DNA of 64,000 nucleotides from Myxococcota bacterium (lineage in GTDB: Bacteria > Myxococcota_A > Polyangia > Polyangiales > Sandaracinaceae), in assembly GCA_036149055.1 (NCBI GenBank), contig JAYZQJ010000204.1, positions 19,174-83,173 of the forward strand. The letters are read 5' to 3'. The position numbers were made by a program, and so were the translations under genes. The notes under the pieces were generated by a model. That model worked only from the letters and a program-made list of their open reading frames with translations. It had not been told where the DNA came from and searched no databases. Shown here one piece after another: positions 1-64,000 of the stretch; position 1 is the first letter of the stretch; every line of letters begins with the position of its first letter.

Positions 1-1266
1 ATCGTGTGCGGCCTCGACGGCCTCCTCACCGGGACCCGATCGGCCGCCGCGCAGCGGCTCCTCGGAGACCGCGAGGGGGAGGCCCTCTGGGACGTGCTCG
101 GGGCCGGCGAGATGGGCCGGCTCGCCTACGAGCAGCTCGCCGAGGATCTCCTGCCCTTCGAGGTCTCGGCCGCGGCGATGCCGGCGGAGATCGTGCGCGA
201 CGGACGGGTGCTCCGCCTCGGCTATCGCCCGGTCATCGAGGACGGCCGCTTCGCCTACGTGCTCCTGATCGTGCGCGACGCCACCGCGGAGGTCGCGGCC
301 GAGCGGGCGGACGCCGAGCGCCGGCAGATGACGAAGATAGTCTCGCACCTCGTGGCCGATCACGGCGGCTTCCTCGCGTTCGTGCGCGAGGTGGACGAGC
401 TCCTCCGGCGGCTCGGCGAGGCCGCGCCCGACGAGGAGCTCCTTCGCGCCCTGCACACGCTCAAGGGGAACACGGCCATCTTCGGGTTCGACGCCATCGC
501 GGCCCGCTGTCACGCGCTCGAGGAGCGGCTGGCCCAGGGCGCGGCGCTCACCCGCGAGGACGTCGATGGCCTGGCGCTCGCCTGGCGCGAGACCCTCGGC
601 GGCATCGGCGCGATGTTGGAGGGCGACACCGGCGGCGACATGCGGGTACTGCGCGGCGAGTACGATCGGCTCTGCGCGGCCCTCGAGCGAGAGGACACGC
701 CGACGTCGCTCCGGGAGCTCGTGGCGAGCTGGGAGCGGGAGGCGGTCCGAGATCTGCTCACGACGCCCGGCCGCCAGGCGGAGCGCCTCGCGGCGCAGCT
801 CGGCAAGCACGTCGACGTGGTGGTCGCGCACAACGACGTGCGGCTCCCCCACGAGGGGGCGCGAGGGCTGTTCCGCAGCCTGGTGCACCTCATCCGCAAC
901 GCGCTCGACCACGGGCTGGAGGGGCCGGCCGAGCGGGTCCGCGCCGGCAAGCCCGAGCGAGGCGCGCTCCACATCGCGGCCCACCGAGACGCGGAGCGCT
1001 TCACCATCAGCGTGCGCGACGACGGGCGCGGGATCGACGAGGAGGCCGTGCGCCGCCGGGCCCGGGAGCGCGGGCTCGACAGCGCGAGCCTCCTCGACGC
1101 GCTCTGCGCCGACGGAGTCTCCACCCGCGACGCGGTGAGCGAGGTCTCCGGCCGCGGCGTGGGGCTCGCCGCCGTGCGCGGCGCGTGCGAGGCCCTCGGC
1201 GGTCAGCTCGAGCTGGACTCCCGCCGCGGCGAGGGCACGACCTTCCGCTGCGTGATCCCCGCCTGA
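1..1266 (+). CDS. CheA-like Hpt + HATPase_c histidine kinase, 5'-truncated by the window edge, no CheW domain
   Basis: Hpt motif LLRALHTLKGN; N-box LVHLIRNALDHG; G1 DDGRGID; G2 VSEVSGRGVGL; ORF stops right after the ATPase domain (TTFRCVIPA*). The frame is open from base 1. Confidence 0.85.
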   Translation: MVCGLDGLLTGTRSAAAQRLLGDREGEALWDVLGAGEMGRLAYEQLAEDLLPFEVSAAAMPAEIVRDGRVLRLGYRPVIEDGRFAYVLLIVRDATAEVAAERADAERRQMTKIVSHLVADHGGFLAFVREVDELLRRLGEAAPDEELLRALHTLKGNTAIFGFDAIAARCHALEERLAQGAALTREDVDGLALAWRETLGGIGAMLEGDTGGDMRVLRGEYDRLCAALEREDTPTSLRELVASWEREAVRDLLTTPGRQAERLAAQLGKHVDVVVAHNDVRLPHEGARGLFRSLVHLIRNALDHGLEGPAERVRAGKPERGALHIAAHRDAERFTISVRDDGRGIDEEAVRRRARERGLDSASLLDALCADGVSTRDAVSEVSGRGVGLAAVRGACEALGGQLELDSRRGEGTTFRCVIPA

Positions 1267-1310
1267 TCCGTTTTCTTGCGCTTTCCGATCGCCGCCCCCT
1301 CAATCGAGGC

Positions 1311-1757
1311 ATGCAGCGAGAGCACGCGAAGGGGGGCCGCGAGGCCGAGGCGACCAGACCCGTACGGACCGTGTTCCTGCGGCGCGGGGCGGTCACGGAT
1401 CTGCACCGGCACGACGAGCCGAGCGCCTGGACCCGGGTGGTCTCGGGGCGCATCGTCGACGAGCGATGGCACCGCGCCGAGGGCGGCAAGCTCGTGCGCG
1501 AGGAGCGGGTGCTGCGCGCCGATCAGGCGCTGGCCGCGCCGACCGGGGCGCTCCACCGCGTCCGGGCGCTCGAAGACACCGCGTTCGTCACCTCGTGCTC
1601 CGACGAGTGCGGGTGCGCCCGGCCCGCCGCCCTCGAGGAGCTCTGCGCGGCCGACGTCGCCCGCGCGATGAGCGATCGGAGCGCGACCGAGACCGCGGTC
1701 GGCGCCCCGTCCCCCGCGCCGCCCGAGCGGAGCGCCCGGACGATCCTGAAGCGCTGA
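1311..1757 (+). CDS. Cupin-fold protein (cysteine-dioxygenase-like)
   Basis: ATG at 1311 after GAGG; HxH (DLHRH), then W-x-x-V-x-x-G...E and a distal LHRV, the usual cupin metal-ligand spacing. Confidence 0.6.
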   Translation: MQREHAKGGREAEATRPVRTVFLRRGAVTDLHRHDEPSAWTRVVSGRIVDERWHRAEGGKLVREERVLRADQALAAPTGALHRVRALEDTAFVTSCSDECGCARPAALEELCAADVARAMSDRSATETAVGAPSPAPPERSARTILKR

Positions 1758-1776
1758 GCGGTGATATCTTCGCGGC

Positions 1777-1974
1777 ATGAGTCAGTGGAAGCTGTGCAGC
1801 ATGTGCCGCAAGCCGATCGCGCACGGGAGCACGTACTACGCGTGCAGCGTCTCGACCTGTAACCGCAAACGGACCGCGCTCTTCTTCTGCTCGGTCGACT
1901 GCTGGGACGCCCACGACGCCGGCGCGAACCACCGGACGAGCTGGGCCGAGGAGAAGACCGCGCCAGCTTCGTGA
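1777..1974 (+). CDS. Small Cys-rich zinc-finger protein (65 aa)
   Basis: CxxC...CSVSTC...FCSVDCWDAH...H pattern; GC3-rich codon usage typical of real genes here. Confidence 0.8.
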   Translation: MSQWKLCSMCRKPIAHGSTYYACSVSTCNRKRTALFFCSVDCWDAHDAGANHRTSWAEEKTAPAS

Positions 1975-2023
1975 CAGGCGTCGCCCACGCCGTCCGAAAG
2001 CGGGTATCATCCCGCGCAGCATC

Positions 2024-2644
2024 ATGGCTCGACCAGTCGACGCCGACTCCGCGCGCACCTACGACTCGATCGTCAGGGCGGCGCTCGACGTGCTCGACGA
2101 GGCCGGGCTCCCCGAGCGGCTGAGCATGCGGAAGGTCGCCGCGGCCGCCGAGGTCAGCCCGGGGACCATCCAGTACTACTTCGGGTCCAAGACGGACCTG
2201 CTCGAGGCCTGCCTCGACGGCTACTACCAGCGGCTCACCGCGACCGCCGGGCAGCTGACCTCGACCATGCACGAGCGCGAGGGGGCGGCGCTCGTCGAGC
2301 ACGTCGCGCGCAGCCTCTTCCGCTTCGCGCGGCGGGAGCGGGCGCTGATCAAGCTGCGCATGGCCACCAACGCCCAGCGCGGCGAGCTGCACCCGAACCG
2401 CCAGCCCGAGTTCCTCGGCTCGATGATCGTCGAGGCCGCGAAGAGCTTCGCGCCCCACATCACGGTGGACCAGCTGCACGCGCGCCTCGCCATCCAGTCG
2501 ATGTCGTCGATCATGGCGCGCATGGCGCTGCTGACCGACTCCGAGCTCGAGTGCCTCACCGACGCGACCGGCGACGACGGCTGGGCGCAGGTCGAGGAGT
2601 ACGTCGCTCAGGCGGCCGTGCGGCTGCTCTGCCCGGCCGGCTGA
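2024..2644 (+). CDS. TetR/AcrR family transcriptional regulator
   Basis: N-terminal HTH IVRAALDVL...LSMRKVAAAAEVSPGTIQYYFGSKTDLL. Confidence 0.92.
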   Translation: MARPVDADSARTYDSIVRAALDVLDEAGLPERLSMRKVAAAAEVSPGTIQYYFGSKTDLLEACLDGYYQRLTATAGQLTSTMHEREGAALVEHVARSLFRFARRERALIKLRMATNAQRGELHPNRQPEFLGSMIVEAAKSFAPHITVDQLHARLAIQSMSSIMARMALLTDSELECLTDATGDDGWAQVEEYVAQAAVRLLCPAG

Positions 2645-3186
2645 GGCAGGTCTCCGGGCGGCAGATCAGTCGGCAGCTGGGGACCGAGGCGTAGCGAGCG
2701 CAGCACGTGCCACCCGATCGAGAGGCTGCCCACGCCGAGGCCGATCACCACGCCGGCGTCGACGATGCCGCGCCAGGGCTGGGGCGTCATGCGGACGAGG
2801 ACCACGAGCGCGCTGATGCCGACGACCAGCGACCACGCGACGAGGGTGCCGCGGCGCGTGGAGGCGAAGAGCGACATGCAGTACGCGGGCGCGAGGAGCG
2901 CGCTCCCGAGCCGGCGCCGGCGGCCGAGGTGGAAGGCGCGGGCCACGACCCGGGGCGAGAAGCGGCGGTGGAAGCCGCGCCAGCCCTCGGCGTAGCCCAT
3001 GAACGCGACCCAGCCGGCGAGGGCGGCCCAGTGCAGCGCGCCGAGCTCCATCGTCAGCGCCTCCGCCGCGATCGGCGACAGCCGGACGATCGCGTTCGCG
3101 AGCAGCGCGAGCACGCCGCCCACGCCCCACGCCACGACCATCCAGTCGAGGGGCGACAGGCGGGGGCGGTCCTCCATGGGGAGCAT
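2608..3186 (-). CDS. Integral membrane protein, hypothetical (about 4 TM segments)
   Basis: C-terminal ~190 aa of the long minus ORF; hydrophobic segments plus FMGYAEGWRGFHRRFSPRVVARA and QPWRGIVDAGVV; start at ATG 3186 or 3177. Confidence 0.75.
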   Translation of the reverse strand: MLPMEDRPRLSPLDWMVVAWGVGGVLALLANAIVRLSPIAAEALTMELGALHWAALAGWVAFMGYAEGWRGFHRRFSPRVVARAFHLGRRRRLGSALLAPAYCMSLFASTRRGTLVAWSLVVGISALVVLVRMTPQPWRGIVDAGVVIGLGVGSLSIGWHVLRSLRLGPQLPTDLPPGDLPQPAGQSSRTAA

Positions 3187-3234
3187 CCTACCTCGATCCC
3201 CCAGGATCGGCCGCCTCTGATAGCCTCTCCTCTC

Positions 3235-4455
3235 ATGGCGGCTCGAACGGTGCCCACGCCGGAGGACGTGCGGGCGATCGTCGCGTTGGACGACGACCCC
3301 ACCCTCCGAAACCTCAGGATCACGCAGGGCTATCACGACCTCTCGGAGGGGATGAGGGCGCGCACGGGCGGGCGTGACATCAACTGGACCACGCTCGGGA
3401 CGTGGGCCTCCAAGACGGCCGGCAAGTTCATCCGGAGCGAGGAGGTGCCGGCGGCGTTCCGCGCGCTGCTGTCCGCGGCCGGGCCGCTCGCCGAGGTCGA
3501 GGAGAAGCTCGGGGTGCGCGGCCTGGTCGGCCTCGCCGGGGACATCGTTTCCGACGTCAGCACCTACATCATGGTCGGCAACCGGGTGGTCTTCGCCGAG
3601 CTCGGCGGCTGCTTCGCCGACGTGCTCCAGACCCTCGGCGACGACGAGGCGTTCGACCAGGCCAGGCTCGACGGCCTCCTCGAGCGCTACGCGAAGGGTG
3701 ATCCGCAGCCCGACGTCACGCGCTGGGACGGCAAGACCCTCATCGGCGAGCAGCGCGGCGGCCAGAGCATGCTGCGCGACATGGCGACCGCGCTCTACCG
3801 CGCCATGCACGAGCCCGATCCCAAGACCCGCGCGGAGCTGCTGCTCCTCGCCAACGCTTACGGCGGCATTCACGAGCAGACCCGGCTCCAGACCTACATC
3901 GCGGGCTCGCTGAACGCGCCGTTCGAGGAGGTGCTGATCGGGCACGTGCACGACCAGCTCGACGACGGCGCGAAGAGGTCGCTGGCGACGACGCTGATCC
4001 GCCCCATCGCCAACCTCCTCGAGAAGGCGTGGAACGACTTCGCGACGCTGACGATGATGGAGCTCTACCTGCCCGACGGCACGATCCACCTCTCGCGTCC
4101 GCTCCCGCCGGATCCCGGCGGCCCGCTCGTGCCGAAGGATCTCGAGGAGATCGTCGACCCGACCCTGCGGACGGTGCTCTCGCGCTACGAGGCGCTCGAC
4201 CTCGACGTCGAGGAGCGCTTCATCGATCGCCTCGAGGACCGCTTCGCCGCGCTCATCGGGCTCGGGCACCGGCCCTCGCACGCGCAGGCGGTCGCGGTGG
4301 GCGCGGTCGACTGGGTCAGCCTCCCGCAGCGGATGCGCTACATCCTCACCCTCTTCCGGATGCGCGCGCAGGACCGGCACCTGATCGCGCAGCCCTTCAC
4401 CGACGCGCAGCGGGTGAAGATGGACGAGGGCGTCGTGCCCGAGGGGCCGCTCTAG
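3235..4455 (+). CDS. Conserved hypothetical protein, probably helical
   Basis: ATG 3235; strong GC3 bias; motifs NLRITQGY, NWTTLGTWASK, GNRVVFAE, HEQTRLQ, DWVSL; abuts the next gene (TAG-ATG). Confidence 0.75.
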   Translation: MAARTVPTPEDVRAIVALDDDPTLRNLRITQGYHDLSEGMRARTGGRDINWTTLGTWASKTAGKFIRSEEVPAAFRALLSAAGPLAEVEEKLGVRGLVGLAGDIVSDVSTYIMVGNRVVFAELGGCFADVLQTLGDDEAFDQARLDGLLERYAKGDPQPDVTRWDGKTLIGEQRGGQSMLRDMATALYRAMHEPDPKTRAELLLLANAYGGIHEQTRLQTYIAGSLNAPFEEVLIGHVHDQLDDGAKRSLATTLIRPIANLLEKAWNDFATLTMMELYLPDGTIHLSRPLPPDPGGPLVPKDLEEIVDPTLRTVLSRYEALDLDVEERFIDRLEDRFAALIGLGHRPSHAQAVAVGAVDWVSLPQRMRYILTLFRMRAQDRHLIAQPFTDAQRVKMDEGVVPEGPL

Positions 4456-7400
4456 ATGGAGTGCCCGAGCTGCCAGCACGAGAACCGCGACGGCGCGAAG
4501 TTCTGCGGCGAGTGCGGTGAGCGGCTCGCCGGCAAGTGTCCCAGCTGCGGCCACGTCAACCGGCCGAGCGCGAAGTTCTGCGACGACTGCGGGACCAAGC
4601 TCGCGGCCGCCGCGCCCAAGAAGAGCCCGTCGGGCGTCCAGGGCGAGCGCCGTCAGCTCAGCGTGATGTTCTGCGATCTGGTGTCGGCGACGGAGCTGTC
4701 GGCGCGCCTCGACCCGGAGGATCTGCGCGAGGTGATCCAGGCGTTCCAGCGGGCGGCGACCGAGGAGATCCGCCGCTTCGACGGTCACGTCGCGCAGCAC
4801 CTCGGGGACGGACTGCTCGTCTACTTCGGCTACCCGCGCGCCCACGAGGACGACGCGATCCGGGCCGGGCACGCGGCGCTCGGGGTCATCGAGGCGGTCG
4901 CGCGGCTGGACGAGCGGCTCTCTCGCGAGCGCGGGGTGAGGCTCGCGGTCCGCGTCGGCATCCACACCGGGCCCACGGTGGTCGGGGCGGTCGGCGGCGA
5001 GGGCGTGACCGAGCAGCTCGCGATCGGCGAGACCCCGAACCTGGCCGCGCGCCTCCAGGGCATCGCCGAGCCGAACACCGCGGTGGTCAGCGCCGAGACC
5101 GAGCGCCTCCTGCGACGCGCCTTCCGCACCGAGAGCCGCGGCGCGCACGCGCTCAAGGGCTTCGACGAGGCGCGCGAGGTGTTCCGCGTCGTCACCCGCG
5201 GCCCGAGCGCCGAGGAGCCGGTGCCGCGCACGCCCTTCGTCGGTCGCGAGGCCGAGGTCTCCGCGCTCCGATCGCTCCTCGAGCAGGCGAAGGCGGGCTC
5301 CGGCCGCTCGGTGCTGATCCGCGGCGAGGCCGGCGTGGGCAAGTCTCGCCTCTGCTCGGTGCTCGACGGCGCCGAGGCCCGGGTGCTGCGCTCGCGCGGC
5401 TCCACCTTCTTCGCGCACACGCCCTTCCAGCCGGTCGGCGAGCTGCTGCGTCAGCTCGCGCGCGTGCCCGACGACGAAGGGCGGCTCGACGCGCTCCGCG
5501 CCCTGATCGAGCGGCTCGAGCTGTCGGACCCGGACGCCCTCGGGCTCCTCGCGCCGCTCCTCGGCGTCGACGACGTCCCGCTCCCGCCGCTCACGCCGCA
5601 GATCCGCAAGGGCCGGACGCTCGCGCTGCTCGTGGCGGCGTTCCTGCGCGCGGCCGAGCTCGCGCCCACCCTCATCGTGCTCGAGGACGTGCACTGGGTG
5701 GACGAGTCGACCCTGGAGCTCGTCGGCGGGCTGGCCGAGTCCCTCGCGGACGCGCCGCTGCTGCTCGTCCTGACCGCCCGGCCGGAGTTCCGCGCGCAGT
5801 GGCACGTGCAGACCGAGCTGGCCCTGCATCGCCTGCCGCGCGCCGCCATCGACGCGATCATCGACGCGGTGGGGGAGGGCGAGATCCCGCCCGAGCTCGC
5901 CCAGCAGATCACCCTCAAGGCCGACGGGAACCCGCTCTTCGCGGAGGAGCTCGCGCAGATGGTGATCGAGTCCGGTCTGCTCGAGTCGAAGGTCAACACG
6001 AGCGGTGAGCATCAGCTGCTCGCCATCCCGGCGACCCTGCACGACTCGCTGATGGCGCGCCTCGATCAGCTGCCGCCGAAGAAGAAGACCCTCGTGCAGC
6101 TCTGCTCCACGATCGGGCGGCGGTTCAGCGAGGAGCTGCTCCGCGAGATCTTGCGCTCCTTCGAGGAGGAGATGCAGAACGAGCTGCGGCGCATCACCGA
6201 CGGCGAGCTCATCTACCAGCGCGGCGTGTCCCCCCGATCGATGTTCGTGTTCAAGCACGCGCTCGTGCAGGACGCGGCCTACGCCTCGCTTCTCAAGCGG
6301 ACCCGGCGCAAGTACCACCAGCGGGTCGCCGACGTGCTGAGCGAGCGCTTCCCGGAGACGCCGCCCGAGGTGCTCGCCCACCACCTGACCGAGGGCAACC
6401 GGCCGGCCGCCGCGGTGCCGCACTGGCACGCCGCCGGGCAGGCCGCGCTCGGCGCCTTCGCCCTCGGGGACGCGATGAGCCACCTCTCCCGCGGGCTGGC
6501 CTGCGTCGAGCAGCTCCCGGAGGGCGACGCGCGGCTCGCGCAGGAGCTGGCGCTGCGCGGCACGCTCGGTGTCCCGCTGATGCTCACCCAGGGCTTCGCG
6601 TCGTCGGAGGTCGAGGCCAACTACTCGCGCATGCTCGAGCTCTGCCAGCACGCCGGGGACGACGCCGCCGCCCAGGTCTTCCCGGCGCTCTGGGGCCTCT
6701 GGACCTTCTACATCGTCAGCGGTCAGCACCCGAAGGCGGAGGAGACGGCGTCCATGCTGCGCGGGCTGGGCGAGCGGACCGGCGACGTCGCGATCCGGGT
6801 GGCCGGGCTCACCGCCCACGGCGCGGCGCGGCTGATGCGGGGGCACATCACCGACGGCCGCCGCGCGCTCGAGGAGGCGCTGGCCTCGTACGACCGGGAG
6901 GCTCACGGGCCGCTGGCGCTGCAGCTCGGGCAGGACCTCGGCGCGATGTGCCTCTCGTTCCTCACCTGGGCGCACGTGCACGCGGGCGAGGACGATCAGG
7001 CGACGCAGCGCGCGAACGAGGCGGACGCGCTCGCCGACGCGCTGGCGCAGCCCTCGACCCGCGCCTTCGTCGACACGGTGCTCGGGACCTGGAGCTGCGT
7101 GGCCGGGGACCCGAGCGACGCGGCCCGCCGGGCGGAGGTCGTGGTGCAGCTGGCCGCGCAGATGGGCATGCCGCACTGGGACGCTCAGGCGCGCATCGTG
7201 CGCGGCTGGAGCCGAGCCCTGGGCGGCGAGTCGGCGGTCGAGGACATTCGCGCCGGCGTCGAGGCGCTCACCGCGATGGGCTCCATGGCGACGATGACCC
7301 TCTACTGGGCCGGGCTCGCCGAGGCGGAGCTCGCCGCCGGCCGGCTCGACGAGGCGCGGGCCGCGGTCCGGGAGGCCGCCGCCTATCTCGCCCGGAGCGA

Positions 7401-7569
7401 CGAGCGCGTGCACGAGGCCGGGCTCGCGATCATGGATGGGCGGGTCGCGCTCGCGGCCGGCGACGTGGGACACGCCCGCGCCGCCTTCGAGCGCGCCCTC
7501 GCGGTGGCCCAGGCGCAGGAGGCGCACGGCATGGCCCGGCGCGCCGAGCGCCACCTCGCGGAGATGTGA
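4456..7569 (+). CDS. Class III adenylate/guanylate cyclase with double zinc ribbon, STAND AAA NTPase and TPR-like C-terminus
   Basis: Four N-terminal CxxC; cyclase motifs VMFCDL, LGDGL, RVGIHTG, GETPNLAARLQ; Walker A GEAGVGKS; Walker B LEDVHW; GNPLF; FKHAL. Confidence 0.93.
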   Translation: MECPSCQHENRDGAKFCGECGERLAGKCPSCGHVNRPSAKFCDDCGTKLAAAAPKKSPSGVQGERRQLSVMFCDLVSATELSARLDPEDLREVIQAFQRAATEEIRRFDGHVAQHLGDGLLVYFGYPRAHEDDAIRAGHAALGVIEAVARLDERLSRERGVRLAVRVGIHTGPTVVGAVGGEGVTEQLAIGETPNLAARLQGIAEPNTAVVSAETERLLRRAFRTESRGAHALKGFDEAREVFRVVTRGPSAEEPVPRTPFVGREAEVSALRSLLEQAKAGSGRSVLIRGEAGVGKSRLCSVLDGAEARVLRSRGSTFFAHTPFQPVGELLRQLARVPDDEGRLDALRALIERLELSDPDALGLLAPLLGVDDVPLPPLTPQIRKGRTLALLVAAFLRAAELAPTLIVLEDVHWVDESTLELVGGLAESLADAPLLLVLTARPEFRAQWHVQTELALHRLPRAAIDAIIDAVGEGEIPPELAQQITLKADGNPLFAEELAQMVIESGLLESKVNTSGEHQLLAIPATLHDSLMARLDQLPPKKKTLVQLCSTIGRRFSEELLREILRSFEEEMQNELRRITDGELIYQRGVSPRSMFVFKHALVQDAAYASLLKRTRRKYHQRVADVLSERFPETPPEVLAHHLTEGNRPAAAVPHWHAAGQAALGAFALGDAMSHLSRGLACVEQLPEGDARLAQELALRGTLGVPLMLTQGFASSEVEANYSRMLELCQHAGDDAAAQVFPALWGLWTFYIVSGQHPKAEETASMLRGLGERTGDVAIRVAGLTAHGAARLMRGHITDGRRALEEALASYDREAHGPLALQLGQDLGAMCLSFLTWAHVHAGEDDQATQRANEADALADALAQPSTRAFVDTVLGTWSCVAGDPSDAARRAEVVVQLAAQMGMPHWDAQARIVRGWSRALGGESAVEDIRAGVEALTAMGSMATMTLYWAGLAEAELAAGRLDEARAAVREAAAYLARSDERVHEAGLAIMDGRVALAAGDVGHARAAFERALAVAQAQEAHGMARRAERHLAEM

Positions 7570-8021
7570 TGGCGCGCTACCTCACCACCGTCACCGTGCC
7601 CGTCGCGATCGACACCACGTTCGCCTACGTGAGCGACTTCAGCCACGCGGGCAGCTGGGACCCGCGGGTGAGCGCGGCTCGCCGCCTCGACGACGGCGGC
7701 CCGGTCGGCCTCGGCTCGCGCTTCGAGCTCGACTCCCCCGGCCCGCTCGGCGGCACGATCGCCTTCCCCTATCGGGTCGTCCGCTTCGACGCGCCGCACC
7801 ACGTCGCCTTCGAGGGCCAGGTCGACTTCGCCTCCTACCGGGACGCGCTCACCTTCGAAGCCGACGGCGACGCCGCGACCAAGCTCACCTACGACGCCCG
7901 CTTCGAGCTCCGGGGCCTGCTGCGCCTCGGCAGCCCGATCATGAGCCTCTTCTTCCAGCGCATCGGAGACGACGCGACGAACGGGATCCCGGACGCGGTG
8001 GCCCGCGCCGCGCGGGGTTGA
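7569..8021 (+). CDS. SRPBCC (START-like) family protein
   Basis: TGATG overlap with the cyclase; TFAYVSDF...WDP...GLGSRF pattern; 150 aa. Confidence 0.85.
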   Translation: MARYLTTVTVPVAIDTTFAYVSDFSHAGSWDPRVSAARRLDDGGPVGLGSRFELDSPGPLGGTIAFPYRVVRFDAPHHVAFEGQVDFASYRDALTFEADGDAATKLTYDARFELRGLLRLGSPIMSLFFQRIGDDATNGIPDAVARAARG

Positions 8022-8083
8022 ACGGTTCCGCGCAGGGCCGGAAATTGCCCCCCGTGGGTCTCCGGCGTACCCCCGGGGCGGTG

Positions 8084-10336
8084 ATGGGCCGCGTCGTCCC
8101 TCTTCTCTTCACGCTCTCCCTGGGCTGTCAGGTCAGGACCCAGGCGGTCGTGCACGTCGACGCCGACCCGGTGGTCCGGGATCGCACCCGCTATCTCTGC
8201 GTCCGCACCTGGGCGGGACACGAGGAGGCGCGGACCGACTTTCGCGAGGAGTTCGCGGCCATCCCCGAGGCGATCGCCGGTCTCCCCACCTACGTCCCGG
8301 TCCACCCCGGACGCGGCGCGCCCGATCAGACCTTCACCTTCGAGGCGGCGGCGTGCGACGGGCCCGGCTGCGAGGGCTGCTTCGTCGACGCTCACTTCGG
8401 CGGCAGCTTCGACTCGGGGCGCGTGCGCAGCTACTTCCTGACTCTCGACGAGGCGTGCATCGGCGTGGGCTGCCCGCAGGGTCAGTCGTGCAACGAAGGG
8501 GTCTGCGTCGACTCGCGGCTCGACGAAGGAGAGACCGAGCTCCCGCTGCCCTCCGACGATCAGCCCGCCTTCTGCCGAGGCGCGCGCTGCCAGGAGCACC
8601 CGCGGCCGGGCACCCACCTCTACGCGATGTGCGCGAGCGACGAAGACGCGTTCGTGGGCACCTCGGGCGGCGTCTTCAGGCGCGAAGGTCGGGCCTGGCT
8701 CTTCGAGCCGCTCCCCGCCCGGGACGACGTCGAGAGCGTCGGCTGCCTGGGCGGCGGCCGGGCGGTCGCCGGAGACGCGCGGGGCCGGCTGTTCGAGCGT
8801 GACCCGGCCGGCGTGTGGACCGAGGTCATGGGCGTCGGCGCCGGGCGCGCGCGGGTCGTGGCCGGCGGGGCCGAGGCCTGGGCGACGGTGGGCGAGGCGC
8901 TGCTCCGGCGCGAAGGCGAGGGCGCCTGGGCCCCCGCGCCGGCGCCCCCCGGGTCGGGCGCCGCCTCGCTCGCGCTCTCGCCCGACGGCGCCGAGCTCTG
9001 GGCGTGGCGCGCGAGCCCGCCCGCGCTCTTCCAGTGGGACGGCGCGAGCTGGGCCGCAGCCGCCGCGCCTCCCGAGGCGGACGAGCTCGGCCGCGCCACC
9101 TACGCAGACACCTTCGTCGTCACCTCGGTCGAGCTCGACGGGATGGGGCGCGCGGTCGCCGAGCGCTTCCATCGCTGGGTCGGCGGGTCCTGGGAGACCG
9201 AGCTCTTCGGCTGCCCCGACCGGTTCGTGTCGATGTCCGGCGTAGCCACCGGGGAGGTCCTGGGCGGGGCCGGACGCGGGCGCCTCATCTACCGCAGCGC
9301 CGCGGGCGAGTGGTCGTGCCCGACCGCGCTCGAGGGCGCGTGGCTCGGCGGCGCGGCCCTGCGGCGCGGCGGCGACGAGCCGCTCGGCTGGGTGGCGACC
9401 ACCGAAGGCACGATCCAGGCGTGGGACGGAACCCGGATCGTGCCCGAGGGCGCGCTCCTCTTCCGCGGCGCCCTGACCGACGTCGCCGCGACCGGCCCGG
9501 GGCGCTTCCTCGCGGTCGGGGAGCGCTCCCGGACGCACGGCGGCGGCCCGATCCTGCTCGAGCGGGTGGGCGAGACCCAGTGGCGGCAGCGTGGCCTCAC
9601 CGGGGAGGGCGGCCTGGTCGCGCTCGCCGTCGACGGCGCCCGCGCGGTCGCTGTGGGGGAGCGCGGCTTCGTGCAGACGCGCGAGCTCGACGGACCGCTC
9701 CCCTGGGCGCGCACCGCGCTCGAGGCGCCGACGACGCGACTGACCCGGGTGGTGGCGCGGAGCGGCCTCTGGCTCGCGGCCGGCGACGACGAGCGCGGCG
9801 CCGACACCTTCGAGCCGCTGCTCCTCCAGCGCGCCGACGACGGGCGGTGGCTCCCGTTCCGCCCCGCGCCCCCGGCCGGCGTCTTCATCGGCGCGCTCGC
9901 GCTCGGTGAGGGCGACGAGGTCTGGATCGGGGGCGCCACCCGGCTCGGCGACGGCGAGTGCACCGGCTACGCGATCCACCGTCACCGCGGCGGCGCGTGG
10001 GAGCGCGTCGCCGAGGCGCCCTGCGAGGTCACCGATCTCCACGTCCGGAGCGACGGCGCGGTGTGGGTGGCGGCGCAGGGGCTGCAGCTCTTGCGAGAAG
10101 GTCGCCTCGAGCCCGGCGGGGTCCTCGACGGAGAGCCGGTCGAGCGCGTCTGGCTGGACGGCGACGCCGTGCGCGCCGCGCGCCTCTCGGGCGGCCGCTT
10201 CCGCGTCCTGCCGCCCGCCGGAGACCCGATTCCCTTCGCCTCGTCCGACGGCGTGCGGGCGTTCGCGCTCGACGAGGAGGGCGCGTTCGGGATCGCCCTC
10301 GGCGGCCTCCGCATCGAGCGGGTGAGGCTCGAGTGA
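8084..10336 (+). CDS. Lipoprotein with Cys-rich N-terminal module and beta-propeller-like repeats (paralogue 1)
   Basis: Lipobox LSLGC; CxGVxCxxGxxCxxGxC; repeated WDG/W-ending blades; collinear with 10333-12549. Confidence 0.75.
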   Translation: MGRVVPLLFTLSLGCQVRTQAVVHVDADPVVRDRTRYLCVRTWAGHEEARTDFREEFAAIPEAIAGLPTYVPVHPGRGAPDQTFTFEAAACDGPGCEGCFVDAHFGGSFDSGRVRSYFLTLDEACIGVGCPQGQSCNEGVCVDSRLDEGETELPLPSDDQPAFCRGARCQEHPRPGTHLYAMCASDEDAFVGTSGGVFRREGRAWLFEPLPARDDVESVGCLGGGRAVAGDARGRLFERDPAGVWTEVMGVGAGRARVVAGGAEAWATVGEALLRREGEGAWAPAPAPPGSGAASLALSPDGAELWAWRASPPALFQWDGASWAAAAAPPEADELGRATYADTFVVTSVELDGMGRAVAERFHRWVGGSWETELFGCPDRFVSMSGVATGEVLGGAGRGRLIYRSAAGEWSCPTALEGAWLGGAALRRGGDEPLGWVATTEGTIQAWDGTRIVPEGALLFRGALTDVAATGPGRFLAVGERSRTHGGGPILLERVGETQWRQRGLTGEGGLVALAVDGARAVAVGERGFVQTRELDGPLPWARTALEAPTTRLTRVVARSGLWLAAGDDERGADTFEPLLLQRADDGRWLPFRPAPPAGVFIGALALGEGDEVWIGGATRLGDGECTGYAIHRHRGGAWERVAEAPCEVTDLHVRSDGAVWVAAQGLQLLREGRLEPGGVLDGEPVERVWLDGDAVRAARLSGGRFRVLPPAGDPIPFASSDGVRAFALDEEGAFGIALGGLRIERVRLE

Positions 10337-12549
10337 CGCGCTGGCTCCCCCTGCTGCTCCTGCTCGCCGCCTGCAACCCACCCACGCAGGTGCTGGTCAC
10401 GGTGACCGCGGACGCCCAGGTGGAGTCGCGCACCCGCTACATCTGCGTGCGCACCTGGGTCGGGCTCGGCGAGGGGCGCCGATCGATCTCCGAGCCGGAG
10501 CTGGCGCCGGTGCCCGAGGCGGTCCCCGGCTTCCCCACGCTGATCCCGCTGTGGCCGGGCCCGAACGGCGCGCCCGACGAGACCTTCACCTTCGAGGTGT
10601 CCGCCTGCGACGGGCCGTGCGAGGCGTGCTTCGTGTCCGGCGGCTTCTCCGCGAAGTTCCTGCCCGGCGCGCGCCGCGAGCTCACCGTGCACCTCGGCGC
10701 CGAGTGCGTCGGCGTGAGCTGCGAGCTCGGCCGGACCTGCCGCGACGGCGTCTGCGTGGACGAGTTCGTCGACGACACCGCCACCGAGCTGCCGCTCCCC
10801 TCCGACGCGCAGCCCGCGCGCTGCGCCGGTCCACGATGCCAGGAGCACCCGCGCCCCGGCGCGTACGTCCTCTCGGTGTGCCTCTCGGGGGGCGAGGCCT
10901 TCGCCGGCGCGTCCGGCGGGGTGCTGCGCCGCGACGGAGGCGTCTGGCACTTCGAGCCGATCGAGGGCGCCGGAGACGTCAACAGCGTCGCCTGCCTCGG
11001 CGGCGGGCGCGTCGTCGCGGGCGCGCAGCGGGGCGTCCTGCTCGAGCGCGACCCGGAAGGCACCTGGACGAGCCTCTCCACCGGAGCCGCCGCGTCCGCC
11101 CGGGTCACCCACGGCGGCGCCGAGCTCTGGGCGACCGACGGCGTCGCGATCCACCGCCGCGACGGGCCCGGCGCCTGGTCGAGCGTCCCGGCGCCTCCCG
11201 GCGGCGTCTCCGGGAAGCTGGTGATCTCCCCCGCCGGCGATCAGGTCTGGTGGGTGCGCCACGATCCGGTCGACCTGCATCGCTGGGACGGCGCGACCTG
11301 GAGCCCGGTCGCCGGCCCGGTCGGGGCGGAGGGCGTGCTCGCGTCGACGTTCTCGGACGGGCTCGTCCTGATCTCCGGCGACGCGCCGGACCGTCGCCTG
11401 TACCGCTGGGACGGCGCGACCTGGAGCGAGGAGGACGTCGCGTGCGGCTTCGTCGGTCTGCCGGCGCTCGTCGGGCTGCCCACCGGTGAGCTCTTCGGGG
11501 GCGGCGGGCGCGGCTCCCTGGTCTACCGGAGCGCGGACGGCGACTGGCGCTGCTTCGGCCACCTCTCGGGCGCGGCCCACCGCGGCGCGGCGCTCGAGCG
11601 CGACGCCGAGGGGCTCCATGGGCTGCTCGTGACGATGGAGGGCACGATCTCGGCCTGGGACGGGGAGCGGCTGCGGCGAGAGGGCGCGCAGCAGTTCCAG
11701 GGGGACCTCGAGGACGTCGCGGCGCTGCCGGGGCGGGAGCGTTTCGTCGCGGTGGGCGACGAGCGCGGCGTCCCGCTGATCGTCGAGCGGCTGGGGGACG
11801 ACCGCTGGCGAGTGCGTCGCGTGGACGGGGCGGCCGGCCTGACCCGCGTCGCGGCCGACGCGCGCGAGGCCATCGCGGTCGGCGAGCGCGGCGTCCTGCA
11901 TCTGCGCGACTACACCGACGGCCTCGGCTGGCGTCGGGCCCCGATCGAGCCGGACGTGCGGCTGGATCGGATCGCGACCCGAGCCGGCCACTGGGCGGGG
12001 AGCGGCGGCGCGACGCGCGAGGGCGGCGGCTCCGACCCAGTGGTCCTCCGGCGCGACGGCGACACCTGGCGCCGGGTCTCCGCGCCGCCGATCGGCGACG
12101 CCTCGATCTCGGCGCTGACGATCGGGCCGGGCGGCGAGCTGTGGATCGGGACCACGCCGGCCGGCGACGACGCGTGCGCGGGCGGGGCGGTCCTCCGCGA
12201 GGCCGGCGGCGCCTGGGCGACCGTGATCGACGTGCCCTGCGCGGTCACCGACCTCCACGTCGACGACGACCGCGCCGCGTGGATCGTGGCCGGCGCGCTC
12301 TACCGCGTGGACGAGGGAGGCGCGGCCGAGACCCGAGCCCTCGAGGGCTTCGACCGGGAGCTGCGCCGCGTCTGGCGGGTCGACGGTGAGGTCCGCGCCG
12401 CGTGGGCGACGTCGGGGCAGTTCTGGATCCGCCGCGGCTCGGGGATCACGACGATGCCGGGCTACTTCGGGGCGCGCGCCTTCGCCGCCGACGGGCCGCT
12501 CGCCATCACCGCGGGCCGGCGGCGCATCGACCGCTTCTCCCTCGAGTGA
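10333..12549 (+). CDS. Lipoprotein with Cys-rich N-terminal module and beta-propeller-like repeats (paralogue 2)
   Basis: GTGA overlap; lipobox LLAAC; shares RTRYxCVRTW, TFTFE, TELPLPSD, CQEHPRPG with the upstream gene; RWDGATWS twice. Confidence 0.75.
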   Translation: MTRWLPLLLLLAACNPPTQVLVTVTADAQVESRTRYICVRTWVGLGEGRRSISEPELAPVPEAVPGFPTLIPLWPGPNGAPDETFTFEVSACDGPCEACFVSGGFSAKFLPGARRELTVHLGAECVGVSCELGRTCRDGVCVDEFVDDTATELPLPSDAQPARCAGPRCQEHPRPGAYVLSVCLSGGEAFAGASGGVLRRDGGVWHFEPIEGAGDVNSVACLGGGRVVAGAQRGVLLERDPEGTWTSLSTGAAASARVTHGGAELWATDGVAIHRRDGPGAWSSVPAPPGGVSGKLVISPAGDQVWWVRHDPVDLHRWDGATWSPVAGPVGAEGVLASTFSDGLVLISGDAPDRRLYRWDGATWSEEDVACGFVGLPALVGLPTGELFGGGGRGSLVYRSADGDWRCFGHLSGAAHRGAALERDAEGLHGLLVTMEGTISAWDGERLRREGAQQFQGDLEDVAALPGRERFVAVGDERGVPLIVERLGDDRWRVRRVDGAAGLTRVAADAREAIAVGERGVLHLRDYTDGLGWRRAPIEPDVRLDRIATRAGHWAGSGGATREGGGSDPVVLRRDGDTWRRVSAPPIGDASISALTIGPGGELWIGTTPAGDDACAGGAVLREAGGAWATVIDVPCAVTDLHVDDDRAAWIVAGALYRVDEGGAAETRALEGFDRELRRVWRVDGEVRAAWATSGQFWIRRGSGITTMPGYFGARAFAADGPLAITAGRRRIDRFSLE

Positions 12550-12559
12550 GGCGCCGCGC

Positions 12560-13429
12560 TCAGGTCCACGCCGCCGGCTCGGGCACCCGCTGGAGCGCCT
12601 CGAGCAGCGCCCGCGCGTCCTCGAAGCGGTCGGCCGCCTTCTTGGCCAGCGCCTTGTCGAGCGCGGCCTGCAGCGCCGGCTGCACCGCGAGCCCCGGGCG
12701 CGCCTCCGCGAGCGGCGGCACCGGGGACAGCACGTGCGCCCGGATCATGCTCGCCCTCGACTCGTGCACGAACGGCGGGTGCCCGGCGAGCAGCTCGTAG
12801 AGCAGCACCCCCGCCGCGTACACGTCCGAGCGCGCGTCCACCCGGCTGCCGAGCCCCTGCTCCGGCGGCATGTACGCCGGCGTGCCGAGCACCGTGCCCT
12901 CGTTGGTCAGGGTCGCGTGCGCGCCCCAGCGCTCCGAGTCCGTGAACCTCGCGAGCCCGAAGTCGAGCAGCTTGGGGTGCAGCTTGGCGCACTGGAGCAC
13001 CGCGACGAACACGTTGGCCGGCTTGACGTCGCGGTGCAATACGCCGTGCGTGTGTGCGTGTGAGAGCCCGGCGACCACGCCCATCCCGATCTCGAACGCG
13101 ACCGGCAGGGGCAGCGGCTTCTTCTCCAGCATCTGGTCCAGCGCGAGCCCGGTGAGCAGCTCCATCACCGTGTACGGCGTCTTCTCGTGGACCCCGAAGT
13201 CGAGGATGCGGATCAGGTGCGGGTGGCTTAGCCCGTTGAGCGCGCGTGCCTCGCGCTCGAAGCGCTCGCGCATCTCGGCCCGCTGGCCCAGCGCCGGGTC
13301 GAGCAGCTTCACCGCCACCGCCCGGCCGGCGTCGTCGGTCGCCCGGTACACCGTCCCCGCGCCGCCGCCTCCCAGCCGCGAGACGAGGGTGTAGCGGCCA
13401 TCGATCACCGTGCCCGAGGCGTCCTTCAC
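12560..13429 (-). CDS. Hanks-type Ser/Thr protein kinase (stand-alone catalytic domain)
   Basis: GGGGAGTVY, VAVK, HRDVKPAN, DFG, GTPAYMPPEQ, DVYAAG. Confidence 0.95.
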   Translation of the reverse strand: MKDASGTVIDGRYTLVSRLGGGGAGTVYRATDDAGRAVAVKLLDPALGQRAEMRERFEREARALNGLSHPHLIRILDFGVHEKTPYTVMELLTGLALDQMLEKKPLPLPVAFEIGMGVVAGLSHAHTHGVLHRDVKPANVFVAVLQCAKLHPKLLDFGLARFTDSERWGAHATLTNEGTVLGTPAYMPPEQGLGSRVDARSDVYAAGVLLYELLAGHPPFVHESRASMIRAHVLSPVPPLAEARPGLAVQPALQAALDKALAKKAADRFEDARALLEALQRVPEPAAWT

Positions 13430-13487
13430 GGCCGCAAAGATAGCAGGCGACGTGGATCGATCGCGGTGACGACCTCATGTTGAAGTC

Positions 13488-14396
13488 ATGAGCAGCAGCG
13501 TCGCCCCGCCACCCCTGATCCACGTGGGCGGGAGCACGCTCGTCCCCCTCCGCCGCCCGCGTCACGCCGAGGTCACCCGCCACGAGCAGCGCGACGTCAC
13601 CGTGCACGGCCTGCGCTTGCGCTACATCGACGTCGCGCCCAGCGGCCACGAGGACGACGAGCCCATCCTCCTGATCCACGGCCACTCCTCTCGGCTCGAG
13701 GAGTACGAGGACCTCATCCCGCACCTCGGCGCCCGCCGGCGCGTGCTGGTCCCCGACCTCCCGGGCAGCGGCTACTCCGACAAACCCGACCGCGACTACG
13801 ACCTCGCGCTCTTCGAGGACACTCTCCTCGGCTTCCTCGACGCGGTCGGGGTGAAGCGCGCCCACCTCGGCGGCGGCAGCCTGGGCGGCAACCTCGTCCT
13901 GCGCCTCGGCCACCGCGAGCCGGAGCGCTTCGACCGCCTCGCCGCCTGGGCCCCGGCCGGCAGCTGGGATCCGATGCATCACTGGGCGCTGTTCGGCCGG
14001 GTGATGAAGCGCCTCCGCTTCATGTTCTGGCCCTGCCTCTGGGTGCAGTCCCGCTTCTGGTTCCGCCGCGACTGGGAGGGCCGCGACGCCGCGCTCGAGG
14101 CGGCCTGGACCTACTACCGCGAGGTCTACGGCGCGGGCTTCCACCGCATGTACTGGGACATCGGCGTCGACCAGGCGCGCCAGAGCCTCTTCGACCGCGC
14201 CCACGAGATCCCGCACGAGACCTGGCTCGCCTACGGCGATCAGGACAAAGCGCTGAACATGGACCGCGGCGTCCAGCGCCTCGCCACCCTGCTCCCCAAC
14301 GTGAAGCTCCGCGTCTTCGAAGGCGCCCGCCACTCGCTCGCCAACGAGGTCCCCGAGGAGCTCGGCCGCGAGGTCGACGAGTTCCTCGCCCGCTGA
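13488..14396 (+). CDS. Alpha/beta fold hydrolase
   Basis: LLIHG, DLPGSGYSD, nucleophile GGSLGG, YGDQD, C-terminal ARH. Confidence 0.92.
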   Translation: MSSSVAPPPLIHVGGSTLVPLRRPRHAEVTRHEQRDVTVHGLRLRYIDVAPSGHEDDEPILLIHGHSSRLEEYEDLIPHLGARRRVLVPDLPGSGYSDKPDRDYDLALFEDTLLGFLDAVGVKRAHLGGGSLGGNLVLRLGHREPERFDRLAAWAPAGSWDPMHHWALFGRVMKRLRFMFWPCLWVQSRFWFRRDWEGRDAALEAAWTYYREVYGAGFHRMYWDIGVDQARQSLFDRAHEIPHETWLAYGDQDKALNMDRGVQRLATLLPNVKLRVFEGARHSLANEVPEELGREVDEFLAR

Positions 14397-14409
14397 CCCG
14401 CTCGCGCTC

Positions 14410-14946
14410 TCAAAGCCGCGAGACGCGGCGGGCCGGCAAGGGATGGGGCAGCGAGAGATCCTCGGGGGCCCCCTCGAGCGACCGGCCCGAGCGGGCGCAG
14501 GCGTAGCCGACGAGCTGATCGGGGGTGAGCGCGACGTGCAGCCGCGCGTCGTCCTGGAACCACGCGTCCGGCCAGAAGATGAGATCGCTGACCTCGGCTC
14601 CCGGGAAGTTGGCCTCCAGCGTCTGCATCACCGCGCTCGTGACCGCCGGATCGAGCTCCGCGCGCGCGACCGCCCCCATCGCCGCGCTCGCCTCCTCGAA
14701 CCGCAGGTCCTCGAGGCGCCCCACCGGCTGGAGCAGCGCTTCCCGCACGAACGTCCGCACATCCATCGAGCCGTCGTAGGTCGCGAGCTCGACAGCCTCG
14801 TAGGCGCGGTGCGCGCCCGCGTTCCACTCCTCCATCAGCCCCGCCACGTCCCCTCCGGTCGAGACCGTCGCCTCGATCTCGCGCGCGAGCGCGACGAACC
14901 GCTCGACCGTGTCTCCCTCGATCGCCGACGGAAGGAGTCTCTCCAT
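14410..14946 (-). CDS. Bacteriocin (colicin/pyocin Im-type) immunity-like protein
   Basis: C-terminal LEANFPGAEVSDLIFWPD resembles the HPxxSDLIYYP motif of DNase-colicin immunity proteins; ATG 14946. Confidence 0.55.
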   Translation of the reverse strand: MERLLPSAIEGDTVERFVALAREIEATVSTGGDVAGLMEEWNAGAHRAYEAVELATYDGSMDVRTFVREALLQPVGRLEDLRFEEASAAMGAVARAELDPAVTSAVMQTLEANFPGAEVSDLIFWPDAWFQDDARLHVALTPDQLVGYACARSGRSLEGAPEDLSLPHPLPARRVSRL

Positions 14947-15087
14947 CACCGCATCATAGCGCCTGGGCTGGCTCCCCCTCGACCGCACATCGCAAGACGC
15001 GCTCCGCGCGCCAGCTCGACGCCCGGCGTGGACCTCGTGACGCCCCGCTGGCCGGCTACCGTCACATCTGGCAGAACGCGATCAGAG

Positions 15088-15306
15088 ATGAGCCGCTCGT
15101 TCCCGATCGATGTCTGGGGCCGCGTCACGGCGGACGCCCGTCCTACCCACGTCATGGTGACGCGCGCCGGGTCGAGCGGGTACCTGCTGCTCCAGCGAGA
15201 GGACGGCGGGACGTTCGACATATGGTTGGAGACCGAGGAAGAGGTCGCGGAGGCGCTCGCCGAGCTCGCGCCGCGCTGGGAGTCCAGAGATGTCGGCAAG
15301 GCGTGA
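15088..15306 (+). CDS. Small hypothetical protein (72 aa)
   Basis: ATG 15088; globular-looking sequence (GYLLLQREDGGTFDIWLETEEEV); overlaps the next ORF by 17 nt. Confidence 0.5.
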   Translation: MSRSFPIDVWGRVTADARPTHVMVTRAGSSGYLLLQREDGGTFDIWLETEEEVAEALAELAPRWESRDVGKA

Positions 15307-15535
15307 GGTAGAGGAGTTCGTCGGTCGGGCGCTGCGTCAGTTTGGCTGCACGCTGGACGGCGTCGCGCGGGATGCGCCAATCGGTCGAGTGTTCGGGGAG
15401 GACGCGCTGGACCTCGTGCTCTACCTGGAGGAGTTCTACGATCTCGACCTCGCCGACAACCTCTCGCTAGATCAGTGCATCGCCGAGATCGCGCGTCAGG
15501 TCGACGCGCGCGGGTACGGGGTCGTCTACGACTGA
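15290..15535 (+). CDS. Small acidic acyl-carrier-protein-like protein lacking the Ppant serine
   Basis: GGAG upstream of ATG; FGEDALDLVLYLEEFYDLDLAD resembles ACP LGxDSLDxVELxxxLEExFxI, with A at the S position. Confidence 0.45.
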   Translation: MSARREVEEFVGRALRQFGCTLDGVARDAPIGRVFGEDALDLVLYLEEFYDLDLADNLSLDQCIAEIARQVDARGYGVVYD

Positions 15536-15579
15536 GGGGTCTCCGCGGATGCACCGTCGGCGGGTGGACGGCGCGAGGG

Positions 15580-16878
15580 TCAGTCCTCGGCGCAGGCCTC
15601 GCGGATCTGTGCGTAGACGGCGGGGTGGTTCTGGAGCTGGTGGTGCATCACGCCGCCGTAGCGCCGGGTGTCGATCACGAAGTGCGACTCCCGCTTCAGA
15701 GGGCCGCTGGCGCTCGGGATGCGCACCAGCAGATCCCCGATGAGCTGCCCGACCGCGTGGTCCGGGTTCTCGGTGATCGTGGCCGAGACGAAGTAGTGGC
15801 TCGCGTGCGGCAGTAGCGGCGCGTCCGAGGCGACCTCGGGGGGCGGGCCGAGCCAGTCCTCGTCGATCACGGAGCCGAGGCGGAGGTCCTTGATGCCGTC
15901 GCTCCGGTTCGCGAGGATGCGCGCGACCACCTTGGTCCCGGGGAGATCGACCGCGTCGAGCACGTCGGTCAGCGCGTGACCCAGCTTCGCGAGCGGCGCG
16001 CCCTGGTGGGGGCTGCCCAGATAGAACACGCGGCGCACCCGCGCGGGCCACGCGAAGCCGGCCTCCACCCCGTAGTGGCACGCGCTCCGCGTCACGAGGC
16101 CGCCCATGCTGTGGCCGAGGATCGTCAGGTCGTCGATCGGCACCGGGTACGCGTCGACCAGCTGCTCGAGCAGCTCGGCGAGGCGGCGGCCGTTCTGCGA
16201 GACGCGGCGGCCGGTGTTGTAGCGGAGGAACACCGGCGTGTAGCCGAGGTCACGCGCCATCAGCACGCCGAAGCAGGTCGACGGATCGCCGTGGTAGGCC
16301 TCCGCCTCGAGGCACCACGACCACTCGGTCGTCCCGAGGCCGTGCACGAAGAGGGCGACCTTCGGCGAGGGCGCGTCCAGCTGGGCGGCGAGCGTCTCCC
16401 GGTCGAGCGCGACGTAGCGGTCGCCGATCCGGAAGGCCATGTCGAGGTCGAGCCCGTTCCGCCGGGCGCCGAGGTGATCACCGACCGCCGCGTTGACCAG
16501 CCCGAGCGCCGCGTCCGCGACCCAGGCTCCGCTCGACGTCGTGTCGGAGCGCATCGGCAGCGCCTCGATCACCCGGTCCTCGGCGGTCCCCTCCACCGCG
16601 TCGAGCGCGACGTCGGTCACCGCCTCGACCGTGCGGTTCACGAGCTTGACCGTGCCCAGCACGCCGCGCGTCCCGAGCCGCCGCACCTCGTCGATCACCC
16701 GCGCCGGTCGCCGGAGCGGCGGCACCTGATCGGTCACCGCGGTCACGTTCCGCGCGGTCGACTCGTGCCCGAGCTCCACGAGGTCGGTCGTCGCGTCCAC
16801 CGCGTCGTGCACCAGCGACTTCAGCCCCCGCCACCGCCGGAGCCCCTCTTTGCCCAGCTTGCCCACGCCGGAGAGCAT
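15580..16878 (-). CDS. PGAP1-like/lipase family alpha/beta hydrolase
   Basis: LFVHGL, LRYNTG, GHSMGG, LGSPHQGAPL, GDLLV, HHQLQNHP; start uncertain (16878-16944). Confidence 0.85.
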   Translation of the reverse strand: MLSGVGKLGKEGLRRWRGLKSLVHDAVDATTDLVELGHESTARNVTAVTDQVPPLRRPARVIDEVRRLGTRGVLGTVKLVNRTVEAVTDVALDAVEGTAEDRVIEALPMRSDTTSSGAWVADAALGLVNAAVGDHLGARRNGLDLDMAFRIGDRYVALDRETLAAQLDAPSPKVALFVHGLGTTEWSWCLEAEAYHGDPSTCFGVLMARDLGYTPVFLRYNTGRRVSQNGRRLAELLEQLVDAYPVPIDDLTILGHSMGGLVTRSACHYGVEAGFAWPARVRRVFYLGSPHQGAPLAKLGHALTDVLDAVDLPGTKVVARILANRSDGIKDLRLGSVIDEDWLGPPPEVASDAPLLPHASHYFVSATITENPDHAVGQLIGDLLVRIPSASGPLKRESHFVIDTRRYGGVMHHQLQNHPAVYAQIREACAED

Positions 16879-17033
16879 AGAGCGCCTCGGGCCGGAGCCC
16901 CAGTCACCCATCGGCGTCCGGGGCATCACGAGCCGAGCTCCCAACCCGAGCTGGTACTGTGGAGCCCCGGCAGCGCGTGCGACGGTCGGGTCGACCCGGG
17001 CGAATGCGGCGTCCTCGAGACACCGGAGAGGTC

Positions 17034-17498
17034 ATGTTCGAGAAGGATGAGCTCGAGGGTTGGCTCGCGGGCTACGAGGCGAGGGAGATGGATGCGTGGC
17101 TCGCCCAGCATCCCGGCGTCATCATGCCCGCCGAGCTTCGTCGTATGTGGCGAACCGCAAGGTACGGCAGGGTAGGGAGCAAGACCGAGACCGCCGTCCT
17201 CGAGATGCGGCTTGGCGGAAGGACGTCCGAGCTGGAGATACTCCCCCTCTTTCGTCTCGAAGGACGGCTCGGGCTCCATGCTACGAGCGTCGACGCGGTC
17301 TACGAGACGACGAAGCCAGGCGTTGGAGCTGACTATCGACCCTTCATGCTGGACGGTCTGGGCAACGTGCTGCTCTGGGACGCGAGCGTCGTCGACGGGG
17401 AAGTCATCTTCCTGGATAGAACGCATTGGAGAGCGTTCTCGGTCTGCGGCCACGTGGGTGAGCTTCGCAGCCTGCTGAAGCTGGCTCCGCGTTACTGA
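17034..17498 (+). CDS. SMI1/KNR4 (SUKH) family immunity-like protein
   Basis: SD GGAGAG; GVIMPAELRRMW, PFMLDGLGNVLLWD, GEVIFLD, VCGHVGEL match SUKH motifs; codon usage less GC3-biased than neighbours. Confidence 0.65.
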   Translation: MFEKDELEGWLAGYEAREMDAWLAQHPGVIMPAELRRMWRTARYGRVGSKTETAVLEMRLGGRTSELEILPLFRLEGRLGLHATSVDAVYETTKPGVGADYRPFMLDGLGNVLLWDASVVDGEVIFLDRTHWRAFSVCGHVGELRSLLKLAPRY

Positions 17499-17510
17499 AA
17501 CACCCCGAGC

Positions 17511-17744
17511 TCAGGCGAACACGTCGGCCAGGTTGCCCGCGGTCAGGACGCGCTCGGCCCAGAGGTCCAGGTCGGCCTCGGTGGCGCCGCGGACGCGCGT
17601 CACGGTGTCGGCGTCGAGCTCGCCGAACTTGAGCCGGAGCTGCTTGAGCACCAGCTCCGCCCCGCGCTCCGCGCGCCCCTCCGCGCGCCCTTCGAGTCGC
17701 CCCTCTTCGCGCTTCTTTCGCGCCAGCATCTCTTCGAGCTCCAT
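17511..17744 (-). CDS. Putative intragenic small antitoxin (Rpn-S-like, 77 aa), in frame within the Rpn gene
   Basis: Minus-strand GGAG-AAGGTG-ATG: SD 6 nt upstream of in-frame ATG 17744 (MELEEMLARKK...), at the nuclease/C-terminal domain boundary. Confidence 0.55.
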   Translation of the reverse strand: MELEEMLARKKREEGRLEGRAEGRAERGAELVLKQLRLKFGELDADTVTRVRGATEADLDLWAERVLTAGNLADVFA

Positions 17745-18521
17745 CACCTTCTCCAGTGCCAGCCCGCTCAGGTGGCTCTTCAGCTCGGCGACCAGGTCGT
17801 CGCCGGGGCGGCTCACGTAGCCAAGATAGCCGATGAGGGTGGCGAGCGCTTCGCCCCCATCGTCCGCCGCCGCGAGCTGTTGAAACAGGCCGAGGAGGTC
17901 CTTCGCGGTGTCCCGGTACCCCCGGTCGAACGCGCTTCGCAGAGCCCACAGGGCGACGGTGCCCCACGCGGGCAGGCCGCGGGCGCGGAGCGCGTCGGCG
18001 TCGAGCGTCGTGAGATCGTCGAGGTGGTAGCGGATCCGCGGGACCAGGGGGCCGGCGGACTCTCGGACCGCCTCGTCGATGTCGAGCGCCTCTCCGACGT
18101 CGAGCGGCACCTTCCATGCGCGGTGGCCGTGATAGACGACGAGCGGGATCACCAGGGGCAGCACCAGGCGTCCTTCGGTCACCTCGCCGTGCCGCTCCCA
18201 CAGCCGCATGACGTACTCGGCGATGCGCCGCGGCATGCGTGGATCGGGGCGGCTCTGGTGCTCGACCAGCAGGCAGAGGAAGCTACGCCGCCCGCCGACC
18301 TCCGCCGCGAAGACGAGATCGCTCGCGAGGCCGCGCAGCTTCAGCCCCACGCTCTCGGCCGGCACGCGCTCGAGGCTGTCCCAGGCGATCAGCCGCGCGA
18401 GCTCGGCGGGGAGGCTGGAGCGCAGCAGAGCGCCGCCTCTCTCGAGGTCTCCGAACACCCGCTTGAACAAGGCGTCGTGGGGTGAGGCGTGGGCGGGGGG
18501 CGTGTCGTCGCCGTCGGACAT
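17511..18521 (-). CDS. Rpn family recombination-promoting nuclease/putative transposase (PD-(D/E)XK) with DUF4351-like C-terminus
   Basis: SPHDALFK, SDLVF, LLVEHQS, MPRRIAEY, LPLVIPLVVYHG, then EGRxEGR repeats and LxxQLRLKFGEL...LDLWAERVL. Confidence 0.92.
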   Translation of the reverse strand: MSDGDDTPPAHASPHDALFKRVFGDLERGGALLRSSLPAELARLIAWDSLERVPAESVGLKLRGLASDLVFAAEVGGRRSFLCLLVEHQSRPDPRMPRRIAEYVMRLWERHGEVTEGRLVLPLVIPLVVYHGHRAWKVPLDVGEALDIDEAVRESAGPLVPRIRYHLDDLTTLDADALRARGLPAWGTVALWALRSAFDRGYRDTAKDLLGLFQQLAAADDGGEALATLIGYLGYVSRPGDDLVAELKSHLSGLALEKVMELEEMLARKKREEGRLEGRAEGRAERGAELVLKQLRLKFGELDADTVTRVRGATEADLDLWAERVLTAGNLADVFA

Positions 18522-18639
18522 GCCCGGCACACGAGCAAGCCCCGATCCGGGAGGCGCTCATGTGATCTCGCGTACTTGCGGCGCCGGATCGGCGGAGGTG
18601 GCGGGCGGAGGGGTGGCGGCCGCCGATCGAGGGGAGGGT

Positions 18640-19176
18640 CTACCGGCCTCGGGGAGGGCGTCGTCGGCTCAGCGCGAGGAGCGCGAGGAGCGCGAACGCG
18701 AGCGCGCTCGTCGGGCGGGGCGAGGCGGCGACCGTGCAGCCGGCGCAGCCCCCCGAGCCGGTGGCGGCGCCGGGTGGAGGGGCGGGGGCGTCGGCGGGGA
18801 TGCAGCGGGAGACCTCCTCGCAGCGCGGCGGCTCCTGGCCCTCGGGGACCTCGGCGCCGCCTCCGCAGGGGCCCGTCGGCTCGCAGGTGTCGAAGACCGC
18901 GCGGCTCATGCCGTGGCCGGCGTAGCGGACGCCGACGCAGAAGCGAGTGGGCTGGCAGGTGGCCCCTTCGCCGTAGCGCGCGACGCAGTCGCTGGCGGCG
19001 CTGCACTCTTCGTTGGGCGCGCAGGTGCTCGCGCAGCCCGAGTGCGAGAGCGACACCGGCTGGCTGCCGCCCGGGCACTCGAGTGGCTCACAGTCGGGCG
19101 GCTCCCAGTCGTCGTCGATCACGTCGGCGGAGGCGAGGGCGGGCACCAGCAGCAGACCGAGGGCGACGAGGCGCAT
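18640..19176 (-). CDS. Cys-rich secreted protein with MYXO-CTERM sorting signal
   Basis: Signal peptide MRLVALGLLLVPALASA; many Cys; C-terminal GGCAGCTVA-x-hydrophobic-RRR. Confidence 0.8.
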   Translation of the reverse strand: MRLVALGLLLVPALASADVIDDDWEPPDCEPLECPGGSQPVSLSHSGCASTCAPNEECSAASDCVARYGEGATCQPTRFCVGVRYAGHGMSRAVFDTCEPTGPCGGGAEVPEGQEPPRCEEVSRCIPADAPAPPPGAATGSGGCAGCTVAASPRPTSALAFALLALLALSRRRPPRGR

Positions 19177-19314
19177 GCCGCGAGCGTACCCCGGCGGCTC
19201 AGTCTCCGGAGGGGGCATGCGCCCCCTCCCGCCCGACCGGCAAAGCCGGCTCGGGCTCCCACCCCACCTCACGCGCTGACGCGCGTGGAAGCTGCGGCAA
19301 TATTTGCCGCATCT

Positions 19315-20148
19315 TCAGTGCGTCGCGAGGCGCTCGGGCGGGCCGGCGCCGTCGGGCACGTAGGCGTCGTCCATCGTCAGGATGACCTTGTCGAGCTCGA
19401 AGCCGTCCTCGCGCATCGAGAGGTGCACGAGGTGCTCGCCCGCGGTCGGGACGTCGATGGAGATGGTGTGCTCCTCACCGCAGGCGCTCCCGCCGGAGTC
19501 GCGCTGGGCGCTCGACCAGGTCCAGCGGTTCTTGCCCGCGCACCACTGGATGCGACGGCCGGACGAGGGCCACGTGTCGTCGATGCCGACGTGCACGCCG
19601 TTGTCTTCGGTACCGGTGCTGTAGGCGCGGGCGTGCACGTAGTAGCGGCCGGGGGTGGTGAAGACGACGCGGTAGGTGAGCAGCGGCCCCTCGCCGCCGT
19701 TGTCGAAGAAGCTGTCCCCGTTGCGGATCGGGTCGTCGTGGGTCACCCGGGTGTCGGGCAGGCCCTCGAGGTAGGCGCCGCCGCTCGCGCTCTCGTGGTG
19801 GGGCTCGTCGGGGTCGGGCGTCACGCCGGGGATCGAGCCCTCGGCGGTCAGGTACCAGGCGCGCGGCGTGCCCTGGTCGTCGTTGGTCGTGAAGTGCTCG
19901 GCCTCGAAGGCGACCAGGCCGTCGACCTCCTGGAAGACCCACGCCGGCGGGCCCGCGTCGCGCTCGACCCCGGCGTCGCCCGGGCTCCCCGCGTCGGGCG
20001 TCGGGTCCCCCGCGTCCCGGGCGACGAGCCCCGCGTCGTCCCGCCCGCCGTCGGTCGCCCCGGGGCCACCGTCGGGCGGGTCCACCGCGCCGTCACAGCC
20101 GAAGGCCAAGGTCATCGCGCCCAGCACGAAGAACGCTCTCTCCATCAT
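19315..20148 (-). CDS. Lipoprotein with DAG-rich linker and carbohydrate-binding-like beta-sandwich (GH115 C-terminal-like)
   Basis: Lipobox LAFGC; repeated DAG/DGG linker; GLVAFEAEHF, GRYYVHAR, MREDGFELDKVILT. Confidence 0.7.
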   Translation of the reverse strand: MMERAFFVLGAMTLAFGCDGAVDPPDGGPGATDGGRDDAGLVARDAGDPTPDAGSPGDAGVERDAGPPAWVFQEVDGLVAFEAEHFTTNDDQGTPRAWYLTAEGSIPGVTPDPDEPHHESASGGAYLEGLPDTRVTHDDPIRNGDSFFDNGGEGPLLTYRVVFTTPGRYYVHARAYSTGTEDNGVHVGIDDTWPSSGRRIQWCAGKNRWTWSSAQRDSGGSACGEEHTISIDVPTAGEHLVHLSMREDGFELDKVILTMDDAYVPDGAGPPERLATH

Positions 20149-20207
20149 GGCGAGAGCGTACGCGAGCGCCGCCCGGCCGCGCCGTTACGGCGGTGTCGTC
20201 GAACGCG

Positions 20208-21068
20208 TCAGCGCCGCTCGATCCGGACGCCCGGGGGCGCCGCCGGGGGCTCCTCGCCGCGCAGCCGCACCGCCTCGTCTTCGACCGGCTCCTGGGGCTC
20301 GAGGCGGATGGCGATCTCGCGGAGCGCGGGGGCCCCGTGGCGCCACGCGAGGATCCACCGACGCTCCTGGGCGTGCAGCATCACCGCGTAGCAGTCGCGG
20401 TCGCGCGAGCCGCCCCGGCGCTCCCAGAGCGGCACCGCGTCGCCGTCGGCCAGCGTCCACTCCTGCTCCTCGCCGAAGGGCTCGCCTTCGATCTCGAGCG
20501 CCTCGCAGTCGAGCGTCGCGTCCTCGTTCAGCTGACGCAGGCCGACGGTGATCTCGCTGCCGCCCCGGTGGCGGAGATACACGTCGGTCTCGATCACCCC
20601 CGCGGGCGGGTAGGGGTAGCGCGGCGGCGGGCTGTTCTGCGAGGTCGCCGTGCAGACCAGCAGCGCGAGGGCGCCGATCGCCGCGCGCTGGGCGCGGTGA
20701 GGCAGCGGGCCGGCGATCTCCGGGCGGAAGCGCGTCCACGAGATCCAGAGCGCCGGCAGCGCCAGCAGGTCGGTCGGGTCCGCCCAGACGTGGCCCGGCA
20801 CCCAGGCCGCGACCGACGGGATCTGGATCAGCGCGAAGCCCACGCCGACCGCCACGTGCGCCCACGCGAAGCCGCGCTCGCTCCGCACGCGCAGCACCCA
20901 CGCGAGCACCAGGGGCGCGACCAGGAGGCCCGCGACGTCGCTGAGCTTGCCGGTCACCACGCCGGGCAGCAGGCCCGCCCCCTTGAGGACGTGGTCGTTG
21001 AGGGCCAGCGTCACGAGCGCGAGCACGAAGAGCGGCCGGCCGAAGCGGGTGGAAGCCTGGAAGGGCAC
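20208..21068 (-). CDS. Membrane protein, hypothetical
   Basis: LALNDHVLK...VTGKLSDVAGL and ADPTDLLAL membrane module followed by a soluble domain. Confidence 0.7.
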   Translation of the reverse strand: MPFQASTRFGRPLFVLALVTLALNDHVLKGAGLLPGVVTGKLSDVAGLLVAPLVLAWVLRVRSERGFAWAHVAVGVGFALIQIPSVAAWVPGHVWADPTDLLALPALWISWTRFRPEIAGPLPHRAQRAAIGALALLVCTATSQNSPPPRYPYPPAGVIETDVYLRHRGGSEITVGLRQLNEDATLDCEALEIEGEPFGEEQEWTLADGDAVPLWERRGGSRDRDCYAVMLHAQERRWILAWRHGAPALREIAIRLEPQEPVEDEAVRLRGEEPPAAPPGVRIERR

Positions 21069-21110
21069 GCGAGACCTTTACAGGCGCCGGTGGCGGGAGG
21101 TCCAGCCGGA

Positions 21111-22220
21111 TCAGATCTGCGCGGCCTTGAGGCGCGCGGAGACCAGCATGTAGAGCGCGAAGAGCGCGTCGCGCTCGGTGGCCGAGCCCTCGTGCAGGCC
21201 GGCGAGGCGACAGAAGTGGAGGAACTCGCGGCCGTCGAGCCCGAGCAGGCCCGCCTTCGCCATCGGGCTCGCCTCGCCGGTGCCGGGCAGCGCCGCGAGC
21301 AGCTCCACCATCGCCGCGACCGAGCGCTCGAGCGCCTCGAAGTGATCCCCGCGCCGGATCGCGTTCTCGACCTCGGCCACCGCCACCGCGTCGCTCCCCT
21401 CCCACAGCGAGGCGAAGCTGAGCGCGCCCCGCGGGATCTCCGGCATCGGCGGCGGCTCGCTCTCGACGTCGGAGATGCGCAGCTCGGTGCTGCCCGAGCT
21501 CTGCTCGGCGACCTTGGCGAGCTCGGCCTCGATCCCCTCCTCCATGGGCTTGCGCATGCGCTGCGTGGGCGGCGCGGAAGCCGGCCGTGAGGACGGAGGC
21601 GCCGAGGACGGCGGCGTCTCCGGGGTGGACCGGGGGAAGCGCGCCCACAGCGACCGGATGACGAGCTTGCTGATCTCCTTGAGCGCCGGGAGCACGCCGT
21701 CGCCCCGGGTCGCCGCCGTCTCGAAGTCCGGCACACCGCGCCAGTTCAGGTCCTGGCGCAGCTCGTCGACGCTCATCAGGCCCTGGAGGTCGCGCTTGTT
21801 GTACTGGAAGACGAGGGGCACCCGGTCGACGTCGATGTCGTTCTCGGCGAGGTTCTTCTTCAGGTCCGCGAGCGACTCGAGGTTGGACTGCTTGGCCGCG
21901 CGCTGGCTGTCGGCGACGAAGATCACGCCGTCCGCGCCCTGCAGCACGAGGCGTCGGGTGGCCGAGTAGAAGACCTGGCCCGGCACCGTATAGAGCTGGA
22001 AGCGCACGCCCATGCCGCGCACCTCCTTCACCTGCAGCGGCAGGAAGTCGAAGAAGATGGTGCGGTCGCCTTCGGTGGCCAGGGTGACGAGCTCGCCGCG
22101 CCGCTGCGGCTTCACCACCGAGTAGATGTGCTTGAGGGTCGTCGTCTTTCCCGAGAGGCCGGGGCCGTAGTAGACGACCTTCGCCGAGATCTCCCGGGCC
22201 AGAGGGTTGATGACCGTCAC
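21111..22220 (-). CDS. MglA-family small GTPase with ~175-aa C-terminal extension
   Basis: KVVYYGPGLSGKTT, TEGDRTIFFDFLP, LYTVPGQVFY, FVADSQ, YNKRDL; then Pro/Ser linker and a helical domain; GTG start 22220. Confidence 0.9.
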   Translation of the reverse strand: MTVINPLAREISAKVVYYGPGLSGKTTTLKHIYSVVKPQRRGELVTLATEGDRTIFFDFLPLQVKEVRGMGVRFQLYTVPGQVFYSATRRLVLQGADGVIFVADSQRAAKQSNLESLADLKKNLAENDIDVDRVPLVFQYNKRDLQGLMSVDELRQDLNWRGVPDFETAATRGDGVLPALKEISKLVIRSLWARFPRSTPETPPSSAPPSSRPASAPPTQRMRKPMEEGIEAELAKVAEQSSGSTELRISDVESEPPPMPEIPRGALSFASLWEGSDAVAVAEVENAIRRGDHFEALERSVAAMVELLAALPGTGEASPMAKAGLLGLDGREFLHFCRLAGLHEGSATERDALFALYMLVSARLKAAQI

Positions 22221-22268
22221 TGGCGCTACGGTAGCAGATCCGCGCGTCGCCTGTGATAGCTTCCCCTC

Positions 22269-23246
22269 GTGCTCTCGGGCGACCTCTCCACGATGGCCCT
22301 GGCCGACGTGCTCCAGTGGGTGGACGCCGGTCGTGGCCGCGCGCTGGTGACCGTGACCCGCCCCGACGGCCAGGCGCGCTGGCTGCTCGCCGAAGAGCGC
22401 GTGGTGATCGCCGCGGCCGCGCCGCCCGTCTCGGGCCGGCTCAGCAGCGACGGAACGCCGGACGCGCCCGGCCCCGCGCTCGAGGCGGTCGCCCTCGAGT
22501 ACCTGCTGGACCTCTTCCTCCAGAGCGAGGGCAAGTTCGAGCTGCGCAACGACGCGCCCACCCCGCCCGACGCGGTGCGGGTCTCGATGCCGGTGCAGTT
22601 CCTCGTGATGGAGGGGCTCCGCCTCCTCGACGAGCGCACGCGGCTCGAGGAGACCTACCCGCGTGACGAGGCCCGGCTCGCCGCCACCGACGCCGACGCC
22701 GAGGGGCTCTCGGTCATCGACTCCGCCATCGTGCAGGTCGCGCAGGGCGCGCCCGCGCTCGGCGAGGTGCGCCTGGTGCTCGGCCTGAGCCGACCGTCGC
22801 TGCTCCGCCACGTCGACTCGCTCCGCCAGCGCGGCCTGGTCGACGTCGAGGGCACGGCGCACGGCCCCGACATCGAGGGCTCGGTGATCCAGCAGGCGCA
22901 GGTGCTCCTGCGCGAGCGGCAGTACGCCGAGGCCGCGCACGTGTTCCGCTCGCTCCTCGCGACCAACCCGGAGGACGGCCGCGTCCGCCGGCTGCTGCAG
23001 GAGGCCGAGAGGCTCCAGATCGACGCGGCCTACGAGCTCTTCAGCCCGACCGACGTCGTCACCCGCGACGAGGACTACCGGGAGCTCGACCTGAAGGGCA
23101 CCGACCGCGCCGTGCTCGACTGCCTGGAGCGACCCCGCAGCGTCGCCATCCTGGTGCTGGTCTCGCCGCTGCGCGAGCTGGAGACGCTCTCGGCCTTGCG
23201 GCGCCTGGCGTCGAAGGGCCTGGTCACCATCGAAGCCGCCGACTGA
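22269..23246 (+). CDS. DUF4388-domain protein with winged-helix-like and TPR-like segments
   Basis: LSGDLSTMALADVLQW...GKFEL...LVMEGLRLLDE typical of DUF4388; QYAEAAHVFRSLLATNP TPR-like. Confidence 0.8.
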   Translation: MLSGDLSTMALADVLQWVDAGRGRALVTVTRPDGQARWLLAEERVVIAAAAPPVSGRLSSDGTPDAPGPALEAVALEYLLDLFLQSEGKFELRNDAPTPPDAVRVSMPVQFLVMEGLRLLDERTRLEETYPRDEARLAATDADAEGLSVIDSAIVQVAQGAPALGEVRLVLGLSRPSLLRHVDSLRQRGLVDVEGTAHGPDIEGSVIQQAQVLLRERQYAEAAHVFRSLLATNPEDGRVRRLLQEAERLQIDAAYELFSPTDVVTRDEDYRELDLKGTDRAVLDCLERPRSVAILVLVSPLRELETLSALRRLASKGLVTIEAAD

Positions 23247-23287
23247 CGGAATGTCGCCCCGACGGGTGACGTCCCGTCAATCCGTCA
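23244..23287. promoter_or_regulatory. Candidate enhancer (UAS) for a sigma54 activator: nested inverted repeats of (T/C)GACGG
   Basis: TGACGGAAT (23244-52) and AATCCGTCA (23279-87) are near-perfect inverted; inner GACGGG-N6-CCCGTC (23261-78); about 70-110 bp upstream of the predicted +1. Confidence 0.45.
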
Positions 23288-23330
23288 TGCGGCTCTCCGA
23301 GATCTTCGGCCGCGGCCCGCAGAGACGCGA

Positions 23331-23346
23331 TGGCACGCCGTCTGCT
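23331..23346 (+). promoter_or_regulatory. Sigma54 (-24/-12) promoter
   Basis: TGGCACGCCGTCTGCT: GG-N10-GC spacing, close to the TGGCACG-N4-TTGC(A/T) consensus; SD GGAGG and ATG 23369 follow. Confidence 0.7.
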
Positions 23347-23368
23347 CTTCTAATGCGCGGGAGGAACC

Positions 23369-23758
23369 ATGCGCAGAAGAGAGAAGACGCGAGCCCGCCG
23401 CCGTCGCGCGGGAATGACCCTGATCGAGATCATGATCGTGGTGATCGTCATGGCGCTGATCGCGACCGCGGTGGGCGTCGCGGTCCTGCCCATGCTCGAG
23501 CGGGCCAAGGTGAAGCAGGCGACGGTCGACGCCGCCAGCATCCGAGGCGTGGCCGAGCTCTGGCTCGCCGATCACGGGACGTGTCCGTCGATGGTCGAGC
23601 TCCGCGAGACCGGCGAGGTGAACGAGTCGGGCCGACCGAGCGATCCCTGGGACACGCCCTGGTCGATCGAATGCGAGGCGTCGCGTGTCATCGTCATCTC
23701 GGCGGGCCCCGACCGACAGCTCGGCACCGAAGACGACATCCCCGTCGAGGAGGGGTGA
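23369..23758 (+). CDS. GspG-like type II secretion pseudopilin/prepilin
   Basis: Class III signal RRRRAG|MTLIEIMIV with E5; C-terminal DPWDTPW...ISAGPDRQLGTEDDI. Confidence 0.88.
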   Translation: MRRREKTRARRRRAGMTLIEIMIVVIVMALIATAVGVAVLPMLERAKVKQATVDAASIRGVAELWLADHGTCPSMVELRETGEVNESGRPSDPWDTPWSIECEASRVIVISAGPDRQLGTEDDIPVEEG

Positions 23759-23770
23759 GCTCGCGGTCTC

Positions 23771-23953
23771 TCACCAAGCGGCCATCACGACGAACGCGCC
23801 CGCCCCGACCAGGAGGCCGGCGAGCCCGCCGATGAGCGCGCCGCGGCCCCTCCCCGAGCCGCCAGCGATCGCTCCGATGATCGCACCGATCCCTGTCGGC
23901 ACCACGAAGTAGCCGACCTGGACGAGCGATACGAGCCCTTCGAGGTCTCCCAC
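23771..23953 (-). CDS. Small Gly-rich membrane protein (60 aa)
   Basis: Two hydrophobic GxxxG segments; AGGAGG-like AGGAGGC/AGG upstream of GTG. Confidence 0.5.
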   Translation of the reverse strand: MGDLEGLVSLVQVGYFVVPTGIGAIIGAIAGGSGRGRGALIGGLAGLLVGAGAFVVMAAW

Positions 23954-24070
23954 GAGACGTGCCTCCTAGGCGCGGCCTGCGCGCCATCACGTCTCCCCTC
24001 TTGGTTCGAAGGGCCCGCATGCGAAGAAGCCCCCACCATCCCTGGCGGAGGCCGCTTCGAATGGCGCCGA

Positions 24071-24646
24071 CTACTCCATGTCGGCGAGGCGCTCGCGCCA
24101 GCGCTTGCGCAGCGCCTGGATCGCCTGGCGCGTCACCCCGTACTTGCGGGCCAGCGCGCTCATGTTCTCGTCGGAGCGAGCCACGTCCAGGATCTGCTTC
24201 GGCGTGAGCTTGCGACCGTGCGGCATGCCGCCCTTGTCGACCCGCGGGCCACCCACGTCCTCGTAGGTGCGGCCGCGCACGAGGCGACTGACCGCCGCCG
24301 CGCTGATGCCGTACTCACGCGCCAGCTGCGCCTGGCTCGCCACGCCCTTGGAGTAACGACGCCGGAGCGCAGCCACCTGCCGCTTGGTCAGCTTGGCGCG
24401 ACCTCGGAGGACCGTCGGGCCACCCGCATCCTGACGCGCCTCTCCGCGCGTGATGCGACCGACCTGATGCACCCCGAGACCGTACTCCTCGCCGATCTCG
24501 CGCTGGCTGAGCTTTCCCTTGTCGTACTTCTTCCGGATCGCCCGGATCTGTGCGTCGGTGAGCTCGTCGATGCTCTTCTTCTCGTTCTTCTTTTTACGTC
24601 GTGCCACTTGCGTCCACCCATCGTCCGCCCTGTGCGGACTATCCAT
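24071..24646 (-). CDS. Basic DNA-binding protein with three tandem HTH repeats
   Basis: (K/E)LTxxQ(I/V)xx(I/L/V)...SQxxLAxEYG(I/L/V)...(V/I)xR repeated three times, joined by GGP linkers; start 24646 or a downstream GTG. Confidence 0.8.
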   Translation of the reverse strand: MDSPHRADDGWTQVARRKKKNEKKSIDELTDAQIRAIRKKYDKGKLSQREIGEEYGLGVHQVGRITRGEARQDAGGPTVLRGRAKLTKRQVAALRRRYSKGVASQAQLAREYGISAAAVSRLVRGRTYEDVGGPRVDKGGMPHGRKLTPKQILDVARSDENMSALARKYGVTRQAIQALRKRWRERLADME

Positions 24647-24699
24647 GTTCTTTTGAACACCATGTTGCCCCATTTGTCAATTGCAATTCACGACCGTGA
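24646..24699 (-). promoter_or_regulatory. Candidate sigma70-type promoter with overlapping palindromic operators
   Basis: Minus-strand TTGACA (24680-24675), 17 nt, weak -10 TTCAAA; palindromes TGTTC-TTTT-GAACA (24646-59), AATTGCAATT (24679-88), TCACG-AC-CGTGA (24688-99); locally AT-rich. Confidence 0.45.
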
Positions 24700-25036
24700 C
24701 GCGCACGGTTCCTGGCTCCACCCGTGGAGCGTAAGTGCCTGGAAAAGCGTCGCAAAATGCCTCTCGCAGAGGGCGCTGGAGCGCCATCGGCGGCTCGTCG
24801 GAGCCCAAAAAAATGGCCTTCTCGTCCCCACATACTGACGAACACGGGGCGACGACGCGGCGATCGGCGGATCCTGCCGCCCCGCCCGGGCCCCGCCCGC
24901 AGCGTCCCTCAACGTGGGCACGCAAGCGTCATGGTCGATCTTCTCCGGTCATCGCCTGACCGTCCGAGCGGTGCCTCGCGCGTGATCCGTCCCGGCGGGC
25001 GATGCGGGCTCGCACGGGCCGCGGCATGCTCGCGGA

Positions 25037-25999
25037 ATGCGTCGCTGCGCCGTCGTGCTCTCGTTGCTCTTGCTGTCCTGCGGCGCACCTGCAGGCGAGG
25101 CGCCCCGGCCGGCCAAGCGCGCGGTCGAGGGCGCGCCGGAGGCCACGTTGGTGGTCCTCGGCAGCGGCACCCCGATCCCCGATCCCGAGCGCGCCGGGCC
25201 GGCGCACGCGGTGGTGATGGGGGACGAGGCGTTCCTCTTCGACGCCGGCGCGGGCGTCCTGCGCCGTCTCGAGGCGGCTCGCGCCCGTCACCCCGCGCTC
25301 GCCCCCGAGCGAGTGAGGCGCGTCTTCCTGACCCACCTCCACTCCGACCACGTGCTCGGCCTCGACGAGCTCCTCTTCGGCGCCTGGGTGCTCGGGCGGG
25401 AGCGCCCCCTCGAGATCTGGGGGCCGCCGGGCACGGCGGCGCTGGTCGACGGGCTGCTGCAGGCCTACGCCGAGGACCGGCGCGTGCGAACCGAGGGGCT
25501 CGAGGGGCTGCGCGAGAGGGGCAGCGAGGCCCAGGTCCGCGAGGTCTCGCCCGGCGTCGCCCTGCGCACCAGCGACGTCGAGGTGCGCGCGTTCGCGGTG
25601 CCGCACGGATCGTGGACGCACGCCTACGGCTGGCGGATCGACGCGGGCGGCCGGGTGATCGTGCTGAGCGGGGACACCGCCACTGGAGACCCGGCTGCTG
25701 GAGGCGCGGTCGCCGGCAGCGCCGTGGTCGAGGCCTGCGATGGCTGCGACCTGCTCGTGCACGAGGTCTGCTCGGCGGCGGGGCTCGCCCGGCGCGGCGA
25801 CGACGCCCGCGCCTATCACGGCAGCTTCCACACCACCGGCCTCGAGCTCGGTCGCCTCGCGGCCCGCGCGCGTCCCTCACGGCTGGTGCTGACGCACGTG
25901 CTCTTCTTCGGCGAGAGCGGCGACTCCATCCTCGGCGAGGTGCGGGAGGGCGGCTACGCCGGCGAGCTCTTCCTGGCCGCCGACCTCGCCGGGTACTGA
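25037..25999 (+). CDS. MBL-fold metallo-hydrolase (RNase Z/AtsA-like) with lipoprotein signal
   Basis: LLLLSC lipobox; VLGSGTP, FDAG, THLHSDH, SGDT, LVHE, HTT, LTH. Confidence 0.88.
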   Translation: MRRCAVVLSLLLLSCGAPAGEAPRPAKRAVEGAPEATLVVLGSGTPIPDPERAGPAHAVVMGDEAFLFDAGAGVLRRLEAARARHPALAPERVRRVFLTHLHSDHVLGLDELLFGAWVLGRERPLEIWGPPGTAALVDGLLQAYAEDRRVRTEGLEGLRERGSEAQVREVSPGVALRTSDVEVRAFAVPHGSWTHAYGWRIDAGGRVIVLSGDTATGDPAAGGAVAGSAVVEACDGCDLLVHEVCSAAGLARRGDDARAYHGSFHTTGLELGRLAARARPSRLVLTHVLFFGESGDSILGEVREGGYAGELFLAADLAGY

Positions 26000-26003
26000 C
26001 GCT

Positions 26004-26456
26004 TCACTGGATGGGGGCGACGGCGACCACCCAGTCGAGCATCACCGCGTCGCGCCGCCAGGGGCCGCGGCAGGCGAGGGGGAGGTCGAGCGCGCTCGCC
26101 ACGGCGGCCAGCGCGGCGTCGCGGTCGTGGGCGCTGGTGCGGAGCTGGCTCGGCCGACCGGCCTCGAAGCGGACGCGCACGGTGGCGCCCGACGGGGCCC
26201 GCACGAAGAGCCAGCGCGCGCCCTCCCGCGGGACCGGAGGGGGCGGCGGGAGCGCCGGCTCCGCCGAGGCCGAGAGCGGCCGCTGGGCGAGGCGCGCCGT
26301 CTGCGCCCGCCGCCAGGCCTCGAGCTCGGAGATGAGGCGGGCCAGCTCCTCGAGGTGGACGCCGCGCGCGGGCGGCTTCGGCGGGGGAGGGAGGAGCGCC
26401 TCGCGGGCGAGGGGGAGGGTCTGGCGGAGGGCGGGATCGGTGATGGGGTCGAGCAA
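26004..26456 (-). CDS. Hypothetical protein
   Basis: TTG start; fills the gap between the MBL hydrolase and ftsZ; GC3-rich; no recognised domain. Confidence 0.5.
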   Translation of the reverse strand: MLDPITDPALRQTLPLAREALLPPPPKPPARGVHLEELARLISELEAWRRAQTARLAQRPLSASAEPALPPPPPVPREGARWLFVRAPSGATVRVRFEAGRPSQLRTSAHDRDAALAAVASALDLPLACRGPWRRDAVMLDWVVAVAPIQ

Positions 26457-26585
26457 GCTCTGGCCTCGTTTTTCAGTGGTTTCTCTTGCATCGACGGACG
26501 GAAATCGGGCCCCCGAACTGACGCTCCCGGAGGACTTTCGCCGCTTATTTCACCCCCCCGGCGCGGGCCTGCTATCCGCTGATCC

Positions 26586-27623
26586 ATGGACGCGATCGGA
26601 GCGGACGTTCGGGTGGTCGGGGTCGGCGGAGCCGGCGGCAACGCGGTGCGGCACATGGCCGGCCTCGGCATCGAAGGAGCGCGGCTGATCGCCGCCAACA
26701 CGGACGCGCAGGCGCTCGAGGGGCACCCGGCCGCGCAGCACCTGATGCTGGGCCGGCGGTCGACCCGCGGGCTCGGCGCGGGCGGTCGACCCTCGGTCGG
26801 CTTCACCGCGGCGCAGGAGTCGACGGCGGAGATCGTCGACGCGGTGTCCGGCGCCGACCTCGTGTTCATCGCGGCCGGGCTCGGCGGCGGCACGGGGACC
26901 GGCGCCGCCCCGCTCGTGGCCCACATCGCCCGCGAGGAGGGCGCCCTGGTGGTCGGCGTCGTGACCACGCCCTTCACCTTCGAGGGCGGCCGCCGGAACC
27001 GCTTCGCGGACCAGGGGCTCGAGGCCCTGCGCGAGCAGGTCGACTCCTTGATCGTCATCCCGAACGACCGGCTCCTCGAGCTGACCGGCGTCGAGCCGAC
27101 GGTGGCCGAGGCCTTCGCCTGCGCCGACGGCGTGCTCGCCGACGGGGTGCGCGGCATCGGCGACCTCGTGATGGAGCACGGGCTCATCAACCTCGACTTC
27201 GCCGACGTCAGCGCCGTCCTCAGCGACGGCGGCCGCGCGGTGATGGGCATCGGGTACGGCCGGGGCCCGCAGCGCGCGCTCCGCGCCATCGAGGCGGCGT
27301 CGCGCTCGCCGCTCCTGGCCGACGACTCGATCGAGGGCGCGCGCGGGGTGCTGATGAGCTTCCGCGTGGACCCCAAGCTCGGCCTCGGCAAGATCCACGA
27401 GGCGGCGGCGCGGGTGCAGGCGCTCGCCGACGACGACGCGGAGATCCTCTTCGGCGTGACCGTCGACACGATGCTCGAAGACGAGGTGCAGGTGACGCTC
27501 GTCGCCGCCGGCCTCGACGCGCCGCTGGAGCGCGAGGAGCCGGTCGAGGTGCAGCGCTCGGCCGAGATCTACGCGCCCGCGGTGGTCTCGAAGCGCCGCA
27601 ACGCGCTCGTCATGCTGCGCTAG
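26586..27623 (+). CDS. ftsZ: FtsZ/tubulin family GTPase (orphan paralogue, short C-terminus)
   Basis: GVGGAGGNAV, ANTDAQAL, GLGAGG, GLGGGTGTGAAP, PFTFEG, NDRL, T7 loop INLDFADV. Confidence 0.92.
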   Translation: MDAIGADVRVVGVGGAGGNAVRHMAGLGIEGARLIAANTDAQALEGHPAAQHLMLGRRSTRGLGAGGRPSVGFTAAQESTAEIVDAVSGADLVFIAAGLGGGTGTGAAPLVAHIAREEGALVVGVVTTPFTFEGGRRNRFADQGLEALREQVDSLIVIPNDRLLELTGVEPTVAEAFACADGVLADGVRGIGDLVMEHGLINLDFADVSAVLSDGGRAVMGIGYGRGPQRALRAIEAASRSPLLADDSIEGARGVLMSFRVDPKLGLGKIHEAAARVQALADDDAEILFGVTVDTMLEDEVQVTLVAAGLDAPLEREEPVEVQRSAEIYAPAVVSKRRNALVMLR

Positions 27624-28432
27624 GGATCGCGAAGCCGGAAGCCGATCACGCTCGGCAGCTCCCAGAAGCGGCGGTTGTCGTCGCTCTCGAAGAAGCCGTC
27701 CTCCCAGCTCCCCATCTCCGCCACGCGGTGCCCCGGCGCCCGCACGACGAGCGAGCTCTCGGGGCCGCCCTCCATGTAGACCAGCCCCCGGATGCCGAGG
27801 TCGAGCTGCTCGAGCATCCGGTTCAACACCGCCACGCGGTAGGGCGTGCGCACGTGGAGGAAGACCGCGCGCCCCTGGCTGTCCGCGCCGAACGCGGCCG
27901 CGCTGTAGCGGCGGCGGCTCGGCCACGGGCGGGCCCGACCGCGGCAGTCGATCATGGTGCGGAAGCCCTGCACCGCCGAGCCGTAGCGGGCGAGGATCTG
28001 GGCGCGGCTCGCGGGGCAGCCGGCGCCGCCGACCGCGATGGGGCTGCGCGGGCCGCGCGGGTCCCAGCCGACGATCGCGTCGTAGCGGGCCGGGTCCCGA
28101 TCGCTGATCACCTCGCCGCGATCGATCAGCGTGCCGACCGGGCGCCGGTTCGGGAGGAACATGCCGGCGTTGATCCCGCCGTGCAGCCCGAAGTCCCGCA
28201 CCCATCGGTCGAGGGTGCGCGCCGGCCCGTCCCGGACCGAGCTCAGGACGGCGATCCGGTAGCGTGACAGGTCCACCCGCACGAGGGTCAGGGTGCGGTC
28301 GCCGGCGGGCGCGGTCGGCGCGCGGGGCAGGCCGACGCGCTCCACGAGGAGCGGCGCGCTCTCCTGCGCTCTCACGCCGAGGCTCGCGCCGAGGAGCGCG
28401 GTCAGGGCCGCCGCCGTCATCCACCACCGCAT
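27620..28432 (-). CDS. Secreted phosphodiester glycosidase (NAGPA-like) family protein
   Basis: Signal peptide; VRVDL, GGINAGMF, SAAAFG, YMEGGPESSL (variant of LDGGGS), LPSVIG. Confidence 0.7.
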   Translation of the reverse strand: MRWWMTAAALTALLGASLGVRAQESAPLLVERVGLPRAPTAPAGDRTLTLVRVDLSRYRIAVLSSVRDGPARTLDRWVRDFGLHGGINAGMFLPNRRPVGTLIDRGEVISDRDPARYDAIVGWDPRGPRSPIAVGGAGCPASRAQILARYGSAVQGFRTMIDCRGRARPWPSRRRYSAAAFGADSQGRAVFLHVRTPYRVAVLNRMLEQLDLGIRGLVYMEGGPESSLVVRAPGHRVAEMGSWEDGFFESDDNRRFWELPSVIGFRLRDP

Positions 28433-28471
28433 GGCGCGCGAACGGCTCTCTCGGGGGCCGCTATTCCCCGG

Positions 28472-29131
28472 TCAGATCAGCCAGAACGCAAGGGCCGCCG
28501 ACCAGGCGAGCAGCACCAGCCCGCGCAGGGTGAGCCTCCGCGCGATGTCCGGCGCCGACGCCCGCCAGAGCTCGGGCGCGCGGCCGATGGCGCGGCCGGT
28601 GCGATACGGGCCGGCCGCGGAAGAGACGAGGTCGAGGCGCGGGAGCGTCAACAGCTCACCGTCCTCCACGCCGACCGGCGCCTTGGCGAGCAGGAAGACG
28701 GCGCGCTCGGTCTCGAGCCGGGCGCCGTCGGCGGTCAGGCGCAGGGCGCCGGAGATCCAGGTGGCCGCGCGGCGCGCGAGGGTCAGCTCCCAGGCGCCCG
28801 CGAACACCGAGGCCACGGCGCCGGTCACGACGATGGGCAGCTGCCATCGCTCCACCGGCCCCTCGAGCGCCATCCAGACGACCACCGGCAGCGCCGGGAG
28901 CCAGACCTGCCAGCGCTCGGCCCGCACGAACGCGAGCAGCTCCCGCGGGCGCTCGTGCTCCCAGCAGACCACGCCGACCATCGCGCCGATGAAGAAGACG
29001 GCGGCGATGAAGCGCGCGCTCCCGTTGGCGGCGACCACCCGCTCGGTGAGGACCGCGAGGACCACCGTCCACACGCCGAGGGCCTCGAGGAGCCCCAGCG
29101 CGCGACCGGGTCGGGCGATCCACGCGGGCAT
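28472..29131 (-). CDS. Membrane protein, hypothetical
   Basis: Four to five hydrophobic segments; xGPYR motif. Confidence 0.6.
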   Translation of the reverse strand: MPAWIARPGRALGLLEALGVWTVVLAVLTERVVAANGSARFIAAVFFIGAMVGVVCWEHERPRELLAFVRAERWQVWLPALPVVVWMALEGPVERWQLPIVVTGAVASVFAGAWELTLARRAATWISGALRLTADGARLETERAVFLLAKAPVGVEDGELLTLPRLDLVSSAAGPYRTGRAIGRAPELWRASAPDIARRLTLRGLVLLAWSAALAFWLI

Positions 29132-29168
29132 GTCATCAGGATAGGTCCAGCCCCTTCCCGCGCCAGGG

Positions 29169-30665
29169 TCACCGAACCGCGAGGCGTCCGCCTTCGAGGG
29201 TCCAGCTGGTCTCGGTCAGCGCCTCGCCGAGGGCGGCGTCGTGGGTGACGAGGAGCAGGGCTCCGGGGTAGCTCGCGAGCGCCGCCTCCAGCCGCTCGAT
29301 CGACGGCACGTCGAGGTGGTTCTCCGGCTCGTCGAGCACCGCGCACCAGACCTTGCGGGCGAGGCCCTCGGCGAGGATCAGCTTCCGCGCTTCGCCGGGC
29401 GAAGGCGAGGGGGTCTCGAGGAGGCGCTTCGGATCCACCCCGAGGGCGGCCACGATCTTCAGCGTGTCTCCGCGGCGGTCGGGCGACATGGCGCGCAGCC
29501 GAGCGAGCGCCTCGGGGCCGGCCTCCTCGGGGAGCGACTGCGGCAGCGCGAGCAGCCGCTCGGGGGGCAGCGACCAGCGCTCGGTGATCGCGCGCAGCAG
29601 GCTGCTCTTGCCCGCGCCGTTCGGCCCCGCGATCCGCACCCGATCGCCGCGCCGCAGCACCACCGAGGTCGGCTCGAGCAGGAGGCGCGACCCCGCCTCC
29701 AGTCTCAGCTCGTCGGCGAAGAGGGTCGGCTTGTCGGCCGGCTCCCACTCGACGGAGAGCGCGCCCCCGAGCGCCCGGGCGACGTGGGCCGCGCCGAGCG
29801 CCTCGTCCGCGCGCGCGACCCGGGTGGAGAACCGCGAGACCGCCTGCGCGTGGGCCGCGGCCGCGTTCTCCGCGCGCCCTCTCCGGCCGGCCTCGCGGGC
29901 GTCCGAGTCGCGCGGCCCCTTGATGCGGGTCCGGGCGGAGATGGTGGCCTCCGACCGCGCCGCGCGCCGCTGCCGGGCGTCGAGCTCGCGCTTCACCCGG
30001 ACGTGCTCCTTCTTCCGCTCCCGGCGCGCGTGGGCGGCGGCGCGCCGCTCGTCCTCCATGGCGCCGCGCGCGTCGGAGTAGGCGCCCGCGCGGAGCTCGA
30101 CCGCGCCGCCTTCGACCCAGACCGTGCGGGTCACCAGGGCGTCGAGGAAGGCGCGGTCGTGGGCGACCACCACGCCGATCCCGGTGAACGCCCGCGCCAT
30201 CTCCGCGAGCGCCTCGCGCGCTTCGGCGTCCAGGTGGTTGGTGGGCTCGTCGAGGAGCAGGACGTCGGGCGCGCCGTCCATCGCGGCCGCGATCTGCCAG
30301 CGCTGGCGCTCGCCGGGGGAGAGCGTCGGCCACCGCTCGAGGGCGTCCGGGTCGAGCCCGAGCCGCGCCCGGCTCCGGCGCGCGAGGCCGTCCCAGCTCC
30401 ACGCGAACGCCTGGACCTCGGGCGTCGGCGCGCGGGGCGACTGCACGCAGCGCGCGATCTGGAGCGAGGTGGGCTCGCGGACGAGCGCGCCGCGGCTGGG
30501 GGAGAGCTCGCCGTGGAGCAGCCGGAGGAGCGTGGTCTTGCCGGCGCCGTTGGGGCCGGCGATCGCGGTCCAGCCGGGCTCGAAGACCAGCGACACGTCC
30601 TCGAAGACGGAAGGGGAGTCGGGGTGGGCGAAGGCCACCTCCGACAAGCGGATGCGGGGAGACAA
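29169..30665 (-). CDS. ABC-F family ATPase (tandem ABC domains, no TMD; possible ribosome protection)
   Basis: GPNGAGKT / LSPGE / LLLDEPTNHLD / VAHDRAFLD and GPNGAGKS / SPGE / LDEPENHLD / VTHD; long basic inter-domain linker; SD GAGGT before TTG. Confidence 0.9.
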   Translation of the reverse strand: MSPRIRLSEVAFAHPDSPSVFEDVSLVFEPGWTAIAGPNGAGKTTLLRLLHGELSPSRGALVREPTSLQIARCVQSPRAPTPEVQAFAWSWDGLARRSRARLGLDPDALERWPTLSPGERQRWQIAAAMDGAPDVLLLDEPTNHLDAEAREALAEMARAFTGIGVVVAHDRAFLDALVTRTVWVEGGAVELRAGAYSDARGAMEDERRAAAHARRERKKEHVRVKRELDARQRRAARSEATISARTRIKGPRDSDAREAGRRGRAENAAAAHAQAVSRFSTRVARADEALGAAHVARALGGALSVEWEPADKPTLFADELRLEAGSRLLLEPTSVVLRRGDRVRIAGPNGAGKSSLLRAITERWSLPPERLLALPQSLPEEAGPEALARLRAMSPDRRGDTLKIVAALGVDPKRLLETPSPSPGEARKLILAEGLARKVWCAVLDEPENHLDVPSIERLEAALASYPGALLLVTHDAALGEALTETSWTLEGGRLAVR

Positions 30666-30667
30666 GA

Positions 30668-30754
30668 GACACCTCGATGAACACGGACGGAGAGGGGCAC
30701 GCGCCGAGGTCGTCGGCAGGGCGTGCGGTTCGTGGTTCAGCGAGAGTTCGTCAT
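30668..30754 (-). promoter_or_regulatory. Putative attenuator leader: uORF MTNSR plus SD-sequestering hairpin
   Basis: ATG ACG AAC TCT CGC TGA (30754-30737); GAC-G-ACCTCG (30714-30705) is complementary to CGAGGT-GTC (30676-30668), which contains the ABC-F SD. Confidence 0.5.
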
Positions 30755-30807
30755 GGTCGACGCCAGGGTAGGCGTCTCGGTGAAGGTGGCGCTCGCGGTG
30801 GGCGGCG

Positions 30808-31392
30808 TCAAGCGTCCCTGTTGCGGTCCGCTTCGTCGAGCGCCTCGCGCAGGGTCTGGGGGCGGTCGGGCGCGGTGACCTTCTTTTTCCAGCGCCGCTC
30901 CCGCCGACGCTTCCTCCACCACAGGCCGAAGAGAGGCCAGGCCTCCTTGCCGTCGAGCGGGCCGAGGGGGATCAGGTTCAGCCCGATGAGGATCGCGTTG
31001 GTGACCGTGAACGCGTAGACGAGGTCGGCGAGGAAGGGCTGCGTGGGCGAGCCCAGCGCGGCCACGACCGCGAGCGTGACCACGAGGATCGGCAGCTGCG
31101 CGAGCACGCCGCCCCAGGCGACCAGCGCGCGCTCGATCGGAGTCGGGGAGCCCGCCCAGCGACACTCCCCGCCCATGCCGTGGAGGCGCACACCCAGGTT
31201 GGCGAGCCCGACCCGGTGCACCACGAAGGCGTGACCGAGCTCGTGAACGATGATCAGCGCGAGGAAGCCGAGCCAGAGGCCGGGGGCGAGGCGGCCGCCG
31301 GTGAAGAAGATCATGCCGATCGGCAGCGACCAGTGCGCGCGTACCGGGACGTCGCGGATCCGGAAGAGCGTGAGGTAGCCGGTCTCGAGCAC
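30808..31392 (-). CDS. Site-2 protease (peptidase M50) family membrane metalloprotease
   Basis: HELGH, VAWGG, NLIPLGPLDG; multiple TM segments; start uncertain (GTG 31392). Confidence 0.88.
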   Translation of the reverse strand: MLETGYLTLFRIRDVPVRAHWSLPIGMIFFTGGRLAPGLWLGFLALIIVHELGHAFVVHRVGLANLGVRLHGMGGECRWAGSPTPIERALVAWGGVLAQLPILVVTLAVVAALGSPTQPFLADLVYAFTVTNAILIGLNLIPLGPLDGKEAWPLFGLWWRKRRRERRWKKKVTAPDRPQTLREALDEADRNRDA

Positions 31393-31466
31393 TCCCCATC
31401 CGTAATCACGAACCATCGAATGCGCATGCGATCGGGTGCGTCGGTGAGGGTATGCTGCCGGCACCG

Positions 31467-32381
31467 ATGCGCGCGCTGACCCTGGCCCTGCTCCTGACCG
31501 CCTGCGGCGGAGACGACGACGACGCCGTGCCCGAGATGGCGACCGGCACCGCCTCGGTGGCGGTGGAGGCGGAGGGCACGGCCGAGGTCGACGCGCCCGC
31601 GGCGCCGCACGGCGGGCGCGTCGTGTCGGTCGGCGCGCACGCGGTGGAGGTGGTGGCCCACGACGACGGGGTCATCGACGCGTTCGTGCTCGGCGACGCG
31701 CCCGAGCCGGCGCAGGTGCAGCTGACGGTGAGCGTCTCGGGGGACGACGGCGAGGTGCACCCGGTGCTCCTGACCTGGCACCCGAGCGAAGGCCGCTACC
31801 AGGGGCGCATGCACCACGCGCAGCCGATCCCGGGGCCGGTCGAGATCGCGATGACGGTGAGCGGAGAGCGCGCCGAGGGGCGTGCCCCGCGCTTGCTGGT
31901 GCTCGCCCCCGAGCCGGCGGCGGCCCCGCCGCGCTCCTCCGCCCGCGCGACGACCGCTCGGGCGCCCAGCTCCCCGTCCAGCTCCTCGTCCAGCGAGGCC
32001 GCGCCCAGCTCCCCGTCGAGCGCGGCGCCCAGCTCCCCGCCCAGCGCGGCCGCGCCCGGCAGCGAGCCGCCGACCGTCGAGGTGCCCGCGCCGTCGGCGC
32101 CGGTGGTCCGCGTCCAGCCCGCTCCCGGCGTGGTCGCGGTGCAGCCGCCGCCCGGAGGCGTGCGGGTGCGGCCCGCCCGGCCCGCCGCTCCACCCGCCGC
32201 GCAGCCGCCCGCCGCGCAGCCGTCCCCCGCGCAGCCGTCCGCCGCGCAGCCGCCAGCCGCGCAGCCGTCCTCCCGCGGCGGCATCCGGGTCCGGAGCCGC
32301 GCGGCGTCGTCCACCGGGCAAGCCGCGTCTCCCGCCTCCCCGTCACGCGGCGGCATCCGCGTCCGGTCCGCCGACGACTGA
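31467..32381 (+). CDS. Lipoprotein with PHGG beta-domain and Pro/Ala/Ser-rich tail
   Basis: Lipobox LLTAC; APHGGRVV...HAVEVV; low-complexity C-terminus. Confidence 0.75.
   Translation: MRALTLALLLTACGGDDDDAVPEMATGTASVAVEAEGTAEVDAPAAPHGGRVVSVGAHAVEVVAHDDGVIDAFVLGDAPEPAQVQLTVSVSGDDGEVHPVLLTWHPSEGRYQGRMHHAQPIPGPVEIAMTVSGERAEGRAPRLLVLAPEPAAAPPRSSARATTARAPSSPSSSSSSEAAPSSPSSAAPSSPPSAAAPGSEPPTVEVPAPSAPVVRVQPAPGVVAVQPPPGGVRVRPARPAAPPAAQPPAAQPSPAQPSAAQPPAAQPSSRGGIRVRSRAASSTGQAASPASPSRGGIRVRSADD
32196..32270 (+). repeat. Five 15-bp tandem repeats encoding (A/P)AQP(P/S)
   Basis: gccgcgcagccgccc / gccgcgcagccgtcc / cccgcgcagccgtcc / gccgcgcagccgcca / gccgcgcagccgtcc. Confidence 0.9.
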
Positions 32382-32441
32382 AGGGCGGCTTACGTCGGTC
32401 GAGGGGAGGAAATTCCCCCGCGAGGAAAGAAAGCCGAGAAC

Positions 32442-32467
32442 GGAACCTCGCGTCGCGGCGCATGTCA
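32442..32467 (+). promoter_or_regulatory. Possible ECF-sigma promoter upstream of the A2M-like operon
   Basis: GGAACC-N16-GTCA, directly before GTG 32477; pattern match only. Confidence 0.3.
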
Positions 32468-32476
32468 GGCTCGGCC

Positions 32477-35400
32477 GTGACCACGCTCCGATTCGTGTTC
32501 GGGCTGCTCCTCCTCGCCCCCGCGCCCGCGCTCGCCCAGCCGACGGGCTACGAGCTCGCGCTGCAGGGGAGCGACGTCCTGCACGCCGGCCGCACGGCGG
32601 TGTTCCGTGGGGTGGCGTATCGAGTCCACGGCCTGGCCGAGCTGAGGCCGCAGGGCGGCGACGTGGAGGCGCGGCTGCGGTGGTCGGAGGGAGAGCGGCC
32701 GAGCACGTCGTGGGTCACCGCGCGCGCGGACGCGGCCGGTCGCTTCCGGCTGGAGCTGCCGGTCCCGGAGGCGGCGCTCGATCCCTCGCCGGTCCTCGAG
32801 GTGCGGGTCGGCGGGGAGGCGGGGCGGCGCTTCTCGTTCCCCGTCCGCGTCGCGCCGGCGCTCGACGTCTTGCTCCGCACCGATCGTCGCCTCTACGAGC
32901 CGGGCGAGCCGGTGCACGCCTGGGCGCTGGTGCGTGACGCGGCCAGCGGGGCGCCCGCGCGCGACGTGCCGGTGGAGCTCCGCCTCACCGGCGGGGCCTT
33001 GCCGCCCACCATGCACGCGCTCCGGACGTCGGAGGCGGGCGTCGTGCACCTCGAGCTCCGCGTGCCCGAGCGCGCCCCGGAGTCCGGGCAACAAATCGCG
33101 CTTCGGATCGAGGGGCAGCTCCAGCAGCGGGCGACCTTCCGCGTCGGCACCCGCACCTCGGAGCGCCTCTTCGCGACCGTCGAGACCCCGGATGCGGCGG
33201 TCACGCCCGGGGCGTCGACGACGGTGAGCGTCTCGGTCACCACGCCCAGCGGCGCGCCGGTCTCCGGGGCCACCGTGCGCCTGACGATCGAAGACGAGGT
33301 GCTCACGGGAAGCACGGGCGACGACGGCGTGGCGCGCCTCGAGGTCCGCGCGCCGGCTCACTTCGAGCACCGGAGCGGGCACGTCTCGGTGCAGGCGGAG
33401 GTCGAGCATCCGGCGCACGGCGCGGTGACCGCGTGGGGCGCCCTCGGGCTCGCGGTGCCGCTCGCGCTGCGGGTCGAGGTGGTGCCGCGGCACGGCGGCC
33501 TGGTCCCCGAGATCGACGACGCGCTCTACGTGCGCCTGATCGAGGGCACGTCCGGGCCGCCCGCCGAGGGCACCGAGGTGACGGTCCGCGGGCCCGCCAT
33601 CCAGGGCGGCTCGTTCACCGGCGCGAGCGACGCGCACGGCCTGGTCGAGGTCCCCGTCCGGCTGCCCCTCGGCGCCGCGTCCTCGCTCGACGGCGCGCCC
33701 GAGACCACGGTCACCGTCGACGTCGCCGGCCCGCTCGAGCGCACCACCGAGGCGTCGATCCCGGTGCTGCGCGACGTCGAGGTGGCGCCGGTCGTCGGCG
33801 ACGTGGTGATGGACCCCGGCGGCGCCATCGAGGTGAGGCTGCTCCGGCGTCCCGCCTGGCGCCGGGCCGGGGTGCGGGTGGAGCTGCTGGACGGGCAGGC
33901 GCCGCTCGACTGGGTCGTCACCCGCGCCGATCGGGTGCGACTGACCCCGCCGCCGGGCCGACTCGGCGTGTTGCACGTTCGGGCGCGGGTGCTGCACGAG
34001 GACGAGACGCTCGACGGCGTGGGCGCGCTCGCGGCCGTCCTGGTGCGGCCGCCGGATCCGGACGAGGCGCGTCTGTCGAGCGCCCGGCCGCGCTGGACGG
34101 TCGGGGACACGGCGCAGCTCACCTTGCACACCGGCGCCGGCGGTCCGCGGCGCTGGGCGGCGCTCCTGGTCCGCGATCTCGCGGCGCACGGCGGCGAGGA
34201 GCCGTTCCGGGCGAGCTTCCTCGGCGGCGCGTTCGAGCGCGCGGTGCGTGCGCCCACGGGCCCGGCGTCCGAGCGGCTCCTGAGGGCCGCGCTCGCCGCG
34301 CACGCGGTCGCCGATCCGGCGACCCAGCCCGCGCCGCCGCTCACCGACGCGCTCGGGCTGCCGGAGGAGGGCGCGGCCACCGACGCGGCGCGCGAGCGAG
34401 GCACGCTGCGCGATCCGTTCCCGCTCGCCCGCGAGCTCGAGCGGCGCGGCGCCTTCGACGCGATGCGCGCGCTGGAGTCGGCGCTGGAGCAGGCGCTCTC
34501 GGAGGGCGGCCTCGACGCGATCACCACCGGCGCCGGCGCGCGCCGCCGCTTCCGGGACGACCTGCTCGCCGCGCAGACCCGGCTCCGGACCCTGGGCGAC
34601 GAGCCGCTCACCCCGAGCATCCTGGAGGACGCGGTGCCGGGCTTCGACTACGAGGCGGTCGCCAGGCGCGTCGCCCGGGCCCGGCTGGTGCGGTTGATGG
34701 CCGCGCTCGCCCGCTACCTCGACCCGGGGGACGACGCGCCCGTCGCCGCCCGCATGGCGTCGCGAGAGCCGAGCGAGCGGTGGCTCGGGCGCATGGTCGA
34801 GCGCGGCGTGATCGCGCAGACCGACCTCGACGACCCGTGGGGCGGACGCTTCACGCTCCGGGCCTCGCGCGCGCCGCTCCTCGTGCTCGGCGCGGCGGCC
34901 ACCGCGCTCGAGCTCGTCTCGCCCGGCCCGGACGGCCGTCCCGGCACCCGCGACGACGTGCGGGATCCGTTCGCGCGCGTGGTGCCCGCCGCCACCCCGT
35001 ACGCGATCGCGAGCGGGGAAGATGCGTTGATGCGTCAGCTCGCGATGATCTCGCCTCTGGCCCGCACCCTGGAGGCGCTGCGCGAGGCCTACCGGCGGAC
35101 GCTCGCGGAGATGGCCGAGGAGCTGATCGGCGACGCGGTCGCGGGCGGCTACAGCGAGGGCAGCCTGGGGCTCGGGGGGCTCGGTACCGTCGGGCACGGC
35201 CGGGGCGGGGGAGGCAGCGGCTACGGATCGGGCAGCGGCTACGGGCGCATGGGGCGACGAGGTCGCATCCGGGTGGGCTCCGCCGGGCTCGCGGGTGTGG
35301 TGCGGGAGCGCTTCCCGCCGACCCTGCTCTTCCGGCCCGCGCTGGTCGTCGACGCCGACGGCACGACGGAGCTGGCGGTGCCCCTCGCCGACGCGGTCAC

Positions 35401-37144
35401 GACCTATCTGGTCGAGGCGATCGTGTGGCGGGAGGACGGCTGGATCGACTCCGCCGAGCTGCGGGTCGAGGTCGACCGCGACGTGGTCATCGAGGCGCCG
35501 GTGCCGCCGCTCGCGCACCGGGGCGACGTGCTCTCGGTGCCTCTCCGGGTCAGCAACCGGGGCGACGCCCCCCGCGCCCTCGCCATCGGGCTGCTCGGCG
35601 ACGCGGCGCTGGACATCGAGGACGGCGCGCGCACCGAGGTGACGCTGGCGCCCGGGGAGGCGGAGGTGGTGCGGGTGGAGGTGCGGCCCACGCGGATCGG
35701 AGAGGGTCGGCTCACCGCGGTGGCGCTCGACGCGGCGTCCGGGGAGACGCTGGACGCGGTGCGCCGCCCGGTGCAGGTGGTCGCGCCGGCGCGGCGGGTC
35801 GAGCGTGAGCGCACCGGGCTGGCCGCCGGCGACGTCACCCTCGCGCTGGAGGTTCCGGCGGGAGCCGATCCGCGCGACGGCCGCGTGCGGCTGGTGGTGG
35901 GCCCGGCGCTCTTCCCCGCCGATGGCCCGTCCGATCCCTGGGCGGCCTGGGCGCCCCCTCCGGGGTGGACCGGCGCGGCGCGCGCGCGGAGCGGGGGCGC
36001 GGTGGAGCGGGCCTTCGCGCTCGGGGCCCGGGTCCGGCGGGGCCTCGACCACGCCGCCGGGGCGAGCCGCCGGGAGGCCGCCGCGCTCACCCGCGCGCTC
36101 TCCGCGGAGTCCGGGGGACAGACGGAGGGCTCGCCTGCGCAGCTCCGCTTGCGTGCGTGGGCGCTCCTCGGGCTCTCGCCCGCGGCGCGAGACGACGCGC
36201 CGGCCGACGTGCGCGCGATCCTCGACGGGCTGCGGCGCGACGTCGCCTCGGGCGCGATGCTGCGCACCGACGACCCGGCGTCCTGGGTGGTCGCGGCGGC
36301 CGCCCTGGGCTGGAGCGGCGGAGACCGCGAGCGGGTGGCGGAGCTGGTGCGCCGCCTCGAGCGTCACGCGGTCGAGGTCGGCGAGGATCGCTGGCTGGTC
36401 ACCGAAGGCAGCGTGGCCCGCGCGACCCTCCTCTGGGCGATGGCGGAGCTGTCGCTCGACCGCCGGCAGCGCGCCTTCGACCTTCTCTCCACCGTCGCTC
36501 GCTTCGCGGCGTCCGGGCACGCGCTCGACGCGGAGGAGCGCGCGCTCGGGCGCGCGGCGATGGGGCGCCTCTTGGATGGAGCGCCGCCCACCGAGGCCGA
36601 GGTCTGGATCGACGGCGAGCGGCAGACGGTGACCCTCACCGGCGGGGCGGCCGAGGTCGACGCGCCGGCCCTCGCCCGACCGGGCGCGCACGAGGTGCGG
36701 GTGCGGGTGGCCGAGCGGGCGCCGCTCCACGTCGCGGCGAGCGCTCGCTACGGCGTGGCCTGGGAGGCCGCCCCGCGCGGTCCGTTCGGCCTGGAGGTCC
36801 GGGGCGCGACGCACGGCCTCGACGAGACGGCCGAGCTGGAGCTGGTCCTCCGCAACCGGCTCCCGCGCACCGTGCCCGCGGTCGAGGTCCAGGTCGGGCT
36901 GCCCACCGGCGCCGAGCTGACGGAGCGCGAGCGGCAACGGATCGGCGTGCCGGTCGAGCGCGGGGGCGGCGTGCTCACGCTGCATCTGCCCGCCATGAGA
37001 CCCGGACAGACCCGCACCGTCCGGCTCCCGCTCCGCTGGTCGGTGGCCGGACGGCTCGAAGGGCTCGGCGTGGCGGCGTGGGCGGTGGACCGACCGGATG
37101 GCGTGTCGGTGCTCGCGCCGCGTGTGGTGGAGGTGTCCCGATGA
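32477..37144 (+). CDS. Alpha-2-macroglobulin-like (MG2/A2M domain) secreted protein A, no thioester motif
   Basis: Signal peptide ...LLLLAPAPALA|Q; MG2 TDRRLYEPGEPV; RPRWTVGDTA; A2M VRERFPPTLLF...PLADAVTTYLVEA; PPLAHRGDVLSVPLRVSN; C-terminal VGLPTG; no CxEQ. Start 32477 (GTG) or 32462 (ATG). Confidence 0.8.
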   Translation: MTTLRFVFGLLLLAPAPALAQPTGYELALQGSDVLHAGRTAVFRGVAYRVHGLAELRPQGGDVEARLRWSEGERPSTSWVTARADAAGRFRLELPVPEAALDPSPVLEVRVGGEAGRRFSFPVRVAPALDVLLRTDRRLYEPGEPVHAWALVRDAASGAPARDVPVELRLTGGALPPTMHALRTSEAGVVHLELRVPERAPESGQQIALRIEGQLQQRATFRVGTRTSERLFATVETPDAAVTPGASTTVSVSVTTPSGAPVSGATVRLTIEDEVLTGSTGDDGVARLEVRAPAHFEHRSGHVSVQAEVEHPAHGAVTAWGALGLAVPLALRVEVVPRHGGLVPEIDDALYVRLIEGTSGPPAEGTEVTVRGPAIQGGSFTGASDAHGLVEVPVRLPLGAASSLDGAPETTVTVDVAGPLERTTEASIPVLRDVEVAPVVGDVVMDPGGAIEVRLLRRPAWRRAGVRVELLDGQAPLDWVVTRADRVRLTPPPGRLGVLHVRARVLHEDETLDGVGALAAVLVRPPDPDEARLSSARPRWTVGDTAQLTLHTGAGGPRRWAALLVRDLAAHGGEEPFRASFLGGAFERAVRAPTGPASERLLRAALAAHAVADPATQPAPPLTDALGLPEEGAATDAARERGTLRDPFPLARELERRGAFDAMRALESALEQALSEGGLDAITTGAGARRRFRDDLLAAQTRLRTLGDEPLTPSILEDAVPGFDYEAVARRVARARLVRLMAALARYLDPGDDAPVAARMASREPSERWLGRMVERGVIAQTDLDDPWGGRFTLRASRAPLLVLGAAATALELVSPGPDGRPGTRDDVRDPFARVVPAATPYAIASGEDALMRQLAMISPLARTLEALREAYRRTLAEMAEELIGDAVAGGYSEGSLGLGGLGTVGHGRGGGGSGYGSGSGYGRMGRRGRIRVGSAGLAGVVRERFPPTLLFRPALVVDADGTTELAVPLADAVTTYLVEAIVWREDGWIDSAELRVEVDRDVVIEAPVPPLAHRGDVLSVPLRVSNRGDAPRALAIGLLGDAALDIEDGARTEVTLAPGEAEVVRVEVRPTRIGEGRLTAVALDAASGETLDAVRRPVQVVAPARRVERERTGLAAGDVTLALEVPAGADPRDGRVRLVVGPALFPADGPSDPWAAWAPPPGWTGAARARSGGAVERAFALGARVRRGLDHAAGASRREAAALTRALSAESGGQTEGSPAQLRLRAWALLGLSPAARDDAPADVRAILDGLRRDVASGAMLRTDDPASWVVAAAALGWSGGDRERVAELVRRLERHAVEVGEDRWLVTEGSVARATLLWAMAELSLDRRQRAFDLLSTVARFAASGHALDAEERALGRAAMGRLLDGAPPTEAEVWIDGERQTVTLTGGAAEVDAPALARPGAHEVRVRVAERAPLHVAASARYGVAWEAAPRGPFGLEVRGATHGLDETAELELVLRNRLPRTVPAVEVQVGLPTGAELTERERQRIGVPVERGGGVLTLHLPAMRPGQTRTVRLPLRWSVAGRLEGLGVAAWAVDRPDGVSVLAPRVVEVSR

Positions 37145-40100
37145 AGCGCGCGATCGTCAGCCTCCTGCTCCTCTCGGTGACCAGCGCGGCCCACGCGCAG
37201 GAGACCCGGCGCCGCGTGCCGCGCGGCGAGGTGACCGGACTCGAGATGGGGATCGACGGAGCCCTCACCGCCACGCCGGGGGCCGCCCTGGAGTGGTTCG
37301 TCAGCGTCTACGAGGTCGTCCAGCGACGGGATCTCCGCCCGGCCGCGAACGTGACGCTGACGGCGACCGGCTCGCACGCGCCCGGCGCGCCGCTGACGAC
37401 GGTGCGGACCGACGCGTCGGGGCGCGCGCACCTCGTCATCCCCATCCCCGCCGACCTGGAGCACGGCTTCCATCTGCAGGTGAAGGCGGAGAGCCCTCGC
37501 CGGGTAGAGCGCACCTTCGACGTCGACATCGCGCTCGCGCCGCGCTGGCGCGTCGAGGCGCTCGTCGACCGCGAGTCGATCGCGCCCGGCGGCGAGGTGC
37601 TCTTCCTCGGCCGGGTCGTCGGCCGGGCCGACGGGCGCCCCATCGCGGGCGAGGCGGTCACCATCACCGCCTCGCAGGGCGGCGCGCGGACGCGGGCCGA
37701 CGTCGCGGCGCACACGGACGCGGCGGGGGTCTTCTGGGCCAGGGTGCCCGCGCTCGACGCGCCGGGGCCGCTCCGGGTGCAGGCCAGCACCGAGCACGGC
37801 GGGGCGGGCGTCACGGTGACGGTCGCCGCGCCGAGCCGGCACCCGCTCTGGACCGAGGCGACGCCGGACCGACGCGTCTACGCGCCCGGCGATCGCGGCC
37901 GGGTGGCGGTCACGGTGCGCGGGATGGACGGCCGCCCCCTCGAGGGCGCCGAGGTCGACTGGGACGGTCGCGATCCGGAGGCCGAGCCCCTGCGCACCGG
38001 GCCCGGGGGCGAGGCCCGGGTGCCGCTCGACGTGCCCGCGGTGCTCGACGCGCCGTGGGCGGATCGCGCTCTGTCGATCAGCGTGGTCGTCCCGGGCCTC
38101 GGGACCGACCGGCTCGCCGTGCCCTACCGGGTCGCGCGGGTGCCGTGGGTCGCGGACGCGGTGCCCGAAGGCGGGGCGCTCGTCCCCGAGCTCGACGGAG
38201 CGGTGCACGTGCGGGTGGTCCAGTCCGACGGCGTCGCCCTCGCGCAGGCGAGGTTGACGCTCGACGCGCCGCGGCTCGGCGGCGCGCTCCAGGCCACCAC
38301 GGACGACGACGGGGTCGCGCGCTTCACCGGCACGCTCCGCCCGGGCCGCGCGCCCGACGCCTGCGGAGGGCCGACGTTCATCGCCGCCAGCCTTCGTCAC
38401 GACGGTCACGCGCAGTCCTTCTGCCTGCCCGTCGATCCCGACGCGACGCTCACGCTGCGCGGGGACGCCGACGGCGCCTTCGTGATCGCCCGACGGAGCG
38501 AGGTCGCGCGGGTCCCGGTGGAGGTCACCGCGCTCGTCCGCGAGGGCGACGCGTGGCACCCGATCGCCCGCACCCTCGTCGCGCCGGGCGTCTCTCGCGG
38601 CGCGCTCGCGCTCGAGACGATCGGTGAGGTCTGGTTCCGCGCGCGGCCCCTGCTGGAGTCCGGCCGCGCGGTCCGCGGCGGCGGCGACCTGGTGGTCCGC
38701 GCTCCGGACGCGGGCGCGCTCACGCTCTCGGTCGAAGCAGGGAGCGCGCGCGTCGACGGCGGGCCGAGCGCGTTCGTCGTGGCGGTCCCGCCCGCGCGGG
38801 CCAGGGCCGCGCGCGCCGCCCTCCAGGCCTCGCTCTCCCCGCTCGCGGCCGCGCTCGACGAGGGGCGCAGCCCCGGCTTCGTCGCGATGCTCGCCGCCGC
38901 GCGCACGCCGGAGGACGTCTCCGCCACCGCCAGCCTCCGCGAGGGCACGGTGCTGCCGCAGCCGATGCCCGAGGTGCCGGTCGAGCACGGCCTGCTCCGC
39001 GACCCGTGGCGCACGCGGGCCCGCTTCGTGCGCGGCCGGGTGGGGCGCATGCTCCGCGCGGTCGAGGCGTACGTGGACGCGGCGGTGCCCGGTCATCTCG
39101 AGGAGGTCGCGGTGCGAGAGCGCGGCGGCTGGCGCTTCAACCACGCCATCCTCGACGCCGCGCTCCGCCGCACCGGCACCGGGCCGGAGGGCGCGGTCTC
39201 GCTCGACGGCGAGCCCCTCGACGCGGCCGCGCTCACCAGCCTCGACCGAGCCTTCACGTACGACGCGGTCGCCCGGCGGGTCACCCGTGAGCGGCTCTTC
39301 CGCGTGCACCTCTTCCTCCGCGACCTGATCCTCGCCCGGGGGCTCGACCGCGCCTGGGCCCTGCGCGGGGATCCCTCGACCCTGCTCGTCGGCCTGCTCG
39401 AGGCGGAGGACGTGCCCTGGCAGCACGACTGGCCCCAGCGCGAGCACCTCTACGACGCGTGGGGCCACCCGCTCGTCCTGCGCCCGGTCCGGGGCCGCGC
39501 GCGCTTCACCTTCCTGGAGCCGGTGCGCGGCTGGGAGCTCGTCAGCGCCGGGCCCGACGGCCGCGCCGGCACCCGAGACGACATGGTCGACCCGTTCGCG
39601 CGCGTGCTGCCCGACGGGGTCTACGCCGAGGCGGTGGGCGAGGAGACCTTGCTCGCGCGGCTGAACGGGGTGGCGCTCGGGCGCGCGACCGCGGAGGAGC
39701 TCGCCGAGATCTTCGGCGCGTCCGACGGGGGGAGCTGGACCGAGGCGCCCGAGGCGCCCCGCGCGGTCGCGCTGCCTTCGCCGCTCCCCATCACCGAGGC
39801 GCGCGCGCCGTTGCCTCCGGCGCTGCAGGCGATCGGCGGCCCGGCGGACGCGCTCCGCTGGTCTCTCCCGGCCGGCCGGCGCGAGTGGGTCGCGATCGCG
39901 GCCCGCTTCGACCCGAGCGGCGCGGTGCGCACGAGCGAGCGCCGCTTCGAGGCGGGCGCCCCCTGGACCGCGCACCTCGAGCTGCCCGAGAGCCTGCGCC
40001 CCGCCGACACGCTCCGGGTGCCGCTGGTGTTGACCCGCTTCGCCGAGGGCGCGTCCCCCGAGGTCGTCGTGCGGAGCCGGGGCGCGGTGGACGCGCGGCG

Positions 40101-41664
40101 GGACGGGGACTTCGTGGAGCTCGTCGCGCGCCGCGCCGGCTTCGCCGACGTGGAGGTGATCGTCGGCCCGCCCGAGGCCCCGATCGGCCGCTTCTCGCGG
40201 CGCCTCCGGGTCGTGCCCGAGGGGGGGCTGCGCGCGCGCCACGCCGGGGCGATCGTCGACGACGAGGTCACGCTCGTGGCCCCGGTGCCCGACGGAGCCA
40301 CGCCGTGGCGCGGACGGCTCGTGGTGGGCGCGCCGTCGGCGATCGCGTCGGACCCGCGCCTGGCCGGGGCCAGCCCCGCCGCGGCGCTCTGGGGGCGCGC
40401 GATGACCGGGCGCCCAGTAACGGAGGGCGCAGTGACCGAGGGCGCGGTGACCGAGCGCGCAGTGACCGGACGCGCAGGGGACGACGCGCTCGCCCGCCGC
40501 CTGGAGCGAGACGCGGCCGACGGGCTCTCGCGGCCGTTCGAGCGCGCGTGCGCCCTGGCGCTCTGGACCCTCGAGGACTCGAACGAGCCCGCGCGCAGCA
40601 CGCTCGCCGGCGCGCTGCGCTCCGATCCCGGCGCGTCCCTCGCCGAGCGCGCCGCGGTGCTGACCGCCCTCGCCCCGGCGGCTCCGGCCGGTCCGGCGAG
40701 CGGCGCCGACGCGATCGGGCATCTCCTCGCCCGGTTGAAGAGGGACGGCTGGCGCACCCTGGCCGAGGCCACCGACCAGCCCGACGTGATGGCGCGCATG
40801 GCGGCGGCGCTGCTGCTCGTCGACCGCGACGACGTGCCCGGCCGGGCGCTGCTCGAGCGCGTCCAGGGCGCGCTGCGCACCGACGACGCGGGGCGGGCCT
40901 GGGTGCCCGACGCGGAGGGCCGACCGTCCTGGCCCGGCACCCTCGCCGGCGCGATCGCGGCCCGTCAGGCCGGCGACGACGCGCTCGCGGATCGGCTGGT
41001 CCGGGCCGCCGCCACCCGCTTCCACCTCGGCGCTCGAACGGCCGAGGCCGCGTTCTGGGCCATCGCGGCGAGCGTGTACGGCGGCTTCGGCGTCGAGGAG
41101 CCGGAGGAGGTCCGGGTGACCGTCGACGGCGCGGCCCGGACCCTCGCCCTGACCGGCGGGGTGGCCACCCTCGACGTGCGGGCCGGCGCCCGCGTCACCG
41201 TGCGGGCCGCCGCGCCGGTCTGGGCCTGGATCGAGTCGCGCTACCTCGTCCCCTGGGCCGAAGACGCCGACGCGCCGCTCGGGATCGCGATCGAGGGGGT
41301 GGTCGGCGCGCTCGGCGAGCGGGCGGGGCTGGAGCTGCGGCTGGAGGCGCGCGCCGAGGTCGTCGACCCCGTCCTCGAGCTGACCCTCCCCGCCGGCGCC
41401 ACCTTCGACGAGAGCGCGCGGCGAACGCTGGAGGGCGCGCCCGGCGTCACGTCGGTGCGAGGGCCCGACGGCGCGCGGGTGATCCGGCTGCGCCTGACGA
41501 CCTTGCCCGAGGGCGCGGTGCGCCGGCTGCCGCTCGCCTTCCGCTGGACGGCGGCGGGAGAGAGCCGCGGCTTCGACGTCGCCGCGTTCTCCGCCCGCGA
41601 GCCGACCCGGATCTGGCGCAGCCCCGGCCGCGCCGTCCCCGTGCCCGAGGAGACCGAGCGATGA
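37141..41664 (+). CDS. Alpha-2-macroglobulin-like secreted protein B, paralogue of A, no thioester motif
   Basis: ATGA overlap; signal MKRAIVSLLLLSVTSAAHA; VDRESIAPGGEV, PDRRVYAPGD, VPEGGALVP, LELPESLRPADTLRVP, LTLPAG; collinear with the upstream gene. Confidence 0.75.
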   Translation: MKRAIVSLLLLSVTSAAHAQETRRRVPRGEVTGLEMGIDGALTATPGAALEWFVSVYEVVQRRDLRPAANVTLTATGSHAPGAPLTTVRTDASGRAHLVIPIPADLEHGFHLQVKAESPRRVERTFDVDIALAPRWRVEALVDRESIAPGGEVLFLGRVVGRADGRPIAGEAVTITASQGGARTRADVAAHTDAAGVFWARVPALDAPGPLRVQASTEHGGAGVTVTVAAPSRHPLWTEATPDRRVYAPGDRGRVAVTVRGMDGRPLEGAEVDWDGRDPEAEPLRTGPGGEARVPLDVPAVLDAPWADRALSISVVVPGLGTDRLAVPYRVARVPWVADAVPEGGALVPELDGAVHVRVVQSDGVALAQARLTLDAPRLGGALQATTDDDGVARFTGTLRPGRAPDACGGPTFIAASLRHDGHAQSFCLPVDPDATLTLRGDADGAFVIARRSEVARVPVEVTALVREGDAWHPIARTLVAPGVSRGALALETIGEVWFRARPLLESGRAVRGGGDLVVRAPDAGALTLSVEAGSARVDGGPSAFVVAVPPARARAARAALQASLSPLAAALDEGRSPGFVAMLAAARTPEDVSATASLREGTVLPQPMPEVPVEHGLLRDPWRTRARFVRGRVGRMLRAVEAYVDAAVPGHLEEVAVRERGGWRFNHAILDAALRRTGTGPEGAVSLDGEPLDAAALTSLDRAFTYDAVARRVTRERLFRVHLFLRDLILARGLDRAWALRGDPSTLLVGLLEAEDVPWQHDWPQREHLYDAWGHPLVLRPVRGRARFTFLEPVRGWELVSAGPDGRAGTRDDMVDPFARVLPDGVYAEAVGEETLLARLNGVALGRATAEELAEIFGASDGGSWTEAPEAPRAVALPSPLPITEARAPLPPALQAIGGPADALRWSLPAGRREWVAIAARFDPSGAVRTSERRFEAGAPWTAHLELPESLRPADTLRVPLVLTRFAEGASPEVVVRSRGAVDARRDGDFVELVARRAGFADVEVIVGPPEAPIGRFSRRLRVVPEGGLRARHAGAIVDDEVTLVAPVPDGATPWRGRLVVGAPSAIASDPRLAGASPAAALWGRAMTGRPVTEGAVTEGAVTERAVTGRAGDDALARRLERDAADGLSRPFERACALALWTLEDSNEPARSTLAGALRSDPGASLAERAAVLTALAPAAPAGPASGADAIGHLLARLKRDGWRTLAEATDQPDVMARMAAALLLVDRDDVPGRALLERVQGALRTDDAGRAWVPDAEGRPSWPGTLAGAIAARQAGDDALADRLVRAAATRFHLGARTAEAAFWAIAASVYGGFGVEEPEEVRVTVDGAARTLALTGGVATLDVRAGARVTVRAAAPVWAWIESRYLVPWAEDADAPLGIAIEGVVGALGERAGLELRLEARAEVVDPVLELTLPAGATFDESARRTLEGAPGVTSVRGPDGARVIRLRLTTLPEGAVRRLPLAFRWTAAGESRGFDVAAFSAREPTRIWRSPGRAVPVPEETER
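40402..40476 (+). repeat. Five degenerate 15-bp in-frame tandem repeats (VTEGA-like)
   Basis: atgaccgggcgccca / gtaacggagggcgca / gtgaccgagggcgcg / gtgaccgagcgcgca / gtgaccggacgcgca. Confidence 0.85.
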
Positions 41665-41795
41665 GATGGATCTGGATCGCGGCCCTGCTCACCGCCTGCG
41701 GCGCCGCCACGCCGCGGGCCGTCGCCCCCGAGGAGACCACCGCCGAGTGGACCGAGGCCGACGACGCCCCGCTCGAGGAGGACGAGCCTGAGTGA
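41661..41795 (+). CDS. Tiny acidic lipoprotein (44 aa)
   Basis: ATGA overlap, SD GAGGAG; MRWIWIAALLTA|C lipobox; mature part E/D-rich. Confidence 0.65.
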   Translation: MRWIWIAALLTACGAATPRAVAPEETTAEWTEADDAPLEEDEPE

Positions 41796-41798
41796 CCA

Positions 41799-42302
41799 TC
41801 AGAAGGCCAGGGGCGCCATCGCCCTCGGGCGGCGCGTGACCTGGAGCACGAGCGCGATCGCGAGGGCGGCGGCGAGCGCGCCGAGGGCGTCGGCGGCGAG
41901 GCCGCTCGCGAGACCCGCGAGCAGATGACCGAGCCAGGCGGCCCACCAGGCCGCGGACAGCCAGCGGGCGCGCGGGCCGAGAGGACGGACGACCTCGCGC
42001 ACCAGGAGGAAGGGGACGACCAGGTTCGGGCCCGGCGCGACCCAGCCCCAGGTCGTCCAGCGCGGGTCCATCGCGCGAGCGCTCCCGAGGTTCTCGTAGA
42101 CGCGGCGCAGCCACGCGATGAAGGCGAGGGCGGTCAGCGCGAAGGCGACGCTCCGCAGCGTCGACTCCCGGAGCCACGCCGCGCTCAGCGGCTCCGGCAG
42201 CGTCCCCGCCAGCCGCCGGGCGACGTCGAGGAGGCAGAGCCCGAGCTGGACGGCGAGCGCGGTGGCGGCCGCCCGCGCGCGCCACGCGGGACAACGGTGC
42301 AC
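41799..42302 (-). CDS. DUF4328-like membrane protein
   Basis: FIAWLRRVYENL...WTTWGWVAPGPNLVVPF...AWWAAW; start uncertain (42302-42374). Confidence 0.65.
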   Translation of the reverse strand: MHRCPAWRARAAATALAVQLGLCLLDVARRLAGTLPEPLSAAWLRESTLRSVAFALTALAFIAWLRRVYENLGSARAMDPRWTTWGWVAPGPNLVVPFLLVREVVRPLGPRARWLSAAWWAAWLGHLLAGLASGLAADALGALAAALAIALVLQVTRRPRAMAPLAF

Positions 42303-42372
42303 GACGATCGATGTAGCGGATCTCCGGGCCTGGGGCTTGTCGAGGTCCGGGAACACACCCATCTTCGATCTC

Positions 42373-42669
42373 ATGGCCGGTGGGGATCTCTACTGTCCCC
42401 GGTGCGACGAACGCGTCGGGGTCCTGCGCGAGTGGGGCGGATGGAAGTGGTGCTGGCGCGTCTGGATCGTGGGCGCGGTGGTGATGCTCGCGGCCACGCC
42501 GTTCCTCGCCTACGACTTCTGCGTGATGATCCCCTGCATGATGCTGTACCTCGTGGCGGGCAGCTCGCTGCGCATGCTCGCGAAGCAGAGGCCGGTCTGC
42601 CGACGCTGCTCGCTGGAGCTGACCGAGGGCACCTTCAGCGGCGAGCCGCTGCGCAGCCGCAAGGCGTGA
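42373..42669 (+). CDS. Small membrane protein with split zinc ribbon (CxxC-hydrophobic-CxxC)
   Basis: YCPRC...two hydrophobic segments...VCRRC. Confidence 0.7.
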   Translation: MAGGDLYCPRCDERVGVLREWGGWKWCWRVWIVGAVVMLAATPFLAYDFCVMIPCMMLYLVAGSSLRMLAKQRPVCRRCSLELTEGTFSGEPLRSRKA

Positions 42670-42716
42670 CCCGAAATAGCCCGTGACGTGACGGCGCTTC
42701 GGCCGTAGGTGTGCCC

Positions 42717-44090
42717 ATGATGGGCTACGACTACGACCTCTTCACGATCGGCGCGGGCTCCGGCGGCGTGCGGGCGAGCCGGATGGCGGCGCGAGCCGGC
42801 GCGCGCGTGGCGGTGGCCGAGGAGCGCTTCCTCGGCGGCACCTGCGTCAACGTCGGGTGCGTCCCCAAGAAGCTCTTCGTCTACGCGGCGCACTACCGCG
42901 AGGACTTCGCCGACAGCGCGGGCTTCGGCTGGACGGTCGGCGACATCGCCTTCGACTGGGCCACGCTGCGCGCCAACAAGGACGCGGAGATCGCGCGGCT
43001 GAACAAGGTCTACGAGCGCCTCCTCCACGGCGCGGGCGTCGACATCCTCGCCGGCCGCGCCACCGTGATCGACCCGCACACCGTCGAGGTCGTGCTCCCC
43101 GAGGGGCCGAAGCGGGTCACCGCCGAGCGCATCCTGATCGCCACCGGCGGCCGCGCGGTGCGCCCCGAGGAGCCGGGGACCGATCGCGCCTGGATCAGCG
43201 ACGACGTGTTCTACGCCGAGACCCTGCCGAAGCGGCTGCTCGTGGTCGGCGGCGGCTACATCGCGCTCGAGATGGCCTCGATCTTCCACGGCCTCGGGAG
43301 CGACGTCACGCTCACCTACCGCGGCCCGCACCCGCTCCGCGGCTTCGACGACGACGTGCGCACCTTCGTCTGCGACCAGCTCAAGGCCAAGGGCGTGAAG
43401 CTCCACCTCAACACCAAGGTCATGTGCCTCGAGGAAGGAGAGGGCGGCGCGATCGACGCCGTCTACGACCACGAGGAGGTGGAGACCTTCGACGCCGCGC
43501 TCTACGCGATCGGGCGCCGCCCCAACACCGAAGGGCTCGGGCTCGAGGCGGCCGGCGTGACCCTCAACGAGCGCGGCGCGGTGGTGGTCGACGACTTCTA
43601 CCGGTCCAGCGTGGAGAGCATCTTCGCGCTCGGGGACGTGACCGACCGCGTCCAGCTCACCCCGGTGGCGATCGAGGAGGCGATGGCCTTCGTCGCCACC
43701 CAGTTCCAGGACACGCCGAAGACGCTCGACTACGCGCACATCCCCACCGCGGTGTTCTCCACCCCGCCGCTCGCCTGCGTCGGGCTCACGGAGGCGGACG
43801 CGCACGACCGCTACGGTGACGTCCACGTCTACACCAGCGAGTTCCGGCCGCTGAAGCACACCCTCAGCGGGAGCCAGGAGCGCTGCTTCATGAAGCTCGT
43901 CGTCGAGCCCAAGAGCGACCGCGTCCTGGGCGTGCACATGGTGGGCGCGGACACCCCCGAGATCGTCCAGGGTTTCGCGGTCGCGCTGAAGTGCGGCGCA
44001 ACGAAGGCCCAGCTCGACGCCACCGTGGGGCTGCACCCGACCGCGGCCGAGGAGCTGGTGACGATGCGCGAGCGCCGCCCCGACGAGTGA
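42717..44090 (+). CDS. gor: Glutathione-disulfide reductase
   Basis: YDYDLFTIGAGSGG, GGTCVNVGCVPKK, GGGYIA, LTPVAI, IPTAVFS, HPTAAEE. Confidence 0.95.
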   Translation: MMGYDYDLFTIGAGSGGVRASRMAARAGARVAVAEERFLGGTCVNVGCVPKKLFVYAAHYREDFADSAGFGWTVGDIAFDWATLRANKDAEIARLNKVYERLLHGAGVDILAGRATVIDPHTVEVVLPEGPKRVTAERILIATGGRAVRPEEPGTDRAWISDDVFYAETLPKRLLVVGGGYIALEMASIFHGLGSDVTLTYRGPHPLRGFDDDVRTFVCDQLKAKGVKLHLNTKVMCLEEGEGGAIDAVYDHEEVETFDAALYAIGRRPNTEGLGLEAAGVTLNERGAVVVDDFYRSSVESIFALGDVTDRVQLTPVAIEEAMAFVATQFQDTPKTLDYAHIPTAVFSTPPLACVGLTEADAHDRYGDVHVYTSEFRPLKHTLSGSQERCFMKLVVEPKSDRVLGVHMVGADTPEIVQGFAVALKCGATKAQLDATVGLHPTAAEELVTMRERRPDE

Positions 44091-44172
44091 ACCCGCATTC
44101 ACGGCTCCGCGCCGGGAGACCTCGGATCTGCCCCGGTCGAATGGCTGGATCGCCTTTCGCAACACCGAGGGT

Positions 44173-44502
44173 GTGCGCCCCGTCTCGAACCCGTACGCGG
44201 ACCTGAGCTCCCTCCTCGACCAGACCCGTCAGCTGAGCCCCGAAGAGCAGGCCGAGCTGCTCCTCGAGCAGGGCTTCCCCGAGCGGGCCCTGCGTGTCTA
44301 CGAGGAGCTGCTGGCCCGCGCCCCCGGAGACCCGTCGCTCACCCGCAAGCGGGACTGGGCGCGGCGCATGCTCGCTCGCGAGGAGAAGCCCGAGACCGGC
44401 ACGATGCGCAAGCCCACGGCCGACGCCACGCTCCGCGGCATGCCCGCCCCCGCCCGCGCGGACGGGGCCGTGCGCCGCCTGGTCATCCGCGAAGTGGGTT
44501 GA
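44173..44502 (+). CDS. Small TPR-like hypothetical protein
   Basis: QAELLLEQGFPERALRVYEELLARAP single TPR-like unit; GAGG upstream of GTG. Confidence 0.65.
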   Translation: MRPVSNPYADLSSLLDQTRQLSPEEQAELLLEQGFPERALRVYEELLARAPGDPSLTRKRDWARRMLAREEKPETGTMRKPTADATLRGMPAPARADGAVRRLVIREVG

Positions 44503-44551
44503 CCACATCGTCGTCGATCTTTGCGGCGTCGTGGTCTAGCCTGCGCGCGAG

Positions 44552-47140
44552 ATGAGCGCGGAGAAGTGGCGTCGCGACAGCCAGGTGGACGGCCCCGATG
44601 CGGCGGCGGAGGGCGCGGCCTTCGCGCCGCTGGCGCCCATCCCCGAGCGCGTGCCGCTGCCCGAGGGCTATCCGGCGCGGCTGCTCGAGGCGTTCGGAGC
44701 GGCGCACGCGCGGGCTGCGCGCCTTCACGAGGCGATGCGCGCCCAGTGGGGGGCGCACTACTCATCGAGCGCGCCCGTCCCGGTCGACGAGGAGGGCGTG
44801 GGGATGCTGGTCGCGTGGCTCGAGAGCGCGGAGACGCGGGTGGCGGCGCCGCACTACGCGAAACACGACGCGACCTTCGTGGCCGAGGCGCTCGGGGTCC
44901 GAGGGCTCGAGCCGGTGCACGTGTGGCGGTGGGCGGTCGCGTTGTCGAGGGGAGCCGACTCACGGTACGTCGGCTGGATGGGCGATCTGCTCGCGGCCAG
45001 CCGCCGCGCGAACGATGGGCGCCCGGATCTGCGCGAGCTGGCGCACGCCGCCGCGCACCACGGGGTCCCCGCCGAGACGATCTCGCGCGCGGAGCTGGAG
45101 AGCGACGACTGGGAAGGGCTCGGCGACTCGCCGGAGCAGGCGTGGACCTTCTTCGCGGAGCACCCCTCGCTGCTCGAGCGGGCGCTCGAGGCGTCGGTCG
45201 GCCCGGATGGGTGGATCGACTACTTTGCCCAGCGCAGCCAGCGCAACGCCTATGCGATCCTCGCCGCGTTCCCGTCCCTGCCCGAGGGCGCCGAGGCGAT
45301 CGCGTGGCGACACGCCCTCGGCAAAGCCAAGACCCCGCGCCCCTGGGCCCGGGCCGCGCTCGGCCACGCGCCGGACCGGGTCGAGCGAGCGGCGGCGGCG
45401 CTCTCCGACGGCCAGGCGGAGATCCGCGCCACCGCGGCGGAGTGGCTCGGCGATGTCGGAGACCCGGCCGCGGTCGCGCCTCTCGAGCGCGCGCTGGCCG
45501 CGGAGCGACGTGAGGCGCCGAAGGCCTCGATGCTGCGCGCGCTCGACGCGCTCGGTGTGGACCTCTCGCCGCACCTCGACCGCGAGGCGCTCCAGCGCGA
45601 GGCGAAGAGGAAGCTGAAGAAGGGCGTGCCCTCCAAGCTCTCCTGGTTCCCGTTCGACGAGATGCCGGCGCCGCGGTGGCGGCAGGACGGCGCGCCGGTC
45701 GCGCGAGAGTCTCTGGTCTGGATGCTGGTCAGCGCGCACGGGGTGAAGCGGGTCGCGCCGTCTCCGCTCCTGCCGCTCTACGCCGCGCAGTGGGAAGGCG
45801 CAGACGCGCTGGGCGACTTCGTGCTCGCCGCGTGGATCGCTCGCGACGTCCAGCCGCGGGCGGCGGGCGGTCGGCCGAAGGGCTCGGCCCAGGCGGACAA
45901 GGGGCTGCTCGCCATCCCGGCGGCGATGGGGGGCGCCGCGGTCGCCTCGCTCGTGGAGGGGTACCTCCGGGACTGGTACGGCTGGCGGGCGCCGCAGTGC
46001 AAGGCGCTGCTCGAGATGCTCGCACACCGGGACGACGACGCCTCGGTGCAGCTCCTGCTGTCGACCGCCGCTCGGTTCCGCACCTCGGGCATTCGAAAGG
46101 AGGCCGAGAGGCGCGTGGAGGAGCTCGCGGCGCGCCGCGGGTGGACGCCCGCCGAGCTCGCCGACCGCACCGCGCCCACCGCCGGCTTCGAGCTGGATCC
46201 CACGATCGGTCGACCCACGCTGGCGCTGGACGTGGGTCCGCGTGTGCTGCGCGCGCTCCTGGACGACTCGCTCGCCGTGGTCCTCGAGGTGGGCGACGGC
46301 AAGGCGATCAAGACCTTCCCGAAGCCGCGGGTCGCCGACGACCCGGAGCGCTTCGCCGAGGCGAAGAAGGCGTTCGCCGCCGCGCGGAAGACGGTGAAGA
46401 AGGTGCTGAGGACGCAGCGTGATCGGCTCTACGACGCGATGTGCGCCGACCAGCGCTGGGACGTGGACACCTGGCGCGTCCATCTCTGGCGGCATCCACT
46501 CGTGGGCCGCCTCTGCGAGCGGCTGGTGTGGGTGGCGCTTCGGGGCGAAGAGGAGGTGGCGACCTTTCGCCCGATCGAGGACGGCACCCTGACCGACGTC
46601 GACGACGAGCCGCTGCGTCTCCCGGAGGGGGTCGAGATCGCGGTGGCCCACCGCACGCGGCTCGGCCCCGAGCGGGCGGCGCGCTGGAGCGCGCACCTCT
46701 CGGACTACGAGGTGAAGGCGCCGTTCTCCCAGCTCTCCGCCGCGCCGGTGGAGCGGCCGGACGACGACGACTCGAACATGCTCGCGCCGGCGTTCGGCCA
46801 CTCGGTCGACGGGCGGCTGCTTCGCATCGCGCTCCGCGAGCACGGCTATCGACGCGGCCCGGTCGAGGAGGGCGGCTGGCTCTACGCCTACGAGCGCCCG
46901 TTCGCGACGCTCGGGCTCACCGCGTTCCTCGGGATCAGCGGTCACTCGATCGACGCGGAGCAGGTCCCGGTCGCGCTGCTCGGGGTCACCTTCCACCGCA
47001 CCCGTGAGGGGGCGCCGAGTCGCGCGCTGCCGCTGCGGGAGCTCCCTCCGGCGCTGCTGGCCGAGGTGAGCGAGCACGTACGGCAGGCGGCGGCCCTCGG
47101 GACCGGCCCGGACCCGCTCTGGGAAGGGCAGGGGCCGTGA
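44552..47140 (+). CDS. DUF4132-domain protein 1 (YehI/MolR-like; short N-terminus)
   Basis: HEAT-like RATAAEWLGDVGD; RGWTPAELADRTAPTAGF; QRDRLYDAMC...W; HPLVGRLCERLVW; WSAHLSDYEVKAPFSQL. Confidence 0.85.
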   Translation: MSAEKWRRDSQVDGPDAAAEGAAFAPLAPIPERVPLPEGYPARLLEAFGAAHARAARLHEAMRAQWGAHYSSSAPVPVDEEGVGMLVAWLESAETRVAAPHYAKHDATFVAEALGVRGLEPVHVWRWAVALSRGADSRYVGWMGDLLAASRRANDGRPDLRELAHAAAHHGVPAETISRAELESDDWEGLGDSPEQAWTFFAEHPSLLERALEASVGPDGWIDYFAQRSQRNAYAILAAFPSLPEGAEAIAWRHALGKAKTPRPWARAALGHAPDRVERAAAALSDGQAEIRATAAEWLGDVGDPAAVAPLERALAAERREAPKASMLRALDALGVDLSPHLDREALQREAKRKLKKGVPSKLSWFPFDEMPAPRWRQDGAPVARESLVWMLVSAHGVKRVAPSPLLPLYAAQWEGADALGDFVLAAWIARDVQPRAAGGRPKGSAQADKGLLAIPAAMGGAAVASLVEGYLRDWYGWRAPQCKALLEMLAHRDDDASVQLLLSTAARFRTSGIRKEAERRVEELAARRGWTPAELADRTAPTAGFELDPTIGRPTLALDVGPRVLRALLDDSLAVVLEVGDGKAIKTFPKPRVADDPERFAEAKKAFAAARKTVKKVLRTQRDRLYDAMCADQRWDVDTWRVHLWRHPLVGRLCERLVWVALRGEEEVATFRPIEDGTLTDVDDEPLRLPEGVEIAVAHRTRLGPERAARWSAHLSDYEVKAPFSQLSAAPVERPDDDDSNMLAPAFGHSVDGRLLRIALREHGYRRGPVEEGGWLYAYERPFATLGLTAFLGISGHSIDAEQVPVALLGVTFHRTREGAPSRALPLRELPPALLAEVSEHVRQAAALGTGPDPLWEGQGP

Positions 47141-50100
47141 GCGCGGACACCTGGCGGAAGCTCGGGATCGAGGTGGAGAACCCCGCCGGCCTCGACGAGG
47201 AGGCGATGGCCTGGCTCGCGAGCTACCTGCTCGCGCTCGACGGAGTGGAGCGAGGGCTCGGAGGCCGCGCGGTCCGGTACGTGATCGACGGCGCGGCGGA
47301 GGAGGTCGTCGGCGCGGTGCGCGGGCGCACCGACTGCGCCGAGCGCTTGAGCCTCTCCGGCTGGCGGGCGCCGGTGGAGCGCGACGCGTTCTTCCGGCGC
47401 GCGCGCGGCGCGGTCGGCCCTCTGCACCGGCTCGCGGTGCTCCTCGACGCGGCCGCGGGCCCCAGGCCGCACCTCTCGGCGCCCGGCGTGCCGTCGTGGT
47501 TCTGGTGGCTGCGCGCGGGGCATGGCGTCTCCGCCGCTCGGCTCGACGCGGCGACGCTGGCGGGCGCGCTCGAGCTCGGCGGCGCGGATCCGTCGGTGCT
47601 CATCACGGTCGAGCTTCCGCGGCCTCACCTCTACGACGCGAAGCCGGATGGGTTGGGGGAGTGGCTGCGCGGGCAGAGCCCGGCGCTGGCTCGCCGGCTC
47701 GACGAGGCCCCGACGGCGTCGGAGCGCGCGGAGATCCTCGACCTCCTGAGGTCCGAGGAGGTGGCGTCGCCGGAGCTGCTCCCTCAGCTCGCGCGGGAGG
47801 CCACCTCGAGCGCCAAGCGAAACCGGGAGCAGGGGCTCCGCCTCCTCGGCGCGCTGGGCGAGGTGGCGCGGCCCGCGCTCGAGCGGGTCGCCGAGGAGGG
47901 CAGCGCGGCGACGCGCCGGGAGGCCTACCGCGCGCTCGACCTCCTCTTCGGCGCGGACGCGAGATCGTTCCTCGAGGCGCGCCGAGCGTCGGAGCCCAAC
48001 GCCAAGGCCCGGCAGCTCCTCGACGGGCTCTGCGCCAAGGCGGCCCCCGCGGCGGTCACCTTCACGCTCCCCGAGCTGCCGCCCATCCCCGACCGCGTGC
48101 CCTTGCCGGAGGGGTACGAGGCGCACCTGTCGGAGGTTCTCGTCGCCGCGCACGAGCGCCGGCGTCGGGAGCACGAGCGCTGGGCGAAGCGCGGCGTGCG
48201 CGGATGGGGAGCTCTGCCTCCCGCGCCCTCCGAGGCGCAGCTGGAGGCGCTCGCGCGGCGGCTCGAGGTCGGCGGTCCGCCTCCGCCCGAGACCAAGGCC
48301 CAGCTCCTCGTCCGGGACTCCCGGATGCTTCACGACGTCGGGCGCTTCCCCGGCCTGCATCCCGTGCACGTCTGGCGTCTCATGGGGGCCATCCTCGGTG
48401 AGCCGCTCGCCTGGCAAGCCTCGCAGATCTCGAACGGCGCGCGTCGGGCGAACGGCGGCCGGCCCGATCTCCGCGAGCTGGCGCACGCGGCCAGCCACGA
48501 CGGCAGCGACCTCGCCGAGCTCACGCACACCGCCCTCGAACGGAACCTGCTCGGCTTCGCCCCCGAGGACGCCTGGACGCTGTTCGCCGAGCACCCGGAG
48601 TGGCTGGAGGAGGCTCTGGTCGGGCGACTGGGCGTCGCCTCCTACGCCGCGGAGCGCGCCCGGTTCGCCGCGCTCGACGTCCTGGCCGCCTTCCCCCAGC
48701 TCCCGGGCGGCGCGGCGGAGCTGGCCTGGCGCCACGCCTTCGACACGGCGAAGGGGCTCCGCCTCCGGGCGCGCGCCGCGCTCGCGAAGGCCGACGACCC
48801 GGTGGAGCGGGTCGCGCGCGCGCTCGGCGACGGCAAGCAGGACGTTCGCACGATCGCCGCCGAGTGGCTGGCCGAGCTCGGGGACCCGGCGGCGATCGAG
48901 CCGCTGGAGCGGGCGGTGGCGAAGGAGAAGCGAGAGGTGCCGAGGGGAGCGATGTTCCGCGCGCTGCACGCGCTCGGCGTCGACCTCGCGCCTCACCTCG
49001 ACCGGGAAGGTCTGGAGCGCGAGGCGAGAGCGAAGCTGAAGAAGGGCGCGCCCGCGAAGCTCTCCTGGATCCCCTGGGCGTCCTTGCCGCGGCCGCGCTG
49101 GCGGAGCGACGGCGCGCCGGTGTCGCTCGTGTCGCTGCAGTGGCTGCTCGTCGCCGCCCACGCCCTGAAGAGCCCGGTCCCCACGCCGCTGCTCGCGCTC
49201 TACGCGGAGCGCTGGGACGACGCGGAGCCGCTCGGCGACGCCCTGCTCGATCTCTGGATCGCGCGAGACGCGCGCCTCCCGAGCCGCGCGGAGGCGGAGG
49301 CGAAGGTGAGCGCGAAGCTCGCGCAGTGGCACTACGTGCCTCCGCCCGAGCATCGAGAGGCGATGATCCGGGAGGCGCTCGCGCGGCCACTCGGCTCGGC
49401 GCAGGCGGATCGAGGCGTGCTCGCCTTCACGACCGCGGTCGGCGGCCCGAGCGTCGCCTCGAAGATCGAGCGCTACCTGAAGGACTGGCACGGCCTCCGC
49501 GCGCCCCAATGCAAGATGCTCCTCGAGCTGCTCGCGCACCGGCCGGACGAGGCGTCGACTCAGGTGCTGCTCGCGACGGCGACGCGCTTCCGCACTCGAG
49601 GCATTCGCGACGAAGCGGAGCGGCAGGTCGCCGAGGTCGCCGAGCGCCGGGGCTGGACGCGGGCCGAGCTCGAGGATCGCACCGTGCCGACGGCGGGCTT
49701 CGAGCCCGACCCGAGCGGCCGTCCGGTCCTGCGTCTGGACCTCGGCGCTCGCGCGCTCCACGCGGTCCTCGACGACGGGCTCGCGGTCGTGCTCGAGAGG
49801 GGCGACGGCAAGACGACCAAGACGTTCCCGAAGCCGCGCAAGGACGACGACCCCGATCGCGCGGCGGAGGCGAAGAAGACCTTCTCGGCCGCCAAGAAGC
49901 AGGTGAAGCAGATCGTCCGCCTGCAGACCGCGCGGCTGTACGAGGCGATGTGCCTCGAGCAGGGGTGGTCGGCGGCGAGCTGGCGGGAGCATCTCCTGTC
50001 GCATCCCATCGTCGGCCGGCTGTGTGAGCGCCTGGTCTGGACGGCGCTCGCCGACGGCGCCGAGCCCGTCACCTTTCGGCCCCTCGGTGACGGCACGCTC

Positions 50101-50667
50101 ACCGACGCGCACGACGAGCCGGTCCACCTCCCCGACGGCGCCCGCGTCCACCTCGCGCACCGCACCTCGCTGGACGAGGGGCAGGTGGACGCGTGGCGCG
50201 AGCACCTCGGCGACTACGAGATCGAGCCGCTCTTCTCGCAGCTCGACGCCGAGCCCCTCGTGCTCGGCGAGGCGCAGGGGGAGCAGCGCGCGTTGACCGC
50301 GCTGGAGGGACACATGGTCGACGCGCTCACCCTGCGCGGGCAGCTGACGAAGCGGGGCTACGTGCGCGGCGAGGTGCTCGACGGCGGCTGGTTCTTCACC
50401 TACGAGCGCGACCTCCCGTCGCTCGGGATCACCGCGGTGGTGGAGTTCAGCGGCAGCCCCGTCCGGGAGGAGGCGGGAGAGGTCGCGCTCCGCACCATCC
50501 GCTTCCTCGCCAGGCAGGCCAGCCGCGACCCCTTCGATCCCGACGGGGCCGCGCTCCCGCTGGCGGACGTGCCCGCGGTGCTGCGGAGCGAGACCTGGAG
50601 TCACGTGCGCGCCGTCGCGGCCCTGGGGAGCGGCGTCGATCCGAGCTGGGAGGAGAAGCTGTGGTGA
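47137..50667 (+). CDS. DUF4132-domain protein 2 with HEAT-like repeats
   Basis: GTGA overlap; same C-terminal motifs (ELEDRTVPTAGF, RLYEAMC, HPIVGRL, DYEIEPLFSQL). Confidence 0.88.
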   Translation: MSADTWRKLGIEVENPAGLDEEAMAWLASYLLALDGVERGLGGRAVRYVIDGAAEEVVGAVRGRTDCAERLSLSGWRAPVERDAFFRRARGAVGPLHRLAVLLDAAAGPRPHLSAPGVPSWFWWLRAGHGVSAARLDAATLAGALELGGADPSVLITVELPRPHLYDAKPDGLGEWLRGQSPALARRLDEAPTASERAEILDLLRSEEVASPELLPQLAREATSSAKRNREQGLRLLGALGEVARPALERVAEEGSAATRREAYRALDLLFGADARSFLEARRASEPNAKARQLLDGLCAKAAPAAVTFTLPELPPIPDRVPLPEGYEAHLSEVLVAAHERRRREHERWAKRGVRGWGALPPAPSEAQLEALARRLEVGGPPPPETKAQLLVRDSRMLHDVGRFPGLHPVHVWRLMGAILGEPLAWQASQISNGARRANGGRPDLRELAHAASHDGSDLAELTHTALERNLLGFAPEDAWTLFAEHPEWLEEALVGRLGVASYAAERARFAALDVLAAFPQLPGGAAELAWRHAFDTAKGLRLRARAALAKADDPVERVARALGDGKQDVRTIAAEWLAELGDPAAIEPLERAVAKEKREVPRGAMFRALHALGVDLAPHLDREGLEREARAKLKKGAPAKLSWIPWASLPRPRWRSDGAPVSLVSLQWLLVAAHALKSPVPTPLLALYAERWDDAEPLGDALLDLWIARDARLPSRAEAEAKVSAKLAQWHYVPPPEHREAMIREALARPLGSAQADRGVLAFTTAVGGPSVASKIERYLKDWHGLRAPQCKMLLELLAHRPDEASTQVLLATATRFRTRGIRDEAERQVAEVAERRGWTRAELEDRTVPTAGFEPDPSGRPVLRLDLGARALHAVLDDGLAVVLERGDGKTTKTFPKPRKDDDPDRAAEAKKTFSAAKKQVKQIVRLQTARLYEAMCLEQGWSAASWREHLLSHPIVGRLCERLVWTALADGAEPVTFRPLGDGTLTDAHDEPVHLPDGARVHLAHRTSLDEGQVDAWREHLGDYEIEPLFSQLDAEPLVLGEAQGEQRALTALEGHMVDALTLRGQLTKRGYVRGEVLDGGWFFTYERDLPSLGITAVVEFSGSPVREEAGEVALRTIRFLARQASRDPFDPDGAALPLADVPAVLRSETWSHVRAVAALGSGVDPSWEEKLW

Positions 50668-53600
50668 GCGCGCGCTGGTCGACGCTGGGCATCCCGGTCG
50701 AGAACCCGGAGGGGGTCTCCGAGGAGGCGCTCTCCGTCCTCGCGGAGTATCTCCTGCCACTGGACGGGCTCGAGCCGAGGCTGGGGCAGCGTGCCATCCG
50801 ATACGTCGTCGACGGAGAGGAGGGCGGCGTGCTCGCGACGATCGGCGCGCGCGCGGGCGAGTGCGCGCGTCGACTTCGCGGAGAGGGCCATCGCGACCCG
50901 AGGTCCCGCCGCGGCTTCCTGCGCCGGACCGCGGCGAGGGGGCCGCTCCGGCGGTTCGGAGAGGTCGCGGCGGCGGCCTCGGCCGGCTCCCCGGTCTCGA
51001 TGGCGTGGCCGTCGTGGTTCGAGCCCCTCGTCGCGTCCCGCGCGGTCGATCCCTCGACGCTCTTCGACCTGCTCCGCGGAGCGGACGCCGATCCCGGGCT
51101 CCTCTTCGACCACCTCACGGCGCCGTACGCTCTCGACGTTCCGTCCGGGCTGCGTTCGTTGCTCGAGCGCGAGCAGGCGGTGCTCCGGGAGCGCCTGGAG
51201 AGCGCGGGTGACGCGGCCGCGCGCGCTCGCTATCTGAAGCTCGCCGTCCGGCACGGAGCGACCCTCGACGAGCTGCTCGACGTGCTGCTGAGGGAGGTCA
51301 CCGGGAAGGCGCGGACCACGCGCGCCCTCGCCGGGCGGCTGCTGCGACCGCTCGGGCAGGCCGCGCTCGTGCCCCTGCTGGAGCGGACTCGGACGGGCGA
51401 CGCCCCCACTCGGCTCGGCGCCTACGAGGGCCTGCGGCTCGTGTTCCCCGAGACGCTCGCGGAGCACCTCGAGCCGCTGCTCGAGGCGGAGGCTGCGGAG
51501 AACAACCGCGCCTTCCTCGAGCGGCTGCGCCCCTCTCGCACGGCGCTGCCGGCGCTGCCGCCGCTGCCTCCGGTCCCCGAACGCCTGCCGCTCCCCGACG
51601 GCTTCGGCGCCCGCCTGCGCGCGTCGCTCGACGAGGTCCACGCGGCCGCGCGCCGGGCGTACGACCGGCAGGCGGCGGGGCCCCATCCGCCCCGCTGGGA
51701 TCCGCCGCGCCCGATGAGCGAGGCGGAGCTGGACGCCCTGCTCGACGGCCTCGAGACGGGCGTGGTCGACCGATCGTCCCTGCGCTCCCCGCGCGGCGCG
51801 AGCTGGTTCCTGGAGCTCGTCACGTTCGAAGGGCTCGAGCCCGCGCACCTCTTCCGGCTGCTGCGCGCCCGCGGGCACATCGACGACGACGGGCGCTGGT
51901 CCGGCGCCGACGCGGTGCGCGCCTTCCGGCGAGCTCACGGCGGCCGGCCCGATCTGCGCGAGCTGGCGCACGTGGCCGAGCACGATGGGGTGTCGCCCGC
52001 GATCGCGAGCCGCGCGCACCTCCTCCAGGGCACGCTCGTCCGCGGCCTCGGCTACTCGGCGGACGACGCGTGGACCTTCTTCCTCGATCGCGAGGACGAG
52101 CTGGCGGACGCGCTCCAGCCGGTGGCCGTCCAGGGCCCGGGCGGGCGGAGCTACGGAGCCGCGCGTGGGGCCGAGGAGCGTCGCGCGAGCGCCTACGCGA
52201 TCCTCGCTCGCTTCCCGTCGCTCCCGCCGCGGCTCGCTTCGATCGCCTGGGAGCACGCGCTGGGCGACGCGAAGAGCCTGCGCCCGCTCGCGCAGGCCGC
52301 GCTGGCGAGCGCCCCGGATCGGGTCGAACGGATCTGCGCCGCGCTCGCGGACGGGAAGCAGGGGGCCCGCGCCCACGCCGCCGAGTGGCTGGGCCGGCTC
52401 GGTGATCCGGCGGCCATCGAGCCGCTGACCCGCGCGGTGAAGAAGGAGAAGCAGCCCCTCCCGAAGGGGGCGATGTTTCGCGCGCTCGAGGCGCTCGGCG
52501 TGGACCTCGAGCCCTACCTGGATCGCGAGGCGCTGGAGCGCGAGGCGCGCATCGCGCTGAAGAAGGGGCTGCCCGCGAAGCTCGCCTGGTTCCCCTGGCG
52601 GTCGCTCCCGATCCCACGCTGGCGAAGCGACGATGTCCCGGTGGCGGTCGAGGTCCTGCAGCGGCTGATCGTGGGCGCGCACGCCTCGAAGTCGCCGGTC
52701 GCCGAGCCCTTGCTCCGGCTGTACGCGGAGCGCTGGGAGGGGGCGGACGCGCTGGGGGAGTACGTGCTCCAGGCCTGGATCGCCGAGGACACGCGGGGAC
52801 GATCCCGCGACGAGGTCGCTCCGGTGGCGAGGGCGCGCGCCCGGGCGACCGCTCGGGCGCTCGGTCAGGACGAAGAGGCGCTCTACGCCCGCCTGCTCGC
52901 CCAGCTGGCGGCGGAGCCCGTGGGATCGGCGCAGGCGCACCGCGGGGTGCTGGCCGTCGCCGGGGCGATGGGCGGCGACGGGCTCGCGCCGATCGTCCAG
53001 GCGTACCTCTCGCGCTGGTACGGCTGGCGCGCGCCGCAATGCAAGGCGCTGCTCCAGATGCTCGGCCAGCGCGACGATCGCGCGTCGGTCCAGCTGCTCC
53101 TGTCGGTGGCGTCTCGCTTTCGCACCGCGGGCATTCGAAAGGAGGCGGAGGCGCAGGTCCACGCGCTGGCCGAGCGACGCGGTTGGACCCCCGCGGAGCT
53201 CGCCGACCGCACCGCGCCGACCGCCGGATTCGAGATGGTCGACGGGCGACCGACGCTCGCGCTCGACCTCGGGTCGAGGGTGCTGCATGCCCGGCTCGAC
53301 GAGCGCCTGGCGGTGGTGATCGAGGGCGCCGACGGCGCGACCAGCAAGAGCTTCCCGAAGCCGAGGAAGGATGACGACCCGACCCGGCACGCGGCCGCGA
53401 AGAAGGCGTTCGGCGCGGCCAAGAAGCTCGTGAAGCAGACCGTCCGGGCGCAGTCGGCGCGCTTCTACGACGCGATGTGCGCCGGTCAGCGCTGGGACGC
53501 GGACACCTGGACGACGTCGCTCTCCGGCCACCCCATCGTCGGCCGACTGGTCGAGCGTCTCGTCTGGGTCGCGCTGCGCGACGGCGAGCGGGTCGGCGCG

Positions 53601-54167
53601 TTCCGCCCGCTGCCCGACGGCACCCTGACCGACGTCGACGACGAGCCCTACGTCCTCGACGCCTCCTCGGAGGTCGCGCTCGCCCACCGGGCCCTCCTGG
53701 GCGGCGCGCAGGCCGAGCGGTGGCGCGCGCACCTCGTCGACTACGAGGTGCCGTCCCTCTTCCCGCAGCTCGAGACCGAGCCGCTCGAGCTGTCGCCCGC
53801 GCAGCGGGACGCGACGGCCTACCGCGCGCTCGAGGGTCACCTCTTGCCCGCCTTCACGCTGCGCAACGAACTCACCGGTCGCGGCTACGAGCGCGGCGCG
53901 GCAGGCGATGGAGGGATCTTCGCGGAGTACGTGCGCCCCTTCGCGAGCCTGGGCCTCACCGCCTCCGTCGAGTTCAGCGGCAGCCCGCTGCCGGAGGTGA
54001 ACGAGACGGTGGCGCTGACGCGGATCGTGTTCTCGTCGCGCGAGGAGATCCTGGCCCTGGGCGAGGTGCCGCCCATCCTGCTCGCCGAGGTCGTCGGGCA
54101 CGCGCGTCGGGCGGCGGCGCAGGGATCGGGGCACGATCCCGACTGGGAGACGAAGGTGCTGTGGTGA
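50664..54167 (+). CDS. DUF4132-domain protein 3 with HEAT-like repeats
   Basis: GTGA overlap; ELADRTAPTAGF, RFYDAMC, HPIVGRL, DYEVPSLFPQL. Confidence 0.88.
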   Translation: MSARWSTLGIPVENPEGVSEEALSVLAEYLLPLDGLEPRLGQRAIRYVVDGEEGGVLATIGARAGECARRLRGEGHRDPRSRRGFLRRTAARGPLRRFGEVAAAASAGSPVSMAWPSWFEPLVASRAVDPSTLFDLLRGADADPGLLFDHLTAPYALDVPSGLRSLLEREQAVLRERLESAGDAAARARYLKLAVRHGATLDELLDVLLREVTGKARTTRALAGRLLRPLGQAALVPLLERTRTGDAPTRLGAYEGLRLVFPETLAEHLEPLLEAEAAENNRAFLERLRPSRTALPALPPLPPVPERLPLPDGFGARLRASLDEVHAAARRAYDRQAAGPHPPRWDPPRPMSEAELDALLDGLETGVVDRSSLRSPRGASWFLELVTFEGLEPAHLFRLLRARGHIDDDGRWSGADAVRAFRRAHGGRPDLRELAHVAEHDGVSPAIASRAHLLQGTLVRGLGYSADDAWTFFLDREDELADALQPVAVQGPGGRSYGAARGAEERRASAYAILARFPSLPPRLASIAWEHALGDAKSLRPLAQAALASAPDRVERICAALADGKQGARAHAAEWLGRLGDPAAIEPLTRAVKKEKQPLPKGAMFRALEALGVDLEPYLDREALEREARIALKKGLPAKLAWFPWRSLPIPRWRSDDVPVAVEVLQRLIVGAHASKSPVAEPLLRLYAERWEGADALGEYVLQAWIAEDTRGRSRDEVAPVARARARATARALGQDEEALYARLLAQLAAEPVGSAQAHRGVLAVAGAMGGDGLAPIVQAYLSRWYGWRAPQCKALLQMLGQRDDRASVQLLLSVASRFRTAGIRKEAEAQVHALAERRGWTPAELADRTAPTAGFEMVDGRPTLALDLGSRVLHARLDERLAVVIEGADGATSKSFPKPRKDDDPTRHAAAKKAFGAAKKLVKQTVRAQSARFYDAMCAGQRWDADTWTTSLSGHPIVGRLVERLVWVALRDGERVGAFRPLPDGTLTDVDDEPYVLDASSEVALAHRALLGGAQAERWRAHLVDYEVPSLFPQLETEPLELSPAQRDATAYRALEGHLLPAFTLRNELTGRGYERGAAGDGGIFAEYVRPFASLGLTASVEFSGSPLPEVNETVALTRIVFSSREEILALGEVPPILLAEVVGHARRAAAQGSGHDPDWETKVLW

Positions 54168-55267
54168 AGAAGAACACCGAGACCGAGCTGCTCCGGCTGC
54201 CGCCGGAGAGGCGCTTCGCCGACGAGCTCGGCGCGCTCGAGGCCGAGGACGCGCCCCGGCCTCCCGGGTGGCGCATGTCGCCGCGCGCGGTGCGCGCCTT
54301 CCTCGTCGGGGGCGATCACGCGGGGGTGGCCATCCGCAAGAAGTACTACGGCGATCCCACGCTGGTCGATCGGTGCGTGGTGACCCTGATGAGCAACCGC
54401 GGCCTGCTCCTCGTCGGCGAGCCCGGGACGGCCAAGACGATGCTCTCGGAGCTCCTCGCGGCGGCGATCAGCGGCACGAGCCAGAACACGGTCCAGGGCA
54501 GCGCGGGGACCACCGAGGACCACATCAAGTACAGCTGGAACTACGCGCTGCTGCTCGCGAAGGGGCCGTCGCGCGAGGCGCTGGTGCCCTCGCCCGTCTA
54601 CCGCGGCCTGGAGCGCGGCGAGGTGGTCCGCTTCGAGGAGGTCACCCGCTGCGCGCCGGAGATCCAGGACGCGCTGATCAGCGTGCTCAGCGACAAGGTC
54701 ATCCAGGTGCCCGAGCTCGGCGACGACGCCAGCGTGTACGCCCGTCGCGGCTTCAACGTCATCGCGACCGCCAACCTCAGAGACCGCGGCGTGCACGAGA
54801 TGTCGAGCGCGCTCAAGCGTCGCTTCAACTTCGAGCTCGTGCCCGCGATCTCGAGCCCCGAGCTCGAGGTGCGGCTGGTTCGCGAGCAGGCGGAGGAGCT
54901 GCTGCGCGAGTCCGAGGTCGAGGTGACCCTGCCGGAGGACGTGATCGGGCTGCTCGTGACCACGTTCCAGGAGCTGCGCCGTGGGAAGAGCCTCGAAGGG
55001 CAGCAGATCGAGAAGCCGTCCGCCGTCATGTCCACCGCCGAGGCGGTCGCGGTCGCCTTCTCTTCCGCCCTGGACGCGGCCTGGTTCGGCGACGGCACGC
55101 TCTCTCCCGAGCACCTGGTCCGGCACCTGCGGGGCACGGTCACCAAGGACGGCGAGCGCGACCACGAGAAGGTGCGGCAGTACTTCGACGTGGTCGTGAA
55201 GGCGCGCGCCAAGAAGGACCCGCTCTGGAAGCGGCTCCACGCGGCGCGCGATCAGCTGGGCGAATGA
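54164..55267 (+). CDS. yehL: MoxR-like AAA+ ATPase (YehL family)
   Basis: PPGWRMSP, Walker A GEPGTAKT, IKYSWNYALL, Walker B RFEE, ATANLRDRGVHEMSSALKRRFNF, MSTAEAV. Confidence 0.9.
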   Translation: MKKNTETELLRLPPERRFADELGALEAEDAPRPPGWRMSPRAVRAFLVGGDHAGVAIRKKYYGDPTLVDRCVVTLMSNRGLLLVGEPGTAKTMLSELLAAAISGTSQNTVQGSAGTTEDHIKYSWNYALLLAKGPSREALVPSPVYRGLERGEVVRFEEVTRCAPEIQDALISVLSDKVIQVPELGDDASVYARRGFNVIATANLRDRGVHEMSSALKRRFNFELVPAISSPELEVRLVREQAEELLRESEVEVTLPEDVIGLLVTTFQELRRGKSLEGQQIEKPSAVMSTAEAVAVAFSSALDAAWFGDGTLSPEHLVRHLRGTVTKDGERDHEKVRQYFDVVVKARAKKDPLWKRLHAARDQLGE

Positions 55268-57540
55268 GCGACACGGAGGCGGCCGTCGCCGCGCTGAAGG
55301 CGACCCTCGACGCGGCGCCCGCCACCTTCTTCGGCGTGCGGCACCACAGCCCGGTGTGCGCTCGGGCGGTGCGCGACTGGATCCGGGAGCGACGCCCGGC
55401 GGCCGTGCTGATCGAGGCGCCCGCGGACGCGGAGGCCGCGATCCCGCACCTCCTCGACGAGGAGACCGAGGCGCCGGTGGCGATCTACCTGCCGGCGGAG
55501 CGCGGCGCCGCCTACTACCCGCTCTGCGACTACTCGCCGGAGCTGGTGGCGCTCCGCGAGGGGCACGCGGTCGGCGCCTCCCTCCGCTTCATCGACTTGC
55601 CCTACGACCGCCGGGTCCTCGGCGCCGCGCGGCCGGTCTCGGCGCTCGACGAGGCGCACCTCGCCCGGAGCCGCTACGTGACGGAGCTCGCCGCGCGCAC
55701 CGGCTGTCGCGACCTCGACGAGCTGTGGGATCACCTCTTCGAGGAGGGCGCCCGTGCGCTCGACCCGGAGGCCCTCCGCTGGCGGGTGGCGGTCTGGTGT
55801 CAGCTCGCGCGCCTGGAGTACGCCGACGAGGCGCTGGAGGCCGATGGCACCCTGGCGCGGGAGCGCGCGATGGCGTGGCACGTCCAGCAGGCGGTCGCCG
55901 CGCACCCGGGCGCGCCGATCCTCGTCGTGACCGGCGGGTTCCACACGGTGCACCTGCCTCGGTTGATGCAAGAGAAGCTGGCGGCTCCGCCGCGCGGCGC
56001 CGGCGCGCACTACCTCGTCCCCTACGGGTTCGCGCAGCTCGACGCGCTCGACGGCTACGCCTCGGGCATGCCGGCGCCGGCCTTCTATCAGCGACTCTGG
56101 GAGGGCGAGCTGGACATCGCGGAGCTCGTCGTGGAGCTCGGTCGAGAGGCGCGGGCGCGGGGCCTCGCGGCGGCGGTGTCGGTGGCCGACGAGCTCGCCG
56201 CGGTGACCCAGGCGCGAAACCTCGCGGCCCTCCGGGGGCACGCTCGGCCGACCCGCGACGACCTCCGGGATGCCCTCCAGGGCTGCCTGGAGAAGGGACA
56301 GGCGGCGGTGGTGATGGGGCTGGCGACGGAGCTGCTCGCGGGCGACGCGGTGGGGCGCGTGCCGAGCGCCGCGGGCGCGCCGCCGCTCGTCGCGGACTTC
56401 CGGCGTCGCGCCGACGCGTGCCGCTTCGACCGCTCCCGCACCGGGCGTCGAACGCTCGAGCTCGACGTCTATCGCAAGGCGGCGCATCGCCGCACGAGCC
56501 GGCTGCTGCACGCGCTCGATCTGCTCGAGGTGCCGTACGCGACCCTCATGGACGGGCCGGACTTCATCCGCGGCGTGGGGCTCGAGCGCCGCCGCGAGCG
56601 GTGGGAGCTCTACTGGACGCCCTCGATCGAGGCGGCGCTGATCGACCTCGCGCACACCGGGGCGACGTTGGAGGACGCCTGCTGGACGCGCCTCGAGGCG
56701 ACGCTCACCGCGGCCGAGGAGGAGGGGCGGGGCCGGAGCCTCTCCCTCGCGGCGCGGCTGCTCGCCGAGGCGTGCCGCGTGGGGCTCGGGGACCGACGGT
56801 CGCTGCTGCTCTCGGTCGTGGAACGGTCGGTGCAGGAGGACGGGGCCGTGCCGTCTCTGGCGGCGGGCCTGCGGCAGATCGATCGGCTGGTTCGGGCTGG
56901 CGGCGCGCTCGACACCCGCGGCCTCGCCGCGCTCCCCGAGCTGCGGGCGTCGGCGTACCGCAAGGTCTGCTTCGAGCTGCGGCAGCTGCGGCGACCGAGC
57001 CCGGACGCGGTGGAGGAGGCCTTGGCCGCGGTGCTCACGCTCCGCGAGCTCACGCGCGAGAGCCCCGACGTGTTCCCGGTCGCGCTCCTCGACGACGCGC
57101 TCGCGGAGGTCGCCGAGCGCGCCGCCGCGCCCCCGCTGCGGGGCGGCGCCTGGGCCGCGCGCTTCTCCCTCGGCGCCCTCGACGAGGCCGCGCTCTCCGG
57201 CGCGATCCGCGCCGCGCTCACGAGCGCGATCGAGCCCGCCGCCCGGGTGGCGTTCGTGCGGGGCATGCTCCTGCTGGCGCGCGACGTCGCCTGGCGGGTC
57301 CCGGCCTTCCTCGAGACCGTGGACGCGGTCTTCGAGGAGTGGGACAGCGACACCTTCCTCCGGAGCCTGCCCGAGCTGCGGCTCGCCTTTTCCGAGCTGA
57401 CGCCGCGCGAGATCGACCGGGTCGCCGAGGCGGTGGCGGCGCTCGGCGTGGAGCTCGGTGGGCTGACGTTCGACGACGTGAGCGAGGACGAGGTCGCCTT
57501 CAACCTGCGCGTGCAGCAGGTCGCCGCGGAGGCCCGATGA
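55264..57540 (+). CDS. yehM: DUF5682 family protein (YehM-like)
   Basis: FGVRHHSP, LIEAPAD, YPLCDYSPE, FIDLP, DELWDHLFE, RERAM, VTGGFH, GYASGMPAP, LPELRLAF. Confidence 0.88.
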   Translation: MSDTEAAVAALKATLDAAPATFFGVRHHSPVCARAVRDWIRERRPAAVLIEAPADAEAAIPHLLDEETEAPVAIYLPAERGAAYYPLCDYSPELVALREGHAVGASLRFIDLPYDRRVLGAARPVSALDEAHLARSRYVTELAARTGCRDLDELWDHLFEEGARALDPEALRWRVAVWCQLARLEYADEALEADGTLARERAMAWHVQQAVAAHPGAPILVVTGGFHTVHLPRLMQEKLAAPPRGAGAHYLVPYGFAQLDALDGYASGMPAPAFYQRLWEGELDIAELVVELGREARARGLAAAVSVADELAAVTQARNLAALRGHARPTRDDLRDALQGCLEKGQAAVVMGLATELLAGDAVGRVPSAAGAPPLVADFRRRADACRFDRSRTGRRTLELDVYRKAAHRRTSRLLHALDLLEVPYATLMDGPDFIRGVGLERRRERWELYWTPSIEAALIDLAHTGATLEDACWTRLEATLTAAEEEGRGRSLSLAARLLAEACRVGLGDRRSLLLSVVERSVQEDGAVPSLAAGLRQIDRLVRAGGALDTRGLAALPELRASAYRKVCFELRQLRRPSPDAVEEALAAVLTLRELTRESPDVFPVALLDDALAEVAERAAAPPLRGGAWAARFSLGALDEAALSGAIRAALTSAIEPAARVAFVRGMLLLARDVAWRVPAFLETVDAVFEEWDSDTFLRSLPELRLAFSELTPREIDRVAEAVAALGVELGGLTFDDVSEDEVAFNLRVQQVAAEAR

Positions 57541-58670
57541 GCGACGAGCGCCGCTCGCGCTGGCGACTCGTGCTCGGCCGCTACGCGCGCCGTCACCTCC
57601 CGGACGTGGAGCTGACGGGGGACGCGGGGCGCGCGGCCCGGGCCCTCGACTATCTCTACGGGCGAGAGGGGGCCGGTCGCGGCGAGCTGCACGCGGTCGG
57701 CGCCGACGGCCGCGGCGGCGGGCTCGAGCCGAGCGCGTTGACCATCCCGAAGTGGATCGCCGAGGTGCGCGATCTCTTCCCGAAGGAGACGGTGCAGCGC
57801 ATCCAGCAGCACGCGCTCGAGCGCCATCAGCTCATCGGGCTGCTCGACGACCCGGAGAGCCTGCGCGAGGTCGAGCCGAGCCTGCCCCTGCTGCAGGCGC
57901 TGCTCGCGCTCAAGGACGGGGCGAAGCCCGCGGTGGTGAACGAGATCCGCCGGGTGGTCGACGCGGTCGTGGAGGAGCTCACCCGGCGGCTGGCGAGCGA
58001 CGTCCGGCGGGCCTTCTCCGGCCGGATCGACCGGTTCCGGCGCTCCTCCCTGAAGGTGGCCCAGAACTTCGATGCGCAGCGCACCGTGCGCGAGAACCTG
58101 AAGCGGTGGGACCCGCACGAGAAGCGACTGCTCGTCGAGGCGCCGCGCTTCTTCGCCCGGGTGCGTCGCGAGCTCCCGTGGCGCGTCATCCTGTGCGTCG
58201 ACCAGAGCGGCAGCATGGCCGCGTCGATCGTCTACGCGGCGGTGATGGCCGGCATCTTCGCCAAGCTGCCTGCGATCCGGGTCCACCTGGTGCTATTCGA
58301 CACCGCGGTCGTCGACCTCAGCGAGCGCGTCGACGACCCGACCGAGGTGATCCTCGGGGTGCAGCTCGGGGGCGGCACCAACATCGGGCGGGCCCTCCGC
58401 TACTGCGAAGGGCTGGTCGAGGATCCGCGGCGCACGGTGCTGATCCTGGTCAGCGACTTCGAGGAGGGCGCCTCGGCCCGCACGCTGATGGCGGTCACCG
58501 CGAGGCTGGCCTCCGAAGGGGTGCGGCTGCTCGGGCTCGCCGCGCTCGACGATCGGGGCACGCCGTTCTTCGACCACGCGATGGCCGAGCGGCTCGCGGC
58601 GGTCGGCATGGAGGTGGCGGCGGTCACGCCGAAGCAGCTCGGCGAGTGGCTCGCGCAGGTGATCCGGTGA
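57537..58670 (+). CDS. yehP: vWA domain protein (YehP/CoxE-like)
   Basis: RWRLVLG, ALDYLY, MIDAS DQSGS, FDTAVVDL, QLGGGTNI, VSDF. Confidence 0.9.
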   Translation: MSDERRSRWRLVLGRYARRHLPDVELTGDAGRAARALDYLYGREGAGRGELHAVGADGRGGGLEPSALTIPKWIAEVRDLFPKETVQRIQQHALERHQLIGLLDDPESLREVEPSLPLLQALLALKDGAKPAVVNEIRRVVDAVVEELTRRLASDVRRAFSGRIDRFRRSSLKVAQNFDAQRTVRENLKRWDPHEKRLLVEAPRFFARVRRELPWRVILCVDQSGSMAASIVYAAVMAGIFAKLPAIRVHLVLFDTAVVDLSERVDDPTEVILGVQLGGGTNIGRALRYCEGLVEDPRRTVLILVSDFEEGASARTLMAVTARLASEGVRLLGLAALDDRGTPFFDHAMAERLAAVGMEVAAVTPKQLGEWLAQVIR

Positions 58671-60712
58671 GCCTCCGCCAGACGATCGAGGCGTGCGACG
58701 AGGCCGCCCTCGCGACCCTGGCGAACAAGGGGCTGGTCCGCCGCGCGAAGAAGGATCTCGAGCGCGGCCTCGTCGAGGCGGTCGAGCTCGGTGAGGAGGA
58801 GGCGAGCGTCACGGTGGAGGGCTACACCGTCCGTCTCGACGGGCGGGGCCCGGCCGAGGCGCGCTGCACGTGCCCGGCCGCCGGCAAGTGCCGGCACCTC
58901 GTGGCCGCCGTGCTGTGCCTGCGCGAGCGCTTCGCAGGCGAGGATGGGGACGAGCGCCCCGACGGCTCCCGGCTGCTGTCCGAGCTGCTCGCCCTCCCTC
59001 TCGACGCGGTCGAGCGCTGGGCCGGCAAGCGCAGCATGGCGCGCGCGGTCCGCCTCGCGCGGGTCGAGATCGTCGAGGTGGAGGACGGCGCGTCCGTCCG
59101 GGTCACGCTGCGCGGCGACCGCGAGGTGCGCTTCCTCGACGGCGCCGGCCTCGACGGCGCGCTCTACAAGGGGCCGGACGGCGCGCGGGTCGCGAGCGTC
59201 GCGGCGGCCCTGCTCGGGCTCCGGGCGCGTCACGGGATGCCGCTCCCGGAGGCCGACGGCCCCGGCGCCCTGCCGGCGGTGAAGGGCGCTCTCCGCAGCC
59301 GGGGGGAGTGCGTCGAGGCGGTCCGAGCGCGGTTCGCGCGCGCGGTCGAGCTCGGCCTCGGTCGACGCTCCGAGATCCTGACCGACGGCTCGATCACCCT
59401 CTCGCTCTCGTGCGCGGCCGCGAACCTGCCCCGCCTCGCGGCCTCCGTCCGCGGGGTCGCTCGCGAGCTGCACCGGCTCAACGCGCGCCGGGCCGACGCC
59501 GACGCCGCGCGCACGCTGGAGCGCATCGCCGAGGCCGACGCTCTCGCTCGCGCGCTCGACGGCGAGGCGTCGGACGCCGCGCTGATCGGCGCACACCGCA
59601 GCGAGTACCGTCCCCTCGGAGACCTGCCCCTGGTCGGCGTGGGGGCCTGGCGATTCGCGGCCCCGAGCGGCTACCGCGGCGTGTCGGTGGCGTTCTTCTC
59701 GCCCGCCGACGGGCGCTTCCACACCTGGACCGACACGCGCCCGGCCGGCGTGGACCACGCCTTCGACCCCGACGCGCGCTACCGCGGCGGCGCCCTCTGG
59801 CCCGGGCTGGGGCCGCCCACGGACGCGTGCCGGCGACGCTTCGTGCTCGTCGACGCCCACGGCAACCCCGAGGGGCGCCTGGCGGCGCGGGCGGGGAACC
59901 GGGCCGACGAGGTCGCGGAGGCCACCCCGCTCGAGCTCTCGCTGGGAGACCGAGGTCACGCCGACTGGGCGGCCCTGCGCCGGGCGGTCGCCGCACGCCT
60001 CCCGCTCGGGCTGACCCGCCCGGCCCCGAACGACGCGCTCTACCTCGTGCGCGCGGGGGCGCCGACGGACGTGCGCTTCGACGAGGTGGACCAGGCGCTC
60101 CGCGCGGACCTCGTCGACCCGGCCGGGGAGCGCCTCACCTTGCGGCTCGCCCACGAGCCCGGGCACGAGCGCGCCGTCCGCTGGCTGGCCAGCAAGTCGC
60201 TCTCGGCGCACGAGGGGGCGGCGACGTGGCTGGTCCGCGTGCGACCTCACGGCGCGGCGCTGCTCGCCACCCCACTCTCGGTGTGGCTCCACGGCGCCCC
60301 TCCGCGCCTGGTGAACCTCCACCTCGACGAGACGCCGGCCGAGCGCCGAGCGCCCGCCTGGTGGGGGCGCTGGGCGCAGGCCCGGAAGCGGGGCACGACG
60401 ACGGGCAGGCTGCTCGTCGACGCCGCCGAGGACGAGGAGCCGCCGCCGCCCGCGTGGTCCGCCGGGACCGAGCGCGCGGTGGCCCTGCTCGAAGACGAGC
60501 TGCTGGCCGCGGCGGAGAGCGGCGCGGGGACGCGGCGGGATCCGGACCGCCTGGAGCGGGCCATCGCGCAGCTCCGGCGCCGCGGGCTCGAGCGCCTCGG
60601 CGATCAGGCCGCCGCGTGGAGCGCGGCTCGAGACGCGCGGGGGCTGCTCGCCCTCAGATGGTCGGTGACCCTGCACCGCCACGCGGCGCTCCGGGTCGCG
60701 CTCGGCGGCTGA
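58667..60712 (+). CDS. yehQ: SWIM zinc-finger protein (YehQ-like)
   Basis: LATLANKGLVRRAKKDL; SWIM CTCPAAGKCRH; second degenerate SWIM-like region without Cys; LVGVGAW...SGYRG. Confidence 0.85.
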   Translation: MSLRQTIEACDEAALATLANKGLVRRAKKDLERGLVEAVELGEEEASVTVEGYTVRLDGRGPAEARCTCPAAGKCRHLVAAVLCLRERFAGEDGDERPDGSRLLSELLALPLDAVERWAGKRSMARAVRLARVEIVEVEDGASVRVTLRGDREVRFLDGAGLDGALYKGPDGARVASVAAALLGLRARHGMPLPEADGPGALPAVKGALRSRGECVEAVRARFARAVELGLGRRSEILTDGSITLSLSCAAANLPRLAASVRGVARELHRLNARRADADAARTLERIAEADALARALDGEASDAALIGAHRSEYRPLGDLPLVGVGAWRFAAPSGYRGVSVAFFSPADGRFHTWTDTRPAGVDHAFDPDARYRGGALWPGLGPPTDACRRRFVLVDAHGNPEGRLAARAGNRADEVAEATPLELSLGDRGHADWAALRRAVAARLPLGLTRPAPNDALYLVRAGAPTDVRFDEVDQALRADLVDPAGERLTLRLAHEPGHERAVRWLASKSLSAHEGAATWLVRVRPHGAALLATPLSVWLHGAPPRLVNLHLDETPAERRAPAWWGRWAQARKRGTTTGRLLVDAAEDEEPPPPAWSAGTERAVALLEDELLAAAESGAGTRRDPDRLERAIAQLRRRGLERLGDQAAAWSAARDARGLLALRWSVTLHRHAALRVALGG

Positions 60713-60713
60713 A

Positions 60714-61490
60714 TCACCAGAGAATGGTCGTGCCGATGCCCGCGGTGGGGTCCTCGCCCTGGTCGGTCACGCCGGCGTTGAACTGGGCGTCGACCTGGAC
60801 GTTGGGGGCCACCATCCACATCAGGCCGCCGCCGACCGAGACGTTCAGGTCGTGGGCCTCGCTGGCGATGGCGTAGCTCTGCACGAACACCGAGAGCACG
60901 TCGATCATCTGCCAGGTGAGCTTCAGGCTGCCGCCGCCCTCGAAGTAACGCACGGTCTCGCCGGTCGCGCCGTCGACCGCGGCGACCACGTGGGCGACCG
61001 CGTTGGGGGTCAGGGTCAGAGGGCCCCAGAAGCTCCAGTCGGCCTGGATGTCGGCGAACCAGCCGGCCTCGGGGGCGCCGAAGCCGTCGGTGCCGAGGGG
61101 CACGGAGACCTCCCAGACCGAGCTGATGGCGAGGGTCTCGTGGAGCTGCCCGCCGACCTTGAAGCCCACCGAGGGGTCGTCGACGCCGAAGCGCTCGCCG
61201 GCGTCGGCGAACACACCGACCGCGTTCGGGCCGCGCACCCGCGCCTCGAGCCAGTGGAAGATCCCGAAGCGCATGGACAGGAGGGGCAGCGCCCCGACGG
61301 GCTCGTCCCCGAACTCGACGCTGGCGCCGAGCTCGGTGGTCAGACGCCCCTGGGCCGCGATGCCGGTGGTGTTCGCGAAGCCGGGGCGGTCCGACGTGAA
61401 GGTCGCCGGGAGCTCGGCGTCGTCCTGGGCGTGGGCGACGCCGGCGAGGCCGATCCAGGCGAGAAAAATGTAGTGAAAACGCATGCGCAT
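60714..61490 (-). CDS. Outer-membrane beta-barrel 'transporter' (MetA/phenol-degradation-like family)
   Basis: Signal peptide ...AGVAHA|Q; TSDRPG; alternating beta strands; terminal aromatic W. Confidence 0.75.
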   Translation of the reverse strand: MRMRFHYIFLAWIGLAGVAHAQDDAELPATFTSDRPGFANTTGIAAQGRLTTELGASVEFGDEPVGALPLLSMRFGIFHWLEARVRGPNAVGVFADAGERFGVDDPSVGFKVGGQLHETLAISSVWEVSVPLGTDGFGAPEAGWFADIQADWSFWGPLTLTPNAVAHVVAAVDGATGETVRYFEGGGSLKLTWQMIDVLSVFVQSYAIASEAHDLNVSVGGGLMWMVAPNVQVDAQFNAGVTDQGEDPTAGIGTTILW

Positions 61491-61578
61491 CGCTGGGGCC
61501 ACGCTACCACGGCCGCGAGGGAAGACTGCGCGAGCCGCGTCGTAAGCCACCGACGTGAACCGACCCGGAGCAGTTGCC

Positions 61579-62268
61579 ATGACCTTCGACGACACCTTCA
61601 TCGGCTACGCCCCCACCCCCGAGGACGACCGGACCGCCCAGGCCAGGTTCCCGCGGCCGGAGGATCGCACCTCGGTGGAGACGTTCCGCGGGGACCGCCC
61701 GAAGAGCGACGTGCGTGAGGTCCTGCGGCGGGGAGATACCGAGCGCACCATGTTCACCAACGACATGCTGGAGGAGCTGCGCGCCAAGCTCCGCGAGGCC
61801 GAGGCCCGCGAGGAGTCCGGTGTGCGTCCCACGCCGGTCCCGATGCGCCCCGCGGTGGCTCCGCCGTCGCTCGACGACCTCGACGATCTCGAGATCGACG
61901 TCGAGGAGCCGAAGACCTACGAGGAGCTCGAGGAGGTGCTGACCGCGCTGCCGGAGCTCGAGGTCGCGCTCGCGCCGCAGTCCGAGAGTAACTTCTACGC
62001 GGGCTTCGACGAGTCGCACCCGACCGGGCTGTTCTTCGCGACCTACCGCCGCATGGAGGTGGGGGAGCCGGTCTACCTCGACGTCTTCATGCCGGCTGGC
62101 TACCGCTTCCGCACCCCGGCGGTGGTGGAGTGGGTGCGACCGCCCGAGGCGGCCGAGCCCGGGCTGCCCGCCGGCGTGGGTCTGCAGATGTGCGCCCTCA
62201 ACGCGCGCATGCGGCGCCTGATCCGCACCTTCGCGCGGCACCGGAAGCCGATGTTCTACGTGGGTTAG
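61579..62268 (+). CDS. TIGR02266-type PilZ-like domain protein with acidic N-terminus
   Basis: SD GGAG; SESNFYAGF...GLFFATY...VGEPV...VVEWVR...PAGVGLQ...RKPMFY. Confidence 0.8.
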   Translation: MTFDDTFIGYAPTPEDDRTAQARFPRPEDRTSVETFRGDRPKSDVREVLRRGDTERTMFTNDMLEELRAKLREAEAREESGVRPTPVPMRPAVAPPSLDDLDDLEIDVEEPKTYEELEEVLTALPELEVALAPQSESNFYAGFDESHPTGLFFATYRRMEVGEPVYLDVFMPAGYRFRTPAVVEWVRPPEAAEPGLPAGVGLQMCALNARMRRLIRTFARHRKPMFYVG

Positions 62269-62310
62269 TAGCTCGCCAGCCCTGGCACGGGTCGTGTTAC
62301 GTCGAGTCTC

Positions 62311-63276
62311 ATGACTTCGATGGCACGACTGGGCACGGCCCTGACCCTCCTGCTCGCCGGCTGCGGCACCTCACACCCCGTGGGCGGCGACGCCGAGGTC
62401 CGCACCGGGGACGCCGACACGCCGAGCGGGACCTGCCCGAGCGGCGTCGGGGGACCGAGCGGCGCGGCGCTCGGCGCCTCCCCGAGCGGCGAGGGGCCCT
62501 GGGACGCGACGATCTCCGGCGTCGACGAGACCGGGGTGGAGCTGGGGCTGAGCGACGGTGAGCTGATCCGCTTCCAGTGGGAGGGCACCTCGCTCGACGA
62601 GCTCTCGCCCGGTCAGGCGGCCACGCTCCGGCGCGAGGAGCGCTGGACGGTGCTCGAGGCGGGCGGGGTGTCGCTCTGGGCCCTGCAGGCGTACGGCTTC
62701 GTCGGCGGGGATCTGATCGGCGCCTCGCTCGCGGTCGAGGGCGGACCCGGATCGATGTTCCTCACCGAGGACTGCACCCTGCGCGACGGCACCGGCGGGG
62801 GCTGCGGGGAGCCGCCCCGGCTCGCGCAGATCTACGCGCTCGACGTGGAGGGCGACCGGCTCCGCGCCGGGGAGTCGCGCCGCGCCGACGGCTACGAGGT
62901 CTGGTTCGGCGGCGCCGCTCAGTACCCGGGCTACGGCAGCGACATGTGCGTGGTCGAGGCGGCGTTCATCGCTTCGGTCGCGTTGAAGGTGACGGGCGGC
63001 GCCGGCCGGTCCTGCGAGGACATCGAGGCGGAGTACGACGGGTTGATCGGCGACCACCGCGGCTGCGACAGCGCGGCCGACTGCCAGACGGTGTTCGGTC
63101 ACTGCGGGGTGGGCCTCGGCGGCTGCTACTACTCGATGAACGCCGACCTCTCGGCCGCGATGGGCGTGCTGGCCGACGAGTACGCCGCCGCCGGGTGCAC
63201 CCGCGCGGTGTGCGACTGCCCCGCCCCGCCCGAGACCCACTTCTGCAACATGGGGCAGTGCGACTTCGGGCCCTGA
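62311..63276 (+). CDS. Cys-rich lipoprotein
   Basis: Lipobox LLAGC; C-terminal CDSAADC...CGVGLGGC...C..CDC...C..GQC. Confidence 0.75.
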   Translation: MTSMARLGTALTLLLAGCGTSHPVGGDAEVRTGDADTPSGTCPSGVGGPSGAALGASPSGEGPWDATISGVDETGVELGLSDGELIRFQWEGTSLDELSPGQAATLRREERWTVLEAGGVSLWALQAYGFVGGDLIGASLAVEGGPGSMFLTEDCTLRDGTGGGCGEPPRLAQIYALDVEGDRLRAGESRRADGYEVWFGGAAQYPGYGSDMCVVEAAFIASVALKVTGGAGRSCEDIEAEYDGLIGDHRGCDSAADCQTVFGHCGVGLGGCYYSMNADLSAAMGVLADEYAAAGCTRAVCDCPAPPETHFCNMGQCDFGP

Positions 63277-63764
63277 CCGGCCTGGCGCTCCTCCTGGGCG
63301 CCTGCGCCGCCGACCCCGCGCCCTGCGACGGCGCGGCGTGCAGACCCGACGGGTGCGCCTGCCTCTTCGACGCGGAGTGCGGGCGCGACTTCGCCTGCGA
63401 GTCCTGCGCGTGCGTCGCGCTCTGCGTGGACCGGGACGGCGATGGCTTCGTGGCCGGGGAGGGCTGCACCGTGACGACCGATCGCGACTGCGACGACGAC
63501 GACGCGGGCAGCTTCCCCGGCGCGCCCGAGACCTGCGGCGACGGGATCGATCAGAACTGTCGCGGCGGCGCCGACGAGCGCGTCGCCTGCGGCGAGTGCG
63601 CGACCACCGGGCCGCGCGAGTGCGGCGCCCGGCGCTGCCGAGGGCTGCAGGACTGCGACGCGGCGGGCTTCTGGGGCCCCTGCGTCCCGGTCGTCACGCC
63701 GACCCCCGAGATCTGCGGCAACGACGAGGACGACGACTGCAACGGCGTCATCGACGATTGCTGA
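63258..63764 (+). CDS. Cys-rich lipoprotein with 'putative metal-binding motif' (MopE-like) repeats
   Basis: GTG 63258; lipobox LLGAC; DRDGDGF...DCDD...PGAPETCGDGIDQNC; EICGNDEDDDCNGVIDD. Confidence 0.75.
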   Translation: MRLRALTGLALLLGACAADPAPCDGAACRPDGCACLFDAECGRDFACESCACVALCVDRDGDGFVAGEGCTVTTDRDCDDDDAGSFPGAPETCGDGIDQNCRGGADERVACGECATTGPRECGARRCRGLQDCDAAGFWGPCVPVVTPTPEICGNDEDDDCNGVIDDC

Positions 63765-63770
63765 GTTTTT

Positions 63771-63894
63771 GGGAGGGTTTGGTGCAAACCCTCCCCCCAT
63801 TGGGCGAAGCGCCAATGGGGCCCCCCTCCCGACTCCGTCGGGGCCTCGCGCGCTTCGCGCGCTGGCCCCGCGACCCCAGCGCGGGGCGCTGGGG
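63771..63894. repeat. Chain of five adjacent hairpins (REP-like/structured non-coding element)
   Basis: GGGAGGGTTT-N5-AAACCCTCCC; CCCCATTGG-GCGAAGCG-CCAATGGGG; CCCGAC-TCC-GTCGGG; GGGGCC..GCGCGC-TTC-GCGCGC..GGCCCC; CCCCAGCGC-GGG-GCGCTGGGG. Confidence 0.75.
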
Positions 63895-64000
63895 GCCCTG
63901 CGGCTCGCGCTCGCGCTTTGCGCTCGCGGGCCGCCCGCTGCCGCGGGATCGAACGACTCGAGTGGCGCGTGCGGCGCCCTCGCTGCGCTCGTCGCCTGCC

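Follow-up and report, generated by a model that had tools for sequence, protein, structure and literature searches.

Paired genes for thioester-less macroglobulin-like proteins, coupled to a micro-lipoprotein gene, in Polyangiales

The closest described systems are the two types of bacterial alpha-2-macroglobulin (A2M). Type I (E. coli YfhM/ECAM, Salmonella A2M) has the CxEQ thioester motif, a lipobox on the large protein and a pbpC neighbor; type II (P. aeruginosa MagD, E. coli YfaS) lacks CxEQ, keeps a bait and has partner genes. MagD, as described in the portion of PMC5764988 drawn on here, traps protease non-covalently without a thioester and needs its operon partners, and MagB holds it at the membrane. 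The locus analyzed here lies in a 64,000-nt stretch of Myxococcota DNA, hereafter the window, and comprises three genes on the forward (+) strand, as are all features given below. Gene A (32477..37144) encodes an exported A2M-fold protein devoid of cysteine and thioester, with a signal peptide that, called by eye, ends ALA-Q. Gene B (37141..41664) encodes its exported A2M-fold paralogue of 1507 aa, with neither thioester nor Gly-rich bait, and gene C (41661..41795) a predicted lipoprotein of 44 aa with the lipobox LTA-C13 and Gly at +2. By coordinates both junctions are 4-nt overlaps, and ATGA was read directly at B/C, as expected from the ATGA coupling of the three genes claimed in the initial annotation. 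There is no NCBIfam model for A, B or C, and a paired arrangement of thioester-less macroglobulins with a lipoprotein was not found in the literature searched.

The family profiles of A and B align collinearly over 1472 columns (hhalign, probability 100%), which bears out the earlier description of two collinear A2M-type paralogues of about 1500 aa. Above the Pfam cut-offs, A matches MG2, MG4 and A2M (residues 954-1036, E 1e-7; residues of A are counted from ATG 32462) and B matches MG4, with MG2 (E 4e-4) and A2M (E 0.3) falling below; MG6b is degenerate in B. The MG and A2M (MG6b/MG7) domains are profile-detectable, which places the proteins in the alpha-2-macroglobulin superfamily, and A2M, C3 and TEP1 chains are matched by the family profiles, with E 4e-18 for A and 1e-14 for B. 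There are zero cysteines in A and three in B, where C408 and C428 (38362-38424) form a conserved pair.

CxEQ is absent from A and B, as initially reported, and from all 142 family members scanned (A, B and single-gene proteins, trimmed to the profile match); the family has neither the CxEQ of type I nor the thioester used by complement C3 and TEPs for covalent opsonization. The suspicion that the helical region at the thioester position is short also proved right. In A a shortened thioester-domain remnant spans 231 aa (residues 1148-1378; 35903..36595), and in B a degenerate helical region spans 260 aa (residues 1064-1323; 40330..41109), versus about 296-305 aa, by hand count from alignment anchors, in four GCFEQ-bearing relatives; the family medians are 257 aa for A (n=71) and 262 aa for B (n=59). 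The CUB-TED-CUB region of A aligns with the GCFEQ relatives at probability 95% (E 3e-8), the thioester site being replaced. The B region matches them at only 1.6% (E 0.03), so its homology rests on collinearity with A. No TED_complement match was found in the genome of the window. Because the domain is shortened and the B region lacks a significant profile match, the conformational switch may be lost.

A resembles type II in its A2M architecture, the absence of CxEQ, a retained bait and the presence of partner genes. The differences are substantial: two full-size paralogues instead of one, an A-B-C unit without mag/yfa-type genes nearby whose sole small partner is the 44-aa lipoprotein, a 250-aa GspG-like insert with a shortened thioester domain, and no match in A or B to the Pfam bacterial MG5/MG6/MG10 domains. 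Among PDB entries, type I proteins match the A profile best (4u48, E 4e-18), and the order of MG, split MG6 and CUB-TED-CUB is equal by sequence alignment. Unlike type I, A and B lack CxEQ, a lipobox on the large proteins and a pbpC neighbor, and the N-terminal bacterial MG domains appear to be absent from A, since the match covers the Salmonella chain only from about residue 325 onward. The same genome has a pbpC-linked A2M as a separate gene on another contig (C97), and that protein matches bacterial MG5/MG6/MG10.

The initial annotation had placed neither a pbpC nor a mag/yfa context beside the pair, and this holds within the window: Pfam scanning of 13 window neighbors found no PBP family, and no six-gene mag/yfa-type operon or match to its families. 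Neighbors in other genomes, compared by clustering (41 loci), form no broadly conserved cluster, the largest spanning 8 of the 41.

The nearest outgroup consists of thioester-bearing, TEP-type bacterial macroglobulins (L085, L144, L146 and P0074) with the same short architecture; the first three have a Gly-rich bait and a weak version of the insert. They differ in being single genes that retain GCFEQ and a full-length TED (about 300 aa). TEP-type ESM Atlas clusters carry MG2, A2M and TED_complement, the TED-bearing clusters nearest B score 0.92-0.94, and the best PDB match of B is mosquito TEP1 (E 1e-14). We found no paper on these bacterial relatives, which are known as database entries. "Complement-like," the initial term for the pair, therefore overstates the case, the closest thioester-bearing relatives being bacterial. 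The CAGE complex, as presented in the portion of PMC12485934 considered, was rejected as an analogue because its fold is different.

Of 251 Polyangiales genomes, 70 carry the macroglobulins, with one pair or two per genome; in one family a lone gene is found instead (12 of the 70 positive genomes). Outside family f18, 53 of 58 genomes have an even number of insert matches. Pair-type B proteins (P0135, P0137) are recorded for cultured Sandaracinus amylolyticus. B lies behind A at 66 of 69 testable loci (64 intact, 2 frameshifted); at L038, L046 and L158 no B follows A, and three further loci end at a contig edge. The initial annotation had proposed asking whether the pair is always adjacent across Myxococcota; the family was found almost exclusively in Polyangiales. 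In phylogenies the A (72 rows), B (62) and single-gene (8) proteins each form one group with support 100, and A and B group together (SH-aLRT 93) with the singles outside. Compared over 58 pairs, the B tree reproduces 38 of the 44 strong splits of the A tree and contradicts one. Such synteny and mirrored trees are expected of any linked, vertically inherited genes. As reconstructed from these data, the history runs from thioester-bearing relatives with a weak insert, through thioester-less single genes, to the A and B clades, and finally from a duplicated pair to a pair plus micro-lipoprotein.

One feature that the initial annotation did not describe is the insert of about 250 aa that lies in A between the bait-region-domain half and the bait (residues 640-890; 34379..35131) and, with the same GspG-like head, in B (residues 610-860; 38968..39720). 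The two inserts give the best A-B BLAST segment (33% identity, E 1e-18). No other part is as well conserved, in either protein or either clade, and the thioester-position region ranks near the bottom. At about residues 739-833 the A insert resembles the head of the pseudopilin GspG (DPWG ... SPGPDGxxGTxDD), and the DPWG and GPDG..DD residues are invariant or almost so across 49 inserts. In GspG the GPDGxxxTxDD loop is Ca-binding. The C-terminal 95 or so aa of the insert cover most of the GspG head (PF08334), including both motifs, although the profile match to PDB 3g20 is weak (E 0.0046, residues 20-113 of 123), as are those to three more GspG chains (E 0.4-0.8) and of Pfam T2SSG to A alone (E 0.22). 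In contrast to GspG, the insert has no prepilin cleavage site or N-terminal membrane helix, and the head is internal to a macroglobulin of about 1500 aa. The insert-profile search was examined for the best 150 of 678 representative matches, the weaker of which may include plain GspG; an Atlas search with the A insert gave no usable match, nor did a word search starting from the L085 insert yield any.

The bait position of A holds a Gly-rich motif (residues 903-926; 35168..35239) followed by VRERFPPT (947-954). Both had been assigned to A only within the pair, and neither is present in B, where the segment is Pro-rich and lacks an RxxFPxT entry; A, which lacks CxEQ and keeps a bait, has the type II trait. 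By clade, the motif is present in 17 of 21 clade-1, 7 of 9 intermediate and 5 of 42 clade-2 A proteins, and a low-complexity segment occupies the position in A of every clade. Contrary to the initial annotation, the Gly-rich segment is by sequence not peculiar to A: in the genome of the window it is common to GltG-type linkers and VIT/VIT-vWA proteins, and it precedes AgmX/PglI C-terminal domains. Since the clade-1 bait is a conserved motif rather than a variable one, a docking role fits it as well as a bait role.

C is a genuine gene and not a chance ORF, as all 24 homologues with its WTxxDD motif lie directly behind B, a count that leaves out six weaker C-profile loci (L187, L189-L193) with a lipobox only and no B. 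Alignments place the conserved W30-T-x-x-D34-D35 motif at 41748-41765, and C13, G14, W30, T31 and D34 are invariant in two 11-sequence alignments. C is restricted to one of the two pair clades. At clade-2 loci lacking C, A has a longer Pro/Glu-rich C-terminal tail (median 67 residues past a shared anchor, against 32.5; 39 clade-2 A proteins). Five intermediate-clade pairs have neither a clear C nor the tail, which we count against the preferred reading below. Clade-specific conserved basic residues in the family indicated no single candidate C-binding site. The C motif may resemble the clade-2 A tail (e.g. SDD-P), a likeness that carries no weight in the readings below.

Upstream of A is a predicted ECF sigma promoter (32442..32466) with a -35 element GGAACC (32442-32447), a 15-nt spacer and a -10 element TGTC (32463-32466). 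ORF A (32462-37144) encodes 1560 aa from ATG 32462 or 1555 aa from GTG 32477; since the annotated ATG sits within the -10 element of this conserved promoter, GTG 32477 is the likely start, and the transcript is predicted to be leaderless. The ESM Atlas version of A begins at residue 6. The consensus GGAACY-N15-TGTC precedes 17 of 20 clade-1 A genes, all 8 single genes, 7 of 40 clade-2 A genes only and none of 62 B genes, and in those promoter-bearing genes an in-frame start lies 33-36 nt downstream of the first G; a control motif with a spacer of 12 gave 30 sites, 1 with a matching start. The same motif precedes an ECF/anti-sigma pair and cglF-gltG, GltG-like and ExbD genes. Across four genomes (G000, which contains the window, G004, G275 and G265), cglF-gltG and the GltG-like gene are co-targets in 4/4, the macroglobulin in 3/4 and the ECF itself in 3/4, although in G265 the strict motif is no commoner than its reversed control (10 vs 29). 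Scanning for sigma-70 promoters gave none. ECF control, raised initially as a possibility, is thus well supported by promoter conservation and the predicted regulon. GGAAC..GTC-type promoters serve several ECF groups, and we therefore infer the acting ECF, encoded on C248 in G000, from its own promoter. A keyword search of the PMC7826278 supplement did not place it in a named group. In a seawater metatranscriptome (two runs from the same study, with shares of 0.22 and 0.07), coverage of the contig is low and even, also outside the operon, and says nothing about expression because the reads may be DNA.

Our preferred reading, tentative and a little short of an even chance, is that A and B, encoded as a coupled pair, bind each other, are held at a membrane by C, are induced by an ECF sigma factor together with Glt/TonB-ExbBD-type envelope genes, and work in the cell envelope as a trap or decoy for proteases that is triggered at the bait and forms no covalent bond. 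A-B binding, tethering by C and protease trapping are what we infer. The ancestral single gene would have formed a homo-oligomer via the insert, duplication converting it to an A-B hetero-oligomer in which the flexible bait stayed with A while B took on the structural part. C would dock by its WTxxDD motif and provide A and B with the lipid anchor missing from both, a role that falls to the lipobox in YfhM and to MagB in the case of MagD. Bait cleavage in A might then close the cage around the protease with no covalent bond, as for MagD.

The strongest competitor, though doubtful, is a non-inhibitory role for A-B(-C), which would give structural or docking support to an envelope machine of the Glt/TonB-ExbBD type. 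The A2M fold would then serve just as a scaffold, and assembly with GltG-type proteins would go through the Gly-rich motif and the pseudopilin-like head. The best-conserved co-targets of the promoter are indeed cglF-gltG and the GltG-like gene, GltG-type linkers and VIT-vWA proteins carry the bait motif too, conservation is highest in the insert rather than the trap machinery, and Glt-like core complexes have several non-motility roles according to the portion of PMC3169522 consulted. However, the clustering of 41 loci revealed no glt, exb or tonB gene among conserved neighbors, the motif and the promoter are both missing from most clade-2 pairs, and the promoter directly precedes only 5 of 25 AgmX/PglI-tail genes (plus one via an operon). 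Less likely again is a reading in which the lineage gave up covalent chemistry for an asymmetric two-gene cage, clipped to the membrane by the lipopeptide (30 residues) and built around a captured pseudopilin head, its bait copying the Gly-rich periplasmic linker of GltG/TonB-type energizers under the same ECF. The pair would then be a dedicated sensor or decoy, protecting the Glt-type envelope machines of myxobacteria or aiding their assembly.

It is improbable that the pair is exported past the outer membrane as a surface or matrix adhesin or an opsonin-like coat, anchored by C and active in prey contact or biofilm. These are large Ig-like multidomain proteins with predicted signal peptides, and C lacks the +2 Lys that, in the portion of PMC3222651 drawn on, marks inner-membrane lipoproteins in M. 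xanthus, so it may be sorted outward; those rules, however, were set in M. xanthus rather than Polyangiales, dedicated export genes were not found nearby, and sequence hypervariability outside the bait is slight. Least probable is that A and B are co-transcribed paralogues working separately, as monomers or homo-oligomers, with adjacency a tandem duplication kept by shared regulation: the single-gene forms and the three A genes without B favor it, and likewise count against a paired trap, but A-then-B order and coupling survived a second duplication of the whole pair, and in each pair clade B has lost its bait along with the canonical MG6b entry, which suits dependence on A.

The initial proposal of a new envelope system survives as an undescribed macroglobulin variant, likely a third operon type, and not as a categorically new system. 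Where bacterial A2Ms have been described as two types, the pair is likely a third, clade-wide arrangement. It offers a clean case of A2M change after loss of the thioester and shows a single gene turning into an asymmetric pair, and its predicted ECF regulon connects it with Glt/TonB-ExbBD genes and their non-motility roles. If the cage around a pseudopilin head with a linker-mimicking bait were true, it would link the complement/A2M fold to gliding-type motors.

In the window, three genes on the forward strand overlap by four bases at both junctions: A (32462-37144, 1560 aa), B (37141-41664, 1507 aa) and C (41661-41795, 44 aa). This is the coupled arrangement described in the initial annotation. 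Its collinear secreted paralogues also hold up, with 1472 collinear columns between the A and B profiles and N-termini that, judged by eye, resemble Sec signal peptides. By sequence, the A-B-C system belongs to the A2M superfamily. Against solved macroglobulins, the A family profile matches Salmonella A2M (E 4e-18) and the B family profile mosquito TEP1 (E 1e-14). The Pfam map envisaged earlier was recovered for A (MG2, MG4 and A2M above cut-off) and in part for B (MG4 above cut-off, MG2 and A2M weak). A has no cysteines and B has three.

CxEQ occurs in neither A nor B, nor in any of 142 A, B and single-gene sequences (single genes being unpaired thioester-less homologues), in agreement with the initial annotation. 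The helical region at the thioester position is short, as was also proposed: 231 residues separate the two CUB halves in A (family median 257, n=71) and 260 in B (family median 262, n=59), versus about 296-305, counted from alignment anchors, in four distant GCFEQ-bearing relatives. This region of A aligns with the GCFEQ relatives (95% probability, E 3e-8), and the profile match of B to them falls below significance. These comparisons indicate that the thioester domain is eroded in both proteins. Within this region of B lies a short VTEGA-like repeat of about four units (40417-40473, +), absent from the other B sequences displayed. One B of the clade-2 pairs (L041:10176-15245, 1689 aa) has about 100 extra C-terminal residues resembling an added beta domain.

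Between the opening half of the bait-region domain and the bait, both proteins carry an insert of about 250 residues that the family profiles did not match to solved A2M chains. A and B resemble each other best here (33% identity), and the insert is the most conserved part of both proteins in both clades, reaching 0.78-0.81 per 50 residues, versus 0.30-0.47 where the thioester region begins. The last 95 or so residues align across most of the GspG pseudopilin head (best PDB E 0.0046), and four GspG chains are the top PDB matches of the insert profile; the likeness is weak but coherent. The insert site presumably corresponds to the linker and anaphylatoxin segments of C3, and to the place of contact between human A2M subunits. 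Two small ORFs of the same genome (L198:2502-3098, contig C170; L199:2778-3290, contig C245) bear the insert-type GxDGxxGTxDD motif and have no Pfam match at E 0.01.

The Gly-rich motif of the A bait is found in 17 of 21 clade-1 baits versus 5 of 42 clade-2 baits, the latter being longer, variable and more acidic. Gly-rich baits also occur in the single genes and in the thioester forms displayed, so this type looks ancestral. The motif recurs in three real-looking ORFs of the genome, a GltG-like gene (contig C142) and two VIT-type proteins, and comparable stretches precede 7 of 25 AgmX/PglI tails.

C is a real gene, as the proposed micro-lipoprotein implied. Two alignments of 11 sequences each show no variation in its lipobox Cys-Gly or its W-T-x-x-D motif, and a C profile is positive in 37 of 251 genomes. 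Among the best 30 profile loci, the 24 with the motif all lie directly behind a B gene, and the remaining six are lipobox-only matches. C is confined to clade-1 pairs; in its place, the A proteins of clade 2 have a C-terminal tail that is rich in Pro and Glu and longer by about 35 residues (39 versus 18 sequences), and neither feature is clearly present in five intermediate pairs. In M. xanthus, Lys at +2 is a sign of inner-membrane lipoproteins (PMC3222651); because C has Gly at +2, it may be destined for the outer membrane.

The suggested ECF control gained support. A predicted ECF-type promoter, GGAACC-N15-TGTC (32442-32466, +), lies 5' of A, and GTG 32477 is 35 bases past its first G. Scored as GGAACY-N15-T/G/C-GTC and an in-frame start between +33 and +36, the motif precedes 17 of the 20 A genes in clade 1, 4 of the 5 in the intermediate group, all 8 single genes and none of 62 B genes; it is found at 7 of 40 clade-2 A genes, three with a start at that distance. 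Given this conserved spacing, A likely starts at 32477 on a leaderless mRNA. The promoter sits after the genes for an M50 site-2-type peptidase (30808-31464, -) and a Pro/Ala-rich predicted lipoprotein (31452-32381, +), which places both outside the operon; each has homologues in 6 of 41 clustered loci.

Genome-wide, a good start stands at promoter distance in 13 of 31 strict sites, as opposed to 4 of 63 when the spacer differs. Behind sites are cglF-gltG, three more AgmX/PglI-tail genes, two ExbD genes, and genes for a vWA protein, an M28 peptidase, a trypsin-like protein and DnaJ; the site of a VIT-vWA-AgmX-tail gene is near-strict. An ECF sigma factor and a small one-TM anti-sigma candidate (L207:5395-6473, contig C248) have their own GGAACC-N15-TGTC promoter, and in 4 of 5 genomes the orthologue of this ECF has the motif too. 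In three other genomes, sites precede homologues of these targets in 10 of 25 cases (G004), 3 of 10 (G265) and 8 among 30 of the 32 sites (G275). All three again show the cglF-gltG operon and one GltG-like gene among the targets, and G004 and G265 also the macroglobulin. The motif outnumbers its reversed control in G004 (25 versus 11) and G275 (32 versus 16), and shows no excess in G265 (10 versus 29). We predict that A is under ECF control within a regulon of leaderless envelope genes.

The insert profile is positive in 70 of 251 genomes of the Polyangiales, including 24 of 26 Sandaracinaceae and 12 of 77 in another family (f18, one copy each); 53 of the 58 positive genomes outside f18 hold two, four or six copies. 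Across the phylum, 301 genomes gave two matches outside the order, both weak. In these genomes the protein family is almost confined to the order. The A-B adjacency that the initial annotation proposed to check largely stands: B follows A in 64 loci and in two more with frameshifts, B is missing behind three A genes, and three further A loci end at contig edges. Frameshifted copies of A or B in some assemblies (L028, L031, L035, L050, L115) are probably assembly errors. A second pair in this genome (L021:4481-14369, contig C205, clade 2) has an acidic bait and a Pro/Glu C-tail on A; neither C nor the promoter motif was found there.

A tree of 146 rows recovers A (72), B (62) and the single genes (8) as three separate groups, each with support of 100, and A and B divide into matching clades. 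In a smaller IQ-TREE run, A and B join with a support of 93, which falls short of the tool's star threshold, and the singles lie outside them. When 58 pairs were compared, the B tree reproduced 38 of the 44 strong A splits and contradicted one; linkage alone could explain this mirroring. Outside the order, single genes at L085:5436-8582, L144:6830-12097 and L146:7272-12548 combine GCFEQ and a full TED with a weak GspG-like insert; such TEP-type macroglobulins are rare in other Myxococcota lineages (4 of 81 genomes matched, one not clearly A2M). We infer descent from a thioester form to a thioester-less single gene, a tandem pair and then pair duplication.

How might the system work? The reading we prefer, at a little under an even chance, is a non-covalent protease trap or decoy: the ECF factor would induce A-B-C, A and B would join as a hetero-oligomer through their inserts, C would tether the complex, and A would carry the bait. 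There is a precedent in MagD, which traps a protease although it has no thioester and which relies on partners encoded in its operon (PMC5764988). That A-B-C is instead a structural accessory of Glt-type machines is rather unlikely, and a surface adhesin is improbable. Slightly less probable still is that A and B are independent paralogues.

No PBP or mag/yfa family was found among the window neighbours scanned (M50 peptidase, ABC ATPase, FtsZ-like protein, DUF4328, disulphide reductase, two DUF4132 proteins), which upholds the earlier statement that neither pbpC nor yfa context is present. The FtsZ-family gene (26586-27623, +, 345 aa) lies outside a cell-division cluster and is an operon neighbour in 5 loci; the DUF4132 proteins, with HEAT repeats, are further coupled tandem paralogues (44552-47140, 862 aa; 47137-50667, 1176 aa; both +). 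Elsewhere in the genome, a classical bacterial-type macroglobulin (L197:3986-12006, contig C97; bMG3, bMG5, bMG6, bMG10) lies directly 5' of a PBP1C-type gene and lacks CxEQ, with SPWGDTES at the site. Here the gene context is that of Type I, but there is no thioester. Unlike Type I bacterial A2Ms, A-B has neither thioester nor pbpC; unlike Type II, A-B-C has no mag/yfa operon. Full-text searches on macroglobulins in myxobacteria or with pseudopilins turned up no evident account of the system, though subscription papers or supplements might mention the proteins, and database records (Sandaracinaceae, other Polyangiales, Polyangiaceae, Labilithrix) are labeled only MG2-domain, A2M-family or hypothetical. 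We class the system as a new variant, in which a paired macroglobulin that lacks the thioester and carries a pseudopilin insert is combined with a micro-lipoprotein and belongs to a predicted ECF regulon. The C248 ECF/anti-sigma pair, with its predicted envelope regulon, merits its own study.
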